Virus record (IMG/VR): IMGVR_UViG_3300035517_000038 | Span: 32,001 to 96,000 of that record | From: a virus | Taxonomy: Duplodnaviria; Caudoviricetes | Direction: 5' to 3' (one strand) | DNA: 64,000 nucleotides | Shown here: piece after piece, positions 1 to 64,000 of the stretch | Layout of the letters: each line of letters starts with the position of its first letter | Numbering within the stretch: the first letter of the stretch is position 1 | Made by a program: the position numbers and the translations under genes | The notes under the pieces: generated by a model | Database searches by the model: none | What the model saw: the letters and a program-made list of their open reading frames with translations, nothing else | What the model was told of the DNA's origin: nothing

Positions 1-703
1 TCCTTAAAGGACAATACCGTGCTTTATATGTATAATTATGGAAAGTATGATTCCAGAAAATTTAAGACCTATACCTGGATTTTTAGGCTACTACATTACT
101 AATGATGGTAAAATATTTTCAAATAGAAAATATAAGAAATTAGTAAAAATAATAGGAAAAGAAGATAAAGACGGGTATATGGAAATAGGTTTATACAAGA
201 ATAAAAAGAGGTATTTTAGAAGAATACATAGACTAGTATTAGAAGCTTGGAGTTCTAATCCTAATAACTACACACAAGTTAACCATATAGACGGTAATAA
301 GAAAAATAATCATATTTCTAATTTAGAATGGTGTACTTGTGAGTATAATATAAATCATTCTTTTAAAGTTCTTAATAGAAAACCTACCATATCTACTAAT
401 AAAAAAGTAATTCTTACAAATAAAAGAACTAACGAAAGTAAAATGTTCTTTAGTATAAAAGAATGTGCTAAATATTTAGGTATATCTTACGAGCATTTAG
501 GTAGAATATTATCTACACAGTATGATATAAACAAAAGTAGAAAACTTAAATTTTACTCTATACAGTATGAAGTATAACGACTATCCCATAAGGGAGTACA
601 TAGAAGGTGCAATTCCTACTATGGAAGTGCTAAGCCCCTGCTTGCAGGGTGAAGATATAGTCTATTCCCCTACTAAATATCGGGAAACCGAGGGTATTAA
701 AAG
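1..703 (+). mobile_element. Group I intron in nrdJ (5' end outside window), HNH ORF in P6 loop
   Basis: Q-like AATACCGTGCT at 13-23; R AACGACTA at 576-583; S GAAGATATAGTC at 651-662 (P7 = GACTA/TAGTC). Terminal G at 703 is followed by in-frame RNR codons GGC TGT GGA ATT GAT (GCGID), and an in-frame TAA lies at 698-700. Confidence 0.9.
38..577 (+). CDS. Intron-encoded NUMOD4-HNH homing endonuclease
   Basis: IPGFLGYYITNDGKIFS N-terminus; HRLV...VNHIDGNKKNNHISNLEW HNH motif; C-terminal NUMOD1-like FFSIKECAKYLG. Confidence 0.92.
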   Translation: MESMIPENLRPIPGFLGYYITNDGKIFSNRKYKKLVKIIGKEDKDGYMEIGLYKNKKRYFRRIHRLVLEAWSSNPNNYTQVNHIDGNKKNNHISNLEWCTCEYNINHSFKVLNRKPTISTNKKVILTNKRTNESKMFFSIKECAKYLGISYEHLGRILSTQYDINKSRKLKFYSIQYEV

Positions 704-2608
704 GGCTGTGGAATTGATGTTTCAAAACTTGCTCCAAAAGGAGCCAAAATACATAATGCAGCAAATACCACTAGTGGTAGTACCTCTTTCATGGACTTCT
801 TTTCCTACATTACTGGTCTCATTGGACAAGATGGAAGAAGAGGAGCACTTATGATTTCTATCTCCTGTGAGCATCCTGATGTAGAAGATTTCATCAATCT
901 TAAGAGTGACCTTAATATTTGTACTAAGGCTAATATCTCTGTAAGGGTTACTGATGAATTTATGAAAGCTGTTAGAGATGATAAATACTGGGTATGCAGT
1001 TTCCATAGACCTGAATCTGATGAAACTATTCAGAAAATGTATAAAGCTAAAGATTTATTTAGACTCTTAGCTAAAAGAAACTGGGAAATGGCAGAACCTG
1101 GTATCCTCTATTGGGATAATATTACTAAGTACAATCTGCTGGATAAGCATAAAGACTTTGAATATGCAGGTACAAACCCCTGTGCTGAAGAACCGTTACC
1201 TGCAGGTGGTAGTTGTCTTTTAGGTTCTATAAATTTATCAGAATTTGTAAAAAAGCCTTTTACTTTAGAAGCTGAAATTGACTGGGATTCTCTTATTAAA
1301 ACCACTAGATTAGCTGTTAGGGAGCTTAATAATGTCCTTAATGAAGGCCTTGAACTTCACCCTCTGCAAGAACAACGTGACTCTGTTAGAGATTGGAGAC
1401 AAATAGGTCTTGGTATCATGGGTTTGGCAGATATGCTTATTAAGCTCAATAGAAGCTATGATAATGTTCAAGGTAGACAAGTAGCAGAGAATGTTATGCG
1501 AGTAATTTCCTCAACTGCTATTGGAGAATCTGCTAGATTGGCTGAAAAATATGGCTGTTTCCCTAAGTGTGATATTGACGCACTTACGGCTTCATCATTC
1601 TATAAGACACTGTTACCACATTTGAGTAATATTACTATTGAACGCATTAAGAAATATGGTTTATACAATTCTCAATTACTTACTTGTGCGCCCACTGGTT
1701 CTATTGGTACTATGCTTCAGTGTTCTACTGGTATTGAGCCTGTATTTGCTTTCAGTTATAATAGAACCACAAAATCTCTTCATGGGAAAGATGAGGTCTA
1801 CAAAGTATATACTAAAATAGTAGAAGATTACAAGAAAGCTACTGGTAATGAAGAATTGCCTAGCCAATTTATTGAGTCTAAGGATATAGCACCTCTTAAT
1901 AGAGTATTAATGCAAAGTGTTATTCAGAACTTTGTAGATGCTTCTATATCTTCAACTATCAATCTTCCTGAATCTGCTACTATTGATGAAGTAGAAGAGA
2001 TTTATATGGCAGCTTGGAAATTCGGGCTTAAAGGAGTTACAGTTTATAGACAAGGTTGCCAAAGAGAGGGTATTCTGAATGTAGAAGATAAACCTAAAAT
2101 TGTGTCAGAATCTTCAGCACCTAAGAGACCTAAGACTCTTGTAGCAGAGAATCAAGTTGTGGTAGTTAAGGGTGAGAAATATCTAATCTCTGTCGGATTA
2201 TTAGATGAGAAGCCTTATGAACTATTTATTACTAAATTAGGTAGGACTGTACCTAAAGAATGGCATTTCTTTGGTAAAATTATAAAGATAGCTAAAAAGC
2301 ATTATGCTTTAGAGTCAATGTATTGCTGCATTGACCATCTTGGGCATGATAGTACTCCTGAGATTAAGACTTCTGCTCTTTATATTTCTATGCTCCTTAG
2401 ACATGGTGTTGATATTAAATTTATTATTAAAACAAGCAAGAAGGTAAATAATCTTGTAACCTCCCTGAGTGCTGCTATTACTAGAGTATTATCTAAGTAT
2501 CTTCCTAAAGAAGTTACAGGAGATAAATGCCCAGAGTGTGGAGAAGCTCTTATTAATGAAGGAGGTTGTATTCATTGTCCTTCTTGTGGTTGGAGCAAAT
2601 GTAGTTAA
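704..2608 (+). CDS. nrdJ: Class II (B12-dependent) ribonucleotide reductase, 3' exon
   Basis: GCGIDVSKLAP, GRRGALM, TNPCAEEPL, CLLGSINL and APTGSI motifs; C-terminal CPECG...CPSCGWSKC Zn ribbon. The reading frame extends upstream of the ORF-track start (791) to 704. Confidence 0.92.
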   Translation, partial: GCGIDVSKLAPKGAKIHNAANTTSGSTSFMDFFSYITGLIGQDGRRGALMISISCEHPDVEDFINLKSDLNICTKANISVRVTDEFMKAVRDDKYWVCSFHRPESDETIQKMYKAKDLFRLLAKRNWEMAEPGILYWDNITKYNLLDKHKDFEYAGTNPCAEEPLPAGGSCLLGSINLSEFVKKPFTLEAEIDWDSLIKTTRLAVRELNNVLNEGLELHPLQEQRDSVRDWRQIGLGIMGLADMLIKLNRSYDNVQGRQVAENVMRVISSTAIGESARLAEKYGCFPKCDIDALTASSFYKTLLPHLSNITIERIKKYGLYNSQLLTCAPTGSIGTMLQCSTGIEPVFAFSYNRTTKSLHGKDEVYKVYTKIVEDYKKATGNEELPSQFIESKDIAPLNRVLMQSVIQNFVDASISSTINLPESATIDEVEEIYMAAWKFGLKGVTVYRQGCQREGILNVEDKPKIVSESSAPKRPKTLVAENQVVVVKGEKYLISVGLLDEKPYELFITKLGRTVPKEWHFFGKIIKIAKKHYALESMYCCIDHLGHDSTPEIKTSALYISMLLRHGVDIKFIIKTSKKVNNLVTSLSAAITRVLSKYLPKEVTGDKCPECGEALINEGGCIHCPSCGWSKCS

Positions 2609-2609
2609 T

Positions 2610-2807
2610 ATGTCTGGATGTTTATATGCACAAGCAGGTTCTCAATTTTGTGAAACTTGTCCCATGCTTGCTGAATGTCAAGAAGCCGAACTACAAGCAG
2701 ATAAAGAAGATGCTGCTTATTGGCTTCGTCAGAAAGATATTGCTAAAAAATACGCAGAACAGCTAAATAGAGAAAGGCAAAATATGAAAGATTTATTATG
2801 GAACTAA
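2610..2807 (+). CDS. Hypothetical 65-aa Cys-containing protein
   Basis: ATG at 2610 immediately after the nrdJ stop; C-x8-CxxC-x5-C; overlaps the next gene. The ORF-track start at 2469 lies inside nrdJ. Confidence 0.65.
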   Translation: MSGCLYAQAGSQFCETCPMLAECQEAELQADKEDAAYWLRQKDIAKKYAEQLNRERQNMKDLLWN

Positions 2808-3043
2808 AAGATACAATCAATTGGATGGCCTCTAATAATTACAAAGAGAGGTTTATTGCTGAATATCAGCAATTGAAAATTCGTATTCACAGTTTAGAGA
2901 AGCTACTGGAAGATTGGTCAAAAGGCAAGTTGGAATTTCAACCAACTTGCCCTAAAGACCTTCTTAAAGAACAATTATGGAGCATGAGAGAATACAGAAA
3001 GTGTTTAAGAAAACGTGCTCTTATTGAAAATATTAACCTTTAA
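2798..3043 (+). CDS. crAss001_48-like small helical protein
   Basis: MELKDT..M.S..YKERF.AEY.QLKIR...L.F.PTCP..LL..QL..M..Y pattern recalled for this family. Confidence 0.75.
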   Translation: MELKDTINWMASNNYKERFIAEYQQLKIRIHSLEKLLEDWSKGKLEFQPTCPKDLLKEQLWSMREYRKCLRKRALIENINL

Positions 3044-3056
3044 AATTGATTTAAAT

Positions 3057-3596
3057 ATGAAAATTAAAATAAAACTTCTTGACGGTCAACAGATTCCCGC
3101 AATTATTAAAAAGGGAGATTGGATAGACCTTAGGGCTGCTGCAGATATTGATTTTAAAGCCCCCAGTTTAAATGAAGAATTTATCAAATGCAAGAGAAAT
3201 GCTGATAAATTAGAGTGTAATAATGTATTATTTCAATATGCATTGATTCCTCTTGGTGTATGTATGGAACTTCCTAAGGGTTATGAGGCTATCCTTGTAT
3301 CTCGTAGTAGTACCCCTAAGAAATATGGTATTATGATGCCTACAGGTTTTGGTGTCATTGATAATTCATACAATGGAGACTCTGATGAGTGGATGATGCC
3401 TGCTATCTCTCTTAAGCCTACATCTATTAACTTTGGTGACCGCATTTGCCAATTCCGTATTCAGCTTTCTCAAAAGGCTACAATGTGGCAAAAGATTAAG
3501 TGGTTGTTTACCAGTAATATTAAATTTAAAGTTGTAGAAACTTTAGGTAATACTGATAGACAAGGTATTGGTGAAGGTACCGGACACAATGACTAA
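3057..3596 (+). CDS. dut: Trimeric dUTPase
   Basis: GDWIDLRA, SRSS, GVIDNSYNG, GDRICQF and C-terminal RQGIGEGTG motifs. Confidence 0.92.
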   Translation: MKIKIKLLDGQQIPAIIKKGDWIDLRAAADIDFKAPSLNEEFIKCKRNADKLECNNVLFQYALIPLGVCMELPKGYEAILVSRSSTPKKYGIMMPTGFGVIDNSYNGDSDEWMMPAISLKPTSINFGDRICQFRIQLSQKATMWQKIKWLFTSNIKFKVVETLGNTDRQGIGEGTGHND

Positions 3597-3622
3597 TTAC
3601 TAATCAAACTTAATTTATTCAT

Positions 3623-4090
3623 ATGATTCTGACATCTATTTCTATAGGTGTTTCTATTGTGCTTGCTACTATTTTAGTAGCAGGCACTTTTAAGAAATAC
3701 AAATACACATACAATTTCGCAAAAAACTTTGAAACCTGTGGTCTTATTGTTATGCCATTTTATAATAATGGTAATCAATATAACTTCATTATAGACACTG
3801 GAGCTTCTCAATCTCATATATCATCCACTGTGGCACCACTCATTAGAGGTGCTCGAAGAAAAGAATGTTATAATATCTTTGGTATTGGCAATGAAACTAT
3901 AGAAGAAGCTATTATTACTACTCTCAGATATAAAGATAAAGTCATGAATGTTAAGGTGTATCCAGCAAAAGCTCTTGATAATAGCTTTGTTCATGTTAAA
4001 ATGCCTGTTCATGGTATTCTTGGTAGTGATTTTATTATTAAAAATAAAATAGTTATTGATTCTACTAAACAAACACTTATATTTAAATGA
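3623..4090 (+). CDS. Retropepsin-like aspartic protease with N-terminal hydrophobic anchor
   Basis: FIIDTGAS and GILGSDF motifs; hydrophobic residues 1-22. Confidence 0.85.
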   Translation: MILTSISIGVSIVLATILVAGTFKKYKYTYNFAKNFETCGLIVMPFYNNGNQYNFIIDTGASQSHISSTVAPLIRGARRKECYNIFGIGNETIEEAIITTLRYKDKVMNVKVYPAKALDNSFVHVKMPVHGILGSDFIIKNKIVIDSTKQTLIFK

Positions 4091-5588
4091 TATATTTAGT
4101 AACTAATTCACAAACACTATTTAAATCAGACTTATATGAAGTTATTTCTGTAGAAAAAGCATTAGATATACTAGATTCTAAAGAACTTTGGCAATTAGAT
4201 ACTGAAACTAATGGTAGAAATTGCCATATATGCAAGCTATTATGCGTACAATTTGGTAATAAATCTATAGATACTCAAATAGTAGTAGACTGTGAAACTA
4301 TAGATATTAAGCTATTTAAGAGCATCTTGGAAAGTAAATTCTTTGTACTACAAAATGCAAAGTTTGATTTACAGTTCTTCTATTCAATAGGTATTATCCC
4401 TAGAAGAGTCTATGATACTATGATTGTAGAGCAGCTTATATATCTAGGATACCCAACTAAAAAAGAAGACCCTTATAATGGTATCTCTTACAGCTTGAAA
4501 GATATTGCAGATAGAAGATTGGGAGTAGAGATTGATAAATCTGTCAGAGGGGAGATTACTTGGAGAGGTCTTGATGATGTTGTTATAGAGTATGCTGCTA
4601 ATGATGTAGTATATTTGGAGGATATTATGCACTCTCAAATGCAAGAGTGTAAAGAGAAGGGATTAGTGATAGCTGCTAAATTAGAATGTGAATTTACGCC
4701 AGCTATTGCATATTTAGAGTGGTGTGGGATTAAGTTGGATGAGAAAAAGTGGAAAGCTAAAATGTGGAATGATACTCTGGAAAAAGAGAAAGCACAGAAG
4801 GAGCTTGAAGCTTTTATTATAGAGTGTTCTGAAAAAGGTTATAAGAAAATACCAGCTGACTCATTCAAAAAATATGTATATGTAAATTTACAAGGAAGTT
4901 TATTTGATGGCTTTGATACCACTCCTAAAGTAAATATTAACTGGTCTAGTCCTAAGCAGGTTATTGAACTTGCTAAATTGCTTGGCTTTAATACTGTGAC
5001 TCAGGATAAGAAATCAGGAGAAGATAAAGATTCAGTAGTGGAGAAATTATTAGGCAAACAGAAAACTGTGTGTCCTGAATTTCTTAAACACTATTTCAAT
5101 TTTAAAGAGCATGAAAAAGTTTGTGCCACTTATGGACAATCTTATTTAGATGCTATAAATCCTATTACAGGTAGAATACACTCTCAATTTAGAGCTATTG
5201 GTACTAAATCAGGAAGAATGGCTTGTGGTTCTAATTCCCAAGATACAGACCTAGCTAAATTAAAAGGAATAAAAGACAAAAAGAGGTGTGTATATGTACA
5301 ATTGCAGAATCTACCTGCTGATGATGCTACTAGAGGAGCCTTTGTACCAGAGGATGGGAATTTAATGTGTTCCTGCGACTTTAGCGCCCTTGAGAGTCGC
5401 TTGGGTGCAGATATTTACAATGAACAAGCTATGCTTGATGAATTTTTACATGGTGGTGGAGATATGCACTCTCTATGTGCTAAGATGGTATTTTCTAAAG
5501 AGTTAGAAGGTATAGAAGTAAAAGATGTTAAGCATGAAAGACCGGATTTAAGAAAGAAAGTTAAATCTGTGGAGTTTGCAAAGCAGTT
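4087..5588 (+). CDS. polA: Family A DNA polymerase, exon 1 (3'-5' exonuclease, motif A, start of motif B)
   Basis: LDTETNG, NAKFD, YAANDV exonuclease motifs; TKSGR; QLQNLP; DFSALESR (motif A); RKKVKSVEFAKQF (motif B). Confidence 0.93.
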
Positions 5589-5610
5589 TGATTAATATTT
5601 TACTAAATTA

Positions 5611-5642
5611 CTTGTATAATTCAAATATTTATTATAATTTTG
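5611..5642 (+). promoter_or_regulatory. Bacteroidota-type promoter inside the polA intron
   Basis: CTTG-N20-TAATTTTG, 20 nt upstream of the endonuclease ATG at 5663. Confidence 0.65.
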
Positions 5643-5662
5643 TGTGTAAATATAAAAAAAAT

Positions 5663-6412
5663 ATGGATACAGAAAATTTAAAAATAGATTATTTGAAAGG
5701 ATGTTCTATTAAAGAACTACAAGAGAAATATAAATTTAAAGGTGTAGGTACTTTGTATTATTATCTAAAGAAATTAGGTATTAATAATAGAGGCAAAATC
5801 AAACACTATGAAAATCCTTTTCTGAAAGAATCTAAAGAAAGAGATTATTGGTTAGGTTGGATATTCAGTGATGGTTGTGTAGTAAATACACCTAGAAATA
5901 AATTTGTGTACTTAGCTTGTTTGGATTTTGATATACTATTAAAATTTAAAGAGTTTTGTGGAGATAGAGCAAAACTTAATAAGTTTGAATATATTACTCC
6001 CGTTTCTAAAGAAAAAAGAGTAATGTATAAAGTAGTAATCAATTCTACAGAACTTGTACAATATTTTAGTGAAATACACCACATCTCTGGAAATAAGGCT
6101 AGTACCTTAAACCCTGATATAGAAATTAATTGGGACTTATTAAGAGGTGCTCTTGATGGTGATGGTTCCTTTAAAAAGGGTGTAGTATTAACTAGTAATA
6201 GTAAACAATGGATATATAAAGTATCTGAATTTTATAATTCCTATAATATACATTATACTATAGTAAAAGACACTGCTTATAGATTAGGGGTTTATAAAAA
6301 AGAGGATATTAGAAAAATCTATAAATACTTGTATAGTAATACTAATTTATATCTAGCTAGAAAAGAAAGAGACTTATACAGACTGGCTAAAGAGGAATCT
6401 TTAGAAAAATAG
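5663..6412 (+). CDS. Intron-encoded double-motif LAGLIDADG homing endonuclease
   Basis: YWLGWIFSDGCV and LLRGALDGDGSF motifs; N-terminal HTH-like segment. Confidence 0.9.
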   Translation: MDTENLKIDYLKGCSIKELQEKYKFKGVGTLYYYLKKLGINNRGKIKHYENPFLKESKERDYWLGWIFSDGCVVNTPRNKFVYLACLDFDILLKFKEFCGDRAKLNKFEYITPVSKEKRVMYKVVINSTELVQYFSEIHHISGNKASTLNPDIEINWDLLRGALDGDGSFKKGVVLTSNSKQWIYKVSEFYNSYNIHYTIVKDTAYRLGVYKKEDIRKIYKYLYSNTNLYLARKERDLYRLAKEESLEK

Positions 6413-6631
6413 ATTGGGTGAATTGCTGGAAAGCTAAGTAGTAATATATGCTAATCAGCAGCCAAGCACACCTTTAACAAAGTGTGAAGGTTCAGAGACT
6501 AATAGTTGAAACTCAGGAATGAGAATATAATACTAACACGAGTGCCCAACACCTAGAACAGGTGAAGATATAGTCCGATACTCTTTAGAAATAAAGAGAA
6601 TTAAAGATTAAATACTTTAATGTAACAATTG

Positions 6632-7262
6632 TGGAGGCTCTAGTAAGGCAATATCAGAATCTTTAGGTTGTAGTGTGGAAGAAGCAGATGTATTCTCTAA
6701 AGCTTATGATGAGGGTTTTAAAGGTGTAACTGCTTTCGCAAAAGAAGGTTCTAAGAATGTGCGTAAAAATGGTTATGTTCTTATTTGCAAATATACAGGA
6801 CATAAGATGTGGTGGTGGGACCACAATGAATGGTTAAAAAGGCAGAAGAGTTTTACTACCGAGTTTTGGGATAAATATAGAACCATTAAACAAGAATGGA
6901 GCTCTAAACCTCATTCTCCTCTTGAATCTCCCCCTAAAGAATTATCTCTAGTTAGGTATCATTTTGCTGCTGCTAGTAAATGGGATAGAATGGCACTCAA
7001 TGCCCCAACGCAAGGCTCAGGCATTATAATTTTGAAAGATGCTATGATTCAGCTATTTAACTATATTGTAGAGAATAATTATTTTGGTGTGATTAAACTC
7101 TGTGATTTAGTTCATGATGAAGCAGTAATAGAATGTCCTAAAGATATGATGTCTTGGGTACACCCAATGCTGGAAAAGATGATGCTTGATTCTGCGGCTA
7201 AATATTGTAAAGCTCTTCCAATACCAGCAGTAGGAGAAGTAGGAGACCATTGGATTCATTAA
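6632..7262 (+). CDS. polA: Family A DNA polymerase, exon 2 (spliced protein 710 aa)
   Basis: GGSSKAISESLG, ALNAPTQGSG and motif C VHDEAV. Confidence 0.92.
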
Positions 7263-7299
7263 AAATTCTTAAATTATTCATCTATTAAATTATTTTATA

Positions 7300-7307
7300 T
7301 AACTTTG
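7300..7307 (+). promoter_or_regulatory. Candidate -7 box TAACTTTG
   Basis: Intergenic match to TAnnTTTG after polA; -33 box is degenerate (ATTC). Confidence 0.4.
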
Positions 7308-7308
7308 T

Positions 7309-7458
7309 ATGAGTTTCGTAAAACCATTAAAAGTTAGTGATTCACTGACTATAGATACAGTTACTATTAGTAAAGATTATTATGATTACTTACTAAGATG
7401 TGACTCTTATATAACAAAACATAAAATTAAAATTAAACAACCCAAAATAAAATTATGA
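7309..7458 (+). CDS. Hypothetical 49-aa protein (not in ORF track)
   Basis: MSFVKPLKVSDSLTIDTVTISKDYYDYLLRCDSY...; stop overlaps the next start (ATGA). Confidence 0.5.
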   Translation: MSFVKPLKVSDSLTIDTVTISKDYYDYLLRCDSYITKHKIKIKQPKIKL

Positions 7459-7961
7459 TAACAAATAATAATATTAGAACATACAGAGCCACTAAGGTTA
7501 TGTATGTTAATAATCAAGTATTTATGAAGCCTTCGGATATTGTAACTGTTTATCCTGAAGGTACTGTTATTAACCACACAACTGCCAAAATTGCAAAAGA
7601 TGATGGAGAATGTCGAAGGTTATTACTTACAGGTGACTGGGCAGATGCTTTATATGAGTATGCACCTATGGTTGTTGACAAAGAAAAAATAAAAACTACT
7701 ACTCAAGTAGAGGATAAGGTTAATAAGCCCAGTCACTATACTTGGTTAGCAGATGCTTTGAAGAAAAGGTTTAAAGTAGATATTAATCCTATTCATATTA
7801 TAGAATTGTTCAACTTTAATCGTGGTAACATTCTTAAATATACTGTTAGAGCAGGCTATAAAAAGGAAGAAGGCTATGATGATAAAGAGAAAGAAATTGA
7901 AGACTTGAAAAAGGTTATATTTTACGCTAATCAAGAAATAGAAAGGATAACAAATGGCTAG
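7455..7961 (+). CDS. DUF3310 / T7 gp1.7-like nucleotide kinase domain protein
   Basis: VNKPSHY...FNRGNILKYTVRAGYK...EDLKKVIFY. Confidence 0.8.
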   Translation: MITNNNIRTYRATKVMYVNNQVFMKPSDIVTVYPEGTVINHTTAKIAKDDGECRRLLLTGDWADALYEYAPMVVDKEKIKTTTQVEDKVNKPSHYTWLADALKKRFKVDINPIHIIELFNFNRGNILKYTVRAGYKKEEGYDDKEKEIEDLKKVIFYANQEIERITNG

Positions 7962-8124
7962 ATATGCTATATGCAGTAATTGTGACAGGCTCTATAGATA
8001 TGAGCCTGTTACTACAATGGAGTATGGTAATACTATCACTACTGTAAAGTGTGAACATTGTGGTTTTGAAGTTAAAACTACTAGAAGCCATATGCATGAG
8101 GGTTCAGACTCTCTTGGAAAATAA
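7954..8124 (+). CDS. 56-aa zinc-ribbon protein (not in ORF track)
   Basis: CSNC...CEHCG; overlaps the upstream stop. Confidence 0.7.
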   Translation: MARYAICSNCDRLYRYEPVTTMEYGNTITTVKCEHCGFEVKTTRSHMHEGSDSLGK

Positions 8125-8154
8125 TCAATCTTAATTAACTATTCACCGATAAAA

Positions 8155-8403
8155 ATGAAGAAACTACTTAAATTTGAAGCCTCATGGTGCAATCCCTGCA
8201 AGGCTATGGACAGTGTGTTAGAACAAGTGAAAGACCTCTTTGAGATTACTCATATAGATATAGAAGAAGAGGATTCTCATGAGCTGGTATTAGCTTATAG
8301 AATTATGTCAGTGCCCACTATTATCATTCTTGATGAAGTAGGTGATGTAGATGCTCGTGTGGTTGGTACTTGCACTGTTGAACATTTAAAAGGATTAGCA
8401 TGA
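8155..8403 (+). CDS. Thioredoxin
   Basis: FEASWCNPCK and IMSVPT motifs. Confidence 0.9.
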   Translation: MKKLLKFEASWCNPCKAMDSVLEQVKDLFEITHIDIEEEDSHELVLAYRIMSVPTIIILDEVGDVDARVVGTCTVEHLKGLA

Positions 8404-8579
8404 GTAATAAAGCACAATATCTGTTTGAAGTACAGAAAGCTATTAATGAAGCTATAAGTATTTACACCTGCTATAGAAATGAAAGTGCAGGATTAATTAA
8501 TACAAAGACTTTAGAAAAGCTTAGAAAAATTAAAGATACTATTGTCAAAGAACAGAATAAAGCATCTAAATTAAAATGA
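8400..8579 (+). CDS. Hypothetical 59-aa protein (not in ORF track)
   Basis: ATGA overlaps with both neighbouring genes; MSNKAQYLFEVQKAINE... Confidence 0.65.
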   Translation: MSNKAQYLFEVQKAINEAISIYTCYRNESAGLINTKTLEKLRKIKDTIVKEQNKASKLK

Positions 8580-8788
8580 AGAATAGAAAAGAACATAAAG
8601 ATTTGTATAAAGTCTGCTACTCCAGTAAGGATGGTCAGATTGCAGATAAGGTTATAAAGCATATAACAACCAATAATATACAGGAGGCTGCTAAATTAGC
8701 GGAAGAACTGCTTCCTAAGAATTGTGGTTGGGTTTCTAAAATAGAGTTCGAGAAACAGGTAGTGACCTATCATTATGAATTTTCATAA
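8576..8788 (+). CDS. Hypothetical protein
   Basis: ORF coupled to the upstream gene within the operon. Confidence 0.65.
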   Translation: MKNRKEHKDLYKVCYSSKDGQIADKVIKHITTNNIQEAAKLAEELLPKNCGWVSKIEFEKQVVTYHYEFS

Positions 8789-8797
8789 AATAAAGAG

Positions 8798-9091
8798 ATG
8801 AATATAGAAGATATTATTAGAGATATTAACTCTGAGAAATTTGTAGATATTTATGACGCTAGTAATTATCTGGAAAATGAATATCTTGGCAAACGTGTAG
8901 CAATAAATTTAGATGTAGATAAACATAGGTGGTATGAACTTTCTACAACAGTATATGCAATAGATGACATTTATATAGGCTTACGAGGAATTTCTGATAT
9001 TTATTCAGAAACTATGGATTATGATGGCTTAGACTATGTAAAAGCATTTGAAATGGAACCTGTACAATCAATCACTTATAAAGCAAAATGA
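8798..9091 (+). CDS. Hypothetical phage protein
   Basis: ORF in operon; LDVDKHRWYELSTTVY. Confidence 0.7.
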   Translation: MNIEDIIRDINSEKFVDIYDASNYLENEYLGKRVAINLDVDKHRWYELSTTVYAIDDIYIGLRGISDIYSETMDYDGLDYVKAFEMEPVQSITYKAK

Positions 9092-9939
9092 AGATAGTAA
9101 ATCCGGAAATTAGAGCTGTACTCCAAAAATCTGGTTTACAGGGTATGTATGAACAAATAGAGAGAGCTGCTAGAGTTTGCTATAAATCAGAAGGTCTTAC
9201 TAAGTATGATGAAAATGGCAACTCTACTACAGCTGAGGAGTTTGTAAATAAGATAGTCAATGTCTACAAGCATAGGTCTGTGGCAGAGCATGGTACTATA
9301 TACCTTAAGATGCATAGCTATAATCAGATTGTACAAGCCTACATGAACAACCCCTATAGCAGAGTAGTAGAAATTGGGGATTTCTCTAATATATCTAAAT
9401 ATTATGAACGTACTTATTATATAACTACTAACTATAGAGTCATAGTAGAACATGGTTGGTATGATGACCTTAAATATATGTGCGAGCCTACAGAATATCA
9501 TGTACGTAGGCAAACTTATAAGATTATAGCCCAAATATCTATCACTAGAGAGCTTAATAGGCACAGATGCTCTTCTATCTCAGAAATGAGTACTCGCTAT
9601 TGCGATTTCTCACAAGATAAATTTGATAAAGAGTTATCATTTTGTAAGCCTGTATGGTGGAATGAGAATAATTTAAACCAAAATTGTACAGATAAATGGT
9701 CTAAAGAAGATTGGTTTATGTATTCTTGTAAGGCATCTGAGACTGCTTATTTAAATATGAGAGAATTAGGTGCTACTCCTGAAGAAGCAAGAGAAGTTCT
9801 TTTGCTTGATACTATGACAGAGGCTTATTATACAGCTTTTGAAGATGATTGGAAAACTATTGTTAGTATGCGCACAGCACCTACTGCACATCCTAATATG
9901 GTAGCAATATTAAACGGAATTAAACATTTATATCAATGA
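9088..9939 (+). CDS. thyX: FAD-dependent thymidylate synthase
   Basis: IERAARVCYKS, HRSVAEH, RELNRHRCSSISEMSTRY, PEEAREVL and AHP motifs. Confidence 0.93.
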   Translation: MKIVNPEIRAVLQKSGLQGMYEQIERAARVCYKSEGLTKYDENGNSTTAEEFVNKIVNVYKHRSVAEHGTIYLKMHSYNQIVQAYMNNPYSRVVEIGDFSNISKYYERTYYITTNYRVIVEHGWYDDLKYMCEPTEYHVRRQTYKIIAQISITRELNRHRCSSISEMSTRYCDFSQDKFDKELSFCKPVWWNENNLNQNCTDKWSKEDWFMYSCKASETAYLNMRELGATPEEAREVLLLDTMTEAYYTAFEDDWKTIVSMRTAPTAHPNMVAILNGIKHLYQ

Positions 9940-10292
9940 GTTTAGATATTTATCTTTTAAAAAGGAAAGTAGAAGCAGATTCTGCAGAACTTCTTTCACC
10001 TGATGATGTCCTTTATGAGGCAAACATAACCCATAATCTGGGTAAAATGGCTACAGAACTTGATATTTACCAAGTTCTTTGGCGCATGGAAGAAACTGAT
10101 GTACTACAAGCTAAAGACCTATATCCCTATATTAGGAAAGCTATCATAGAAATGATAACCTATCCTGAATACTATAAAAAGTTTGATAGTGATAATGGTT
10201 GGGGTACATTCAAAGACTTTCTTCCCTGGCTGAGTAAATTAATAGTAGCATTAGACCAATATCCTGAATCATATTTAGCAACATCAAGATGA
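9936..10292 (+). CDS. Conserved hypothetical phage protein
   Basis: MSLDIYL...ANITHNLGKMA...NGWGT pattern. Confidence 0.75.
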   Translation: MSLDIYLLKRKVEADSAELLSPDDVLYEANITHNLGKMATELDIYQVLWRMEETDVLQAKDLYPYIRKAIIEMITYPEYYKKFDSDNGWGTFKDFLPWLSKLIVALDQYPESYLATSR

Positions 10293-10429
10293 CTGTAACA
10301 ATAACTTGTCCTTTTTGTGATATTACTATGGATTTAGACCCATATGAACACAAACGCTGCCCTAATTGTGGGCATAACATAGAGTCTCTTCTAGATGAGG
10401 AGGCTATTCTAGAATTTCTAGAGGAGTAA
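10289..10429 (+). CDS. 46-aa zinc-ribbon protein (not in ORF track)
   Basis: CPFC...CPNCG with an acidic tail; ATGA overlap; ends just before a terminator. Confidence 0.7.
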   Translation: MTVTITCPFCDITMDLDPYEHKRCPNCGHNIESLLDEEAILEFLEE

Positions 10430-10433
10430 CTTT

Positions 10434-10478
10434 TAAGGGGAATCTTAGGCGAAAGCTTAGGGTTCCCCTTATTTTTTT
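10434..10478 (+). terminator. Intrinsic terminator ending the replication module
   Basis: TAAGGGGAATCTTAGGC-GAAA-GCTTAGGGTTCCCCTTA followed by T7. Confidence 0.9.
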
Positions 10479-10497
10479 ACAGGAATACATTTATATA

Positions 10498-10529
10498 GTT
10501 GGTTATCAATATTATTTTACTTATCTTTG
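10498..10529 (+). promoter_or_regulatory. Host-type promoter for the virion RNAP gene
   Basis: GTTG-N20-TATCTTTG. Confidence 0.75.
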
Positions 10530-10559
10530 TAAAAGAATTTATTTAATTATTTACTAAAT

Positions 10560-13500
10560 ATGTCTAAAATATATTGTTTATTCCCAACTCCTGATATTAT
10601 CCAGTTGGGTAAATCAGTAGGTATTACACAACCTGTAATAGCTGCTAATACAATAGCAGCTTGGCAAACTAAGAATAGTCAGCCTGGTGTACTACCTTCA
10701 TTAACACAATTGAGTGATTATATGAAAGACTCTGCTAAAGAAAGAGAAGCTCTTGCATATGCTTTACCTTTCTATGAAGAGAATACTTCAGAAGATAGTA
10801 GGGGAGGCTCTGTAGATATTCAAGTAGGAGAAAATGGTCTTGTTACAATGTCTCTTGCTAAATTTAAGCCTGGGCAGAATATAGATGACTGGATAGATTC
10901 CTTTGGTTTATTTAGTACATCAGATAAAATAGCTATTGTAGATGAGGAAAGTGCTTATGCCTATACTTTATTTCTTAATAAAGAAATAGTGCAAAGAGGT
11001 TTGGATAAAGGTATTTTATTTAGAGATGCTAAAAATCCAAACTCTGAATTAAAAGCTATACATAATAGAGCTATTACTAGATTAAATAAATATAATGAAG
11101 AGGTTAGAAAAATAGGCATAATAGCTAAAGATAATAGAACTAAGCAAGTACAAGAAAGAGAATCTTTATTAGATATAGTTAATGGTAAAGGTCAAAACCA
11201 AGATGTATCTGACAATAGTAATGAAACTATAGATATATGGTCTAACCAAGGAAACGCACAAGATTTAAGTAATATGGCCCCTAGGCCTTTTGTTCATGCT
11301 TTTAGAGGGCAAGAGATGAAATTTGATAATGTAGAAAAAGCTTTCCACTTTGCAAAAATGGAGGGACTGCTTTCTACATTGGAGAATCTAATGTCTAGCA
11401 CTCAAAATGAGGACATAAAGAAAGCTTGTGCTAAAGCTATTGAAGAAGTTAGAGCAAAGATGGTTAAAATCCGTGATGCTAAAAATGGCTATAAAGCAAG
11501 AGAATATGGTAATGAAAGAATTACTAGTGAGAATAGAGATGTTAATATCGCTATAACAGATTATTTTGCTCAAGTATGGAATAAAGGCAAGGCTAGAGAG
11601 AATCACTTTAATCTAATGCGAGAATCTTTTTTGCAAAATCCTACAGCCGCACAAAGATTGGTCAACACTGGTAATGCTAAACTTACTCATGATTTAGGAC
11701 AAAATTGGGCAGTGCCTTTTGCTGAAGATATTACAAAAATTAGAGAAGAGCTTAAACAATTATATAAAACACAAAGCCAGCAGCATATAGAAGCTTTAAA
11801 TAAATTAAGCTCTACAGGGATGGTAGCTACTGGCACCAAGAGTCCTATTAGAGGAGCTTCTCATGTTAAGGATATTACAGAAAGAAAACAAACTAAATAC
11901 AGCAGATTAGCAGCTGCTTTTACCCCTCAGCAATTAACTGCTAGATATGAAAAAATTGCTAGAGATTTTAGTCAGAAGGTTTCTGATAAAGTAGAAGAAC
12001 TTATAGCAGAAACAGAGGAGAAGGTACAAAGTGGAGATATAAATGAAGCTTTGCAAGCAAATGCTACACTTAAAATGCTTAAAGACCCTGTTCAAGGTAG
12101 AAGAATAGCTATTGAGAAATTAACCTTTAATGCTATATATAAGGAACTCATGCAGGATTATAAGGATATGCTGGAAATGGCTAAAGAAGATAATAATGCA
12201 GAGTTAGTTCAAAAATATCAAGATATAGTAGATAACTTTGAAGCTCTCTTTGACAATGCTTGTGTTATTATTGAGAAACTTGAGAACCTCAGAATTACTA
12301 CACAAGATGTTGTTGAGCATACTGGTAATGAGAAAGTAAATGCAATTGCTGCTGCTATAGAAGAGGCTACTGCAGAAAAACAATTAGAGGAAGATGATAA
12401 CTCAGATGATGAAAGCGGTAATAGAGCTACTGGTAATGATGGTTGGTCTTATAAAGCTAAGTTTGTAGACCCTTATGACTCTATCAGTGCTAAGACTAAA
12501 GCAGCTCTTACAGACATTAAGAGAGTTATATTTGATGGAGTAGATGAAGATGGTAATGTAAAAACTACAGAAGTCTATGATGACTTAGGAGAAGTAAGAT
12601 ACTATGACAACACTTACATACATGGTGTTCTCCTACATGAGTTATCTGGTATTATCACTCCTTCAGAATATATGATTAGGGATAAAGAAACTGGGGAGGT
12701 GTCATTCCCAGCTTTAGAAAAATTATCCTCTAAATATCCTTGGGTATCTCAGGTTATTGATAAACTTAAGGCTGATGAAACTCTGGCATCTACTTTCTAT
12801 AATGACCTTAGAAAAGAGAGAACGGACTTTTGGAAACATAAAGTTGTAAAGGTAGCTAGAAAAGATGGGGGTTTTGATTATATATGGCAAACAATGTCCA
12901 TTAATAATTCTGTAACTCAGGATTCTGTAATTGATACTATTCTTCAAAACTTTGACTCTGGTAATGTTTTAACAACTCTGAGTTTATATAATACAACAGG
13001 AGAAATAAACACAGAGAATATAGATGAAATTCTTAAAATAGCTGCGGCATTAGAAAATGATGCCTCATCTACAGAAGATACAGAAGATTTACTAGAACTT
13101 TTAGATACTTTTAAAAATCTTATGGCTTCTATAGGAGTAGAAATAGACAATGCTTATGCATATGCTATTATACAGGATAAAGTTCTTTTTCCTGAGGTTA
13201 TGGAAGCATTTAAGGATTTAATAAAAGAAGCTAAAGAATGGAAAAAAGGAAAGCATTTCCCGACTACTGCTCTAAAGCTATTTAAAAATTTTACTGATAA
13301 ATTAGGTTATGTGGAAGATAATGTACCTGCATTATCTACTAGAGAAGGTGATAAAAGTTTACCAACATATTCTGCCCCTAATTATTTAGAAACTATCTTT
13401 AAAAGACTAAAGAGTGATGAAGTAAGATTATCTACATTAGCAGAAGAATTTATGAAATATGATTTCTTCTACGATAAAGAGAATAAGAAGTGGAAATCAG

Positions 13501-16500
13501 GTTGGTTAGAAATATTCTCAGGCGAAGATAAGACTGTTAATATTAGAGAGGTTATGGCTAATTTGAGCATAATGTCTTTAGATAATATTAATGGTAAAGA
13601 GTATGATGATTGGACAGCACCAGAAATCAAAAGTATGTTCTTCCAGCAATATTTAGCAGCTGGTGATAAATTTGCGTGGTACAATACTCCTATATATTCT
13701 GACTCTACTACAGTTAATTTTATTAGGATGGTGAAATATACATCAGATAGTAAAGGCACCTTCAAAGAGAAGTTATTACCCAAATTCAATACTCTAGTAA
13801 GGCAAGAGTTAGGTAGAATATTGCAGGTAGAAAAGAGAAAAGCCCTTATAGAAGAGGGTAAGGTGATGGCTATTCAGAATTTTGACAAGAATGGTGATAA
13901 ATTTTTCTTTTTACCTAAACTCAATGACTATAAAGTAGGAGAGGTTAGCTTCCTGGATGCTATAAGAGCAGCTAAAGATGCAAATGATAATGCAAAAGTA
14001 GATGCTATTATAAATGAAGCCATTATGGAGATAATGGAGGAAGATTTTAAAGAATTTTACACAACTCAAGACATTCATGCTGTAACTGATGTCAATGGTA
14101 ATATTATTATAAAAGAGGATGGTAAAGCTCTAGAGAATAGCCTTTATTATATAGCTGTAAAAGAATTAGAATCTAGAAATCTATTACCTAAAGTAGAACC
14201 TAAAGCGGTAAACAAGGAAGGATTATCAAAGAAGGAGATAGAACAAGCAGAAGAAGCTGCAAAAGAAGAAGCTGAAGAAGAAACAAGAAAACGTATAAGT
14301 GCTGCTGTTGATGAACTTATAGAAGAATATTTCTGGAATAGCTGCTATGCAACCTCTCAGATTATTGAGATTACTGTTACTGACCCTGCGTTCTTTAAGA
14401 ATGATAATGGTGTAGACTTCCAAAAGCGCTTTAAGCAAATCTTTGCTGCTGGTACTAAGTTAAATACTCAATCTAGATATGGTAAAACTCATGAATTAAC
14501 AGTGTATCTTGCAGATGCTATCCAAACTACTGCTACTATGGGTAACCTTAGAAAAAATTTGGATACTGCTGTTAAAGAAAGAAGAATGACTAGAGAGCAA
14601 GCTGATGATATTATTGAAGCAATGCTCAGTATAAATGCTACAGATGCTCAGGCTTATAGAAACCTGGAATCTATGAGGTCTCTATTAGATATGATGGGTA
14701 AATGGGATGAGGAAACCATGAGTCCAGCATTTGAAAGACTGAGAGAGGGTACATATACTAAAGAAGATTTTGATATAGTATGGCAAACTATTAAACCGTT
14801 TGTATTTGCTCAAATAGGTAAGCCTGATGGTTTAGGTGGTATGCTGAAAGTTGCTCATCAGAATAAAAACTCTGAGTTTCTTATTCTCTCATTGTTTAAT
14901 ATGATTGGTAACTCCTATAGCACATCGCCTAAGATGAGAGCTATAGACCAGTTTATGCATGAGAATGGTATTGATGTTGTACAATTTGAATCTGCTGTTA
15001 AAGCAGGTGGTCAAGGTATTATAGATATATCACACTCCCCTCAAAAGCTTAAAAAAGCTCTTAAAGATGGTGTTATAGAGTTTAAGAGTGGTAAGGAAAA
15101 ATACTCATTCAGTATTAACGGTGCTACTACTTTCGGAGGAAAGAATGGTATCAAGGCTATGATGGATGCTAAACTTGTTAAAGGAGAAATTACACAGGAA
15201 GTTTATAATGACTTTATAAAGTACTTTGAGCCTTCACAAGTAGAAGTTTATCAGATGCTTAATGCAGCTGCTAAACAAGGTCCTAATATGCAAACTGACC
15301 CAAATGCTCCTGGCTATGGTTTAAATATGGAGGTTGTTCATGCTATTCCTTATGATAACTTTGTAGTACAGCAACCTACACCTGAGCATTTATTTGATAC
15401 TACTGCTGTTTTTGGCTCTCAGTTTAGAAATCTTATTACTGCTGACTTACCTGATAATATTTCTATAGAAGTTAATGGTATAAAGATTGAAGGTAAAGAT
15501 GCTGTATTAAAAACTTTCCAAAATGCTATTATTGAAAATTTATTAGATGCCTATCAAGAGGTAACTGATAGATTTGCTACTATAGAGGATTTACAAGAAG
15601 CTATATTAAAAACTGTAAAAGGTAATCCTAAATATGGTAGAGAGTTCTTAGAGGCTATGGAAATTGTAACTGATTCAGAAGGTAGAAAATCCTTTAATCT
15701 TCCTATGCATACTCCAGGTATGGCTACAAAGATGGAGGAGATTCTAAATGCTATGTTTAAAAATGCAATTGCTAAACAAAGTATTAAGGGCGGTAATGCT
15801 ATCCTTGTTTCTGACTTTGGTTTTACAAATGAGCTTGAGGTAATAAGAGATGAAGAAACTGGTGCTCTTGTAGAAGTAGAGTGCTATATGCCTTGGTATT
15901 CTAAAAAGAAATTTGGTGCATTTTTAACTAAAAAGACAGACCCTAGAGGTAATATTATAGAAACCCTCGATATAGAGAAACTTGAGAAAATGGCACCTGA
16001 CCTACTGGAGTTAATAGGTTATCGTATTCCTACTGAAGGTAAGTATTCAATGGTGCCTTTGAAAATTAAAGGTTTCTTACCTCAATCTCAAGGTTCTGCT
16101 ATCATGTTACCTGCTGATATTACTAAAATCGCAGGTTCGGACTTCGATGTTGACAAACTTTTTATGATGTTCCCTGAGTTTAAATCTTTCTCATATAATA
16201 AAGGTAAAGCTCTTAAGGACTATAAAAAGTTATTAGGAGCTGATAAATTTAACAAAGCAGCTGCTTCTATAATTACAGAAAATGCTGAAGTTGCTGAAAA
16301 AGTAGAGAAAAATTTAGATAATCTAATGTCTCTTTCTGAAGAAGAATTAGATGCTATAGATTATAAAGACCCTGATTTTAAAAAGTGGTTTAAGGAGCAT
16401 GAAAAAGAATATGAATATAAGAATGAATATGGAGACCCTGCTCCCAGATTAAAGAAGATAAAGGCTAAGACTACGGAAGCTGAAAAGATGAATAAACAAC

Positions 16501-18983
16501 AACGTAATAATATGTTGTTAGATATTTCAAGAGCCATCCTAAAAGACCCTAAAATATCTGAGCATTTTAATTCTCCTGGTAACTTTGATACTGTTAAAAA
16601 GGCTGCAAGAACATCAAGAATTTTAAATAGTAAGAAGTTGATAGAATCTCTTAAAGAAATGCTGACAGTAAATGATGTAGCACCTACCGAAAGAGAGATG
16701 GTAAAATGGTTACATAAAGCAGATTTAAAAACTGTTGATGACTTTTTGGAAAAATACACACCTAAAAGAAGCTTACTTAGTCCTAGTACATTTATGTACT
16801 TCCATGCTCAAAATATGACTGGTGGTAAACTCATAGGTATGTATGCTAATAATACTACAATACAAGCAAAAACTCAAGGTAAATATGCTGAATTAAGAGA
16901 ACAGTATTGCTTCACTATAAATGGTAGAGATATAGATAGTATCACAAAGCCATATATAACTATGCCTGATGGTACTATAATGCGTATCTCTAAAAACTGT
17001 GCAGAGTTTTCAGCAGCCTCTGTGGATAATGCTAAAGACCCTGTATTAGCAGACTTATTACAAGATACTGAGACAGCTCCTATTACTTCTACTATGCTTA
17101 GAATGGGTATGACTATTGATGAAATTGGTACTATATTTGCTAATCCTTATGTGCAAATACATCTTATAAATGGTGCAAAATTTGTTAATTCCCTGTATGC
17201 ACAGGAAATGGTGGCAGGGGAAACGTATATGACTGCTACTGGTAAAAGTACATACTACAATACAGAGGATATGCAGACTTCTATAATTAGTTTTAATAGG
17301 GGCAATTTAAATTATTCACCGGAAGAGTTATCAGATGAAGGGCTGGAAGAATTAGGACATTTGTATAATGGCTATAAACTCTTCTTACAAATAAGTAAAG
17401 TAGCTCAAACTGTTAAAGATATGTCTAAAGTGCAAAGAGCAGACTCTCCTAATGGTGCTATACAGAATACTGTAGCAAAAGCTATAATTCAGCAAAAAAG
17501 AGTAACAGCTTTTCAATTACTGGATAACTTTGAAAAAGAAGCTGTACGTAAAAATAAAAAACTTTTAGACCCTACGCCTGTTGTCGGTTTTATTAATTTA
17601 CTGCCTGAAAATAATGTAGGAAGGGCATTAAGCAGTAAAGAAGAGTTGAGAAACAAATTTAGAAACTCAAGTATGCCTATGTTGCAAGCTTTTTATTCTT
17701 TAGGTATAGATTTTGGTCTTGCTAATATTGCTAGATATTATGCTCCAATATCAGGAGGTGCTACATATGCTATAGACTTGTTATTTAAAAATGCTAAAAA
17801 TTATAAAGTAGGTGAAAAAGTTTTAGATAGATTCTTAAAACAATCTACTATATATTATCTAAGTAAAACTAAATTTTTTGGTGATGACCCTGAATCAGGA
17901 CAAACTTACAAAGAAAAAAGAGCATATTATCTAAATGAGTACCCTCATGAATTTAAAAAACTAAGACAAGAGCACCCGGAGCTTAATAATAATGAAGCTA
18001 TAAAAGCTCTATGGGTAAATGAAAACATTGATGAAGATACTGGTATTCCTATGGGAGCTACTATTGAGATGAGAAATGCATCTAAAAAAACTAAAACCAG
18101 CAGAATGATGCTTATGAACGCTTTTGATGCTTTATTTAATTCTAATGAGAAAACATCCGGAATTAGTGATGCATTAGCTGTTCAAGTAGCTACTGACTTA
18201 TTTGCATATGCTTACTATAAGTATGGTCTTGGTTTTGGTGCTAAATCCTTTGGTAATTTCTTCAGTCCTTTCTTCTATAATCAATTTAGTGACATAGTAA
18301 ATGATTTAAGATTAATGGATAGAAATTATGATATGACGGAAGCTTCTAATTACTATTACCAATTTATGGTTCAAAATGCTCCTGATATATTACCTACTTT
18401 CCAAGGTGGTATTAATAGTAAATTTGTATCAGGTGTTTTAGATTCAAAAGGTGAGGCTATTGAAGGTATGGTTAAAGTACCATTAGGTAAAGTATTTAAT
18501 AAATACGATGCTAATAGTATAGTACACCAGTATATTTGTGTTACAGATAATACTTCAGATGTATATCTATTTTCTGATATGTTAGAGTTAGAAGAAACAG
18601 ATGGTGCAGGTAACAAGATAAAAGTTAAATATGCTGCCTATGATAAAATAGGTTCAGTTGAGTCAAGCTCTTTTGTCTATGATGCTAATTCTGACCATAG
18701 AAAGTTAGTAGACGATTATGCAGATGAGGAACTTAATGCAGGTCTAGAAGATTTTGATTTAGATGAGGTTAGGGAATTAAGAAGAGCAGCAAGAGAAGAA
18801 TCTGAAGAGTCGGAAGCTCCTGTGGAAGATTTTGAAAAAGAAGATAAAGACTCTAGAAGACAAAGACTGGAAGATACTGATTTCGGAGATTATTCAGCAG
18901 TAGAAGAAGATGATGATGACACAGCCTCTGAAAATTATGACCCTCAAAAAGGCTTGGAAGCTGCTGGAGAAAAAAAATGTTAA
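10560..18983 (+). CDS. Virion-packaged single-chain RNA polymerase with N-terminal NADAR-like domain
   Basis: 2807 aa; GYRIPT...AGSDFDVDKL catalytic motif (DFDVD at 16140-16154); NATDAQAY; ASVDNAKDP. Confidence 0.9.
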   Translation: MSKIYCLFPTPDIIQLGKSVGITQPVIAANTIAAWQTKNSQPGVLPSLTQLSDYMKDSAKEREALAYALPFYEENTSEDSRGGSVDIQVGENGLVTMSLAKFKPGQNIDDWIDSFGLFSTSDKIAIVDEESAYAYTLFLNKEIVQRGLDKGILFRDAKNPNSELKAIHNRAITRLNKYNEEVRKIGIIAKDNRTKQVQERESLLDIVNGKGQNQDVSDNSNETIDIWSNQGNAQDLSNMAPRPFVHAFRGQEMKFDNVEKAFHFAKMEGLLSTLENLMSSTQNEDIKKACAKAIEEVRAKMVKIRDAKNGYKAREYGNERITSENRDVNIAITDYFAQVWNKGKARENHFNLMRESFLQNPTAAQRLVNTGNAKLTHDLGQNWAVPFAEDITKIREELKQLYKTQSQQHIEALNKLSSTGMVATGTKSPIRGASHVKDITERKQTKYSRLAAAFTPQQLTARYEKIARDFSQKVSDKVEELIAETEEKVQSGDINEALQANATLKMLKDPVQGRRIAIEKLTFNAIYKELMQDYKDMLEMAKEDNNAELVQKYQDIVDNFEALFDNACVIIEKLENLRITTQDVVEHTGNEKVNAIAAAIEEATAEKQLEEDDNSDDESGNRATGNDGWSYKAKFVDPYDSISAKTKAALTDIKRVIFDGVDEDGNVKTTEVYDDLGEVRYYDNTYIHGVLLHELSGIITPSEYMIRDKETGEVSFPALEKLSSKYPWVSQVIDKLKADETLASTFYNDLRKERTDFWKHKVVKVARKDGGFDYIWQTMSINNSVTQDSVIDTILQNFDSGNVLTTLSLYNTTGEINTENIDEILKIAAALENDASSTEDTEDLLELLDTFKNLMASIGVEIDNAYAYAIIQDKVLFPEVMEAFKDLIKEAKEWKKGKHFPTTALKLFKNFTDKLGYVEDNVPALSTREGDKSLPTYSAPNYLETIFKRLKSDEVRLSTLAEEFMKYDFFYDKENKKWKSGWLEIFSGEDKTVNIREVMANLSIMSLDNINGKEYDDWTAPEIKSMFFQQYLAAGDKFAWYNTPIYSDSTTVNFIRMVKYTSDSKGTFKEKLLPKFNTLVRQELGRILQVEKRKALIEEGKVMAIQNFDKNGDKFFFLPKLNDYKVGEVSFLDAIRAAKDANDNAKVDAIINEAIMEIMEEDFKEFYTTQDIHAVTDVNGNIIIKEDGKALENSLYYIAVKELESRNLLPKVEPKAVNKEGLSKKEIEQAEEAAKEEAEEETRKRISAAVDELIEEYFWNSCYATSQIIEITVTDPAFFKNDNGVDFQKRFKQIFAAGTKLNTQSRYGKTHELTVYLADAIQTTATMGNLRKNLDTAVKERRMTREQADDIIEAMLSINATDAQAYRNLESMRSLLDMMGKWDEETMSPAFERLREGTYTKEDFDIVWQTIKPFVFAQIGKPDGLGGMLKVAHQNKNSEFLILSLFNMIGNSYSTSPKMRAIDQFMHENGIDVVQFESAVKAGGQGIIDISHSPQKLKKALKDGVIEFKSGKEKYSFSINGATTFGGKNGIKAMMDAKLVKGEITQEVYNDFIKYFEPSQVEVYQMLNAAAKQGPNMQTDPNAPGYGLNMEVVHAIPYDNFVVQQPTPEHLFDTTAVFGSQFRNLITADLPDNISIEVNGIKIEGKDAVLKTFQNAIIENLLDAYQEVTDRFATIEDLQEAILKTVKGNPKYGREFLEAMEIVTDSEGRKSFNLPMHTPGMATKMEEILNAMFKNAIAKQSIKGGNAILVSDFGFTNELEVIRDEETGALVEVECYMPWYSKKKFGAFLTKKTDPRGNIIETLDIEKLEKMAPDLLELIGYRIPTEGKYSMVPLKIKGFLPQSQGSAIMLPADITKIAGSDFDVDKLFMMFPEFKSFSYNKGKALKDYKKLLGADKFNKAAASIITENAEVAEKVEKNLDNLMSLSEEELDAIDYKDPDFKKWFKEHEKEYEYKNEYGDPAPRLKKIKAKTTEAEKMNKQQRNNMLLDISRAILKDPKISEHFNSPGNFDTVKKAARTSRILNSKKLIESLKEMLTVNDVAPTEREMVKWLHKADLKTVDDFLEKYTPKRSLLSPSTFMYFHAQNMTGGKLIGMYANNTTIQAKTQGKYAELREQYCFTINGRDIDSITKPYITMPDGTIMRISKNCAEFSAASVDNAKDPVLADLLQDTETAPITSTMLRMGMTIDEIGTIFANPYVQIHLINGAKFVNSLYAQEMVAGETYMTATGKSTYYNTEDMQTSIISFNRGNLNYSPEELSDEGLEELGHLYNGYKLFLQISKVAQTVKDMSKVQRADSPNGAIQNTVAKAIIQQKRVTAFQLLDNFEKEAVRKNKKLLDPTPVVGFINLLPENNVGRALSSKEELRNKFRNSSMPMLQAFYSLGIDFGLANIARYYAPISGGATYAIDLLFKNAKNYKVGEKVLDRFLKQSTIYYLSKTKFFGDDPESGQTYKEKRAYYLNEYPHEFKKLRQEHPELNNNEAIKALWVNENIDEDTGIPMGATIEMRNASKKTKTSRMMLMNAFDALFNSNEKTSGISDALAVQVATDLFAYAYYKYGLGFGAKSFGNFFSPFFYNQFSDIVNDLRLMDRNYDMTEASNYYYQFMVQNAPDILPTFQGGINSKFVSGVLDSKGEAIEGMVKVPLGKVFNKYDANSIVHQYICVTDNTSDVYLFSDMLELEETDGAGNKIKVKYAAYDKIGSVESSSFVYDANSDHRKLVDDYADEELNAGLEDFDLDEVRELRRAAREESEESEAPVEDFEKEDKDSRRQRLEDTDFGDYSAVEEDDDDTASENYDPQKGLEAAGEKKC

Positions 18984-18998
18984 TAAAAAATTTAATAT

Positions 18999-21900
18999 AT
19001 GGCATCATGTACTTATGCCCCTAAAAAGGGCGCAGATTTATTCTATGCTCTAAAAAAAGAGCTTGGATATAATAAAGCCTGGGATGTAATTGGTATTATT
19101 AATAACCCTAAATTTAAGCAGGATTTTGCGGATACTCTCACTTTAGATAGTGAGGGTATCCCTACCCTTGCTTCTGTAATGGGTAATAAATATATACAAG
19201 GATTTCTAGGTATAGATAACACTGCTAAAATGCTACAACGAGAATACTCAGCTGTAGAAGATACTATGAGTAATTATAAATCAGCATTAGAACAGGCTAA
19301 ATTGTTTAATACTACAAGTGAGCATAAGAATAATTTCACAGCAGTAGTAAAAAATAAAGATGGTAAACTTAGAGTTACTATCTTACCTAGAACTGAAACT
19401 GCTTTAGAAGAGTTTAAAGACCAATATGCTGCACATAGCCTTAATAGGCAATTAGAGACCATTCTAGAGCCTGTAGGTATTACAGTGGGAATGTTATCAG
19501 AAGCAGAAATAAAGGCTGGTAGAACGGGCGTAATTAACTTTGCAGCTGCTAATAGAATGGCTCAAGATACTATATCTATGATTAGAGTAGCTAATAATAG
19601 ACAAGGTTTTGAAGCTCTTAGTGAAGAATATTCACACTTACTTGTAGCTGCCTTTAAAGATACTCCTCTATTAGAGAGGTTGATTAATGCTCTTGCAAAG
19701 GATGAGGAAGCCCTTAGAGTTATTCTTGGTGATGAATATGCAGATACTGTAAATTTCCAAGATGGAGATATGGCTCTTGTGGCTGAAGAAGCTGTAGGTC
19801 AATTATTGAGAGAGCACTTTGCTCAAAAAGTTGGGAGTAAGTCAGCTTTAATTAACCGCTTTAGAGATTTTGTACACTCTAAATATAAGGGTATGGATGA
19901 ATCAGATGTAGCCCATGCTATAGTAGAGTCTGAATCTGTGCTCAGTAGTTTAGTACAAAAAATGCTTGAAGGTACTCTAAAAGTTGACCCTGCTAAAATA
20001 GAAACCAGAATGGTGCAGCTTAATTCTTTAGCTGATAGATTGGACAGGAATATGGAACTACTAAAACATATGAAAGTTCAAGAGGTAAAACAGGCTCAAT
20101 TATCAGGTACTAGAGGTACTAGTGATACATTGCATAAAATTAATGTAGCTTTAAATAATTCTACAGATATTGCAGCACAAGCTGTAGGATTTACTGAATA
20201 TAGTATGGAGGCTCTTAAGGCTTTTACAAAGGCTCAGGGTTTATTAAATTCTATTGATAGAGGAATATCAACACAAGATACATTTAGAGATTTAAGACAG
20301 GTAGAGGCTACTATTGGTAAATACGGTAAATTTATAAAAGGGCTTAATGATACAATAAATGAGGAAAAAACATTAAGACAAGAGCAATTTGAAGTAGAAA
20401 TAGATGATGAGGGTAATCCTGTTTATACTCCATTAGACCCTGAAGATGTGTCTATGTTTGCTGAACCTATTCCAATTCTTCAGGATGATGGTACTTATGA
20501 ATATATAAATATGTATGAGGTACTCTCAGCTCTTAATGATATTTCACAAAGAATTGCTTCAGAATTTGAAGCAAAGTCTTTAAGCTCTTTTGCTAGTTTC
20601 TTAGAACCTGTATTAGGTACAGAGGTTACTACAGAAATTGGTAAAAATGCTGGTACTGGAGTATTGGTTACCGATTTATTAAAAAGAGCTTCTAATGATA
20701 TATCATTCTTTGATAGATGGTTGGACTCTATGGGACAGTCTAGAGACCCTATTCTTAATGCTTTTGATGAAATAGTCAAAAGGCAAAATGAGGAAGCTAA
20801 GGATAAAGCACAAGGTCTTATTAGAAGATTACAGAAGATAATGCTCGATGCTAAAGATAAAGGTATCACAGATTTTGATTGGATGTTTGAGAAACTCTCT
20901 GATGGTAGCCTTAGTGGTGATTATATTAGTGAGATTAATAGAAATCAATACCATAAAGAGAGATTAGAGATGGAAGCTGCTCTAGAGGCTAAATATGGCA
21001 GAAATCCTAAAGGCGAAGAATTAGAAGCTAAAAAGAGAGAAAGAGAAGCCTGGCATTTAGAACATTCTAAAAAGTCATTTGGTAGATGGCGTATTAATGA
21101 ACGTAAGTATGAAAATGCTGCTTATAAGGCACTGTCTAAAGACCAAAGAGAGATTCTTGATAGATTATTAGCTATCAAAGAAATTGCTGATAAATTATTA
21201 CCTGCAGCTAAAGTAGATAAGCTTAAAGCTGTACAAATGCGTAGAATGGGTAATAGTAGAGTATTAGATTCATTAGCACATCCTAGTAGAATTTGGGAAA
21301 ATATTAAGGAAGCGGTTGCTGAAGAATTATTAGATAGAAACGATGATAACCTTACTTTTGGTGAAAACAATAGAAGAGGTTTAAAAGATTTCTCAGGTAA
21401 GGAATATATGGAATTACCTGCTCTTTATACTAATAGGTTAGAAAATCCTAATGACCTTAATAGAGATGTAATAGGCTCTCTTATGGCTTATGTAGCTATG
21501 GCTTGCAAATATGAAGCTATGAATGAAGTAGTAGATGCCTTAGAAGTTGGTAGAAGTATAGTAAATAAAAGAGAAGTACAGAAAACTGTAGGTAATCAAC
21601 CTATGGTGGAGAAATTAAGTAATGGTTTTGATACAGTGACTGCAAAAATCTTACAAGATGGAAAGACAAATATGCAAGCCAAACTTGATGACTTTATGGC
21701 TTCACAAGTGTATAATAGATTATTAAAAGATTATGGTACATTTGATGTATTTGGTCAGAAGATTAATAAGAATAAAGCAGTTTCATTACTTCTTAAATAT
21801 TCTTCATTAGCTCAATTAGGGTTCAATGCTCTTGCTAACTTAGCCAATGTAACTCAAGGTGTGGCTATGCAGAATATAGAAGCTGCTGCAGGAGAGTTTT

Positions 21901-23039
21901 TCAATGCTAAAGAGTTAGCTAAAGCTGATGCTGCATATGGTAGAATGATTACAGGCTATCTTTCAGAGTTAGGTAGCAGAGTCAAAACTAACAAACTGTG
22001 GTTATTTGACCAAGCTATTGACTTTAAAGGTGACTACTTCAAGGATATGAAGCACCAAGATATGCGCAAGTTTGTACAAAGAGTATTGGGCAAAGAGCTT
22101 GCGTTTATAGGTCAAGAGGCTGGTGACCATTGGTTATATAACAGAACAGCTATAGCAATGGCTATGAGAACTAAGGTTAATGTTCCTGGTAAAGGGGTAA
22201 TGTCATTGTGGGATGCTCTAGAGTATGAATCTCCTAGTGGTATTAATGATTCTAGAATTAAAGAATGTAGACTACCTCAAGGTACTACTTTTGTAAAAAC
22301 AGGTGAAACTGCTAGTCTTAAGAGATTTGGTAGAGAAGTTCTAGAAATAAACCAAGAACTTTTTGGTATCTATAATGAAGAAGATGCCAATGCTGCTAAT
22401 AGAGTTATAGGTGGTAGATTGGTAATGCAGTATAGAAAATACATGAGACCTCTGTGGAATAAGAGATTTGGAGAATCTAGAAAATCTCTTATAACTGGTA
22501 GAGAGTACGAGGGTTTCTATCGTTCACTGTTTAAATTTGCATCAGCAGTAGCAAAAGAGAAAAGTTGGAAAAATAACTCTTTCATGTTAAATGCTACTGA
22601 ACATCAAAAGAGGAATTTAAGAAGAGCAGTTATGGATATTTTACAATGGGCAGTTATGGCAGCATTAGCTAATTTCTTAGAATGGCCTGATGATGATGAT
22701 AATTATATTTTCCAATTGACAGAATATCTAGTTAAAAGATTAAACAGAGAATTAGGTATGTTTGCTTTATCTCCTATAATGTTCCAAGAGTGGTACAACA
22801 CTATAACAGCCCCTGCAGCAACTTTATCTGTTGTAAAACAAGTTGGTATATTTGTAGGTTCATTAGTTAATCCTGTTAGCTGGATGGATGAAATAGAACA
22901 AGGTAGATATAAAGGTATGACTCAAGTAGGAAAAGCAGCGTATCTGTTACCTATTCCCTATTTATCTTACTACAGACAATGGGATAAATTCTATAATAGA
23001 CTTGATGAAATGTCAGATTACTATACTAGGTCTAGATAA
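18999..23039 (+). CDS. Large virion cargo protein with degenerate zincin motif
   Basis: 1346 aa, directly after the RNAP gene; EEYSH...EEAVG motif; typical crAss gene order. Confidence 0.75.
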   Translation: MASCTYAPKKGADLFYALKKELGYNKAWDVIGIINNPKFKQDFADTLTLDSEGIPTLASVMGNKYIQGFLGIDNTAKMLQREYSAVEDTMSNYKSALEQAKLFNTTSEHKNNFTAVVKNKDGKLRVTILPRTETALEEFKDQYAAHSLNRQLETILEPVGITVGMLSEAEIKAGRTGVINFAAANRMAQDTISMIRVANNRQGFEALSEEYSHLLVAAFKDTPLLERLINALAKDEEALRVILGDEYADTVNFQDGDMALVAEEAVGQLLREHFAQKVGSKSALINRFRDFVHSKYKGMDESDVAHAIVESESVLSSLVQKMLEGTLKVDPAKIETRMVQLNSLADRLDRNMELLKHMKVQEVKQAQLSGTRGTSDTLHKINVALNNSTDIAAQAVGFTEYSMEALKAFTKAQGLLNSIDRGISTQDTFRDLRQVEATIGKYGKFIKGLNDTINEEKTLRQEQFEVEIDDEGNPVYTPLDPEDVSMFAEPIPILQDDGTYEYINMYEVLSALNDISQRIASEFEAKSLSSFASFLEPVLGTEVTTEIGKNAGTGVLVTDLLKRASNDISFFDRWLDSMGQSRDPILNAFDEIVKRQNEEAKDKAQGLIRRLQKIMLDAKDKGITDFDWMFEKLSDGSLSGDYISEINRNQYHKERLEMEAALEAKYGRNPKGEELEAKKREREAWHLEHSKKSFGRWRINERKYENAAYKALSKDQREILDRLLAIKEIADKLLPAAKVDKLKAVQMRRMGNSRVLDSLAHPSRIWENIKEAVAEELLDRNDDNLTFGENNRRGLKDFSGKEYMELPALYTNRLENPNDLNRDVIGSLMAYVAMACKYEAMNEVVDALEVGRSIVNKREVQKTVGNQPMVEKLSNGFDTVTAKILQDGKTNMQAKLDDFMASQVYNRLLKDYGTFDVFGQKINKNKAVSLLLKYSSLAQLGFNALANLANVTQGVAMQNIEAAAGEFFNAKELAKADAAYGRMITGYLSELGSRVKTNKLWLFDQAIDFKGDYFKDMKHQDMRKFVQRVLGKELAFIGQEAGDHWLYNRTAIAMAMRTKVNVPGKGVMSLWDALEYESPSGINDSRIKECRLPQGTTFVKTGETASLKRFGREVLEINQELFGIYNEEDANAANRVIGGRLVMQYRKYMRPLWNKRFGESRKSLITGREYEGFYRSLFKFASAVAKEKSWKNNSFMLNATEHQKRNLRRAVMDILQWAVMAALANFLEWPDDDDNYIFQLTEYLVKRLNRELGMFALSPIMFQEWYNTITAPAATLSVVKQVGIFVGSLVNPVSWMDEIEQGRYKGMTQVGKAAYLLPIPYLSYYRQWDKFYNRLDEMSDYYTRSR

Positions 23040-23054
23040 TTAAATAGGTTCAAT

Positions 23055-23094
23055 AAAAAGGGAGGCACCAAACGGTGTCTCCCTTATTTTTTTT
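23055..23094. terminator. Bidirectional terminator at the convergence point
   Basis: A-run, GGGAGGCACC-AAAC-GGTGTCTCCC hairpin, then T-run. Confidence 0.9.
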
Positions 23095-26000
23095 ACATTC
23101 TACACTTAAGGAAAGTTTCTTTCTCTAATAGAGTCATCTTTTCAAAATCTTCTATAGTCATACCTCTTTCCTTAAGATAATCCATAGATTCTCTAGCTTG
23201 AGCATTGAGTTTAGCATGATTGTAACTTTCTAATTTTTCTTTGAAAGCACTTCTCTCAGCTATTTCTGCTTTCTTTGCATCAAGCATATTCTGAAGTTGT
23301 ACTCTTCTTTGTAAGAGTTTTGTACTTTCCTTATTCATAGCAATACCTAATTTATTTACAGATGTCCATATCTCATACCTACCTCTACACTCATCTACTT
23401 GAGTTATATCTTTATATTCCTCAGGTATAGCATTTTCAGCAGCATCAGGTGTTAAGAATCCATCTCTATAAATAACATAGCCTTTTCTAAGTTTGGCTTT
23501 AGGGTCTCTTTTGAGTTTCTCATAAGCAGCTCTCAATCTATTGTTGCTTTCTTTTATTTTATCTCTTGTAGAAGATATTTCATTCTCTATATCTTTAATC
23601 TCTTGTTCTAATGCTTCTTCTTCACTCATGGACCTTCTAAGAGTTTGTTCTCTACTCTGTTGATTTCTATTTATAGTTATAGCTTTAGAATCATATATAA
23701 TATGATGGTCGGCATTACTAAAACCAGAATGGTGCATAGCCCCTACATAACCGCCTTTAGCTACTAATAATTTAGTAACATCTGCTTGAGCTTTTCCAAC
23801 ATTAGAACCTGCAGAGCCTTTATCTAAATATTCTATAGATTGTAAACCCTCAAGTATTCTAATCTTGTCCATGGTAGTTTCTGCAGTATTATAAAGATTA
23901 TCAAAAATATCTTGAAGCTCTTTCGGTGTCATATTTTCACCCTTAGTACCTAACAGAGATTTACCATTAACTCTTGGCTCATTACCAGAAAGTGTCATAT
24001 GAGCTATAACTCTTTGATATTGCTCACTATTCTTTATTTTAGGTAGTAAAGAATATTTTATACTATCTAAAATTGACAAAGTTTCTGCATCAGGGGCAGT
24101 ATCTAATTGTAAAAATTTACCATTAGCATTTATACTAATACTGTAAGTATTACCACCATGCAAAGATTTTAATAAACTTTCTGCAACTGTTACAGCTTCA
24201 TCAATATTAGTAAAGAACGCCTCAGTTTCTTTATTAGCTTCTACAAATTTATTATATTTTTCAGAAAGTTGTCTAGCTAAGTTATTTAACTGTATTGTTT
24301 CTTTATTTTCTACAATTTTACCTTTGCTATATACACCTTCACTAAAAGAACTTTTAATAGCTTTTATCTCTGCTTTAAGTTTATCTGCATTAGTTATAAG
24401 TCTTCTGATAGTACCTAAAATACCCTTTGTTTTCTGAATACTAGCTAACTTATATTGTAAACTTTCTAAACTATCAATTCTCGAAGATAACCTTTCAACT
24501 AAATCAACAAATTCTTTAAAACTTTGAGTATCCTGCTGGAAAAATTTAGTCAAACGTTCAAAAAGTCTTGTATTCTTTTCTCCAAGATTCTGCCCTAATT
24601 TGATAGTAGCTGAGAATGTATTTAAAGCATCTACCATATCAGCTACAGATAAATTAGAGCCAGAACTTTCAAAAAGAGTGAAAGCTTTTGGTAAATACTC
24701 TCTTAATCTAGTAGCCAATGCTCTAATCCTGTACATCTGCGCTTCCACTTTACTACCAGTAAAATAAAAACCTGACGTATATGCAGTATTACCCTCACCT
24801 GTAAACAAGAAATCTGTACTAAACTCATCTATAGCAAAAGCTCCTGTACCATGATAAGTATTAATAGTATTAGTAGCTTTACTCTTATTAGCAAACTTAC
24901 CTTTTCTAATATTTCTGTAGAGTTTATTAAGTTGAGCCTCTTTACCAAATAAAGTTTTAACAAACATCTTAAGTTTACCCCAAAGTTTTCTAAAACCTTT
25001 TTGATTCTCCAGTTGCTCATAGTTCTGCATATACCTTCTAAAGCCCTCTGCAAGCTCTTCCTCAAGCTCTAATTCAGACTTCTGACCAAATACCCTAGCA
25101 GCTTCTTCATAAAGGTCTGAAAGCTCTCTATCGCTTAATAAGGTTTGGGATACATAGTGGAAAGCCTCATGATAAGCAGTACCCCTACTAGAGTTTTTAG
25201 CAAGATACACAACACCATCTTTAAACAATCCCCATACTTTATCTCCATTAGCAAGAGTTGATAATTGTGTTACACTCTCCACTAATCTAAGAGCATCTTC
25301 ATGAGCTAATTGAGGGAGCATTTGTTGTACTCTTGCAACCTCTGCTTCTATATCAGTACCTTCATAGGCTTCATCAGAAGACTCTCTCCTGAGTTTTGAA
25401 GATTTTTCATAAGCCTCTCTTGCTTTCTTTTGAATATCCTCCTCAGACATACTGCTATTAATAGTAGCATCATATGTAGCAAAGAATCTATTCTTCATAG
25501 TATTATTGAGTTTAGAAACAGCAATAACTATATCTTGAGGAACTTTATAGAAAGTTAACTTTCTAGTAGCATTTATCTTACCTCTAAGACTCTTAAGTGC
25601 TTCATTATAAGCATCTTGAGTATCATCTTTCTTAGCTTCTGCTGCTTTCGCTTTCTCTTTCTCTGCTTTCTGCTTAGCTCTTTCAGCTGCAATATCCATA
25701 GAGAAATCAAAATCATCAGCAGAAAGAACTTCACCACCATCATCATCTGTAGCAGCTTCATCTGCTGCAGGAGTAGTAGTCTTTAACTCTGTAGCAGCTT
25801 TCTCTCTGCTGGCTACTACAGTAGCATATGCAGAGTTTACAGAGTCTATAATATCTTCATCATACTTAATCTTGGTTACATCTATATTAAAATGTTCAGC
25901 GAGCTTATCATATAAAGCATCTGTAAATTCAGTACCTTCTAAGTTTTCTAAACCTTTAGATAATTCATCTACAACATTAACAAAATTAGGGTCATTAAAT

Positions 26001-29000
26001 ATAGTATTTCTGACTGATAAAGTATGACTAAAGCTATTAAATTCATCTGCACTATTGCTATCTCTAGGTTCTTCTTTAACATATTTAAGAGAAACTTGAG
26101 CTTCTGAAAATCCTTCAGCTGTACCTGCATTTACATCCACAATTATAGCACCACCGTCTATAGTATAAATAGCTACATAATTACCACTAACACCAGCAAC
26201 AGTATCAGAGAACTCACTATCACCTCTAGGAGATTTAATAGTAATAGTTACTACAGAATCTTTAGTTAGCTTAGAAGCATTATCCGCAGTAATAGCAGAA
26301 CCCGAAGGTATTACATTATTAGAGTTTTTCTTATTTTCTTGTCTCTTTTTAGCCTCATCTATATACCTTTGAAGCATCTCTTTATATTTAGCTTTATCAG
26401 TTTGTTTCTGTAAAACTTTAAGAGCTTTATGAACTTCAGGCATCTTGCTATATAAATACTGCTCTACTTTACCAGTGGTAGCATCTGAGAGTTTATTCCA
26501 ATTAGAGAGAAGTTCAAAGATTGCTTCATTATTAGATTTTATCAGATTAACAGCTTTAGTTTTTTGGAGGTTTTTAGCATTTTCTCTAATATTTTTAATA
26601 GTTTCTCTATAAGCTTTTAAATCACTCTCTTTAAGATTCTCTAATTCAGTTTTTAATACTGCAGGTATTATAGAGTCATTATTAAGAAGCTCTTCATCAG
26701 TGATATTAATATCATCTAACCTAGCTAATTTTATAGCAGCTTCTAGTAATCTTGTAGTATTAGAGGTTGATGTTGTAGTGGTGGTAGTAGTTTCCTTTTC
26801 TACATTAAACTCATCAAAGAGTTTATTTTTTGTAGCAGGGTCTACTTTAAGATATTGTATAGCAATATTTGTAGCATCTTGCACAGTGAGAGTACCATTT
26901 TGAACAGCTTGCTGTACTTGAGCCATGAACTCTATAAGATTTACATTAGCCTTAGTCTTATTACCGTTGTTGTTAATAGCTCTCACTAATTCCTCTCTAG
27001 TAGAGTTAGCTCTAAGTATAGTTTGTCTTATTCTGAGAACAAGGGATTTAGCTAATGCATAATTTAAATCTCCGCCATCATTTGAAGAATCCTCATTAAG
27101 AACAAACAAACCTCCAGGAACTTCACCTTCTTTAAGTAATCCAGCTTTTCTAGCAATTTCATTACCTATTTGTTTAGCTTCTACTACTTTTTTACCACCA
27201 TTAAGATACTCAGCACCTACTCTACCCTCTGCATTACTTTTGTCAATGCCACTGTCTAAACCTTCAGTATCAATAGCATCTGTAGGACTGCTAATAGGAG
27301 TACCAAAAGCTTCAGAAGGTATTTTATCAGCTTCTTGTCTAGCAGCATCTACAGCAGCTCCTAAGCCTTCTGTATTAGCTTCAGCAGGAGCACTTTCTAC
27401 TTTAGGTGCTACAAACTTCTCTTCTTTAGTATTAAATCTACCCCAAGGAGTATCATATTCTTTTTGACCATTTAAACCATGCTGAATACCATAAGCCTTA
27501 GCCCTTAATATTGCATGATTAGGTTTTGTAGGGTCTAAGAGTAAGTAATCATTACCAACTGCATCCCAGACATAATAATCACCATTCTCTATCTTTACTC
27601 TTGTATTAGCGTCTACATCAACATGAGTAGCAGTGCTGGTTCTTTGATTAGGATTAGTACCTATAGTCTTGGGGGCTTTGGCTTTCTTCTCTTGACCATC
27701 TATAATAGGATTGAGAACAAACCAATCATCTACTGTGTGATTAGCTCCAGGTCTCATATTAGTGAAAGCTACTTCACCAATCATTCTATTATAATTGACC
27801 TCTTGACCATTTACTGTGATAGTATTATTAATATGCTCTCTTGCTACTCTAATAGAAGGGTTGTGCTTTTTTATAGCCTCCATTATAATATCAGCTCTGG
27901 TGTTAATACTAGCACTTTCTAAACTAGCCCATGCTATTTTTTCACCATTTCTAATACCTAAGAGTTTACCATCTTTTGAGAATGTTATAATACCCTTATC
28001 ATGATTAAGATTTAATAAAGCTCTGAGTCTATCTTGAGCTTCATGAATATCCTTTTTATCTGAATTTTGACTTAAAGTAGCCATATATTCGGCAACTTCT
28101 CTTACTGCTTTATAGATAAGAGAGCCTTCAGAAATACCTAACCATCTAGGCATAGAGAAAGGTACAGGCATATAAGCTCTTAAGTCACTAGAAGTAGGAA
28201 GTAACAGATAGGGAGTACCTGCAGGAGCAGTACTACTTTCAGAAGTTCTCATTATTGTAGACTGCAGTTTAGGGTCTCTAGACTTTTTAGAGTTAGCAAC
28301 AACAACAGGAGATTGACCATTAGAAGTTGAGAAACCAATCATGAAATCATTCTCAGTAGATTGACCCTGAGAATTGGTATTATCCATAATCTGATTTAAA
28401 GACACTGACCTTTTATTTGTTGTAAAATCAGGTTTACCTACCATAATTTTAGCTATGGTAGATTCTCCACCTACAGGAACTAAATCGCCTTCTACAGATT
28501 CTTGCTTTTCATTATATTCTTTTACTGCTTTTCTTGTAAACTCTGCTAATCCTGGGTATCTATCTGTTTCTATAGGAAGGTCACCGATAACTTCACCACT
28601 ACTATTTACAATAAGAATTACAGGAACACCTGCAGATTTAGATAACTCTTTACTTATAGCAAAAGTAACCTTAGGTCCTTTAGCTCTATCATAAAAACCA
28701 GTTTTAGCTCTATCAAATACACCTACTTTCTCTAAAAACTCATATACTGCTTTATAGATAGGTTTCTTCTCATTAGAGTTATCAAGGGTCATCCAATAAG
28801 GTGTTCTATCACCACCTCTCTTTCTATGTATTGGGTATTCAGTAGTAGCAGGTCTCCAATAATTTAAAGTACCATTAGCAGCTTTAAGAGGTAAAGCTCC
28901 AGTAGCAGCATCTTCATCAGCTTGTGCTTGAGAGTTAGTTATCTTATCATCATTATGTATTTTATCTATTTCCTCACCTAATAATTCTTCAGGAATAGAT

Positions 29001-32000
29001 TCAACACCAGTGACTTCTTCTTGAGTAGCTTGCTCACCACCAGTAACTATTTCAGGTTTAGTGCTTGTTGGTAATTTTAAATCAGCTATATCTTCAGTAG
29101 TTAAACTGGCATCTACGAATTTAGGAATGTGTTTACTAAAAACTATATATAAATCTTTAATATAATTATTAGAAAATAAGTCACCATATTTTCTTTGTAT
29201 AGTCTTTTTTAGATTATTATTAGAGACTTTTTGAGCTAAAAGTTCTACTATATTATTTAGCATTTCTCTAATTCTAACCTCTTCTGCCTCTGTTATTAAT
29301 CCCTGTTCTTTAGCCGCTCTAATATCATTATTAACAGCTTTAATAAATGCATCATAAGCATCTGTACGCTGTATAGCATTAACAGGTGCAGGCTGTTCTA
29401 CAGGGTCTGTAGCAGATGGTTTTTCTTCTCCTAAGACCTCAGCACCAACCCTACCTTCTACAGGGCCTCTTTCTACAGTTCCTGGTACATTTTCTAAAAG
29501 CTTTTCAGTTGCTTTTTCTTCATCTAGAGCTTCTCTAATAGCAGTTTTAGCTTTATCTAATCTTTGACCCATAAGAGCTTCTATCTCTTCCTCAGTCATA
29601 GAAGGGTCTAAAGCCCTATTAGGAAGATTTTCAAAGTTATTAAAAGCCTCTCTATCTAAGTCATCTAAATCTTCTATAGCTTCAGAATTTTTAAGACCTT
29701 CTAATAATAAAGCTAAAGCATCTTGGTGAGTTTGCTCATCTATTTGTCCTCTAGCTCGCATATCATCTAACCTCTTCTTAGAATTTTTAGCTTTTTCAAG
29801 AATCTCTTTTGCTTTTCTAGACCTTTTAATAGCCTCTTGTTTTTCTGTAGAAACATTACCAGTAGTATCATCAAAAGCTTCATCACCCATTTCTACAAAT
29901 TCATCAAAGGCGCTGGTGTCTATATCTTCCCAACTTTCTGAATTATCAATAACCTCATTGATTTTTTCATTTACAGATTGAGATGCTGCTTTATTTACTT
30001 TCTCTTCTTCTGTCTTATTCTCCTTTTCTGTAGCTGTATCTTTCTTAGTTTGCTCAATATCATCTTCCAGCTTATCTAAATTCTTTGAATACTCTTTGAC
30101 AGTATCTGAAAATAGTTTAGTAGCTTTAGAGAGTGCCTTCATATCTTCAAGTTTTTTAAGAATATCCTTATATTCAAACTCATCAAATATAGCACCATTG
30201 TGTTCTAAATATTTTGCAATACCGTCTCTAAAATCATCCCATTTCTCATCTGATAATTTTCTATTAGCCCTTGATGCAGTACCCCTAAGAAGACTTTTAA
30301 ATTCTTCATTAGCGAATTTTATTTGGGCAATAGTTTTGTCTAACTCTGGGTCTTTAACACCCTGAGCCTCTAAAACCTCCCTATACCTTTCAAGCTCTTG
30401 TACTTCTTCTATATTATTATCTAATATAGGCTTCAAAGCTTTTTGTACTTCGTCACCCATTTGGTCTATTCTCTTTTCCCAATTAAGGGCTTGTGCTCTA
30501 AGGAAAGCAAGATAATTAGCTTGGTCATTACTTAATCTATCACCTACGCTATTATCCACCCAGCTTTTAGAATCTAGATAAGCATCTACAACTTCCCTCA
30601 TCTGTTTAGAGTTCTTTTGTAGAATATCTACAGCCTTCTGCTGACCTTCTTCAGTATTAATATCTATACCTGCAAACTGCCCTTCATTATATTCTTGTAT
30701 CTCTCCAGGAGTTAATAATTTTCTAGATAATTTTTCTGCTCTTTTATTAAGCACATTCTGTTGTTTTATGCTTAGAGCTTTTTTATTATTATTAAGAAAA
30801 TTATATATAGTATTAAGTTCCTCTTTAATAGCTTCCCTTTGTTCCTCAATAGTAACAGTTCTAGTATTATCTTTAACAATCTCGGCTAATTCTTCAGGGG
30901 ATGCTTGGTCAGCACTATCTAAGAAATCTAATATAGTATAAAAGTCATCAAGTCTACCAGCGTCTGAGAACATTTGAACACCACTAAACATTGAAGCAAA
31001 TTCAGCATCCTTGAAAGCTTTTTCATCACCTACTTCTAAAGCAGCTTTTTGTAAATTACTAAAGAAGTTTATTCTGTTTATACCTTTAAAATTATTTAGA
31101 TTCTTGGGGTCTTGTATCCACTCATTTAACTTTCCTACTATTTTCTCAGCCCTTTCCTCATTTTCTCTTATATTTTGTAACTCCTCTCGTACACCACCTT
31201 GCATACGTAACCCCCATTTACCTTTCTGTTTACTGATAATAGGTACACCAGTAAGACCAGTAACACCACCTATAAGAAACTCAAACCAAGAATTAGAGTC
31301 TTTGACATTGGCATCAATACCATTTATAATGGAGTTCATGTAGCTAAGAGTTTCTAATTCGGCATCTTCATCTATATTACTTTTGTAATAATTCATTACA
31401 TCAGTACCATAATAATCAATATTGATTTTACCAGCAGCACCCTGACTCCATTCCTCATTAGCTTCTCTTAAAAATGGTTTTACAGTAGATTTTAAAAACT
31501 TCTCACCTTTCCCCATTTTATCTACGTTATAGGAACCTTTGGCAAGTTGTTTAGCAAATTCTTCTGCATCGACAGCAGTGCCTGCCTCAGCAGCTTTTGA
31601 TGCTGCTCCTTTAGCAGCTTGTTTTACAGAAGTCCTTTCACCTTGAGAATTTACATAAGAAACACCTTCAATTTTAGATAATGGTTTCCAACCTCCGACC
31701 ATAGCTTTACCAAAAGCAAAATAGTTAGAAGTAGCAAGAATACCAATATTCATAGCAAATACACCATTACCAACTTTAATAGCATCTTCTTTAGCTCTTT
31801 GCATAGCTTTATCATAAGCATCGTTAGCCTCCTTTTTAGCTATGCTTCTAGCATTATTTACTCTACTAATATAATCGGCATTAAGTTTATCTAGTTCTTT
31901 TTTTCTAGCTTGTTCAGTAGGATTAACAAAAACACCATCACCATTGTTTACCAAAGTTTGAGGCATTTTGTCATATCTTTCATTAATCTCTTTGTACTTT

Positions 32001-32875
32001 TGATTATAATCATCTTGTGCTTTTTTAGTAGCTTCTTCCATAAACTCCTCTGTTTCTATGTAAGCAAGCCTATCATCATGAGCACTTTCAATGTCTTTGG
32101 TAAATTTAGCAAGAGCTTCATCATGTGTATGAGAAGCCTCTATAGAAGCCTCGCCAAAAGCAGAAAGAGTAGAACCTACCATCATTTGAGTCTGCAAACT
32201 AGCACCGCTGCCTAACTTCATAAGTTTAGACATACCTCTTAATAATGGGGCAAAAGTCATACCTCCATAAGCAGCACCTATAGAGAAACCCATATTTTTA
32301 AGGAAGTCATTGCCTATAGTATTAGCAAGGTCTCCACTAAAAATATTTTTATACCATTCTTGGTTTTGCGCTTGTTCAGTTCTATAATTAGGTAAAACTT
32401 CTTCTGACCATTGATTTATTTCATCCAGTTTTTGACTAAGAGCATTATTCCAAAAATTATTACCTGACCACTCACCATCTGCAATACCTTTATAAGCATA
32501 TTCAATAGCACCCCAAACTAAACCAGCAGTGCCATTAGCCCAAGTAGTACCTGCAAGAACTAAACCTTTAGCAGCACCGTTAGCTATTTGTGTGTACCAA
32601 CCCTGCTCTAAAGCTCTATTGTCATTGACATCTCTTAATTCACCAGGAGTAAGAATATCTTTATCATACTTACTTTTTCCTACACCATAGTAATCCTCAG
32701 TATAACCTACAGTACCAAGGTTACCAACAGCTCTCCTATCTGCTGAAGCAGCGCTCTTAAAAAGAGCTGCTGCCTCCTCAGAATAGTATTTAGGAGCTTT
32801 ATTATTAGCTTTTTGAAGGTCTCTATAATTTTGAGGACCTGTCTTAGTTATATCTTGATAGTTTTCTGTACTCAT
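23093..32875 (-). CDS. Giant virion cargo/polyvalent protein (zincin MPTase + ART-like domain)
   Basis: 3260 aa; N-terminal hydrophobic/Gly-rich segments; AYHEAFH...EEELAE; YHGT...GFYFT. Confidence 0.8.
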   Translation of the reverse strand: MSTENYQDITKTGPQNYRDLQKANNKAPKYYSEEAAALFKSAASADRRAVGNLGTVGYTEDYYGVGKSKYDKDILTPGELRDVNDNRALEQGWYTQIANGAAKGLVLAGTTWANGTAGLVWGAIEYAYKGIADGEWSGNNFWNNALSQKLDEINQWSEEVLPNYRTEQAQNQEWYKNIFSGDLANTIGNDFLKNMGFSIGAAYGGMTFAPLLRGMSKLMKLGSGASLQTQMMVGSTLSAFGEASIEASHTHDEALAKFTKDIESAHDDRLAYIETEEFMEEATKKAQDDYNQKYKEINERYDKMPQTLVNNGDGVFVNPTEQARKKELDKLNADYISRVNNARSIAKKEANDAYDKAMQRAKEDAIKVGNGVFAMNIGILATSNYFAFGKAMVGGWKPLSKIEGVSYVNSQGERTSVKQAAKGAASKAAEAGTAVDAEEFAKQLAKGSYNVDKMGKGEKFLKSTVKPFLREANEEWSQGAAGKINIDYYGTDVMNYYKSNIDEDAELETLSYMNSIINGIDANVKDSNSWFEFLIGGVTGLTGVPIISKQKGKWGLRMQGGVREELQNIRENEERAEKIVGKLNEWIQDPKNLNNFKGINRINFFSNLQKAALEVGDEKAFKDAEFASMFSGVQMFSDAGRLDDFYTILDFLDSADQASPEELAEIVKDNTRTVTIEEQREAIKEELNTIYNFLNNNKKALSIKQQNVLNKRAEKLSRKLLTPGEIQEYNEGQFAGIDINTEEGQQKAVDILQKNSKQMREVVDAYLDSKSWVDNSVGDRLSNDQANYLAFLRAQALNWEKRIDQMGDEVQKALKPILDNNIEEVQELERYREVLEAQGVKDPELDKTIAQIKFANEEFKSLLRGTASRANRKLSDEKWDDFRDGIAKYLEHNGAIFDEFEYKDILKKLEDMKALSKATKLFSDTVKEYSKNLDKLEDDIEQTKKDTATEKENKTEEEKVNKAASQSVNEKINEVIDNSESWEDIDTSAFDEFVEMGDEAFDDTTGNVSTEKQEAIKRSRKAKEILEKAKNSKKRLDDMRARGQIDEQTHQDALALLLEGLKNSEAIEDLDDLDREAFNNFENLPNRALDPSMTEEEIEALMGQRLDKAKTAIREALDEEKATEKLLENVPGTVERGPVEGRVGAEVLGEEKPSATDPVEQPAPVNAIQRTDAYDAFIKAVNNDIRAAKEQGLITEAEEVRIREMLNNIVELLAQKVSNNNLKKTIQRKYGDLFSNNYIKDLYIVFSKHIPKFVDASLTTEDIADLKLPTSTKPEIVTGGEQATQEEVTGVESIPEELLGEEIDKIHNDDKITNSQAQADEDAATGALPLKAANGTLNYWRPATTEYPIHRKRGGDRTPYWMTLDNSNEKKPIYKAVYEFLEKVGVFDRAKTGFYDRAKGPKVTFAISKELSKSAGVPVILIVNSSGEVIGDLPIETDRYPGLAEFTRKAVKEYNEKQESVEGDLVPVGGESTIAKIMVGKPDFTTNKRSVSLNQIMDNTNSQGQSTENDFMIGFSTSNGQSPVVVANSKKSRDPKLQSTIMRTSESSTAPAGTPYLLLPTSSDLRAYMPVPFSMPRWLGISEGSLIYKAVREVAEYMATLSQNSDKKDIHEAQDRLRALLNLNHDKGIITFSKDGKLLGIRNGEKIAWASLESASINTRADIIMEAIKKHNPSIRVAREHINNTITVNGQEVNYNRMIGEVAFTNMRPGANHTVDDWFVLNPIIDGQEKKAKAPKTIGTNPNQRTSTATHVDVDANTRVKIENGDYYVWDAVGNDYLLLDPTKPNHAILRAKAYGIQHGLNGQKEYDTPWGRFNTKEEKFVAPKVESAPAEANTEGLGAAVDAARQEADKIPSEAFGTPISSPTDAIDTEGLDSGIDKSNAEGRVGAEYLNGGKKVVEAKQIGNEIARKAGLLKEGEVPGGLFVLNEDSSNDGGDLNYALAKSLVLRIRQTILRANSTREELVRAINNNGNKTKANVNLIEFMAQVQQAVQNGTLTVQDATNIAIQYLKVDPATKNKLFDEFNVEKETTTTTTTSTSNTTRLLEAAIKLARLDDINITDEELLNNDSIIPAVLKTELENLKESDLKAYRETIKNIRENAKNLQKTKAVNLIKSNNEAIFELLSNWNKLSDATTGKVEQYLYSKMPEVHKALKVLQKQTDKAKYKEMLQRYIDEAKKRQENKKNSNNVIPSGSAITADNASKLTKDSVVTITIKSPRGDSEFSDTVAGVSGNYVAIYTIDGGAIIVDVNAGTAEGFSEAQVSLKYVKEEPRDSNSADEFNSFSHTLSVRNTIFNDPNFVNVVDELSKGLENLEGTEFTDALYDKLAEHFNIDVTKIKYDEDIIDSVNSAYATVVASREKAATELKTTTPAADEAATDDDGGEVLSADDFDFSMDIAAERAKQKAEKEKAKAAEAKKDDTQDAYNEALKSLRGKINATRKLTFYKVPQDIVIAVSKLNNTMKNRFFATYDATINSSMSEEDIQKKAREAYEKSSKLRRESSDEAYEGTDIEAEVARVQQMLPQLAHEDALRLVESVTQLSTLANGDKVWGLFKDGVVYLAKNSSRGTAYHEAFHYVSQTLLSDRELSDLYEEAARVFGQKSELELEEELAEGFRRYMQNYEQLENQKGFRKLWGKLKMFVKTLFGKEAQLNKLYRNIRKGKFANKSKATNTINTYHGTGAFAIDEFSTDFLFTGEGNTAYTSGFYFTGSKVEAQMYRIRALATRLREYLPKAFTLFESSGSNLSVADMVDALNTFSATIKLGQNLGEKNTRLFERLTKFFQQDTQSFKEFVDLVERLSSRIDSLESLQYKLASIQKTKGILGTIRRLITNADKLKAEIKAIKSSFSEGVYSKGKIVENKETIQLNNLARQLSEKYNKFVEANKETEAFFTNIDEAVTVAESLLKSLHGGNTYSISINANGKFLQLDTAPDAETLSILDSIKYSLLPKIKNSEQYQRVIAHMTLSGNEPRVNGKSLLGTKGENMTPKELQDIFDNLYNTAETTMDKIRILEGLQSIEYLDKGSAGSNVGKAQADVTKLLVAKGGYVGAMHHSGFSNADHHIIYDSKAITINRNQQSREQTLRRSMSEEEALEQEIKDIENEISSTRDKIKESNNRLRAAYEKLKRDPKAKLRKGYVIYRDGFLTPDAAENAIPEEYKDITQVDECRGRYEIWTSVNKLGIAMNKESTKLLQRRVQLQNMLDAKKAEIAERSAFKEKLESYNHAKLNAQARESMDYLKERGMTIEDFEKMTLLEKETFLKCRM

Positions 32876-32880
32876 ATTAT

Positions 32881-34851
32881 TTAATCTTTTTCACTACCTT
32901 TACGGTCTATATTTGCACCAGATGAAGTATCTAACAAAGTATTCATAATTGCGGATGTTTTACCAGTAGCACTGAGGGTTATATCAGATACATCTATTGC
33001 TCTAGCATCTCTACCCTCTTCTTTAGCTTTTTTCCTTTCTTCTTGTTCTAACTTTTTCCTCTCAAGGTTTTCAGTTCTAATTACTTCATTATATTCTTGC
33101 AAAGCAGTTTGTCCCCCAAGTCCTAAGTCATCAGGATTTACAATATATCTTCTACCATCATCTAATTCATATATCATTTGATTACTACTAGGAACATTTA
33201 TTATGTACTTAACATTTACTTTATTAGCATTAGTACCTGTAGCAGTAAGTTCATCATATATCTTAGAACCCTTAACACTCTTACCTTCTGCAATAGAACC
33301 ATCATCCTTAAGTTTACCAGCTTCTCTTACAATACCTGCTCTAATAAGACCTGCTAATTTTTTAGAACCTTCATCAGTATTAACTCTGACTCTTACTACA
33401 TCAGTATTAACAAGACCTGCAAGTTCTTCACTACCATAATCTTCCATAAATTGTTTATGATTTGCATATATAGTTTTTAGAGATTCAGGTGTGTATGTAA
33501 ATTCATAATTATTTCTAAACTTATATGGATTACCTCCAGAGTCACGGGCATCAGTTTCTGTATAGTGAGGAGTAAGTTCAAAACCTCTTTCTTTTGCCCA
33601 TGCAGCAAAGTCATCATCTTTATTCGCAAAGGCATAACCCGCAGAACCTCTAAGCTCTTGACCACTAGCCTTGCGGTCTGCATATTCTACAGAAAGCTCT
33701 ATAGCCCTCATACCCTTAGAAGTGAATTTACCAGTATCAGTAATATAACCCTTCTTACGATATTTATCATAAGTTGCCTTAGCTTCATCATTCAGTTTCT
33801 TTACTTCTGATGCTGAATACCAAGTAGTTATATTATCTCTATATTTATTCTTATCCTCATCAGTTTTTTTACCGCTGGAGCCTGAACCACTTCCTGAACC
33901 TCCACCATCTTCATCACCGTAGTAATTCCTTATATTATATTCAGCTTCTGCCTTCTTATACATAAGGTCAATAGCATTATCAATAGCCCTCTTTTCCTTT
34001 CTAATCTCAGCTTCTTCTTGTGCAGCCATAACTGCGCCCTTATTCTCCATAGTAGACCATGAGGATTCTCCAACACCTGCAACTAAACCCTTCATAGCAT
34101 AAGAATAAGCACGGTCTTTAATATCTTCCCAATTATCCCATGTATTAATACCTGAAGAATTTATAGCAGATTCTACAACATTTGCCATAATAGCATTGTT
34201 CTTATTGGAGTTTTCATAAGCATCTGTACCATAAGTAGTAGCAAATTTTTGAATATCATCAGCACTAAATCCCTTCTTAAGAAGTAATTTATAGGTGAAG
34301 TTATCTATATTACCATTCCTTCTAAGAGTTGCCATATCCTTAGCTAAGGCGTTCATTTGCTCGGCTACATCCGCTTTTAAAAGGCTACCAGTATAGTTTT
34401 GATTAAGAGCATTGTAATTAGGATTATTCATATATTCTCTTAAACCTATTTCATTAGCTTGTCTACCCCACAAGTATGTGGGGTCTTTAAGAGACATCTC
34501 CTGCTGTAATAATGCTTGTCTAGTTCTTTCAGCGAGTGCTTTTTCCATAGGATTAATAGTCTTTTGATATTGATTTTTTAATCCTATGAAAGCATTTCTA
34601 GAACCAACATTAAGACCATTAGCTGCTAAATCATTTACACTCTTTTGTAAATTATTCATATAATTCTGATACTCACGATAAACATCAGCATCTTGAGCAT
34701 TATATCTTAGTTGCTCCATCTCTGCTGCTTTATCAGCAAGCACACTATACTGCTCTTCTAGAGCTTGATGAGCTTGAGTAGCCTGCAAGAGTGGTGCATT
34801 AATCTCTTCATATGTAAAAGGATTAAATATTGTAGTTAGAGTCCTTGCCAT
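32881..34851 (-). CDS. Virion cargo protein
   Basis: 656 aa; FNPFTYEE N-terminus; lies between the other cargo genes. Confidence 0.7.
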   Translation of the reverse strand: MARTLTTIFNPFTYEEINAPLLQATQAHQALEEQYSVLADKAAEMEQLRYNAQDADVYREYQNYMNNLQKSVNDLAANGLNVGSRNAFIGLKNQYQKTINPMEKALAERTRQALLQQEMSLKDPTYLWGRQANEIGLREYMNNPNYNALNQNYTGSLLKADVAEQMNALAKDMATLRRNGNIDNFTYKLLLKKGFSADDIQKFATTYGTDAYENSNKNNAIMANVVESAINSSGINTWDNWEDIKDRAYSYAMKGLVAGVGESSWSTMENKGAVMAAQEEAEIRKEKRAIDNAIDLMYKKAEAEYNIRNYYGDEDGGGSGSGSGSSGKKTDEDKNKYRDNITTWYSASEVKKLNDEAKATYDKYRKKGYITDTGKFTSKGMRAIELSVEYADRKASGQELRGSAGYAFANKDDDFAAWAKERGFELTPHYTETDARDSGGNPYKFRNNYEFTYTPESLKTIYANHKQFMEDYGSEELAGLVNTDVVRVRVNTDEGSKKLAGLIRAGIVREAGKLKDDGSIAEGKSVKGSKIYDELTATGTNANKVNVKYIINVPSSNQMIYELDDGRRYIVNPDDLGLGGQTALQEYNEVIRTENLERKKLEQEERKKAKEEGRDARAIDVSDITLSATGKTSAIMNTLLDTSSGANIDRKGSEKD

Positions 34852-37163
34852 TATCCTTTACTATCTTTTTTCTTTTTACTTTTATTATTACCATTATAAC
34901 TCATTGTACCATCTTGACCATAACCATAATAGTATGCGGGATTAGTATTAGCAGCATTAAATCTGAAGTTCTCGGTACCAATATTCTGCAAGTTAGTAGC
35001 AAAAGCATTAAGGTTAGTAGATTTAGCAGTATCAACTGCATTTCTCTCAGCTTCCATCATAGCTAATGCTTGATAGAGAGAGTTCATATAAGCAGAATCA
35101 GTAGTCATTCTATTGCTAGCATTTGCACTGGCAACAGCTCTAGCACCTTCAGAATTATATTGGTCGGTAGCTCTGTTAAATGTTAATCTCTTTTCATCAA
35201 GGGCATACTGCTGCATCTGAGCATCCATAAGAGCTTTACCAAGAGCATTAGTTTGGTTATAACCACTAGCTATTAAGGCTCCTGCAAGTTGTCCTTTATT
35301 TAATCCTGAATTTCTTAATGCTCTATTATTAGCACCTGCAGCACTATTAATAGCATTAGCCTGAGTTCTAGTATCTACAAACATAGGCCCCATTTTCTGA
35401 GTTACAGGAGTGAAACTAATAACAGGTGTCCTTCTATTTCTAGCTGCTGCTATAAGAGTATTAGGAGCTGTATAATCAGCTTTATTAGTCCATCCTACAG
35501 CATCTGTCAATGCTTGAACTCCAGTAAGCATAGCACCTGCGTATCTAGATTGTGTAGGTAATATAGGAGTATCTGAATTAGTGGTGGTTGTAGTACCAAC
35601 AGACGATTTTAAATTAGTATATTTATTACCCATGTTAAAGCCCACAGCGGCTACAGAAGCAGGGTCTATAGTAGGAGCTAACGCAGTAATAGCATTATTG
35701 GTAGCTAAAGAACCAAGAGGGGTATAACCACCTTTATCAAATGTTCTTACTCCATTAGAGTAACCAGCTTGTCTTTCTTTCTTAGCCTCTTGAGAAGCTG
35801 TTAAGAAATTCATAAAATCTTTATGAGTATCTTTAGATATAGTGTCATTAGGTCTTTCTTCAGATTCTTTGGATAATCTTTTAGCAGCTTTGGCATAAGT
35901 TTGCTTACCGCCTTTTAAACCTATAGCTTTGGCATCTTTCTTATCTATATTAATATCATTAGAAAAGATATAATTACCAAACTTTGCTTCACCTTCTTGT
36001 ACAGTATTAGGAATACCATCAGGGCCTACTCCCATAGGGACACCACCTAATGGATTTTCTTCATGAGAGCCTCCTTCATCAATGGTTACTAAACCATTAG
36101 TAAATTCAGCACCATAACCACCAAGAGGTCCTCCATACTTATGTTCTTTAACTTTTACTCTCTTAGTGCTTTCAAGAGGAAAAAGACCAACAAGTTCTCT
36201 TCTACTAGCACCTGCTGCATTGTTTTTAGGGTTATTACCCATTTCTGTATTATAGGTTTTACCATTGAAATTAAAGGTAGATTGACCCTTTTTACGAGCT
36301 TCAGCAAATGCAGAATTAAAATCTCTTTCTATAGGAACCCAAAGAGTGTCCTTCTCTAATTTATACTGACTAGGCTCATTATAGTAAAAACCACCGCTAG
36401 CTCCACCACCACCTGTAGTACCTCCACCATAAGAACCACCAACAGAATAGGCTACATCTCTAGCAGCTCTTTCTTGAGCTATTTGATTAGTTAATTGTCC
36501 GATAGCAGAGTTATTGTAAGCTTCTCTTGCTTGGTCAAATGACATTCCTAAATAACCACCATCTCTAAAACTATTTGCTAATAAACCATTCATAGTTTGA
36601 TTTTGAACTTTACTTAAATTAGTTGCAAGAGACCTATTTACAAAATCTTGACCCCAAGCTTGTTGTTCTCTATATTCATTTGCTTGATTCTTAACCTTAT
36701 TTGAAAGCCAACCATCAGAGCCTAAATAATCATTACTAAAAGTCTTAGCTCTAATAGCGTTTGACCAGTTGGCTGCTAAATCATCATAATTGGTAGCAGA
36801 AGTTGTAAAGCTATTAAGAGCATTTATATTAGCCTCAATAGCTTGTTGATTCTCTGTATTAAATTTAGAACCAAAAGTTCTATTAGCTAATCCACCTATA
36901 ACATTAGCAGCAGCACTACCAAAGGTTCCAATGGGGCCTGGAATATTGCTAATTAAACTACCTGCAGTATTAAATATATCACCTGCTGTAGAATTTAGAC
37001 CACCACCAATAAGATTTCCAGCGGCTTTACTGGCAGCATTGATAGCACCAGTCATTAAAGCCCCTCCTGAACCATTCATCATATTTGACCACTCAGTGCT
37101 TGTGGCTTTCTTAGTACCTTGCCAAGCCTGAGAGACCATATTAAAACAATATCCTATGTTCAT
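34851..37163 (-). CDS. Gly/Ala/Asn-rich virion cargo (ejection) protein
   Basis: GGSHEENPLGGV...EGE...YIFSN motif. Start moved to 37163 because 37182-37268 holds a promoter and a terminator. Confidence 0.75.
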   Translation of the reverse strand: MNIGYCFNMVSQAWQGTKKATSTEWSNMMNGSGGALMTGAINAASKAAGNLIGGGLNSTAGDIFNTAGSLISNIPGPIGTFGSAAANVIGGLANRTFGSKFNTENQQAIEANINALNSFTTSATNYDDLAANWSNAIRAKTFSNDYLGSDGWLSNKVKNQANEYREQQAWGQDFVNRSLATNLSKVQNQTMNGLLANSFRDGGYLGMSFDQAREAYNNSAIGQLTNQIAQERAARDVAYSVGGSYGGGTTGGGGASGGFYYNEPSQYKLEKDTLWVPIERDFNSAFAEARKKGQSTFNFNGKTYNTEMGNNPKNNAAGASRRELVGLFPLESTKRVKVKEHKYGGPLGGYGAEFTNGLVTIDEGGSHEENPLGGVPMGVGPDGIPNTVQEGEAKFGNYIFSNDINIDKKDAKAIGLKGGKQTYAKAAKRLSKESEERPNDTISKDTHKDFMNFLTASQEAKKERQAGYSNGVRTFDKGGYTPLGSLATNNAITALAPTIDPASVAAVGFNMGNKYTNLKSSVGTTTTTNSDTPILPTQSRYAGAMLTGVQALTDAVGWTNKADYTAPNTLIAAARNRRTPVISFTPVTQKMGPMFVDTRTQANAINSAAGANNRALRNSGLNKGQLAGALIASGYNQTNALGKALMDAQMQQYALDEKRLTFNRATDQYNSEGARAVASANASNRMTTDSAYMNSLYQALAMMEAERNAVDTAKSTNLNAFATNLQNIGTENFRFNAANTNPAYYYGYGQDGTMSYNGNNKSKKKKDSKG

Positions 37164-37181
37164 ACTAATAAATATTTTATA

Positions 37182-37213
37182 CAAAGATAAGTAATTAAAT
37201 TCTGATTCACAAT
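37182..37213 (-). promoter_or_regulatory. Host-type promoter for the cargo genes
   Basis: ATTG-N20-TATCTTTG on the minus strand. Confidence 0.75.
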
Positions 37214-37224
37214 AAACTAAAGGA

Positions 37225-37268
37225 TAAAATAATAGGAGCATAAGAAAACTCCTATGCTCCTTATTATT
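37225..37268 (-). terminator. Intrinsic terminator after the muzzle gene
   Basis: AGGAGCATAGGAGTTTTCTTATGCTCCT hairpin followed by ATTATTTT. Confidence 0.7.
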
Positions 37269-40200
37269 TAGTATGTATAAGTTACATCTAAATCATGTAA
37301 TACCAATCTATCTGTAGAACCAGCAGGCATATTAAAACTTATTTTAGCCCAGGGGTTTCTAATCCTTTGGAAGGTATTTACATTTCTTGGTATATTGGCT
37401 CTCCAAACTCTAAATTTATATTTAAAATCTCTACCAGCATCAGACTTCTGATACTCATTAGAGGCTTCTATACTAGCAAATGGTGCCTTATGTGTTACAT
37501 TACCATCTTTATCATATAAGTCCGCCCTAAGTTCCACAGTGTCAAATATTTTAGTGATAGTAGGATTCTCATTAGAAATAAAGCTAAAGGCTCTATTATA
37601 TCTAAAACCAAATATAGTTCCTGTATTTGCACTATATAATTGAGTTATTAATGGGTATCCATACTTATAACCAATAAATTTATTCTTAAAATTAATCAAT
37701 CCATAAGTACCACTATAAGAAAATATAGATACAAAATTATCCAGAGTCTCATTAAAGTTTAATGTTGTCTCTTGATTAGCACCAGGACCTAATGCAAAAT
37801 AAACATCCTTATAGGTATTATCGTAGAAAGTTCTAATGCCATTAGAATCACTACTAGCAGGTAGCCACTCATTCGACTTATAGTTCTCTCTAACCCAATC
37901 CTGCATACCCTTCTCTAAACTTAAGTCTGCTATGCCATTAGAGTTATATCTATATATAGAATTAGATTGTTTATCTATAAAGTAAACTCCCATAGGAGTT
38001 GACGTCACTGTCCATTTGTTTTGGCAACCTACTTGGTCACTAAGGAATCTATAACCATCAACCTTATAACCATTAGATATTTCAATAGGTACCCCATCTC
38101 CTGCTGCTACTTGAGTCCTAGAATTAAACAGTATCTGACTAAAAGCCTTTTCTTGTAAAGCCAGTAAAGTATCATTATAGGTTGTTAGTGCAGTAAGTTT
38201 ACCTTTATTACCATCGAGGTCTAAAGTATTAATGAGAGTAATCTGAGTCCAGGGGTCGGTTTCTGATGCATTTGTTTTCTCAGAAGTCCAAGTAACCATG
38301 TTAGTAAACTCATGCTGTTTATAGTAATCGGCATCCATCATCTTATAGGAGAAGTAATTATCCTTCTGACTATACACCTTATTAATGATATTGAAGTTAC
38401 TAGGAGTGCTATTTAAATCTGAAACTAACCCTCTATTAATATCACACCTACCATCAATATTAATTCTAGTCTCTACCATGTAAGAGGCAATTTCTACTAA
38501 TTGATTAGTATCTGTAGAAGCTGCTGGATATGTTTTTAAACAATCATATCTCTGATAGTAGAAGTCTCCATATGTAACAGGTAATATAGAAGTTTGAACA
38601 CCATCCTTCATAGAGAGCATTTCTACAGGCTCTGATGCAGGTATCCAAGTATTATTATTAATCATATCTCCTTTAGAACTACCTCCAAAACTATTATGTG
38701 TATTAGGATTATATAATTCACCTAAGAATAGATATGGGTACATTGTTGTGTATTTACTAAAGGGTATTTCATCATATACATTTGAAACTACTGTAGAATC
38801 TGAAGAAGCTGCAGCCTTTAATAAAGTAGAAGCGGGTTCAGTATTATATGTAGTGCTAATACCTGTAATTGTACTTTGAGATGCTGCATGGGCTACATTA
38901 TTAACATATTCAAAAGTAAAACCATTTGCTAAAGAGCCGCCTGTTATTTTAATAGTAGTAACTTCGTAGGTATCTTTATCATAACTACTTGTAAACTTTA
39001 TAAATGTTCCTACATCAATAGATTTATTGTATAAAACCCAAGATACAATTGTCTTATCATCTGATTTAGTGTAAGAACCTCCATACCTTAACCACCATAG
39101 TTTTTTAATACTGTAATTAATAACCATACCACAAGAAGAGGAACTCAACTTAGTAGCTCCTACTTGTAGTCCAAATGAATTTAAATAAGGAGTGGTTTTT
39201 GAAGTATCAAAAGTTATATCATTAAGAGAAGTTTCAGCATAAAATAATGCAGTCTTAAGAACTACAGAACTATCTTCAGTATCATTATTAGAACCTCCTG
39301 ATTCTTCTGTTCCTCCATTATTATCTGTATCTACATAGACATCTTTACCAACGGCAGTACCTTCTAATATAGGAAGAGTTCTAACTCTGTTTGTTGTAGC
39401 ATCTTTTAATTTAAATACAGTATGAGGACTGGATTTATACTTCATTCTTACAGCATCATTTGTGCTATAAACTTCATCAGAGGTCATTATACTACCATCC
39501 TTTGTTGAGTATATAAGATAGTCATCATTAGAGAGCATAGTGTCTATGTCCCCTAAATAGGAATTAGAATCCCACCTAACTATACCTACATCATCTCCCC
39601 AATACTGTGGAGTTGTTATTGGGTACTCATATACAGTATCTAACCAAATGGTATTATAGGAAAATAATTTATGCGACATAACCTTGGTATCAAGGACTGC
39701 AGTTCTTGTACCATCACCCTCTTCTCTATTAAAATCTGTATTAAGAGAGCCAGTCCTCTGCCACATATATATATTATAATTATAAAGAGTCTTACTATCA
39801 GCTACTTCAGCTTTACCTTCATCATCTTCTCTTATTCTATAATCCTTAAATCCTAAAATAGCATTTCTATGATAACCACCCTCTGACTCTACTTGAGTTA
39901 ATGCTGTTGCACTTACCTTTGAATCAGGGGAATAGCCAGGAGTTGATAACTGCACATTAATATCACTGGTAACAGAATAAAATGGTACATAACCAAGAAT
40001 CCTAAGTTTATATCCTTCTTTATTAAGAGCATAAAATTCAGTATCAAACTCTATATCAGGAGAATGTAAAGTTACAAGGTTTTGGTCTACAGCGTAGTAA
40101 TCACCTTCACTAAAAAGACTATTAGTAGCAAGCCTATTTTCTGATGATGATTTATAATATATATTTTGAATTTCAGCATTAGCGTCAGAGTTAGGAGGCA

Positions 40201-41770
40201 GACAGTAATAATGTCTATACTCACTCCAAGAACCTTTAGACCTGCCAATATTAAGTAGTGATGGGGTACTTTGAAAGTTAGGTCTGAATATCCATGAAGA
40301 CTGTCCATATAATGTTCCCTCATTCCTCATTCTGACATTAAATACAGTAGGACATAAAAGACCTTGTGCTATAATCTTCCTTTCATTTGTAGGAAATACT
40401 ATAACACTTCTCATCTTTCTATAACCATAAAGACCCTGCAGCTTTTTTAAAGCATTTAAAGATGCTTCACCAAACTCTATATTAATAGTAGGTAAATATA
40501 TATTATTATCTTGGATATAAGGCCTATTATCGCTGCTTATAGGTACAGTATAATCAGATTCTAATAATATAGGCTCTGACCACTTACCACTCTCATGCTG
40601 AAACTGCACTCCTATTCTATAGTGCTCTCCAGATTTAAGGTAAGAAAGGTTTGTGGTATTAAGCTGATGATTATAAGTATAAGTATTACTTGATTGAGTA
40701 CTATTAACAGTAATAGCTCTATAAGTATGATTGGTAGTATGATTAGCTTTTAATAAAACATCAGTACCTAATTCAAATATATTATTAGGAATAGATAACC
40801 TTTTTTGTGTTATATTACCTAAAAATAAAGTACCATCTTTAGCTGCTATAGTACCTGCAATAATCTGCTCACCTCCTATATATAATAATTGTGTAGAATC
40901 TATTACACTACCTGTGGTACCATTGTCTGTATAGTATATAGTATCTTCTACAGCAACATCACTTACTAATTTTACTACAGGTTCAGCATCCAATGATGAC
41001 CTATATATAGAATAGATTCTTACATAATCGAAAGAATCTAAATCAATAATGTTTATTGAAAAGCTGCAAGATACTTGCTCATTTTGTTTGCCTCCTCTAT
41101 TGTTAGGTGCTATATATTGTATAGGTGATATATAGAATATATTAGATTCTTGTCCATACTTATTATAATAGGTTAAAGCATATTGAATAACACCTGCCTC
41201 GAAAGTACCACCTAAATTATGTTTAGTAATAGATACTCCCTCATTTAATTTAAGAGTAGCAACAAAATCAAAAGGATTATCTCCAGTGTATAAAGAAGTG
41301 TAATCAGAAGATTCTTCTACCCCTTTTAACTCAGGTTTGGTTACATTAATAACTCTGGGTTGATTATTTTTATCAATCCAGTAAACCTTTTGTACTAACT
41401 GGTTTTCATAAACACCTAAAGTTTCTATAGGAGCATTTGTAGAAAAATTTAAAGTACCGCCTTTATATAATATCTCCTTATTATAAGTATTGGCAGATTC
41501 ATTATAAGTTACTCTATAAATAACTGAAGAGTCTCCTTCACCAGCAAACAATATTAAATAATCTCCTAAGACACAATAACCTATAAGAGGAAGATTGTCT
41601 AATTGAAATATAGGAGTATCACCTAATTCAGAGGTAATAGAGACACTTGTATTACCATCCCTACTGGTTATTCTTATATTTTTAGCATCCCACAGAAATT
41701 TAGCATCTTGCCTTATAGGGTGATTATCCCTTCTCATTCCTTGGAATACATGAACATCATGACCTCTCAT
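37268..41770 (-). CDS. Tail stabilization / muzzle protein (P22 gp10-like)
   Basis: 1500 aa, beta-rich; GDFYYQRYDCLKT, VETRINIDGR, VPIEISNGYKVDGYR, KFRVWRANIPR...RIRNPW. Confidence 0.85.
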   Translation of the reverse strand: MRGHDVHVFQGMRRDNHPIRQDAKFLWDAKNIRITSRDGNTSVSITSELGDTPIFQLDNLPLIGYCVLGDYLILFAGEGDSSVIYRVTYNESANTYNKEILYKGGTLNFSTNAPIETLGVYENQLVQKVYWIDKNNQPRVINVTKPELKGVEESSDYTSLYTGDNPFDFVATLKLNEGVSITKHNLGGTFEAGVIQYALTYYNKYGQESNIFYISPIQYIAPNNRGGKQNEQVSCSFSINIIDLDSFDYVRIYSIYRSSLDAEPVVKLVSDVAVEDTIYYTDNGTTGSVIDSTQLLYIGGEQIIAGTIAAKDGTLFLGNITQKRLSIPNNIFELGTDVLLKANHTTNHTYRAITVNSTQSSNTYTYNHQLNTTNLSYLKSGEHYRIGVQFQHESGKWSEPILLESDYTVPISSDNRPYIQDNNIYLPTINIEFGEASLNALKKLQGLYGYRKMRSVIVFPTNERKIIAQGLLCPTVFNVRMRNEGTLYGQSSWIFRPNFQSTPSLLNIGRSKGSWSEYRHYYCLPPNSDANAEIQNIYYKSSSENRLATNSLFSEGDYYAVDQNLVTLHSPDIEFDTEFYALNKEGYKLRILGYVPFYSVTSDINVQLSTPGYSPDSKVSATALTQVESEGGYHRNAILGFKDYRIREDDEGKAEVADSKTLYNYNIYMWQRTGSLNTDFNREEGDGTRTAVLDTKVMSHKLFSYNTIWLDTVYEYPITTPQYWGDDVGIVRWDSNSYLGDIDTMLSNDDYLIYSTKDGSIMTSDEVYSTNDAVRMKYKSSPHTVFKLKDATTNRVRTLPILEGTAVGKDVYVDTDNNGGTEESGGSNNDTEDSSVVLKTALFYAETSLNDITFDTSKTTPYLNSFGLQVGATKLSSSSCGMVINYSIKKLWWLRYGGSYTKSDDKTIVSWVLYNKSIDVGTFIKFTSSYDKDTYEVTTIKITGGSLANGFTFEYVNNVAHAASQSTITGISTTYNTEPASTLLKAAASSDSTVVSNVYDEIPFSKYTTMYPYLFLGELYNPNTHNSFGGSSKGDMINNNTWIPASEPVEMLSMKDGVQTSILPVTYGDFYYQRYDCLKTYPAASTDTNQLVEIASYMVETRINIDGRCDINRGLVSDLNSTPSNFNIINKVYSQKDNYFSYKMMDADYYKQHEFTNMVTWTSEKTNASETDPWTQITLINTLDLDGNKGKLTALTTYNDTLLALQEKAFSQILFNSRTQVAAGDGVPIEISNGYKVDGYRFLSDQVGCQNKWTVTSTPMGVYFIDKQSNSIYRYNSNGIADLSLEKGMQDWVRENYKSNEWLPASSDSNGIRTFYDNTYKDVYFALGPGANQETTLNFNETLDNFVSIFSYSGTYGLINFKNKFIGYKYGYPLITQLYSANTGTIFGFRYNRAFSFISNENPTITKIFDTVELRADLYDKDGNVTHKAPFASIEASNEYQKSDAGRDFKYKFRVWRANIPRNVNTFQRIRNPWAKISFNMPAGSTDRLVLHDLDVTYTY

Positions 41771-41771
41771 A

Positions 41772-42446
41772 TTAGTGTTGTTTTAGAATCTCTCTATTAC
41801 CTATGTATTTAAAACCTGTAGCGTGAGCATTTCTTCTAGGCAACATAGAGTTTAAGTTATTAGATATAGCTTCCCATTCATCTTCTGAAGGAATAAGAAG
41901 AGCATTTCTTGCTTGCCCTGCTGCTAAATAATAATCCTGTTGAGCTACTTGATAAGCTTGCTGACTAATCTTACCTAAATCAAAAAGAATAGTGAACACC
42001 TTCTTTTTAATATAAAGCTCCAAGGCTCTAGTAACAGCAGAGTTCTCAGGAATCATCGGCATACCCTCTCCATCAACTACCATAGCCCTATAAGCAACCT
42101 CAAGAGTACATTCATCAGTAGATGTAACAATTACAGTTCCTTGTCTCTTATATGAGTAGTTATCTGCCCCATCCTTAGTATGAAAGCTGGAAGTTGAGTA
42201 ATTATATATTCTGTAGTTAGAAGCATCTCTAACTTGGATTATCTCATATAAATCAAAAGGTAATACACCTTTGTGGTTTTTAACTTCTACAGTTTCTATT
42301 TTCTCTTGATAGCAATCTGGTACACCCATCAGCTGTAAAAACTCTACTGCATAAGCTACACCTCTTTCTAAGGTTACATCTTGCAATAGAGGGTGGTCTA
42401 ACAGAGAGTCTAAAACTGTTTTCAATGATATAAAGTTAGTATTCAT
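41772..42446 (-). CDS. Tail ring / tubular protein
   Basis: HPLLQD...AYRAMVVDGEGMPMIPEN; adjacent to the muzzle gene. Confidence 0.75.
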   Translation of the reverse strand: MNTNFISLKTVLDSLLDHPLLQDVTLERGVAYAVEFLQLMGVPDCYQEKIETVEVKNHKGVLPFDLYEIIQVRDASNYRIYNYSTSSFHTKDGADNYSYKRQGTVIVTSTDECTLEVAYRAMVVDGEGMPMIPENSAVTRALELYIKKKVFTILFDLGKISQQAYQVAQQDYYLAAGQARNALLIPSEDEWEAISNNLNSMLPRRNAHATGFKYIGNREILKQH

Positions 42447-42969
42447 AAGCTAAGTATGTATCTATTAAACCTTTCTTAATTCTTCTGCTAAGTTTAATTC
42501 TAATGTCTCTATTAACTTTGAAATCATAGAACACTTTATTATTATACTTAGCTTTTGCTTTTGTATATTTAATTCTGTATAGTTCTTTAAATGTGGATTT
42601 GACTATTGTCTTTTTCTTCATTTGTTCTTCATCCTCTGCCCACAGTTTAAGGGTAGCATCCCAATCTACTGGTAGGTTAGTAATGACTCTACCATCTACC
42701 ATTTTATATTTAACAGGTGACTTTCTAACTTCAAGCATACCCATATTATGTGGAAAGGTTATATCATTACCTAAAGATAATTGGTCAGCTAGATATAAAT
42801 TGATGGTTCTAATAATAGCGTAAAATTGTTTTTCAGAAATAGATTGCCCAATTCCAGCCCATCTATTTCTCCGAATGGCTTTAAATACGTCATATACGCC
42901 AATAGAATTGGTTATTTTATGGTTTCTATTTCCATTTACTTTTAAAATCCTTCTTCTAAAATCTTCCAT
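42436..42969 (-). CDS. IHF/HU-like protein of the crAss tail module
   Basis: Basic protein; GNDITFPHNMGMLEVRK HU-like strand motif. Confidence 0.7.
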   Translation of the reverse strand: MEDFRRRILKVNGNRNHKITNSIGVYDVFKAIRRNRWAGIGQSISEKQFYAIIRTINLYLADQLSLGNDITFPHNMGMLEVRKSPVKYKMVDGRVITNLPVDWDATLKLWAEDEEQMKKKTIVKSTFKELYRIKYTKAKAKYNNKVFYDFKVNRDIRIKLSRRIKKGLIDTYLAYEY

Positions 42970-42980
42970 TACTCAGGTTT

Positions 42981-43676
42981 TTATTCACTATCTTTTAAAT
43001 ATCTGTCTTTCATATTTTGCCTAATGAATGATTGTATAGAAGATAAATCATCATTAGCATTGTTATATGGGTCTGTAGGTTGATATACTGCACCACCAAT
43101 GTACTTAACGACTAAATCTATTAGAGTGGTTATTAATCCTTCCTCTAATGGGTAGTCATCATCTAAATAATCATAGTCAGCATCATTGTAAGAGGAGGCT
43201 TCTGTTGGGTCTTCAAATATAGCAGAGAGTTCTACTGTAGATAAATCACATTCTCTAGGGCTTCCTGATTTAATATAAAGATAATTATCAACATCTATAG
43301 TCGCATATAAATACCTTCTAAGCCATTTATTAACTCCAGTATATTGGAACCTATCTCTAGATACAAGAGCTATATTATGGTCTAAACCGTTGCCTACATA
43401 AGTTCTACCTACTGTGAGTATTGTTGGTATAGTATCTATACTCTTAAGCAACCTATCTTTACTAACACTCAAACTACCATACTCCTCTAGAGAAACAGTT
43501 ATCGTTTGGTAGTTGCTAAGAGGTATCTCTTTTTTTACATCATTATATCTTTGTTTGAGTAGCAGTGCTCTCACTTTATTAGCCAAGAATAAAACATGGT
43601 CTTCAGTAATATAACTGTCATCACTCGATATTTTAAACTGGTCTAATATTATGTATATTAATTCTCTGTAAGTCAT
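42981..43676 (-). CDS. Tail ring protein
   Basis: MTYRELIYIILDQFKISSDDS...DPYNNANDDL; start reassigned to the ATG downstream of the promoter. Confidence 0.75.
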   Translation of the reverse strand: MTYRELIYIILDQFKISSDDSYITEDHVLFLANKVRALLLKQRYNDVKKEIPLSNYQTITVSLEEYGSLSVSKDRLLKSIDTIPTILTVGRTYVGNGLDHNIALVSRDRFQYTGVNKWLRRYLYATIDVDNYLYIKSGSPRECDLSTVELSAIFEDPTEASSYNDADYDYLDDDYPLEEGLITTLIDLVVKYIGGAVYQPTDPYNNANDDLSSIQSFIRQNMKDRYLKDSE

Positions 43677-43688
43677 AGTTGTATAAGT

Positions 43689-43739
43689 AAAAAAGCCTAT
43701 TGCAAAGTTACACATTATAAACTACTTATGCAATAGGCT
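43689..43739 (-). promoter_or_regulatory. Promoter embedded in a terminator-like inverted repeat
   Basis: ATTG-N20-TAACTTTG within AGCCTATTGCA...TGCAATAGGCT followed by T5. Confidence 0.7.
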
Positions 43740-43761
43740 AATTGTTTTTATTATACCATAT

Positions 43762-43797
43762 AAAATAAAAATGGGAGTAGAGAAACTCCCTACTCCC
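43762..43797 (-). terminator. Intrinsic terminator after the auxiliary capsid gene
   Basis: GGGAGTAGGGAGTTTCTCTACTCCC followed by ATTTTTATTTT. Confidence 0.8.
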
Positions 43798-43813
43798 TAT
43801 ATATTATCAGTCC

Positions 43814-44791
43814 TTAAGACTTGGTGCTTACATCAGCAAGCTCAGCATCTGCTAATGCTGCAACTAAGGAAGCAGCTACAGCGGCAGTAGGACAAACAAA
43901 GGTGATAGTCTTCTCAGACTTTTGAACAGAAACACCTTCATCGGTAAACCAATAATGAATATCAACAGTATGATAATCCTTAGTGGGGTCTACCATATAC
44001 TCAGTCTTGATAGTAAGAGGCCAGCCTACATTTCTATATTGGTCACCTCTTTCACCCATGCAGAAGTATTCAAGGTCTGCAATCTCCTTACCATTTACAA
44101 GAGTCTCCTCCTTAGTGGTATCCTTTTCAACAGTACCCCAGTTTCTTTCACAACCTTCATAAAGGACTTCATCTGAACGCAGCTTGAAGTTTACATGGGA
44201 TACTTGTCTAGTACCCAGTTCCCAAGGTTGTTCAACCTCATAAACAGCTAAACCAGTGTATGTATCAGTGAGGTCATCTTTCTTAGTATCGCCATTTACC
44301 TCAGTGTAGGTAGAACCTGCAATCAGATAAAACTTGCAAATAGGAGTAATCTCTCTAGAGAACTCACGTACTAAAGAAAGAGCCATCTCCTTATAGAAAG
44401 TAGAAGCAGTCATATCTGAGTGAGCGTGAACACAACCAAACTTGAAATAAGTATCTTCATCAGAGAAACCGATGTAGTTGTTAATCTCAATATTCAGAAT
44501 ATAATCCTGACCACTAATAGGAGCACCGCCATTAACCTCTGAGTTAAGAGTTACCTTAAAGCCCTTAGTCTTGTAATTTCTAGGAGCCTTGCTAGCATAG
44601 TTACCAGCACCCTTAGGAATTAAATCAGTTCTAATTAAGCCACCCTTACCTACATACTTGAAGAAAGTTTCACCTTCCAGAGTAGTGTGTGCAGAAATAG
44701 CACCTACAGCTGAGTCCTTAGTAACTGCCTTTGCAGAAACTTCATTAACTACATAAAGTTGGCGATTTTGATTTACAGAAAAATTTGCCAT
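43814..44791 (-). CDS. Auxiliary capsid protein (crAss001 gp36-like)
   Basis: MANFSVNQNRQLYV; GKEIADLEYFCMGERGDQYR; VQKSEKTIT. Confidence 0.8.
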   Translation of the reverse strand: MANFSVNQNRQLYVVNEVSAKAVTKDSAVGAISAHTTLEGETFFKYVGKGGLIRTDLIPKGAGNYASKAPRNYKTKGFKVTLNSEVNGGAPISGQDYILNIEINNYIGFSDEDTYFKFGCVHAHSDMTASTFYKEMALSLVREFSREITPICKFYLIAGSTYTEVNGDTKKDDLTDTYTGLAVYEVEQPWELGTRQVSHVNFKLRSDEVLYEGCERNWGTVEKDTTKEETLVNGKEIADLEYFCMGERGDQYRNVGWPLTIKTEYMVDPTKDYHTVDIHYWFTDEGVSVQKSEKTITFVCPTAAVAASLVAALADAELADVSTKS

Positions 44792-44815
44792 AAATTTAAA
44801 TAAAATTAATTAATA

Positions 44816-45421
44816 TTATTCTTGTCCAACTCCTCTACTCTGAAGGGCTAGACCTACTGCATATTCTAAAATTCTTTTATGCAGTATTGGGTTTAATTCA
44901 CAATCTGTTTTTGTTTTAATATTATCTATAGAAAGGTCTGTGCTAGTTAAATCCACAAGGATAATAGGACAGGGTTTTCTAAGATAAGTTAAAGTATAAG
45001 AAGTAACACTACCTTTTGAATGGAGGATTAATTTATCTTCTGAATCCTCTCTAATAACTCTATACTTACTAGGATTTCTAAAAGGATTTCTTAAAGTTCT
45101 CCAAAGATGGTCATGCTTAATAGGAACCACTAAAGCATTTACAGAGTTAACCATAGCTTCCTCTTTAAGTATAAAGAGTAAGTCTGTAGGTTTTTCAACT
45201 GTGTTATTAGTAGGATTATATGTTACTTTCTTTTTAATTAGATTACTAAGATGTTCACGCTGTTCCTCTGTGTTCTCTACCTCAGCATAACTAGCTAAAA
45301 CTATTTGCTCCTGTGCTTTAGTTAGATATACAGATTTAGCATATTCATCAAAGGCTTCAGTACCTGGAACTCTAATAGAAACAAGTACGTCAAACTCATC
45401 ACTAAATTCAGTAGTAGTCAT
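44816..45421 (-). CDS. Tail ring protein
   Basis: MTTTEFSDEFD..SVYLTKAQ; RKPCPIIL; paralog of 45424-46206. Confidence 0.75.
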   Translation of the reverse strand: MTTTEFSDEFDVLVSIRVPGTEAFDEYAKSVYLTKAQEQIVLASYAEVENTEEQREHLSNLIKKKVTYNPTNNTVEKPTDLLFILKEEAMVNSVNALVVPIKHDHLWRTLRNPFRNPSKYRVIREDSEDKLILHSKGSVTSYTLTYLRKPCPIILVDLTSTDLSIDNIKTKTDCELNPILHKRILEYAVGLALQSRGVGQE

Positions 45422-45423
45422 AA

Positions 45424-46206
45424 TTAGCGCTCTTGTTGAGAAGCAACAAATCCTATAGATGTTTGGCTACTACCTCCCAAACCTACTTGAGAACTAAGGT
45501 CACCACTATAGGAAGCTATTGCTAATTCTACACCTCTTTGTAATATTTCATTATGCAATTCCTCAGGAAGCTCGCTAGTCATAGCTGTGTTTTCTCCATC
45601 TATGGTATATTCAGTTGAAGAAAAATCTTCGAGGATTATCGGATTAGGTTTTCTAATATACCTAATTTTATATAATGCTGAGCTAGGTTTATTAGGACCA
45701 AATATTAACTCTGCTAATGTCTTACCTCCAGAACTATTAGATATAATTCTCCAAACGCCTCTTTTAACAGGATAGGGATAAGGTTTAAGATTTAATCTAT
45801 CATAAGTCTCATATGTAATAGGAATAACATCTAAAAACTTAGTTACAGTTTTTTCATCTTCTGTGTACATAGCCTGTACCCTCTCATTTAAAATAATATA
45901 TAAATCTTCGGGGAGTTCGTAAGGCATTCCATTTACAGCATCGAATAAATAAGAAGAATTACCTGAGGTACTCTTACCTAACGATACTACTCTAGATAAA
46001 GTAGAAAAATCTATCTGCCTTTTCCTGCTACCATCTACACCTTCCTGAGTCTTATTAGCTCTAGGATTTGCATAACTATTTAATATCTGCCACTGAGCTT
46101 TAGTTAAGAATACTGATTTCTCATATTCATTTAATCCAGGAGCTTGGTTTGATGTTATACTATTATAAAGAATATCAAATTCATTACTAAACTCTGTAGT
46201 TGTCAT
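45424..46206 (-). CDS. Tail ring protein
   Basis: MTTTEFSNEFD..EKSVFLTKAQ; RKPNPIIL; LHNEILQRGVELA. Confidence 0.75.
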   Translation of the reverse strand: MTTTEFSNEFDILYNSITSNQAPGLNEYEKSVFLTKAQWQILNSYANPRANKTQEGVDGSRKRQIDFSTLSRVVSLGKSTSGNSSYLFDAVNGMPYELPEDLYIILNERVQAMYTEDEKTVTKFLDVIPITYETYDRLNLKPYPYPVKRGVWRIISNSSGGKTLAELIFGPNKPSSALYKIRYIRKPNPIILEDFSSTEYTIDGENTAMTSELPEELHNEILQRGVELAIASYSGDLSSQVGLGGSSQTSIGFVASQQER

Positions 46207-46212
46207 ATTTAT

Positions 46213-47205
46213 TTATTGTTTAAGTTTTGCTTGTATAGTAAACAAGACATCTTGATGCCTTGGGTTTGCTAAATACTTTGATGCAAACACTAAGTTAGGC
46301 TCTTCATTTAACTCACATAGAGCAGTATTATCAGCCTTTATGTAAAAGAATCCTGCTCTATTGGCAATGATGCCAGCATCTACAGCCTTCTTAATAATTA
46401 CCTTAAAGTCTACATACTTATCCTTGATAATACTAAGGAATGTTTTAGCATTTGATTGAATAAGCTCATTAATCTTAGCTTGTAAGAACTCAAGTTTACT
46501 ATTAGGAGATGTGGGTCTACCATCCATAGTCTCAATGATAAATCTGAGTTTATCAATATCATCTTCAAATTTACCATACTCCTTGTAGCACTCCATTGTA
46601 GCACTCATATTAGATTTAGCAGTCTTAGCTTCTTCACCATCTTCTACAATAACAAACTGATAGCTTGCCTTAGGAGTCGCTTGAAGAGCTGCTAATGAAG
46701 GAGCAACAAGATTCTTATTAGCCAATAAAATCTTATACTTGATAAAGTCTTCAGGATTAGAAAGGTCTAAAATAGTATCTTGCTTAGTAAGAGTTACTTG
46801 ATTAATACCATCTTCCTTATCATCATCCCAAAAGTTATCATTGATAGCATAAGGATTAAGAGCATTATATGGAAGTCCAAGAGCATTTTCTATACACTCT
46901 CTTTCTTCATCTGTCATAATAACAGCATACCTACCTGAAGCTGTCATAGGAACAGTTAAAACTCTAAGAGCAGTTTCTGCCATACCTCCATAAAGCACGT
47001 GCTTAGGATTAGAAACAAGACCAGTTTGCTTATTAATATGTCGAACTTTAACCTTAATATTCCTAAGACAATTAACCAGCTTATGCTCTACTGGAGTAGA
47101 AGTAGGCTGCTCAATTTTCTTTTTAGATTGCTTCTTGGATTCCACAGGAGTAACCTGAGGCATATCTACAGAAGTATCAATTTCATTTACATTAATCTCA
47201 TCCAT
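46213..47205 (-). CDS. Conserved crAss protein downstream of the MCP
   Basis: HVLYGGM; LDLSNPEDFIKYKILLAN; gene position. Confidence 0.75.
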   Translation of the reverse strand: MDEINVNEIDTSVDMPQVTPVESKKQSKKKIEQPTSTPVEHKLVNCLRNIKVKVRHINKQTGLVSNPKHVLYGGMAETALRVLTVPMTASGRYAVIMTDEERECIENALGLPYNALNPYAINDNFWDDDKEDGINQVTLTKQDTILDLSNPEDFIKYKILLANKNLVAPSLAALQATPKASYQFVIVEDGEEAKTAKSNMSATMECYKEYGKFEDDIDKLRFIIETMDGRPTSPNSKLEFLQAKINELIQSNAKTFLSIIKDKYVDFKVIIKKAVDAGIIANRAGFFYIKADNTALCELNEEPNLVFASKYLANPRHQDVLFTIQAKLKQ

Positions 47206-47225
47206 TTATATAGGCTTTTAGTTTT

Positions 47226-47261
47226 AAAAAGAAAAGGGGAAGTAGGAGTTCCTACCTCCCC
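47226..47261 (-). terminator. Terminator after the MCP gene
   Basis: GGGGAGGTAGG-AACT-CCTACTTCCCC followed by TTTTCTTTTT. Confidence 0.85.
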
Positions 47262-47276
47262 TATTTGTTTTATTTA

Positions 47277-47431
47277 TTAACCCTGGAGAATAGAAGGGAT
47301 AATAGACATAGTTCTGGTGGGGTCAAGGACACAAATACCCAGTGTAGCCATTCTGTGGAATACAGCTGAATCTTCATCAAATGACATATTGTCATTGTCC
47401 ATTGCACCAGTGAAAGGATTACGCAGGCCCC
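47277..47431 (-). CDS. Major capsid protein exon 4 (absent from ORF track)
   Basis: (W)GLRNPFTGAMDNDNMSFDEDSAVFHRMATLGICVLDPTRTMSIIPSILQG*. Confidence 0.92.
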
Positions 47432-48190
47432 CAATCGTGTTATCGTATAGCTTTTTATCTATACTTCTATAACTTTCTTATTGTTATAGTTCAGCGTACA
47501 TTTTCAACCACGAGGGTTGTCGGATACTCTTGGAAGCATTATATTCTAATTTTCATTAGGTTCAGCTTCTACGCGTTACAATGGTAAAGTCTTTTATTTC
47601 TTTACTTTATCTCGGTATTCCCTGAGAATATCTTTACATCTTTCTCCATAACATATTTTTTTAATAGTACCAAAAGGTCTATTTAATTTTAATGCTATTT
47701 CTCTTGGATATAAATGTTGTTCAAAATACATATGATATATTTCAAATAATTGCTCCCTTGTGAAAGATATTCCATTATTTTTTAATCCTGATAAAAATGC
47801 GTGCCTTTGTTGCATTTCATCAGAAGCCCATTCAAGGTTTGTAATTCTATTATCCTCTTTATTACCATTTATATGGTTAATAGTTCTATAATTATTAGGA
47901 TTAGGTAAAAAAGCTATAGCAATTAGTCTGTGTATATATCTATAATAGTATTTACCATTATGATATAACCTAACCTGTAAATAACCGCTATTAGATTTTC
48001 TTTTACCAATGGTCATTAACTCACCTTTAATGTTTTTTATCTTTCCTGTATTTGAAATACTGTATTTAGGAAATTCTTCTATTATCTTAAATATTTCCAT
48101 AATATATGGTTTATAAAATATAATTAAATGGGTTCACCGATTTTACCCGATTATTCACTAATAGGTCGCCCTATTAGGCAGCAAGTTCAT
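47432..48190 (-). mobile_element. Group I intron 3 of MCP
   Basis: P1 CAGU|A..UGCUG with a U-G pair at the splice site; P4 AATCGGT / Q AATACCGAG; P7 GCGTA/TACGC; ends AACACGATTG. The junction gives CAG T|GG GGC (QWG). Confidence 0.92.
47594..48100 (-). CDS. Intron-encoded NUMOD4-HNH homing endonuclease
   Basis: IHRLIAIAFLPNP...INHINGNKEDNRITNLEW; C-terminal HTH. Confidence 0.92.
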   Translation of the reverse strand: MEIFKIIEEFPKYSISNTGKIKNIKGELMTIGKRKSNSGYLQVRLYHNGKYYYRYIHRLIAIAFLPNPNNYRTINHINGNKEDNRITNLEWASDEMQQRHAFLSGLKNNGISFTREQLFEIYHMYFEQHLYPREIALKLNRPFGTIKKICYGERCKDILREYRDKVKK

Positions 48191-48343
48191 ACTGATAGCC
48201 TCTGTACTCAGACTTACCCTTAACCTCACACTTGAAGATGTTGGGTTGGTCCATAGTACCAATATCCATAATATCATATCTGTAAGAGAAAGCAGGACCA
48301 CCATTCGGATGGATAATCTTATTTCTTACAGGGTCGTCGTAGT
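48191..48343 (-). CDS. Major capsid protein exon 3 (153 nt; absent from ORF track)
   Basis: (Y)YDDPVRNKIIHPNGGPAFSYRYDIMDIGTMDQPNIFKCEVKGKSEYRGYQ. Confidence 0.92.
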
Positions 48344-49205
48344 CACTATGTTATCATGTAGCTTTTTATCTACATTTCTTATACTTTATCATTGTATAAG
48401 GTCAGCATATATCATCATCTTCAAAGAAGATGTCGGACACTCTTGGCAGGATTATATTCTTTAAAAAAGTATTCACCTGCTATGCGTTACACTGATGATA
48501 GCTTTTTAATTCTATCATTTAGCACGGTATTGTCCACGCCTACCTTTATTAATTCATTATAGAGTTCGTCAGGGATTTCAATAATATCTCTAATAAAACT
48601 TTCTCTATTGAAATTTAATCTCAACCATTTCCAAGTTTTACCAGTAATTATATTTCTGATAGTTATATGACCTACATTGTATAATTTACTAATCAGCTTA
48701 ACACTAAATCCATAATTTAGCAATGTAGGTATTAATAAAACTTGCTCCTCAGATAGTGGAGATAGTTTCATGTAACTATTAGAATTATTATCCATATTAA
48801 ACTTAGCTGTGTACTCCGTGTTATATTTTTCAGTACACCATTCTAAATTCGAGACATTATTATTTTTCCTATTGAAATCTTTATGATTTACATCAGGAAG
48901 GTTTTCAGGATTAGGAAGAAAAGCTAAAGCCACCAATCTATGATTCTTAATTGTTTTTCTATTCCCTTTATCATCTACAAGAGTATTCTGTAAATACCCA
49001 CAAGAATCTTCTGTAGCAGTAACATATCTATTTACGAACTCACTGTATATAGAGCCATTGTTGTAAATTCTATAATTACTAAATCCTTTTATTTTTTTAT
49101 ATTGTTCTATCATAATTTAAATTATTAGAATAATACCTAGAAGGAGTTTACCGTTTTTGCCCGATTTTCTTAATAAATCACTTTATTAAGCCGCCCTACT
49201 AATTA
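48344..49205 (-). mobile_element. Group I intron 2 of MCP
   Basis: P AAAACGGT; Q AATACCGTGCT; P7 GCATA/TATGC; ends AACATAGTG. The junction gives CCG T|AC TAC GAC (PYYD). Confidence 0.92.
48487..49113 (-). CDS. Intron-encoded NUMOD4-HNH homing endonuclease
   Basis: HRLVALAFLPNPENLPDVNHKDFNRKNNNVSNLEWCT; C-terminal HTH. Confidence 0.92.
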   Translation of the reverse strand: MIEQYKKIKGFSNYRIYNNGSIYSEFVNRYVTATEDSCGYLQNTLVDDKGNRKTIKNHRLVALAFLPNPENLPDVNHKDFNRKNNNVSNLEWCTEKYNTEYTAKFNMDNNSNSYMKLSPLSEEQVLLIPTLLNYGFSVKLISKLYNVGHITIRNIITGKTWKWLRLNFNRESFIRDIIEIPDELYNELIKVGVDNTVLNDRIKKLSSV

Positions 49206-50055
49206 ACGGGTCTACGTCAATTTTTACACGAACACCATTAGGAGCCATGTATTCTACAAACTGGAAGCCTGCAGTAAGAGCATTAGGACTAAGCTCAGAG
49301 GAAGTGCGAGAAACAACCTTAAGAGCATCACCGTTAATAGTGAACTGAGTCCAACCATTTACTTCCTGCATTACTGCCTTGTGGAACTGAATAGCACCAC
49401 GCTCACCAGTCTTTAAAATAAAGTAACGGTCACCAAAATTAAGCTTTGAAGCAGACAGCTCTAAGAGAGCACGTTCAATCAGCTTAATAGAGAACTTGTT
49501 GTAATAATGAACATTAGATACTTCCATCTGCTCAAAGAGACCAGCACCCTGCTTGATAACTTCACCAGATTTACCGATGTTCATATATTCACCATTCTTA
49601 TTTCTATTTGAGCGACCAAAAGCAAGAATGTTATTCTTATATTCAGAGAAAGTATTTTCACATTCCCATTCTGCATAGTGCATCCAAGTGTTAGCAACAG
49701 CACCTACCTTAGTACCTGAAGGAGTTTCCTTCATAATAGGCAGACCTACTGCAAGCTTTTTATCAAGCATATCACCAGGAACCTTATGCTGGATACGAAT
49801 ATAAGACCACTCATTTCTCATAGCAATGGGAGAACTAAATCTCACATCACCAACTTTTCTCGAAAGAGATTTTTCAATGGGAGCATATTCAAAGCTGAAT
49901 TTCTCACCAGCAAGCAATCTTTCAGCAGGGATACCATCGGTGTTGCCGCCCATAAGCTCCACTTTATACACCGCGTGAGTTCCTTCCATACGAGCATTGC
50001 CTAAAATTCGCATGGGGTAAACCTCATTGAGATTGCCTACGATTACTTCGCCATC
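49206..50055 (-). CDS. Major capsid protein exon 2
   Basis: DGEVIVGNLNEVYP...SRKVGDVRF...KTGERGAIQFH...KIDVDP. Confidence 0.93.
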
Positions 50056-50938
50056 CAAATTGTTACCCTAAAGGCTCTTTATCCTTTAGCTCTATAGATT
50101 ATTTATTCTCTATAGTTCGGAGTACATTTTCATCTTGTAGAGGAATCTTTAAGATGTCGAACACTCTTGGATATATTATATTCTACGATTACCTGTTATT
50201 AACTGACTTAAGTATGATTTACTAATCTTATATTTTGTCATAATTTCTTTTCTAGATACACCAGAATTAAAATCATTTATAATATTAATCCTATCCTCCT
50301 GACTTAGCTTATAAGTTCTAGAAGTTCTTAGTTTAATATTATTTCTAGTTAATATTCCTTTTACAGTGGCTTTATCTATATTATATACTTTAGAGATAGC
50401 TCTTAAGGAGTTTCCTTTATTGTACATACTACAAATAAGTAATTGTATTTCTTTAGGTGTTTGTATTAATTTAGCACCTTTCTGACCCCCTTTAGTAGCA
50501 TTATAACCTTTATTATAAGAATCATATTGTTCTATATAATAAATCTCTCTACTATCTAATAAACATTGTTCACATTCTTCCAACTTCTCAATAGAAAAAT
50601 TATGTTTACCATATTTAAGTATAGCTCTTTTGATAGGCATTTCCAATTCATTCTTAGAACCAGTTTTACCACAATGTCTATACCACCTATCTTTAAGAGG
50701 TTGAATAGTTTGCCCTATATAAACCTTATTGTTTATTAGATTTGTAATTTTATAAATACAACCAATCATAGTTTCAATATCTACTCTCTACACTACCTTC
50801 ATATATTATTATAAAGGTTAGCACGGTATTAACATATTAGCTGAAGTAATTCTAATAAGCCTTCACCGTTTTTGTTCGATTTTCATTTGTCTATTACTAG
50901 ACAAAGTGCCAATGTTTAGCTTATGCAGCTATGGTTAT
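50056..50938 (-). mobile_element. Group I intron 1 of MCP
   Basis: P3 TCGAAC/GTTCGA; P AAAACGGTGAA; Q AATACCGTGCT; P7 GAGTA/TACTC; ends AACAATTTG. The junction gives GCT|GAT (WFA-DGE). Confidence 0.92.
50176..50769 (-). CDS. Intron-encoded GIY-YIG homing endonuclease
   Basis: CIYKITNLINNKVYIGQT...REIYYI...GYN; two C-terminal HTH repeats. Confidence 0.92.
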   Translation of the reverse strand: MIGCIYKITNLINNKVYIGQTIQPLKDRWYRHCGKTGSKNELEMPIKRAILKYGKHNFSIEKLEECEQCLLDSREIYYIEQYDSYNKGYNATKGGQKGAKLIQTPKEIQLLICSMYNKGNSLRAISKVYNIDKATVKGILTRNNIKLRTSRTYKLSQEDRINIINDFNSGVSRKEIMTKYKISKSYLSQLITGNRRI

Positions 50939-51295
50939 AGCAAACCAATCTTCATCAAACACAAGATAGAAAGGAGCAGTACCTGCACCAATCATACCTG
51001 ATTCTTCAGTAACTACCTTACCTTCCTCATCTCTAGCTTCCCACAGAGGAATATTTCTTCTATTAGAACCAGTTACTTCCCAATAGATTTCTGAATCATC
51101 ATCAAACTGCTTGGTAGAAAATTGTGAAAGGAAAGTATCAAGGGTCTTACCCTTATTCCATGCAAGAAGGTTTACCATAACATTGGTAGCCTTCTGAGGG
51201 GACTTTCTAAAAATAGAACCAAGGTGGTTCTCTTTAGTCAGACCCTTCCAATGCTGGAAACCCAGCATTTGGAATTTCTTTAATTGTCCTGCCAT
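50939..51295 (-). CDS. Major capsid protein exon 1 (spliced product 504 aa)
   Basis: MAGQLKKFQMLGFQHWKGLTKENHLG; the four exons total 357+850+153+155 = 1515 nt. Confidence 0.93.
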
Positions 51296-51332
51296 AAATT
51301 AATAAAAATACAAATTATAATAAGTTTAAAAG

Positions 51333-52463
51333 TTATACATCAATATCCCATCCTTTACTAAAGAAGGATTCAGAGTCTTTGTTATTAGCAAAGTTTAATG
51401 TACCATCTGAATTTCTACTTGTATTATTAAGTGTATTCTCTAATTCTGCCAAACCTTTTTTCATGCCCTTTTTCAACGGCCCCTTAATAAGACCATCTAA
51501 ATTTTTAAAACCATCAGTAAGAGTATAAACAATACCTAAGTTCTTAACAAACTCAGCCTTGTTATTTAACTCATACTGTTGCAGGGCTGTATAAGCTTTA
51601 CCAGTCTTAGGGTCTTTGTAAACAGGCTTTGAAATATTATCAACAATCTTTTGGCGAGTCTTCTTATCAAGCTCATAATCCCCAAAGAGATTCTTATCTT
51701 CAAGGATTGACCTCTTGACTCCCTCAGCCATGTTGTTAATTTCTTCCTCATCCTTTTTACGCACTTCTTCAGCGTCTTTAATCAGTTGTTCATATTGCTT
51801 TTTGTAAAAATCAAGATTACCAGCAAGAGCTTCTTTAGCATCATCAATATCTGTACCTGCTTCGAGAGACTTCTTAACTTCTCTTTGTGCTCTGTCTTTA
51901 GAATATCCTCTATTAATGAAATCTTGATAGATTAAATTCTTTCTAAGATTTTCACTATTATCAGTTTCCTGACTTAATGCATCTTCAGTAATATTCTCCA
52001 ACTGACCTACAATATTTTCATATTGAGTAATAGTATCAGGTTCTACACCAACACCAAGAGCTTTATCAATCCTCTTTTGTCTTTCTTCCAAGCCTTCTTG
52101 AATTTTATCCTCAATAAGTTTCTTGAAAGCTTCTGCAGTTGTAGTACCTTGCACTACCTCATCTGTTAAGTCAGAAAAAACACCCTCCTCTACAAGAGCC
52201 TGAGTAATGGAAGAGAAAATGCTGGAAGTAGAAGAAGAACTTGCAGAGGGGGTGTCTTCAATTTTTTTATCCTCAGTTTCTTCTACATTGTTTCCAGAGG
52301 CAAATAGATTTTCAACATCTACTTGTTCTTCTTTCTCTTCTTTCTTAGTCTCTTCTTTTACACCATCAGTATCTTCCTTTTTAGATTCATCAGGGTTATC
52401 TATTGTATTATCTACAAATAGATTGTCAATGTCTATAACACTGTCTAAAGATAATTCATCCAT
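51333..52463 (-). CDS. Acidic scaffold-like protein upstream of the MCP
   Basis: Acidic coiled-coil; LIYQDFINRGYS; conserved position. Confidence 0.7.
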   Translation of the reverse strand: MDELSLDSVIDIDNLFVDNTIDNPDESKKEDTDGVKEETKKEEKEEQVDVENLFASGNNVEETEDKKIEDTPSASSSSTSSIFSSITQALVEEGVFSDLTDEVVQGTTTAEAFKKLIEDKIQEGLEERQKRIDKALGVGVEPDTITQYENIVGQLENITEDALSQETDNSENLRKNLIYQDFINRGYSKDRAQREVKKSLEAGTDIDDAKEALAGNLDFYKKQYEQLIKDAEEVRKKDEEEINNMAEGVKRSILEDKNLFGDYELDKKTRQKIVDNISKPVYKDPKTGKAYTALQQYELNNKAEFVKNLGIVYTLTDGFKNLDGLIKGPLKKGMKKGLAELENTLNNTSRNSDGTLNFANNKDSESFFSKGWDIDV

Positions 52464-52497
52464 AATTTACTCATTTTATTCTACTTCATAAGTAGTA

Positions 52498-52529
52498 CAA
52501 AGTTACTAAGTATCTACGAATTAAACAAC
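52498..52529 (-). promoter_or_regulatory. Candidate promoter for the capsid operon
   Basis: GTTG-N19-TAACTTTTG (one extra T relative to consensus), downstream of a terminator. Confidence 0.5.
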
Positions 52530-52581
52530 TTTATAAATAAGGTGCTAATAGAGAATAAAGTGTTTTACTATTTTTACAGGT

Positions 52582-52614
52582 AATAAAAATGGGTGAAGAA
52601 GATTCTCCACCCAT
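52582..52614 (-). terminator. Terminator closing the accessory cassette
   Basis: ATGGGTGGAGAA-TC-TTCTTCACCCAT followed by TTTTATT. Confidence 0.75.
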
Positions 52615-52618
52615 ACAC

Positions 52619-53059
52619 TTAACCTTTAAAATATTTATAAACCTTGGATGTGTGTTTATAATCCTCATCCATAAACCAAAAGGTAATAGCAGCATCAATA
52701 ACCTTATCCTCAATGTTAGTGGTACCAAACCAATTATACATTAACTTACAGTAATCGTGATACTGAGCATTGATTGCTATATAAACCTCAGGTATGGTAG
52801 CTCCAGTAGCAGAAAGGTGATGTTCTTTAAATACACACTTGGCTTTTTCATAATCAAAAACCCAGCCTGTGTATTTCTTCCCTTTAAAGCAATGGTACAT
52901 ACCATCTACTATTTCTTTTGCTTCTTCTTCAGTAATCTCGTGCGTAGTTGATTCTCTTGTTTCTTTTTTACAACAGAGGTGTTCCTCTACCATCTCCTTT
53001 ACTACTTCTTTTAAAGGTTCGTAAAGATTCATGTGCTTTAGTAAAAATATGGTTTCCAT
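52619..53059 (-). CDS. Conserved hypothetical helical protein of gut phages
   Basis: ITEEEAKEIVDGM...YIAINAQYHDY...FWFMDED...KVYKYF. Confidence 0.75.
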   Translation of the reverse strand: METIFLLKHMNLYEPLKEVVKEMVEEHLCCKKETRESTTHEITEEEAKEIVDGMYHCFKGKKYTGWVFDYEKAKCVFKEHHLSATGATIPEVYIAINAQYHDYCKLMYNWFGTTNIEDKVIDAAITFWFMDEDYKHTSKVYKYFKG

Positions 53060-53060
53060 A

Positions 53061-53438
53061 TTAATTCTTAACTAAGATTTTTTTTAATTCGTTAATTTCA
53101 GTAAGACCAAAGCTAACTACTTTCTTTGTAAAAGGTACAGGCACTTTAATATTACCACCACCTATTTCTATCTCACCTAAATCTCCAGCGTCAATAGTAA
53201 AGGCTTTAGAGTTAATAGCACTATTCAGCATTTCTTCAGCCATAGAACTAAAGTCAACTATACCTTCTTCATTAGCAAGTAGTTCACAATACTTTGTAAT
53301 CTTATTTGTACTATTTTTCAAAACTCTGCTAATAACAGGTTTTGCAAAATTAACAATGGGGAACTCCTTAGATACTTCATTAATTAAATAGTCAGCACTT
53401 TTCTCAAGCCTAACTACTACTTCATCAACTGTAATCAT
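53061..53438 (-). CDS. Hypothetical protein
   Basis: ORF coupled to its neighbours (ATGA overlap upstream). Confidence 0.75.
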   Translation of the reverse strand: MITVDEVVVRLEKSADYLINEVSKEFPIVNFAKPVISRVLKNSTNKITKYCELLANEEGIVDFSSMAEEMLNSAINSKAFTIDAGDLGEIEIGGGNIKVPVPFTKKVVSFGLTEINELKKILVKN

Positions 53439-53914
53439 ATATTATTTTTTAAAAATTCTTCATATGTTGCATTAGGATTGCTCTTAGCATATTCCTTAAA
53501 TTTTAAGAATAATTCCATCTCCTTCTTAGTATCTTGTATAATACTAGTCTTAATACTTTTGGTAATCTCAAGATGACTCTCAAGAATCTTTTTACCCTGC
53601 TCAGAACCTTCTATTTTACCTTTAACCAAATTCATCAACTCCTGCTGCACTAGAGTCTGTATTTGATTGTATGAAGCCACATACTTAGCATCAGTATTTA
53701 ACTGAGTAAGTTGCTCATCTGTCAAAGTTGATAGTTCAGCATCTAATGAAGACCATAAAGATTTAGTAGGTTCAGGTTGAGGTACTCTTGAATTATTTTG
53801 TAATTCTTGTAACTTCATCTTATAAGCATTAAGCTGTCTAATCTGAGAATCTAAAGAATCCATTGATAATCCTGAAGTATCAGGAGTTCCACCTAAATAA
53901 ATGTTATTGTACAT
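53435..53914 (-). CDS. Hypothetical Gln-rich helical protein
   Basis: Clean ORF; C-terminal NPNATYEEFLK. Confidence 0.75.
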   Translation of the reverse strand: MYNNIYLGGTPDTSGLSMDSLDSQIRQLNAYKMKLQELQNNSRVPQPEPTKSLWSSLDAELSTLTDEQLTQLNTDAKYVASYNQIQTLVQQELMNLVKGKIEGSEQGKKILESHLEITKSIKTSIIQDTKKEMELFLKFKEYAKSNPNATYEEFLKNNI

Positions 53915-53937
53915 GGTTTATAAATATATTAAAGGTT

Positions 53938-55272
53938 TTAATAATCTCCAGCGTTTACTTTTACTCTACCAGATTTTATATCAGATTTTGAGCAATATAT
54001 ATCTCTATTATAAGGATTCCAAAATGTGATATTAGTAGGATGGGGATTATAGGCTAAATAATATTTATATCCTTGAGTTTCCCACTTAACAACATCATCA
54101 TGAATACCTCCTGCACATTGAATAGTGTCATCATATACTAGAGTAGCACCATAAGGTTTTTGCCAAATAGTAAAACCACTTTGCTCAACCCACTTTCTAA
54201 ATTCTCCAGTAGAGTCCTTCTTCTTGAGAGTTTCAAGAGCTTGATTAGCTTTTGTAATATAATCAGAGAACATATTAGGAACTCTATTGTATTTCCAATC
54301 AACTAGGTCAGCTCCAATGTTTTTAACTAGTTTATAAAAGCCCGGCATTGCTCCTGATTCAGGAGTAAATCTTCCCCATGAATCTGTATATGTAATATTA
54401 TTTAATACAATAGCAGATGTCACAGAAGAGCTTGGAGAAGAGGTACCATCAATAATATCATAATACTTTTTAGGCAATACCATAGACCGACACTGTTGTA
54501 TAGCATATGTGGAAGTAACAGTGGCACCTGACCTTACATTGTTAGCAAGGTTAATAATAGTATTATAATAGGCTTTCCAAAGATTTTCATAATTGGTCAT
54601 TGAAACTGCTTGTGCAGTAAATACACCATCATTCCACGAAGAGGGTACCTGATACTCAGGTAACTTCATTCTAAATCTAGCTCCTACTATACAGCCATTA
54701 TATAAGCTATCATATTTCAATGCTGAATTAGCTAAACAGTTTTCATTAGAAGCATTATCATTCCACCAACCATAATGACCTCTTGGAGCATAGCACCAAC
54801 TAATATCACTATAAGGATAGTTCCAAGTACCAATAGTGCCTTTAACAGCATCTTTTAATTTTTGTAAGTATGCTGTTTGTAATTCTTTTCTTGCATCACC
54901 TTTTGCAGGATATGCAGTAGCATCACTTACATTAGTAGTATCAATAGTAGCGGCAGTTTCCCAAGCAGTGCTTGATTTAGCAGAGGTAAATGCAGTAACA
55001 GCTGAATTATGAGCTGTGCATAAAGGTATTATTTGATTTACAAATACCTTCTCATATACATTATATAATTGCTGTAGATAGGTAAAGAATCTCCAATTTT
55101 GCTCTGTAATAAAGTCCACCATATCTTGTTTATTGGAATACTTTATTACATTAGTAAAATTATTATCAGGGTCATAAGAAGTTTGCCTTGTGTAGAAATG
55201 AGAACCATCATTAGCTACTGCAAAATTTTCAAGATTTAAATAGACATCATTTGAATTAGTTGCGTATGCCAT
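53938..55272 (-). CDS. Unknown 444-aa protein, paralog of 55290-57533
   Basis: Shares W..YY, PKKYYD, PYG.T.V..D and YN.D..C.KSDI..G motifs. Confidence 0.8.
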   Translation of the reverse strand: MAYATNSNDVYLNLENFAVANDGSHFYTRQTSYDPDNNFTNVIKYSNKQDMVDFITEQNWRFFTYLQQLYNVYEKVFVNQIIPLCTAHNSAVTAFTSAKSSTAWETAATIDTTNVSDATAYPAKGDARKELQTAYLQKLKDAVKGTIGTWNYPYSDISWCYAPRGHYGWWNDNASNENCLANSALKYDSLYNGCIVGARFRMKLPEYQVPSSWNDGVFTAQAVSMTNYENLWKAYYNTIINLANNVRSGATVTSTYAIQQCRSMVLPKKYYDIIDGTSSPSSSVTSAIVLNNITYTDSWGRFTPESGAMPGFYKLVKNIGADLVDWKYNRVPNMFSDYITKANQALETLKKKDSTGEFRKWVEQSGFTIWQKPYGATLVYDDTIQCAGGIHDDVVKWETQGYKYYLAYNPHPTNITFWNPYNRDIYCSKSDIKSGRVKVNAGDY

Positions 55273-55289
55273 AATATTTAATTTTAAAG

Positions 55290-57533
55290 TTAATACTCAT
55301 TTACACCAGGTTTAATAGAACCCCCAAGAATATCTGATTTAAGGCAGCATAAGTCCTTATTATATCTGCAACTATACTGAGCAAAATTATCTATCCATGT
55401 ATCATCTGACCAATTGTAGTAGTCATTAAACACATAAGTAAAACCATAAGGAGTATCAATTATACCACCATTAGATTTAATGTAAGTAGCAAGAGTACCG
55501 TCAGTATCATATTTACCTAAAGCCCAAGTAAGGATTGTATTAGCATCTTGATAGAGGCGCGTAATCAATCTTTGGTACTGAGAAAAGTCTGCTGCATTTT
55601 GCGAAAATTTACGAGCATATTGATAACTTTCATTACCTGCATTACTGGGAGCTGTATTAGGACCACAGAGATACCATTCTGTTTGATGCCACCTTTTATA
55701 TATAACTATAGAGGTAGCACCATATATTCCATTACTGGTATTTGCTGTAGTCATGTATGTAACATTGTTAGTAGAGCTTCTACCATAAGTAACTAAACAA
55801 GGTGCACCACTTGTGGCATTAGCTGCTACATAATCAGGGTCAGGGATATTTACATAGGTAAAAGAACCTGATTGCATATTTGCGGCATAGATAGCACTTT
55901 CATTATTAGAGTTACTAGAAGCATAAGCAGATGGGATTGAGGTTTGTCCTACCCATCTGGAATTACGTCTAGTGTTACTCTTAGCCAAGTTATCAGTAGA
56001 TATAGAACCTGTTACAGTACCTTTAGTAGAGTTATTAGCGGTGCCATCAGGAGTAGCTCCTGCACCACTGGTAACTGCTGTACCATTAGCATCTTTAGTT
56101 CCTAAACAATAGGGAGATAATGTCATACCTGTTTTAGCTTTCCAACCAGCTTTAACAGCATTAAGAGTATCATAGAAGTATTGCTCTACTGTGATTAAGT
56201 TATCAGGAGTAACAACAGTGTATGCCTTTAAACCATCATATCTCTCAAGTAATTCAGCTAATGTATCTACACTGTTTGTTTGTAAACGTGCTACAACACT
56301 AGGAGCTGCAGTATTGCTAGTGGAAGCTTGATACTGAGCCAATAAACTTGGGGTAGTATAATTTGTAGTAGCATTATTATAATCATAATATGTATAGCAT
56401 ATCAGATTAGATTCATCAGTTGTACTATCTATAGTTTGTGATGTAGCCTTAGGCATAGTGGTGTATTTAAACTCTTGCATAAAATTAGCCACCATTTCTT
56501 GTGCCTTATAAGTATTATTAGGTAAGGCATCATCATGACCTATGTATGAAGTATCAAAATCAAAATCATAATTTCTACTCCAAGAGGTAGTATCATAATA
56601 CTTCTTTGGTACTGATGGTACAATAGTTTCACTAAAATATTTCTTAATAGCGTGAGAGCTATTCAGTGTTGCTATCTGACAAATGTTCTTATAGTAAGTA
56701 ACCCATTTATTAAGGAATGTAGTTAAAGCACCCATCTGATTCATCATCACATGACCATAATCAGCTTGCTGCAACATTACTTGGTTAGGACCTTTTGAAT
56801 TATTAGTACCCCATATCCAACCTCTATCTATCTTACTACCATCCCAAGCACCTGCATTATTATCCCAATAACCACTATTACAATCCCAAGGAGTAGGATA
56901 CCAACCTGGGTCTGTAGTAGAGCTGCTGGAAGAAGATTGCCCAGTCTGATTATTAGTAACAGTTGTAGTAGTAGTTGTACTACCAGGTTCAGTAGCACCT
57001 TTTGTCATTAAAGTTTGTGCATTTGTTTTCTCACTATTACTTACTAATAACTGAGTATATTGAGTCCAAGGAACTCCCCAAGCAGGAGAAATCCAGTGAG
57101 TCATCCCCTTCCATAAACCATCATCTATACTTTTATCGCTATTCCAATATACTGAATCAGTAAACCTTGTAGTATTTACTAAATGACGTACAACACCACC
57201 TGAATTATAAATGAAATCAGAATATGTAGCAGTACAAACACCTGCATACAGCTTAACATATTTCCATTGTATAGTCTTATCTGTATTAGCAGATTGCTTA
57301 GCTGCTAATAGAGTTTCAAGTTTTTTATTTAAAACATCTGCTTTAGTTTGTAAAGTAGATTTATAATTTTGGAATGTAGAAACAAGACTACGTGCATATG
57401 TGGTAGCTTCAGCCTTAGTAGCAAATGATTTGGTGGGTGTAGAGCTATAACTCTCAGGTAACATACGAGTAAGATGATTACCTTCGAGAATATCATCTAA
57501 GTTTTTAATTATATCACTAAATGTATTTGCCAT
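55290..57533 (-). CDS. Unknown 747-aa T/S/N/W/Y-rich protein
   Basis: Long ORF with low-complexity linkers; paralog of 53938-55272. Confidence 0.8.
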   Translation of the reverse strand: MANTFSDIIKNLDDILEGNHLTRMLPESYSSTPTKSFATKAEATTYARSLVSTFQNYKSTLQTKADVLNKKLETLLAAKQSANTDKTIQWKYVKLYAGVCTATYSDFIYNSGGVVRHLVNTTRFTDSVYWNSDKSIDDGLWKGMTHWISPAWGVPWTQYTQLLVSNSEKTNAQTLMTKGATEPGSTTTTTTVTNNQTGQSSSSSSTTDPGWYPTPWDCNSGYWDNNAGAWDGSKIDRGWIWGTNNSKGPNQVMLQQADYGHVMMNQMGALTTFLNKWVTYYKNICQIATLNSSHAIKKYFSETIVPSVPKKYYDTTSWSRNYDFDFDTSYIGHDDALPNNTYKAQEMVANFMQEFKYTTMPKATSQTIDSTTDESNLICYTYYDYNNATTNYTTPSLLAQYQASTSNTAAPSVVARLQTNSVDTLAELLERYDGLKAYTVVTPDNLITVEQYFYDTLNAVKAGWKAKTGMTLSPYCLGTKDANGTAVTSGAGATPDGTANNSTKGTVTGSISTDNLAKSNTRRNSRWVGQTSIPSAYASSNSNNESAIYAANMQSGSFTYVNIPDPDYVAANATSGAPCLVTYGRSSTNNVTYMTTANTSNGIYGATSIVIYKRWHQTEWYLCGPNTAPSNAGNESYQYARKFSQNAADFSQYQRLITRLYQDANTILTWALGKYDTDGTLATYIKSNGGIIDTPYGFTYVFNDYYNWSDDTWIDNFAQYSCRYNKDLCCLKSDILGGSIKPGVNEY

Positions 57534-57545
57534 AGTTTTTAAACT

Positions 57546-57941
57546 TTAAGGGGTTGTTGCTGGGGTAGTTGTAGTATCAGTAGCTACATTACTTACATAG
57601 AATACATACTTTTCTAAGAAGTCAGTATCATTATTATTAATGGCATCTTGTACTTTTGAATAATAATTATTCCAAGCTTCATACCATTTAGTAATAAGTT
57701 CAGAAGGGTCTGTAATAATGTAAGGGTCTAAGCTATCTTCTATCATGCCTGTTGTATGAGTCTTTGAATAACCATCAACAGCAGTAGCTAAAACAGCATC
57801 TGAGTTAAATGCACTGGGAGCAGTTATATTATTACCCGTCACATTTCTACCATCTTCAATACCATAAGTAGTTTTTATACCATTTGAAGTACCAGTGGCA
57901 GTGGTGCTATCTATCACTACTGGAGTATAAACAATTGCCAT
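57546..57941 (-). CDS. Unknown 131-aa Thr-rich protein
   Basis: WNNYYSKV helix resembles the two downstream proteins. Confidence 0.75.
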   Translation of the reverse strand: MAIVYTPVVIDSTTATGTSNGIKTTYGIEDGRNVTGNNITAPSAFNSDAVLATAVDGYSKTHTTGMIEDSLDPYIITDPSELITKWYEAWNNYYSKVQDAINNNDTDFLEKYVFYVSNVATDTTTTPATTP

Positions 57942-57965
57942 AGTATAATAAGTTTTAAGTATTTA

Positions 57966-58003
57966 CAAAATAAGAAAGTAGGGATATTTGCATACCCCTA
58001 CTT
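57966..58003 (-). terminator. Terminator/attenuating hairpin after the lead gene of the cassette
   Basis: AAGTAGGGGTAT-GCAA-ATATCCCTACTT followed by TCTTATTTT. Confidence 0.7.
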
Positions 58004-58017
58004 GTAATTAACCTTGC

Positions 58018-58623
58018 TTACGCTTGGCAGCAAGGACATTCTAAACCTGCAAGGGGGTTGAATGTTGACTTAGCAGTAGACGTAGTAGCTACAGACACAT
58101 TAGCAACAGAAACAGGATAGAAAGTGCTATTTACATAGTTAACTACCGCATTTTCTGCACAATGACGTCTTTCAGCCTCAAGAGCTAAAGCAGCTTGAGA
58201 ACCAGCAGCTACACCGCCAATTTGCATTTCTAACACCTTAGCTCTCCAAGGTTCAACAGCTGCATCAACAGCTTGTTTGGTTTCAAGAGCAGAGATTCTA
58301 GAAAGAATTGCATCCTTTTCATCTCTTTGGTTTTTATAGAGAGCAAAGCTGGTATCAACAATCTTATTACTCAGAGTCTCATACATTGACTGTATTTCTC
58401 TAATGTTAGAGATTTGACCCTGATAATACTGCTTGGTAATATCAACATAGTCGGCATTTTCTTTTTCAGCAACAGCAGCTACTGCACCGCCTCCAAGACC
58501 ACTGAAAATACCGCCACCTCCACCAAGAGCCAATAAACCGCCCAACGCAGTGCCGATAATACCTGTGGTAAGAGCGGCGTTTCCTTTGGCATTACTAGCA
58601 TACTTTTTTTCTTCAATTTCCAT
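58018..58623 (-). CDS. Gly-zipper / coiled-coil protein with C-terminal CPCC
   Basis: GNAALTTGIIGTALGGLLALGGGGG hydrophobic segment, heptad region, CPCCQA; ATG at 58623. Confidence 0.8.
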   Translation of the reverse strand: MEIEEKKYASNAKGNAALTTGIIGTALGGLLALGGGGGIFSGLGGGAVAAVAEKENADYVDITKQYYQGQISNIREIQSMYETLSNKIVDTSFALYKNQRDEKDAILSRISALETKQAVDAAVEPWRAKVLEMQIGGVAAGSQAALALEAERRHCAENAVVNYVNSTFYPVSVANVSVATTSTAKSTFNPLAGLECPCCQA

Positions 58624-58678
58624 AATAAGCAAATTAGAAGTGATTAATGTAAAAATAAAATGATAAAGTGAATAAGTT

Positions 58679-58701
58679 GTAAGCTTACGGGTGCAAAGTT
58701 A
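58679..58701 (-). promoter_or_regulatory. -7 box TAACTTTG plus palindrome GTAAGCTTAC at the predicted start site
   Basis: Box at 58694-58701; perfect 10-bp palindrome at 58679-58688. Confidence 0.65.
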
Positions 58702-58732
58702 TGTAATAATATTTAGAATACCTATCAATGCT

Positions 58733-58780
58733 AAAAACAACAAAACCCCCAAACTATCACTCAGATAGTCAGGGGGTTTG
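58733..58780 (-). terminator. Terminator after the HTH gene
   Basis: AAACCCCCTGACTATC-TGAGT-GATAGTTTGGGGGTTT followed by TGTTGTTTTT. Confidence 0.8.
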
Positions 58781-58792
58781 CTTACAATAGAC

Positions 58793-59098
58793 TTAGCATT
58801 GTTTTCTACTTTTGCTAAAAGAGTCTAAATCTTTCTTATACCATCTTAATTCCTTAAAGCCTTGTACGTGTGCTCCTTTAGGGATATGCCCTTCTCTTAC
58901 ATGGTTATCGAAAGTAGCTCTACTAACATTAAGGTAGTTGCAAGCTTGGTATTTACTCATACCTTCATCCTTAGTTGTGTACTTTCTAAGGATTTCAATT
59001 ATTTCTTCAGATTCATTTTCTGATATATTAGAATTTCCAGCATCAATATCCTCAACAACTTTATACAATAAATTTCTTATTATCTTTATCATTTCCAC
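58793..59098 (-). CDS. Excisionase/AlpA-like HTH DNA-binding protein
   Basis: MSKYQACNYLNVSRATFDNHVREGHIPKG...LRWYKKDL. Confidence 0.8.
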   Translation of the reverse strand: MEMIKIIRNLLYKVVEDIDAGNSNISENESEEIIEILRKYTTKDEGMSKYQACNYLNVSRATFDNHVREGHIPKGAHVQGFKELRWYKKDLDSFSKSRKQC

Positions 59099-59450
59099 AT
59101 AAATAGATTAAGACTGCTACTATACTAATGGATAATTCTCCAATAAATAGGGTTCGACACTCTAAACCATTACAACAAATATATGATGCAATACAATCAT
59201 ACAAATAAATACTGATTATATAATAAAGAGGTATTCGATGAATCCAACAGTATTTAAATATATATGACATATAAAGAAGAATTGTGGCAGAGAATATTGA
59301 TGGTGATATAGCTTTATAAAAAATACCAGATGCAACACCTTTATATACTGCCACAATTCTTATAAAAACAAGGAAGGCAAGGAAAAGTGGTTTATATTTT
59401 ACAAAAAGTAAAAATAATTTATACTCCTTCTTGTTAATCCTAGCACTCAT
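59061..59450 (-). CDS. Small multi-pass membrane protein
   Basis: About four hydrophobic segments; FKYCWIHRIP; overlaps the HTH gene. Confidence 0.7.
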   Translation of the reverse strand: MSARINKKEYKLFLLFVKYKPLFLAFLVFIRIVAVYKGVASGIFYKAISPSIFSATILLYMSYIFKYCWIHRIPLYYIISIYLYDCIASYICCNGLECRTLFIGELSISIVAVLIYLCGNDKDNKKFIV

Positions 59451-59474
59451 GGCTTCTTCTACTTACAAAAACAA

Positions 59475-59948
59475 CTACTCTTTCTTAGTTCTTTTAGCTC
59501 TACCTACAGTCATCAGTTTATCAATCTCTTTTCTAAGAGTTTGATTCTCTAATCTTAAAGATTGATTCTCGGCTTTAGTTTTATCAGCTTCTTCCTTTAC
59601 TGCTTTAATTAAATCAATCTCATGCTGCAGACGTTTTTTCTCTGCCTTAAGAGTTTCCACATCTTTCTTCAGGCTAGCATTTTCAGCTTTGTTATTAGCA
59701 ATAGCAATTCTCATTTGGCTATTCTCTGCTTCTAACTTCTTTTGATTTTCTACAAGCCCTTCAATTTGGTCAAGATAATCATTAAGGCGAGCCTTTTTAT
59801 CATCATCCATATCCTTATAGAAATCTAAGCTGTTCTGCATATTCTGAATATTGCTGCTCTCAACCTCACTTGTATATTTACGCTTGGTAATAAGATGAGT
59901 TAAAAAAGCAACCACAACACCAACAACTCCCGTAATAACTGTTTCCAT
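59475..59948 (-). CDS. Membrane-anchored coiled-coil protein (lysis module; holin/spanin-like)
   Basis: N-terminal TM segment followed by long heptad repeats; next to a lipoprotein gene. Confidence 0.55.
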   Translation of the reverse strand: METVITGVVGVVVAFLTHLITKRKYTSEVESSNIQNMQNSLDFYKDMDDDKKARLNDYLDQIEGLVENQKKLEAENSQMRIAIANNKAENASLKKDVETLKAEKKRLQHEIDLIKAVKEEADKTKAENQSLRLENQTLRKEIDKLMTVGRAKRTKKE

Positions 59949-59950
59949 AA

Positions 59951-60364
59951 TTACTTTTTGATTAATGTGTATAACTTAATAGATACTAGGATAGTGGCAG
60001 CAATACCTAAATACATAAACATTGTTTGCCACCAATATAACTTATTCACTTCTTTAGTTTCTGTAATAGTAGTTGTAATAGGAACAGGCACCTGTATAGA
60101 GTCTGTTTTCCTAATAGTATCATAGACAGTCTTTAGTTTATATTTCTCAATATATTTAGTCTTAAATACAGTATCATTTCTACTCTCAATATAGATAGAA
60201 TCCCTAAGGTATATGCTATCATATGCTACTGTATTTATATATTCCGTTCTTATTGTCTCTACCTCTACTGGAGTTTCAATAATCCTCGTACTCCCACAAG
60301 AGGTAAAGAGGATAGCTATAAGGACTAAGATAGTCCCTATAGCCATAAGCCTCAATGATTTCAT
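59951..60364 (-). CDS. Lipoprotein with C-terminal TM (unimolecular spanin-like)
   Basis: Lipobox LFTSC; DSIY/DTV repeats; C-terminal hydrophobic helix. Confidence 0.65.
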   Translation of the reverse strand: MKSLRLMAIGTILVLIAILFTSCGSTRIIETPVEVETIRTEYINTVAYDSIYLRDSIYIESRNDTVFKTKYIEKYKLKTVYDTIRKTDSIQVPVPITTTITETKEVNKLYWWQTMFMYLGIAATILVSIKLYTLIKK

Positions 60365-60813
60365 TGAATTGTGATAGTTAAATTATTCTTATCCTTTGCA
60401 AGTTTCTCATAAAGCTTCTTAAAGGTAGCAGTGCTATTATTAACTTGCCCTTTAGTCTTATTCTCACCTACAAGGATACAGCCTAAAGTATCTGCTGGTT
60501 TATTACCTACGTGAATTAATACACCATCATAAGCTGGTACATCAATTAATCTAGGTAGCTTACCTCCGCAAAATGTAGCCCAAGACTTACTAGCAAACTT
60601 AGGGCTTACAACATCCATAGTAATCTTGTAAGTTCCAGTAGGGATAGCAGTTTCGCCATATACCTTCTTAGACTTAAGAGTAGCTAAAGGGTCACTCTGC
60701 TTAAGACCTCTATCAGTATCTTCAAGAGTATCGCAGAAATAAGCACCATCTATATAGAGCTTACCTATAGTATAAGAAGCTTTTTTATACTTACGTTCAA
60801 GCGTTATCTTCAT
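60361..60813 (-). CDS. DUF5675-family protein (putative endolysin/peptidoglycan enzyme)
   Basis: YTIGKLYIDG.YFCDTLED, TAIPTGTY, GVLIHVGN..DTLGCILVG. Confidence 0.8.
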   Translation of the reverse strand: MKITLERKYKKASYTIGKLYIDGAYFCDTLEDTDRGLKQSDPLATLKSKKVYGETAIPTGTYKITMDVVSPKFASKSWATFCGGKLPRLIDVPAYDGVLIHVGNKPADTLGCILVGENKTKGQVNNSTATFKKLYEKLAKDKNNLTITIQ

Positions 60814-61060
60814 CTTCTACAATAAAGTCACCGTTCATCATTTTCTCATATTCTTCCTGCCTAGCTTTCTCCCTAGCACTCTGCTGAGCTTGTTTCTCAG
60901 CTTGATACTCTGAATACTCCTCTGAGGTAATGAGTTTCCAATTATCCTCAGAATCATTAGCAGCAAGATGAACGGTCTTAGCTAACACTCTAAATCGAAT
61001 TTCTACATCTTCTACCTGAGTATAATATTGATTCTCAGGTGCTTCTAAAGTTATAATCAT
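60797..61060 (-). CDS. Small protein downstream of the LRR genes (fibre chaperone-like)
   Basis: YYTQ...VHLAANDSEDNWKLIT; function inferred from position only. Confidence 0.55.
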   Translation of the reverse strand: MIITLEAPENQYYTQVEDVEIRFRVLAKTVHLAANDSEDNWKLITSEEYSEYQAEKQAQQSAREKARQEEYEKMMNGDFIVEDEDNA

Positions 61061-61077
61061 AATATTTTAAGTTTTAA

Positions 61078-62307
61078 TTATTCGGATACTGTAATTGTGT
61101 AACCTTTAGCAGAGGCTTCTTGGGCAAAAGAAGAATATCTAGCTGCTACTGCATTATAGGTATTTGTGGATAAAACAACTGTACAAGCACTATAACCAGC
61201 AGCCGCTCTATCATATGAATAAGTTACTATACTATCATAAACAGATTGTGCTGAAGTACCAGTACCTGTACCCCAAGCAGTTAATGGAGAAAAATCCAAA
61301 CTTGTACAACTTGAAGAAGTTCCTAATTCTTTAAATGTGCAAGTGTTTAAAGTGGTACTCTGGAAATAAGATGCAGATATAACAGATGGTATTGTAATAC
61401 TCCCCATAGATGTAACTCTATGTCTATTAGTTAGTGCGTATTCTAGATACTTAACTGAAGATATGTCAATATCTTTTACAGTATAAGCAGATAATGGAAT
61501 TACATCCATAATATCAGTAGCTGCAGGAAATGATAAATTGGGTAACTCTCTGATATTAGTATCTTCAAATAAGCCTGAGACTGAAGTAGCATTAGGCGCA
61601 TTTATACTAGAAAATTTTGTAAGGCTATAACACCTACTAAACATATAACTAATATCAGTAGCTTTTGGTAAACTTATGCTCCCTATAGTATTTAAATTTA
61701 CACAATCCATAAACATACCAGGAGCTTTTATACAATTTTCTAAAGTTACATTACCAACAGTAGTCAGGTATTTACAATTACTAAAAGTATAAGAAGCATC
61801 TGTAACTAGAGGCATATTAACAAAATTAGGAACAGATTTAATGTTAGAATATGCAAAAGAATACTGAATACCCAAAGTATTAATAGGTAAAATCCATTCA
61901 GGAAACTCTTCTAAAGAGGTTTTATAAAAAGCATAATCAAATCCCTGGGTAATCTTTATATTATAATTAGGTATGTACTTAAGATTAGTACAGTTCATAA
62001 AATTAATACCAAGACCCTTACTAATATCCTGCATAGGAGCATATACCATAGTTGAATTATTTGTTATTTTATAAGTACCATCTGTAGTAGTTAATTTTAA
62101 ACCCGCGCTAGCTGCTATATCTGCCTTTAATTTATCATACAAAGTGCTATCATACCCAAGTACCTCATAAGGGTCTGTATCTATAACAGCTTCATCTACC
62201 TTAGTAGGATACTCTGAAAATTTATCCCCTACTTCAATACCTTTATTATTAAGAGCTGTTTTAAGCTCTTCCTTTATACTTAATATTTGTTCAGCTTTTT
62301 CTTTCAT
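61078..62307 (-). CDS. BspA/DUF285-like repeat protein (putative receptor-binding/fibre)
   Basis: Repeats of about 23 aa (ASYTFSNCKYLT, PGMFMDCVNLN, SYMFSRCYSLT). Confidence 0.75.
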   Translation of the reverse strand: MKEKAEQILSIKEELKTALNNKGIEVGDKFSEYPTKVDEAVIDTDPYEVLGYDSTLYDKLKADIAASAGLKLTTTDGTYKITNNSTMVYAPMQDISKGLGINFMNCTNLKYIPNYNIKITQGFDYAFYKTSLEEFPEWILPINTLGIQYSFAYSNIKSVPNFVNMPLVTDASYTFSNCKYLTTVGNVTLENCIKAPGMFMDCVNLNTIGSISLPKATDISYMFSRCYSLTKFSSINAPNATSVSGLFEDTNIRELPNLSFPAATDIMDVIPLSAYTVKDIDISSVKYLEYALTNRHRVTSMGSITIPSVISASYFQSTTLNTCTFKELGTSSSCTSLDFSPLTAWGTGTGTSAQSVYDSIVTYSYDRAAAGYSACTVVLSTNTYNAVAARYSSFAQEASAKGYTITVSE

Positions 62308-62308
62308 A

Positions 62309-63610
62309 TTATCCTAAGACTTGAGTAAGTATTTTATCAGTTTCATCAATCTCAGTAGCTAAAGTAGCTCTATCTTCAACAAGAACAACTGAGTAGCCTT
62401 TATTATTCATAGTGGTTATATGGTCAGCAGTAAGACAGTTATAAGCATAAGGTGCTAATAATACTGTGCAAGTATCATAACCAGCAGCTGCTCTATCAAA
62501 GCTACCATTAACCAAAGTCTCAATTACAGACTCTGATGGAGTGTATTTACAATAATCTTTATGGTCTCTTAAATAATAGTATTCTTCATCATTGCCCCAA
62601 GCAAGTAATTCATTCATATAAGCAACCGTGCATTTTGAATTAGTGCCAAACCCTCTAAAATAACAAGAGCTTAAAGTGTTATTACCGTGGTTATATCCTG
62701 CATAAGTCCATCCTTCATAAAAACCAGCCATACCTGAAATATCAAAGAAATCAGTTACTGCTTCAAGATTACCACCTTCGTGAATTACTTGATAGGCGTC
62801 TGAGCATTTGGGAATATTAATAGATTTAAGTCTATTTACTCTACTAACATCATATAATTGATAGCATTGTGTACATAGAGGTAAATCTATTTCTCCATCA
62901 GTTTGAGAATAACTTAAATAGCCAGCCATTGTAACATTAGGAAAATGCTCACTATCAATAGGTGGATATTCATTTAAAGAACTACAATTATTAAACAAAC
63001 CAATTAGAGTACGACATTTAGGAGCATATATCTCACCTACTTTAGTAAGCAAGTGGCAACCTCTGAATACAAATTGTAATTGCCGAGCAGCAGGAAAAGT
63101 AGTAGCAGGAAATTCCTTTAAATGAGAATATTGAAAGGCTTGATTCATCAAAGTACAAGCACTATAGTCAATATCCTTAGGCGGTGTTTCTATTGCTGTA
63201 CTATCAAATAGGCTAATCATATAAGTAGGGGCAAAGCCCTTAGGCCATTGGACATACTTAAGTTTAGGAAAACCATTCATATACCCAAATGTAATAGCAG
63301 TACAACCTTCAGGTACTGTAATCTCAGGAAAATATACTACATCATCATCTCCATCAAAATGAGCAATTACGTGGGTACCATCAGTAACAAAAGTTCTTTT
63401 TGTATAAGTAAGCTCCTTATTACTATTCTTAATATCCTGTTTAAGTTCTTCCCACAGAGTACTATCATAACCTAAATCTTCCCAAGGATTAAAGTTATCA
63501 ACAGCAGTAGGGTAATCCTCAAATTTATCTCCTACCTTTATCCCCTGGTTATTCAGAGATTCCTTGAGGTTATTCTTGATTTCTATAATCTTATCTACTT
63601 TTTTTATCAT
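62309..63610 (-). CDS. BspA/DUF285-like repeat protein, paralog of 61078-62307
   Basis: VFRGCHLLT, LFNNCSSLN repeats; shared N- and C-termini with the paralog. Confidence 0.75.
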   Translation of the reverse strand: MIKKVDKIIEIKNNLKESLNNQGIKVGDKFEDYPTAVDNFNPWEDLGYDSTLWEELKQDIKNSNKELTYTKRTFVTDGTHVIAHFDGDDDVVYFPEITVPEGCTAITFGYMNGFPKLKYVQWPKGFAPTYMISLFDSTAIETPPKDIDYSACTLMNQAFQYSHLKEFPATTFPAARQLQFVFRGCHLLTKVGEIYAPKCRTLIGLFNNCSSLNEYPPIDSEHFPNVTMAGYLSYSQTDGEIDLPLCTQCYQLYDVSRVNRLKSINIPKCSDAYQVIHEGGNLEAVTDFFDISGMAGFYEGWTYAGYNHGNNTLSSCYFRGFGTNSKCTVAYMNELLAWGNDEEYYYLRDHKDYCKYTPSESVIETLVNGSFDRAAAGYDTCTVLLAPYAYNCLTADHITTMNNKGYSVVLVEDRATLATEIDETDKILTQVLG

Positions 63611-63819
63611 ACTCCAAGAATAATATCAAGTTTACTATCTACAGTTTCTAAAGTTGATACTCTCTTTTCTAAATCAGAAATATCCAAATCTTCAGAACTT
63701 CCTTGTCCTGTAATAGCCCTCCAGCCATTACTCCAGTATTTTAAAACCCCATTACTCAACCATAAAACATGAGTGTTATTAGGTTCATGCCTTGAGTTTT
63801 CAATATAGTCAATTCTCAT
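63607..63819 (-). CDS. Hypothetical 70-aa protein
   Basis: MRIDYIENSRHEPNNTHVLWL..LKYWSNGW; start moved downstream of the hairpin. Confidence 0.65.
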   Translation of the reverse strand: MRIDYIENSRHEPNNTHVLWLSNGVLKYWSNGWRAITGQGSSEDLDISDLEKRVSTLETVDSKLDIILGV

Positions 63820-63831
63820 AATATATAAAAT

Positions 63832-63905
63832 AAAAAAAAATAACTTTGCCTTTGGGTAGGTCATACCTAGAGGCAAAGTTACTTAAAATTACTCTATTAC
63901 ACAAG
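63832..63905 (-). promoter_or_regulatory. Promoter whose -7 box is the 5' arm of a terminator hairpin
   Basis: CTTG-N20-TAACTTTG; TAACTTTGCCT...AGGCAAAGTTA inverted repeat followed by T9. Confidence 0.7.
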
Positions 63906-64000
63906 TATTACAACAATTCTATAATCTATGTATAAGTATTTTACTTATACTAAAATTCAGGATATGTTCTATCACTATAGTAATAATTGTAAGCTGATTC

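Follow-up and report, generated by a model that had tools for sequence, protein, structure and literature searches.

The T4 td intron (with I-TevI, a GIY-YIG enzyme) and the SPO1 DNA-polymerase intron (with I-HmuI, an HNH nicking enzyme) are of the IA type, a subgroup recognised by an additional helix (P7.1/P7.2) located after P7 and before the 3' strand of P3, and both carry their endonuclease ORF in a peripheral loop. They occupy nucleotide-metabolism or replication genes, one intron per gene, and an exon reading frame continued past the 5' splice site soon reaches a stop. A phage structural gene can also be interrupted several times, as is orf142 (tail tube) of Staphylococcus phage Twort, whose introns are not known to carry endonuclease ORFs. 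Three related group I introns are described there together with exon skipping, and splicing was shown experimentally (Landthaler & Shub 1999, PMC22036, as cited in PMC11878797). Among crAss-like phages, Yutin et al. (2021) described a Zeta-group cMAG with the capsid gene in five fragments (PMC7886860), and Delta-group phages typically bear capsid introns (PMC7886860; review PMC10136315).

In the window (the whole 64,000-nt stretch of DNA analysed, which comes from a metagenome assembly) we find what is very probably a single major capsid gene interrupted by three mobile group I introns, all of one ribozyme family with IA-type architecture. All features described below lie on the minus strand. 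Joining exons 51295-50939, 50055-49206, 48343-48191 and 47431-47277 gives 1515 nt that encode 504 aa plus a stop, with WFADGE, DPYYDD and YQWGLR as junction peptides in the joined translation. Each exon alone matches Pfam PF23898 (Crass_capsid): exon 1 (50939..51295, aa 1-119) at profile positions 2-120 (E 4.6e-39), exon 2 (49206..50055, aa 120-402 plus the first base of codon 403) at 121-393 (E 1.8e-114), exon 3 (48191..48343, 153 nt, aa 403-453) at 395-446 (E 6.7e-19) and exon 4 (47277..47431, aa 454-504 plus the stop) at 448-495 (E 1.2e-13). Together they span positions 2-495 of 496, the two positions absent between exon matches being the split codons, and with this full-length match the product is the Crassvirales major capsid protein; the phage itself is probably Steigviridae-like. 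Alignment of the joined protein with the uninterrupted capsid protein of cr85_1 needs no gaps (371 of 504 residues identical, 74%), all three junctions falling inside conserved blocks, and the exon 1 junction is kept both there and in the relative L007. No second capsid gene was found in the complete 104.9-kb genome, and megablast of the locus against GenBank phages returned no near-identical phage. A terminator-like hairpin (47235..47262, a 12-bp stem followed by a T run) stands 15 nt past the capsid stop codon.

The inserts measure 883, 862 and 759 nt and sum to 2504 of the 4019 nt of the locus (62%). The last base is T in every 5' exon and G in every insert, and the reading frame of the exons meets a stop 15-20 nt into each of the three. 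Exons 3 and 4 are missed or shortened by ORF calling because neither has a usable in-frame start codon. The first-pass annotation had already proposed these four exons and their 504-aa ORF, the U at the end of each 5' exon and the G at the end of each intron, the 62% intronic share and the two exons hidden from ORF calling; our analysis arrived at the same coordinates, and the PF23898 tiling, the alignment with cr85_1, the terminal bases at all three borders and the lack of start codons bear out these points.

The exon/insert structure cannot be due to chance, since contigs from relatives that lack the inserts show exactly the predicted borders. A relative's contig joins 50055 directly to 50939, representing an allele without intron 1, and 47431 is likewise joined to 48191 in a relative's contig that lacks intron 3. 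For intron 2, contigs of relatives have 48343 linked to 49223 through 17 exon letters that have diverged, so that exactly the 862 nt of the insert are absent. Relatives whose capsid exons are about 82-86% identical at the nucleotide level hold between zero and four introns at 11 different sites, and L005, L006, L029 and L059 have an intron at the same site as intron 1. The four runs compared consist of contigs judged likely to be DNA, and none of the listed RNA runs was found to contain the stretch. Intron-plus and intron-minus alleles were found together in the same sequencing runs and samples, for instance in run X4, where one contig bridges the border of intron 2 (48267-48883) and another lacks this intron. 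Such mixtures could mean that the introns are real and the three-intron gene is an assembly mosaic of intron-plus variants from different strains, single genomes holding fewer than three; the 850-nt exon between introns 1 and 2, which exceeds the length of short reads, points the same way. We regard this as very unlikely, however, given that independent assemblies are also multiply interrupted (four capsid introns on a 4.1-kb contig of L006, a close relative that is 92% identical, two in L005 and three in cr128_1), that introns 2 and 3 are separated by just 153 nt, and that the record, which has terminal repeats, is a complete genome.

The ribozyme core was derived from a MAFFT alignment of 12 ORF-deleted introns of the same ribozyme family, folded with RNAalifold, and P2, P3, P4, P5, P6, P7.1, P8, P9 and P9.1 were recovered, with a P3/P7 pseudoknot. 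Compensatory double changes are seen in 44 of the 68 pairs, and canonical pairing reaches 94% as opposed to 30-43% with partners shifted, figures which include a P7 placed by hand and in which the other helices are scored on the same alignment that yielded them. A separate RNAalifold run on 15 contiguous 3' domains gave 19 pairs, 14 of them with compensatory changes. The 5-bp helix that occupies the P7.1 position is canonical throughout (100%) with four of its five pairs compensatory. Taking the IA assignment from P7.1, and not from subgroup-specific models, the predicted architecture is P1-P2-P3-P4-P5-P6-P7-P7.1-P3'-P8-P7'-P9-P9.1. In all three introns of the window P2, P3, P4, P7, P7.1 and P8 are either fully paired or have one mismatch.

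Intron 1 (50056..50938, 883 nt, phase 0, between codons 119 and 120) has its guide sequence GGCA at 50907-50910, followed by P2 (50888-50903), the 5' strand of P3 (50873-50879) and P4 (50864-50869 with 50823-50828); its 3' core consists of the 5' strand of P7 (from 50786), the 3' strand of P3 (within 50157-50174), P8 (50131-50156), the 3' strand of P7 (from 50124) and P9.1 (50068-50089). The same order is seen in intron 2 (48344..49205, 862 nt, phase 1, in codon Y403), with the guide GCGG at 49191-49194, P2 at 49172-49187, the 5' strand of P3 at 49158-49164, P4 at 49149-49154 with 48524-48529, the 5' strand of P7 from 48485, the 3' strand of P3 within 48433-48450, P8 at 48416-48432, the 3' strand of P7 from 48409 and P9.1 at 48356-48375. 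Intron 3 (47432..48190, 759 nt, phase 1, in codon W454) has the guide GCUG at 48179-48182, P2 at 48160-48175, the 5' strand of P3 at 48144-48150, P4 at 48135-48140 with 47612-47617, the 5' strand of P7 from 47574, the 3' strand of P3 within 47520-47537, P8 at 47505-47519, the 3' strand of P7 from 47498 and P9.1 at 47445-47464.

At the 5' splice sites, exon and guide pair as UGCU/GGCA, CCGU/GCGG and CAGU/GCUG in introns 1, 2 and 3, a short P1 of four exon base pairs with U·G at the splice site, and P10 amounts to 4, 4 and 3 bp (GAUG/CAUU in intron 1). Across nine insertion sites the guide sequence changes together with the exon, and the U·G and the adjacent P10 are always kept. Automatic guide-sequence matches for the introns L005_B, L006_B and L029_B were spurious and distant, and the guide in these is likely to be the GGCA motif at the aligned position. 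For P7, the pairings are GAGUA/UACUC in intron 1, GCAUA/UAUGC in intron 2 and GCGUA/UACGC in intron 3. We rejected CCAAGAGUGUCCGACA as R element (the 5' strand of P7) paired with GAUAAC near the 3' end, because the Rfam alignment of ORF-less homologues and the covariation place the 3' strand of P3 in that segment.

The Rfam group I model RF00028 gave no match on the intact locus, either at the gathering threshold (50 bits, a score never reached here) or at E<=10, and none at gathering on the loci of 16 relatives. ORF-less homologues in L006 do match it over the full length (24-25 bits, E 4e-4 and 9e-4), and the 5' part of intron 1 taken alone also gave a match (20.1 bits, E 0.0027); the 3' part of intron 3 taken alone gave none. 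The scores stay below threshold owing to the ORF insertions and the divergence of the family, and we read the Rfam failure as low sensitivity of the model for ORF-bearing, divergent IA introns and not as counter-evidence. Other phage introns meet the same threshold problem (PMC11878797).

Each intron carries one endonuclease ORF, intact and above the Pfam cut-offs. The P7.1 loop of intron 1 holds a GIY-YIG plus HTH ORF (50176..50769, 197 aa; PF01541 at 38.8 bits against a cut-off of 22.6, plus HTH domains) that is 91% identical to the ORF of the L005 intron at the same site. An alignment covering residues 4-92 matches it to the catalytic domain of I-TevI (1MK0/1LN0, E 1.8e-6), and the conserved Arg, Glu and Asn line up, the Glu presumably standing opposite the E75A substitution of the 1MK0 chain, which fits a homing endonuclease of the I-TevI type with predicted cleavage activity. 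The P5 loop of intron 2 contains an HNH_3 ORF (48487..49113, 208 aa; PF13392 at 29.2 bits, cut-off 24.8; phrog_59, E 4.8e-42; I-HmuI 1U3E, E 5.5e-11) whose last codons cross strands of P5, P4 and P6, with the stop codon just before P7. A NUMOD4 plus HNH_3 ORF (47594..48100, 168 aa; PF13392 at 35.3 bits, cut-off 24.8; PF07463 at 33 bits; I-HmuI 1U3E, E 1.8e-10) occupies the P5 loop of intron 3 and has its stop codon in the P6 loop. The two HNH ORFs are 32% identical, NUMOD4 being above its cut-off in the intron 3 ORF and not in that of intron 2, and both fit homing endonucleases of the I-HmuI type, a class defined by an HNH_3 motif (His ... Asn ... Asn) and a NUMOD4-like module at the N terminus, for which nicking or cleavage is predicted. 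Among the relatives, the endonuclease ORFs of L029_B and L059_B appeared decayed from their short open frames, a reading we rejected, given tblastn matches over the full length in a single frame; stop-codon recoding is the more likely source of their in-frame stops. Both the identification of the inserts as group I introns and the GIY-YIG, HNH, HNH series of the first-pass annotation agree with these data, each insert having a core backed by covariation, a P1 with U·G, a P10 and a terminal G.

It might be argued that at least one of these introns no longer splices, which would leave the capsid gene dead and the lineage defective or dying, and the Rfam scores below threshold, the short P1 helices and the HNH ORFs that overlap core strands and could disturb folding would be compatible with this. 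We find it highly improbable all the same, as none of the three introns has lost its core helices, this is the sole capsid gene of a complete genome, and introns of the same family persist at numerous sites across many relatives. The exons, moreover, look to be under purifying selection, with 82.5% nucleotide against about 90% amino acid identity to L007 and no gaps. That the inserts are inteins or free-standing endonuclease genes splitting the capsid into separately translated pieces, for which the sole point in favour is the presence of endonuclease ORFs between capsid fragments, can be practically dismissed, since the exon frame meets a stop soon after entering each insert, each endonuclease ORF has a start of its own and is unfused to the exons, a Pfam search found no Hint domain in these ORFs, exons 3 and 4 lack start codons, and ribozyme covariation is seen outside the coding parts of the inserts; group II introns were also considered and rejected.

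For a capsid gene interrupted by three group I introns, splicing, endonuclease activity and homing can be predicted from the sequence as follows. A late pre-mRNA would be transcribed across the whole 4 kb, and the guide sequence of each intron would pair with the last four exon bases, the splice site falling at a U·G pair. A free guanosine would then attack after the splice-site U, and the freed exon end would attack after the terminal G, aided by P10 with the next exon, so that three splicing reactions would produce the 1515-nt capsid mRNA. Ribosomes entering an unspliced intron should reach the in-frame stop 15-20 nt inside. When relatives co-infect, the endonucleases would presumably nick or cut those of their capsid alleles that lack the intron, and repair would copy the intron in. 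The 153-nt exon 3, in frame and placed between two related phase-1 introns, could be skippable, as in Twort orf142.

Among close relatives, at least eight of the 11 capsid insertion sites hold the full core of this family, and three more have some of its motifs. The endonuclease gene of the lineage is of the GIY-YIG kind when placed in P7.1 and of the HNH kind when placed in P5, and nucleotide similarity to the lineage can be detected in phages of Staphylococcus, Clostridium and Bacillus. A possible, still tentative reading is that one ribozyme lineage has repeatedly moved to new positions within the capsid gene, its guide sequence being adapted to each exon; the gene would then be an arena of ectopic intron transposition and of endonuclease-driven exclusion among relatives that co-infect, and not a passive target of site-specific homing. 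The occurrence of a single ribozyme family at about eight of 11 capsid sites is a mildly interesting lead, and the variation from zero to four introns over 11 sites, with mixed alleles in the same samples, is what one would expect where homing is active and competing phages exclude one another's markers. There is also a practical side, as gene callers find two capsid fragments and three "endonuclease" genes here and the capsid protein would be mis-annotated, while the exact splice sites allow annotation as one 504-aa protein. The locus provides a structurally worked-out example of a crAss-like phage whose most strongly expressed late gene would depend on several ribozyme reactions, and it leaves the knowledge of this kind of element unchanged.

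Compared with the T4 td and SPO1 introns, those described here share the IA type, the endonuclease in a peripheral loop and the early in-frame stop, and their ORFs match the I-TevI and I-HmuI structures by sequence, with similarity detectable in the catalytic domains only; the ORFs sit in the P7.1 and P5 loops. Twort orf142 is the classic precedent, likewise one phage structural gene with three related group I introns, in a different phage, host phylum and gene, and with splicing experimental there and predicted here. The nearest systems are those of Yutin et al. (2021), with the same gene family, the same kind of insert (group I introns plus endonuclease ORFs) and several introns per capsid gene; there the introns were spotted via endonuclease domains, whereas here the ribozyme core, the guides and the exact splice sites are given, and that work stresses the Delta and Zeta groups, while the present phage is nearest to Steigviridae (Beta-group) capsid proteins, with 72-74% identity to cr85_1. 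In cr128_1 (NC_055885 / MT774392, Steigviridae, Mahlunavirus rarus) the capsid annotation is broken into pieces, separated by a "homing endonuclease" and an "HNH endonuclease", and the GenBank record marks neither the introns nor the 18-aa first exon. Our mapping places three capsid introns in it, one of them ORF-less and of the same ribozyme family as those of the window, at aa 18/19, codon 292 and codon 456, all different from the sites found here (119/120, codon 403 and codon 454). With three capsid introns in cr128_1, four in L006 and the published capsid gene in five fragments, the first-pass annotation was correct, even generous, in calling the intron density notable rather than unprecedented, and the three-intron capsid gene of this phage is a well supported but further case of a type already described for crAss-like phages.

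The major capsid gene of this phage lies on the minus strand, within a minus-strand gene block of low GC (~33%), and is divided into four exons (51295-50939, 50055-49206, 48343-48191, and 47431-47277) that join into 1515 nt, i.e., 504 codons and a stop. Translated separately, each exon matches the Pfam family PF23898 (Crassvirus major capsid protein), covering, exon by exon, profile positions 2-120, 121-393, 395-446, and 448-495 of 496; the hits abut, leaving uncovered only the two codons that introns 2 and 3 interrupt, and PHROGs agrees with the Pfam assignment. Against the uninterrupted capsid protein of the GenBank crAss-like phage cr85_1 (MT774390), 371 of the 504 residues of the joined protein are identical, with zero gaps at the junctions, which fall inside conserved blocks. 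At the nucleotide level, the uninterrupted genes of cr85_1 and of two relatives (L007 and L010) are continuous across each junction. The source record is a complete virus of 104,923 bp with direct terminal repeats (the window being G000:C1:32001-96000), and no second capsid gene was found in this complete genome. A terminator-like hairpin of 12 bp stands 3' of the capsid stop codon. GC and AT skews reverse sign at window positions 22000-24000, which fits the change of coding strand, plus versus minus, between gene blocks that crAss-like genomes typically show. The inserts, of 883 (50056..50938), 862 (48344..49205), and 759 nt (47432..48190), together make up 62% of the locus. The four-exon 504-aa frame and the intronic share claimed in the first-pass annotation were thus borne out, its observation on the split gene being correct in every detail, and the interpretation that three group I introns interrupt the gene is supported and very probably right.

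The intron borders were checked in contigs of four metagenome runs (presumed DNA) from 85-95%-identical relatives. The joints 50055|50939 and 47431|48191, both seen in relatives' contigs, skip 883 and 759 nt, exactly introns 1 and 3. A third joint goes from 48343 to 49223 with 17 different letters in between; these correspond to a diverged exon 2 end (...GACCCCT ahead of ACTACG), and therefore the missing part equals intron 2 (862 nt) to the base. Other contigs of the same runs span intron-exon borders (e.g., 48267-48883 in run X4, across the 3' border of intron 2), so intron-plus and intron-minus alleles co-occur. An assembly mosaic of polymorphic introns is an unlikely explanation of the locus, given that independent contigs contain two, three, and four capsid introns.

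Judged from sequence and covariation, each insert is predicted to be built like a group I intron, including the additional P7.1 helix that marks subgroup IA. The motifs AAAAUCGGGYAAAAWCGGURAA and CCAAGAGUNNNCGACA occur within the window solely in the three inserts. Three family members from relatives' capsid loci are devoid of a full-length ORF (L006:480-729, L006:1033-1373, and L004:1918-2197). The two from L006 match the whole Rfam group I intron model RF00028 on the correct strand (E 9e-4 and 4e-4), with scores of 24-25 bits that fall under the 50-bit cut-off, and a search with only the ORF-free 5' portion of intron 1 in the window hit model positions 1-154 (E 0.0027). From a core alignment of nine ORF-bearing members, with their ORF loops deleted, and the three ORF-less ones, RNAalifold recovered P2 (GNRA loops), P3, P4, P5, P6, P7.1, P8, P9, and P9.1, while P7, the pseudoknot partner of P3, was added by hand. 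With this hand-placed P7 included, 44 of 68 pairs show compensatory double changes and 94% of the cells are canonical, compared to 30-43% after sliding the partners by 1-3 columns; a separate RNAalifold analysis of 15 contiguous 3' domains gave 14 compensatory pairs out of 19. All three window introns have P2, P3, P4, P7, P7.1, and P8 fully paired or with one mismatch each. The guide sequence immediately precedes P2, base-pairs with the final 4-6 nt of the exon (U·G at the splice site), and varies by insertion site (GCCCUU, GGCA/GGCG, GCCGC, GUCACC, GUCACU, GCCUC, GCGG, GUGG, or GCUG); P10 adjoins this pairing and has the next exon as partner. Core covariation, the P1 U·G, and P10 support the group I identity proposed at first pass.

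The expected GIY-YIG, HNH, and HNH genes were also recovered. Intron 1 encodes a 197-aa protein with GIY-YIG and HTH domains whose match to the catalytic domain of I-TevI (1MK0/1LN0, E 1.8e-6) places the catalytic residue positions (Arg, Glu, and Asn) in register. Introns 2 and 3 encode HNH_3 proteins (208 and 168 aa, mutual identity 32%) related to I-HmuI (1U3E, E 5.5e-11 and 1.8e-10, respectively), with NUMOD4 above cut-off only in that of intron 3. Throughout the family, position goes cleanly with endonuclease type, GIY-YIG genes being inserted in the P7.1 loop and those of HNH type in the P5 loop. The HNH ORFs of introns 2 and 3 continue across the 3' strands of both P5 and P4, ending immediately ahead of P7 in the former and in P6 in the latter. 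A third HNH_3 ORF of the genome (window 227-349, +; G000:C1:32227-32349; 28.2 bits) is found in an open frame of ~189 aa, and a stretch of 83 nt shares 75% identity with the HNH gene of intron 2.

As in classic phage introns, which have an early in-frame stop past the 5' splice site, the exon frame stops 15-20 nt inside each intron. The extensions (50921-50938, 49186-49205, and 48174-48190, minus strand) read AITIAA-stop, LISRAA-stop, and YELAA-stop; all have 5-6 codons and terminate in Ala-Ala-stop, with the stop beside or within the guide-sequence region, a position that may matter for the interplay between the ribosome and P1 formation. Going by this anatomy, the late capsid pre-mRNA would undergo three guanosine-initiated self-splicing reactions, and endonuclease action would promote homing into capsid alleles that lack introns; such alleles are demonstrably present in related populations. 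Introns that no longer splice are improbable, as cores and ORFs are intact and the exons conserved. Inteins or separately translated capsid fragments are excluded by the reading frames, the stops, and the ribozyme covariation. Exon 3 (48191-48343, minus strand) has 153 nt and lies between related introns, both phase-1, so its skipping would preserve the frame and give a 453-aa product; no P10 pairing is obvious between the guide region of intron 2 and exon 4. Exon skipping of a comparable kind has been described for Twort orf142 and phage SIOphi (PMC11878797).

Using exon 2 as query, 79 loci of relatives were retrieved and mapped by tblastn and a splice-site scan. Capsid genes are interrupted in ~18 of them, at 11 distinct positions, either between codons (18/19, 119/120, 189/190, and 339/340 in this protein's numbering) or within codons (148, 286, 292, 403, 408, 454, and 456). 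For every insert, the borders that score equally include one with T preceding the insert and G as its final base. The full family core or both signature motifs are present in introns at 8 of the 11 sites, and some motifs at 3 more; the codon-456 introns do not match. The 4.1-kb contig L006 (426-4120) carries ORF-less introns of 250 nt at 18/19 and 341 nt at 119/120, the latter retaining the ATG and last codons of a deleted GIY-YIG gene, and introns with HNH genes inside at codons 408 and 456, which seem to show the gain/loss cycle of homing endonucleases at several stages inside one gene. In L010:3644-5155, the codon aligned to Q453 is TAG where the window phage and others have CAG (Gln), and the GIY-YIG ORFs of L029:136-1018 and L059:3120-4000 align at full length in one frame although their open frames are short; on both counts, these relatives seem to recode stop codons. 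The capsid locus of the window phage requires none.

A mildly new point is that a single ribozyme lineage accounts for most of the capsid sites in close relatives, its guide sequence re-fitted per site and its endonuclease cargo of two alternative kinds. Core regions (window 47432-47625, minus strand, and L006:480-729) share 65-80% nucleotide identity (E down to 5e-16) with endonuclease-adjacent regions of Staphylococcus (e.g., 6ec), Mammaliicoccus, Clostridium, Clostridioides, Bacillus, and Arcanobacterium phages, and therefore the intron family spans phages of different host phyla. The pattern points to possible transposition within the capsid gene and spread across host phyla. Another group I intron at 6365-6598 (+) (95 bits, E 3e-23), the sole Rfam gathering-level match in the window, belongs to a different family, because it lacks the capsid-intron motifs.

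The closest named capsid proteins are those of Steigviridae, for which introns are not emphasised in the literature. GenBank phage cr128_1, of this family, carries a capsid gene that is annotated as separate pieces, and our mapping gives three introns at sites that differ from those of the window phage. Among crAss-like phages, group I introns have been described in Delta-group capsid genes, and in one Zeta-group case the capsid gene is split into five fragments, with intron-type domains encoded in three of the spacers (Yutin et al., 2021, PMC7886860; restated in the review PMC10136315). Relative L006 (exon 2 92% identical) has four capsid introns versus three in the window phage, and the classic example of a phage gene holding three group I introns is Twort orf142, which also shows exon skipping (PMC22036, as cited in PMC11878797). 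These precedents bear out the early assessment of the locus as notable rather than unprecedented; the published and GenBank cases and L006 make it one more case of a known element, and a three-intron capsid gene is ordinary within the crAss-like phage group.

Follow-up and report, generated by a model that had tools for sequence, protein, structure and literature searches.

Between the lysis genes and the capsid genes of a crAss-like gut phage, the viral record IMGVR_UViG_3300035517_000038, lies a group of genes which a first-pass annotation, made from the sequence, regarded as one regulated cassette that might build an assembly other than the capsid. This raises the question of what the genes encode, and how many of them belong together. 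The window analysed here is a stretch of 64,000 nucleotides (positions 32,001 to 96,000 of the record), and the segment under study covers its positions 52582-59450. Inspection of open reading frames and sequence signals revealed nine genes, all on the minus strand, two terminators, an internal hairpin and a promoter palindrome, just as had been described.

Organization of the locus

The features, in the direction of transcription, are as follows.

59061-59450, minus: 129-aa multi-pass membrane protein (ORF), penultimate gene of the lysis operon
58793-59098, minus: 101-aa helix-turn-helix (HTH) DNA-binding protein (PHROG profile match; Pfam match below the cut-off)
58743-58779, minus: intrinsic-terminator-like hairpin, 16-nt arms 88% complementary, then a T-rich run (sequence)
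58721-58733, minus: conserved promoter box TAGCATTGATAGG, some 20 nt 5' of the -7 box
58701-58694, minus: Bacteroides-type -7 promoter element TAACTTTG (sequence)
58688-58679, minus: palindrome GTAAGCTTAC, candidate operator, 5 nt 3' of the -7 box
58018-58623/58632, minus: 201/204-aa lead gene, homolog of crAssphage gp61
57976-58003, minus: GC-rich hairpin with T-run, attenuator or partial terminator, directly 3' of the lead gene
57546-57941, minus: 131-aa Thr-rich orphan protein, first gene of a lineage-specific insertion
55290-57533, minus: 747-aa S/T/N/Y/W-rich orphan protein, possibly fibre-like
53938-55272, minus: 444-aa protein paralogous to the 747-aa one, with a C-terminal domain of about 85 aa in common
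53435-53914, minus: 159-aa helical core protein, homolog of crAssphage gp60
53061-53438, minus: 125-aa core protein, helical bundle with a small sheet, homolog of crAssphage gp59
52619-53059, minus: 146-aa DUF7841 core protein, homolog of crAssphage gp58
52589-52614, minus: intrinsic-terminator-like hairpin closing the operon, 3' of the 146-aa gene

The segment consists of three layers: the end of the lysis operon, to which both the multi-pass membrane gene and the HTH gene belong, a separate transcription unit which, according to its signals, begins at a Bacteroides promoter of host type and ends at a terminator, and a lineage-specific insertion. The core of the separate operon is made up of the 201-, 159-, 125- and 146-aa genes, the counterparts of gp61-gp58 in crAssphage. 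The notion of a single cassette is therefore correct in part: the core operon stands by itself, having a promoter of its own and a terminator on either side, whereas the locus as a whole is composite, since the 4-TM and HTH genes are part of the preceding lysis operon and the 131-, 747- and 444-aa genes are inserted. Judged from its sequence, the region 52589-58733 may be taken for an autonomous late operon; its conserved core is a widespread, uncharacterised module of Bacteroidales phages.

The operon is flanked upstream by genes for a DUF5675 L,D-carboxypeptidase-type endolysin, a spanin-like protein (59951-60364; lipobox and C-terminal TM segment, u-spanin type) and a holin-like protein. 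Downstream, the next promoter (TAACTTTG starting at 52505) precedes a homolog of PhicrAss001 gp31 and an intron-split major capsid gene. Searches of the nine proteins against Pfam, PHROG, NCBIfam and PADLOC yielded only DUF7841, matched by the 146-aa protein, and a weak HTH match of the 101-aa protein; no tail family was found for any of the nine in Pfam or PHROG. In agreement with the initial description, the cassette proteins match no known head, tail or enzyme family. None of the outcomes that this description had listed as refuting it was observed.

Regulatory genes and signals

The 129-aa gene overlaps the HTH gene by 38 nt. Its product has two hydrophobic segments above the threshold, about four judged by eye, and in 27 related loci BLAST detected a homolog in the corresponding position. 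The 101-aa protein matches PHROG 668 ("HTH DNA binding protein") with an E-value of 1.1e-8, while its matches to Pfam HTH_17 (4e-5; 24.2 bits, under the gathering cut-off of 27) and TIGR01764 are below the respective cut-offs. The HTH gene lies immediately 5' of the core cassette in 58 of the 80 related loci, and its product is a candidate regulator of the downstream operon. This position, together with promoter elements that are unique in the genome, supports the earlier assumption that the cassette is regulated.

The hairpin at 58743-58779, 3' of the HTH gene, closes the lysis/HTH operon. The box TAGCATTGATAGG occurs once in the 105-kb genome, and a related box was found in 29 of 56 distinct related loci. 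Intergenic sites of the TAACTTTG kind number only about 10 in the genome, the cassette site among them, and the same -7 element lies 45-78 nt 5' of the homologous lead gene in 44/60 distinct loci. The palindrome GTAAGCTTAC, likewise present in a single copy, is situated at the transcription start of the cassette promoter and folds only weakly as RNA (-1 to -2 kcal/mol); its TGTAA..TTACA form is retained in 38 of 56 distinct loci, and a different inverted repeat occupies its position in loci with a Bac_DnaA_C-type HTH. Since promoters of this class also precede the portal, scaffold and capsid operons of the genome, the cassette is probably expressed late rather than constitutively. The unique cis-elements are confined to the cassette's own promoter and are not found at other late promoters.

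Hairpins equivalent to that at 57976-58003 follow the lead-gene homolog in most Steigviridae-like and several non-crAss loci. Bracketed in this manner by a conserved promoter/operator and a hairpin, the lead gene is probably expressed in excess, so that the sequence signals fit the abundant first subunit which had been proposed.

The lead protein and its partners

The 201-aa lead protein comprises a short charged N-terminus, a hydrophobic helix with a Gly zipper, a Gly-rich linker, a coiled-coil region and a Cys-containing C-terminus. The helix, which lies about 30 residues from the N-terminus and has more Lys/Arg on its N side, is near-invariant and the most conserved part of the protein. Its hydropathy (1.64 here; mean 1.51 over 79 homologs) is borderline for a TM helix. 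In the family as a whole, the coiled coil contains a variable number of 11-residue repeats, and the C-terminal coiled-coil part has a median of 6 Cys. The family encompasses more than 4138 clusters, all unnamed and without a Pfam entry, nearly all of them from crAss-sized contigs of ~100 kb and including the prototype crAssphage. No match to the holin families of Pfam, PHROG or NCBIfam was obtained, and comparison of the profile with PDB sequences gave chance-level hits only.

None of the proteins encoded downstream of the lead gene has a signal peptide. The 159-aa protein contains conserved motifs at both termini, and the stop of its gene is overlapped by 4 nt by the start of the 125-aa gene. 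The AF2 models of the 125- and 146-aa proteins (mean pLDDT 89 and 86, respectively) showed no fold match among solved structures, and the look-alikes of the former are uncharacterised viral proteins only. The 146-aa protein matches Pfam DUF7841 (4.4e-19; 69.3 bits against a gathering cut-off of 25.2) and here has no Arg/Gly-rich N-terminal part; a separate 140-aa gene of the non-crAss loci also belongs to DUF7841 (3e-25).

The 131-, 747- and 444-aa genes, found in a few close relatives only, were inserted recently in this lineage and lie outside the conserved system. The 131-aa protein was detected in only 3 close relatives, and comparison did not support its kinship with the 444-aa family. 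The 747-aa protein, which has neither a TM segment nor a signal peptide, has 6 relatives among 5.8 billion proteins and no match in 50,697 phage records; the 444-aa protein has only 4 matches among 1.84 billion representatives. The two are related to each other (BLASTP 2e-4 and 3e-4; hhalign probability 93.6%, E 2e-7), and neither matched the PDB in searches by sequence. The three genes may have entered later, at the hairpin junction, and their products would probably be fibre-like virion or surface-binding proteins exploiting the late expression of the operon.

Distribution of the core

The initial statement that the HTH, 201-, 159-, 125- and 146-aa genes recur together in gut phages proved to be true, as gene-neighbourhood comparison showed the core to be syntenic in about 100 loci. 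The order 201-159-125-146 is retained in 80 IMG/VR and 21 MAG loci, in crAssphage, in cr85_1 and in BF1-TP2, a cultured temperate phage of B. fragilis. The carriers thus include crAssphage, Steigviridae-like phages and unrelated temperate Bacteroides phages, and the module crosses between virulent crAss-like phages and temperate phages of Bacteroides. The operon occurs in thousands of Bacteroidales phages, and its four core genes, which belong to the most abundant human gut viruses and come with a candidate regulator, a candidate operator and an expression design of their own, have no assigned function, fold or family. In PhicrAss001 the core is absent between gp30 and gp31.

The closest known equivalents are the genes for KP06_gp61-gp58 of Carjivirus communis and their counterparts in cr85_1, to which the 201-, 159-, 125- and 146-aa genes are directly homologous and with which they agree in order. 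In cr85_1 they are labelled "putative tail protein", "nuclear pore complex-like protein" and, twice, hypothetical; the annotations in both phages are based on position only. In contrast to the locus described here, crAssphage has no HTH gene upstream and bears its cassette among tail-fibre genes, its lead gene being annotated as "putative tail protein", and gp58 possesses an Arg/Gly-rich N-terminal extension that the 146-aa protein lacks. The cassette of crAssphage is followed by the gene of a 3-TM protein, gp57. In most phages with the cassette an Arg/Gly-rich segment and the gene of a mini-zincin (HExxH) are present as well, neither of which occurs in this locus; non-crAss versions carry separate RGG proteins.

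In Steigviridae-like loci, holin-like, DUF5675 endolysin, 4-TM and HTH genes are followed by the cassette, which directly precedes the scaffold-like and capsid genes. In the closest relatives an Amidase_2 gene separates the HTH gene from the lead gene, and in one locus (L082) a DUF5675 gene is directly upstream. In the non-crAss phages the cassette is located at the far end of the late region, where the HTH gene and the cassette are immediately preceded by genes encoding small TM proteins, endolysins (Peptidase_M15_3 or GH19) and proteins with a lipobox.

Possible function

The cassette touches holin, endolysin or spanin-like genes in every context, which suggests, though it does not prove, a late role at the host envelope, and this constant adjacency favours a lysis-linked role over a new particle-like assembly. 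The reading that we prefer, at a probability of roughly 0.4, is that the cassette is a regulated, late, envelope-directed accessory to lysis. The HTH protein would bind the palindrome and gate the cassette promoter, and the hairpin 3' of the lead gene would let the first product build up far above the others. The lead protein may insert into the cytoplasmic membrane in an N-in/C-out orientation, self-associate via its glycine zipper and then act on the envelope at the end of infection, be it by serving as a second holin of the T4 T type, by timing lysis or by remodelling the envelope, with the three signal-less core proteins as its cytoplasmic partners or regulators. The absence of the cassette from PhicrAss001 means that it is dispensable, consistent with an accessory role. 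If correct, this reading would add a missing piece to the way in which Bacteroides phages open the host envelope.

Two kinds of lysis protein invite comparison. In the T4 holin T, of about 218 aa, a single TM helix joins a short N-terminal stretch in the cytoplasm to a large periplasmic domain with a disulfide, and the protein acts together with the lysis-inhibition antiholins RI and RIII, which are small and soluble; in the pinholin S21-68, a glycine-zipper TM helix builds the pore. The 201-aa protein, adjoining lysis genes as it does, is a candidate analogue of these proteins in general layout; it differs from them in that no sequence, profile or fold likeness was detected, and from T in that its C-terminal part is a repeat-bearing coiled coil and its partners are unrelated. 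The N-terminal anchor and periplasm-length, Cys-containing coiled coil of an i-spanin (compare the spanins lambda Rz/Rz1 and T1 gp11) resemble the predicted layout of the 201-aa protein, whose sequence is compatible with an N-terminal TM anchor and a periplasmic coiled coil. Unlike in two-component spanins, a search for a lipobox ORF within or beside 58018-58623 revealed no cognate o-spanin, and the window already has the u-spanin-type protein.

Several observations count against the lysis reading. No sequence or fold likeness to a holin, antiholin, spanin or other lysis protein was detected, holin-like, endolysin and spanin-like genes are already available in the window, and the status of the hydrophobic segment as a TM helix is no more than borderline. 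High expression combined with a partial terminator is commoner for structural subunits than for holins. The position of the cassette among the tail-fibre genes of crAssphage and before the capsid genes of Steigviridae-like phages points in the same direction, and because the head-fibre gene for gp29 of PhicrAss001 lies inside a lysis cassette, adjacency to lysis genes is also compatible with a role in the virion.

The main rival is accordingly a virion accessory set, which we consider somewhat doubtful. The abundant 201-aa protein would be an appendage of capsid or tail, such as a hexon-pocket head fibre or a whisker, the 159-, 125- and 146-aa proteins its adaptors or assembly chaperones, and the inserted 131-, 747- and 444-aa proteins further fibres. 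A promoter-gene-hairpin layout suits a major subunit encoded ahead of minor ones, the Cys-rich coiled coil, whose 11-residue repeats vary in number, resembles a fibre shaft, and the neighbouring fibre and capsid genes just mentioned would be in place. The head fibres gp21 and gp29 of PhicrAss001 are small, abundant accessory virion proteins, and in other crassviruses uncharacterised proteins may fill this role (Bayfield et al. 2023, PMC10172136). The gp29 gene is found just before scaffold-like and capsid genes. In tblastn searches gp21 and gp29 had no match in the whole genome of the present phage, which also has no homolog of the tail fibres gp22-gp26, and among the records of the phage collection gp29 (35 records) and the cassette (28 records) never coincide. 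However, gp29 and the cassette occur together in two loci (L036 and L040), so the one is not simply replaced by the other. Moreover, gp21 and gp29 show no sequence likeness to the cassette proteins and are accompanied by neither a regulator nor three partner genes. The cassette showed no likeness to virion protein families or to solved structures of virions; it accompanies unrelated capsid genes (e.g. DUF5309 in BF1-TP2) and, in non-crAss phages, keeps to the lysis genes at the far end of the late region. Fibre genes do not usually come with an HTH/operator of their own or in association with a mini-zincin. Were this rival correct, the structural atlas of crassviruses would be incomplete for most of the order.

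A protective role, in which the lead membrane protein blocks superinfection or shields the infected or carrier-state cell with downstream helpers, seems unlikely. Morons (lambda bor and lom, HK97 gp15) likewise place a promoter and a terminator around a mobile, dispensable membrane-protein gene, and signals of this type (the host-type -7 box 5' and a factor-independent hairpin with T-run 3' of the lead gene) are seen here and in most homologous loci; the cassette is missing from PhicrAss001, moves between unrelated phages and was found at a prophage end beside host genes (L104) and near an integrase (L109). In contrast to single-gene morons, four to six genes move jointly here, four of them in fixed order, the promoter belongs to the late-operon class, and strictly virulent-looking crAss-like genomes carry the cassette as well. 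That polymers of the over-produced 201-aa protein make up a filament, lattice or matrix apart from the virion, with the other proteins as minor subunits or chaperones, in line with the second assembly that the first-pass annotation suggested, is very improbable: the conserved major/minor expression architecture, the low-complexity Gly/Tyr/Arg- and Cys-rich segments in the lead and non-crAss RGG proteins and the uncharacterised folds of all the proteins fit other readings equally well. Quite unlikely, too, is the idea of a previously unknown phage-made structure with a Gly-zipper/coiled-coil major subunit, membrane-nucleated or lysis-released, under an HTH/operator switch and with three fold-orphan minor subunits or assembly factors, which, if true, would be common to the most abundant human gut phages. 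Hardly probable at all is control of late transcription, whereby the HTH and DUF7841 proteins and their partners would modify the host RNA polymerase to turn on late genes. The HTH gene and the conserved promoter elements do accompany the cassette, and the DUF7841 model could be aligned to sigma-factor region 2 many times with low scores, but these Z scores of 3.5-4.1 lie in the stated noise of the tool; besides, the unique cis-elements are limited to one promoter, and a membrane-type, over-produced lead protein would be left unexplained.

As the module is absent from the model phage PhicrAss001, the only crassvirus with a solved virion, structural and proteomic work has not met it, and any structure built by the cassette would be missing there. 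Experiments are nevertheless feasible with a cultured carrier, BF1-TP2 on Bacteroides fragilis.

The cassette and its genomic context

The cassette proved to be a genuine module, both widespread and regulated, and is unexplained. It lies in a virus record of 104,923 bp with direct terminal repeats, of which the window covers bases 32001-96000. The record encodes homologs of the capsid, auxiliary capsid, ring, hub, muzzle and cargo proteins, the terminase and the portal of PhicrAss001; its major capsid exon and that of the Steigviridae phage cr85_1 share 72% identity. These similarities place the source, by sequence, among the crAss-like phages; its host is presumably a member of the Bacteroidales, with which the Bacteroides-type promoters of the genome agree.

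All nine minus-strand genes listed in the first-pass annotation were found where it had placed them. The main features are as follows (window positions).

Features of the cassette and its upstream flank
59951-60364, minus strand: 137-aa protein gene, lipoprotein signal with lipobox and C-terminal TM helix, between the endolysin and holin-like genes
59061-59450, minus strand: 129-aa membrane-protein gene
58793-59098, minus strand: 101-aa HTH gene
58743-58779: terminator-like hairpin 3' of the HTH gene, 16-nt arms and T-rich tail
58733-58721: upstream box
58701-58694, minus strand: -7 box, TAACTTTG
58688-58679: palindrome, GTAAGCTTAC
58018-58623, minus strand: 201-aa lead gene
57976-58003: terminator-like internal hairpin after the lead gene
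52589-52614: closing terminator-like hairpin after the 146-aa gene

The three lysis-type genes upstream of the cassette code for the 137-aa protein, for a gp28-like protein that combines a coiled coil with a single TM helix and for a DUF5675 protein 67% identical to the L,D-carboxypeptidase gp30 of PhicrAss001, and the lysis operon runs on through the 129-aa and HTH genes to its terminator. The 129-aa protein had been described as spanning the membrane four times; only two hydrophobic segments rise above the threshold, with about four discernible by eye, and the overlap of its gene with the HTH gene is as described. The 101-aa protein matches PHROG 668 (1.1e-8), HTH_17 falling just under the cut-off, in agreement with the HTH assignment. 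Downstream of the cassette, a new promoter is followed by the gp31 homolog and the capsid gene. Since the cassette has its own promoter, terminator-like hairpins at its bounds and the next promoter beyond them, the unit is bounded as had been proposed. The claimed lack of recognisable enzyme or virion motifs was also borne out: no known enzyme, virion, defence or lysis family was matched, with DUF7841 (the 146-aa protein) as the sole exception, and PADLOC and NCBIfam searches of the cassette proteins returned only weak HTH matches.

The 137-aa protein is laid out like a u-spanin (unimolecular spanin), and its homologs are encoded directly upstream of the cassette in the unrelated phages of loci L095, L097 and L102.

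Conservation of the core genes

Tblastn and profile searches for the core 201-, 159-, 125- and 146-aa genes identified as their counterparts the 259-, 166-, 126- and 208-aa genes of cr85_1, gp61-gp58 of crAssphage, and gp40, gp39, gp37 and gp36 of BF1-TP2, a temperate phage of B. fragilis (host strain BL19). In PhicrAss001 nothing lies between gp30 and gp31, i.e. the cassette is absent. The closest named relatives, crAssphage gp61-gp58, are unstudied; literature searches for DUF7841, for these crAssphage genes and for BF1-TP2 yielded no paper, the proteomics literature examined held no data on cassette genes, and the labels "putative tail protein" and "nuclear pore complex-like" attached to some relatives have no tests behind them. 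New here are the conserved candidate promoter/operator pair, which co-varies with the type of regulator, the charge and Cys figures for the lead-protein family, two confidently predicted orphan folds (146- and 125-aa models), a test of the head-fibre-replacement idea and the recognition of the 131-, 747- and 444-aa genes as a lineage-specific insertion.

Gene neighbourhoods were compared at 80 IMG/VR loci collected with the 159-aa-family profile and at 21 loci, most of them from MAGs, that the lead-family profile picked out of species-representative genomes. Nearly all keep the order lead-159-125-146, and the HTH gene precedes the core in the usual Steigviridae-like layout, which substantiates the statement in the first-pass annotation that these genes recur together in gut phages. 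This layout comprises a holin-like gene, the DUF5675 endolysin, a ~130-aa membrane protein, the HTH gene and a ~113-aa HExxH protein, followed by the lead, 159-, 125- and 146-aa genes, a gp31-like gene and the capsid gene; at one locus (L082) the DUF5675 gene stands immediately 5' of the lead gene. In crAssphage-type loci, tail-fibre genes are followed by the cassette and then by a 3-TM protein and the same mini-zincin. The non-crAss phages and prophages carry small TM proteins, a Peptidase_M15_3 or GH19 endolysin, a lipobox protein and a ~100-aa Bac_DnaA_C-type HTH, then the lead, 159- and 125-aa genes and an 80-100-aa Gly/Arg/Tyr-rich protein, and finally a 140-aa DUF7841 protein and a 130-148-aa HExxH protein; PHROG annotation of the cassette neighbours did not reveal the tail morphology of these carriers.

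The HExxH "mini-zincin" (110-148 aa, no Pfam match) accompanies the cassette in many loci, 5' of the lead gene in Steigviridae-like phages and 3' of the core in crAssphage and non-crAss phages, and is absent from the window. The 80-100-aa protein, encoded between the 125-aa and DUF7841 genes, consists of a helical head and a low-complexity tail rich in Gly, Arg, Tyr and Met; the DUF7841 protein of crAssphage and cr85_1 carries a comparable Arg/Gly-rich stretch as a fusion. Because other loci carry both the zincin and the Arg/Gly-rich part, the present phage has, on this comparison, evidently lost them. In the closest relatives the HTH and lead genes are separated by an Amidase_2 (N-acetylmuramoyl-L-alanine amidase) gene (L012, 2705-3115), where the window has a 160-bp spacer only.

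Examples of accessory genes in related cassette loci
L005, 9177-9518: mini-zincin
L007, 11027-11368: mini-zincin
L102, 10454-10900: mini-zincin
L102, 9744-9983: Gly/Arg/Tyr/Met-rich protein
L099, 9629-9934: Gly/Arg/Tyr/Met-rich protein
L108, 9696-9938: Gly/Arg/Tyr/Met-rich protein
L097, 9440-9712: Gly/Arg/Tyr/Met-rich protein
L109, 9569-9859: Gly/Arg/Tyr/Met-rich protein

Promoter, candidate operator and hairpins

The promoter with a palindrome and the hairpins noted in the first-pass annotation were all recovered. Of 60 distinct loci, 44 have a -7 box 45-78 nt 5' of the lead gene, and a TGTAA..TTACA palindrome follows it by 2-8 nt in 38 of 56, with diverged flanks; in the present phage the palindrome and the upstream box each occur once in 105 kb. 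As an RNA structure the palindrome is very weak, so that it is more likely a DNA operator candidate. Loci with a DnaA_C-type upstream regulator have different, GC-rich inverted repeats at the palindrome position; regulator type and repeat type therefore co-vary in these sequence comparisons. This co-change supports the "dedicated regulator" of the earlier interpretation, while binding of the regulator to the palindrome or repeat is what we infer. Most Steigviridae-like loci, and several non-crAss ones including BF1-TP2, have a GC-rich hairpin with a T-run after the lead stop codon; by this promoter-gene-hairpin design, the lead product would be made in excess of the other cassette products. 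A survey of sequencing runs listed no RNA run with this phage, and small shares in DNA runs.

Genome-wide, about 10 intergenic boxes of this kind (TAnnTTTG; window 52505, 58701, 10522 and others) were found, each with a TTG ~22 nt upstream and each preceding a major operon, such as those of the portal, the virion RNA polymerase, the scaffold-like/capsid genes and the cassette. They provide a simple map of transcription units dependent on the host polymerase.

Core proteins

At 90% identity the lead family falls into more than 4,138 clusters, none of them named. Its members begin with a conserved short acidic/Lys motif, followed in many homologs by a Tyr/Gly/Cys-rich stretch; the most conserved element, a Gly-zipper hydrophobic helix, is succeeded by a Gly-rich linker, a helical region with 1-5 copies of an 11-residue repeat and a Cys-bearing tail. 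Among 79 homologs the peak hydropathy averages 1.51, which is borderline, Lys/Arg residues flanking the hydrophobic segment number 2.8 on the N side versus 1.6 on the C side, and the median number of Cys after the segment is six. These figures are compatible with an N-in/C-out membrane protein that has a domain outside the cytoplasm and, to the same degree, with a protein destined to sit on a particle outside the cell. In the protein atlas the lead protein matched nothing but unnamed viral clusters, and lead- and 159-aa-family profiles gave nothing meaningful against PDB sequences. An o-spanin ORF embedded at the lead gene was looked for and none was found.

Neither a signal peptide nor a TM segment is present in any of the 159-, 125- and 146-aa proteins; the genes for the first two share a 4-nt overlap. 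AlphaFold2 modelled the 146-aa and the 125-aa protein with confidence, at a mean pLDDT of 86 and 89, respectively. Foldseek found no match to these models in the PDB at E <= 0.001, and the best Z of exhaustive VIA-align searches (5.0 for 146 aa; 6.4 for 125 aa, helical hairpin only) was within the stated noise; the low-scoring rows likening the 146-aa model to sigma region 2 and to head-tail connectors were not counted as findings. Look-alikes of the core-protein models in BFVD were uncharacterised family members only. A four-chain complex prediction (159-, 125- and 146-aa proteins with lead residues 50-201 as partner) scored 0.00, uncontrolled, and gave no answer.

The inserted genes

The 131-, 747- and 444-aa genes are confined to a handful of close relatives and constitute a lineage-specific insertion. 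Six proteins related to the 747-aa one were found among 5.8 billion and four related to the 444-aa one among 1.84 billion representatives; no match was found in 50,697 phage records, PDB sequence searches with the 747- and 444-aa proteins gave nothing meaningful, and the protein-atlas search with the latter was without a usable match. These two proteins share a C-terminal domain of ~85 residues, are rich in Ser, Thr, Asn, Tyr and Trp and poor in charged residues, and lack export signals; comparison gave no support for the 131-aa gene as their paralog. The 747- and 444-aa genes occupy the position where other phages put tail-fibre genes beside the cassette. A fibre or receptor-binding role of their products is a guess, at about even odds.

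At L090 (2787-3851) a GIY-YIG homing endonuclease is encoded just after the lead-gene hairpin, the junction occupied here by the three orphan genes, which therefore appears to be an insertion-tolerant site. GIY-YIG genes are also found just 5' of the lead gene in L016, L021 and L060.

Possible function of the cassette

A lysis- or envelope-linked accessory role is the reading we favour, with a probability of roughly 0.4. The cassette adjoins lysis genes in four unrelated genome architectures, the module is dispensable, and the sequence of the lead protein suggests a general layout like that of the T4 holin T or of an i-spanin; glycine zippers are known to build holin pores. Against it, none of the cassette proteins is homologous to a lysis protein, the phage already has a full set of lysis genes without them, the 159-, 125- and 146-aa partners look cytoplasmic, and the promoter-gene-hairpin design is more typical of structural subunits.

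That same design, together with the fibre-like repeats and Cys content of the lead protein, would suit a virion accessory, as would the location of the cassette among fibre genes in crAssphage and before capsid genes in the window. There is a precedent in PhicrAss001, whose head fibre gp29 is encoded within the lysis cassette (Bayfield et al. 2023, PMC10172136), and homologs of gp21 and gp29 are absent from the present genome. However, the cassette co-occurs with unrelated capsid types and is accompanied by a regulator and a zincin; we regard a virion role as somewhat less likely than the lysis- or envelope-linked one. In the phage collection, gp29 records and cassette records do not overlap; strict replacement of the gp29 head fibre by the cassette was nevertheless rejected, since two IMG/VR loci (L036 and L040) carry both. 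Moron-like exclusion, a transcription role and a new assembly are possible at lower odds. The interpretation in the first-pass annotation is partly supported, the independent "assembly" that it proposed being one of these lower-odds candidates.

Other features of the genome

Homologs of the PhicrAss001 fibre genes gp22-gp26 and of its head fibre gp21 were not found in the genome, and because of this the PhicrAss001-type fibre set seems to have been wholly replaced. The portal-to-lysis region (95950-104801 of the whole genome record and window 61078-63610) contains genes of 397, 2552, 433 and 409 aa, the last with a weak DUF285 match. The major capsid gene (47277-51295) is split into at least four exons, corresponding to residues 1-119, 120-403, 404-454 and 449-504 of PhicrAss001 gp32, and the stretches between them encode one GIY-YIG and two HNH homing-endonuclease ORFs.
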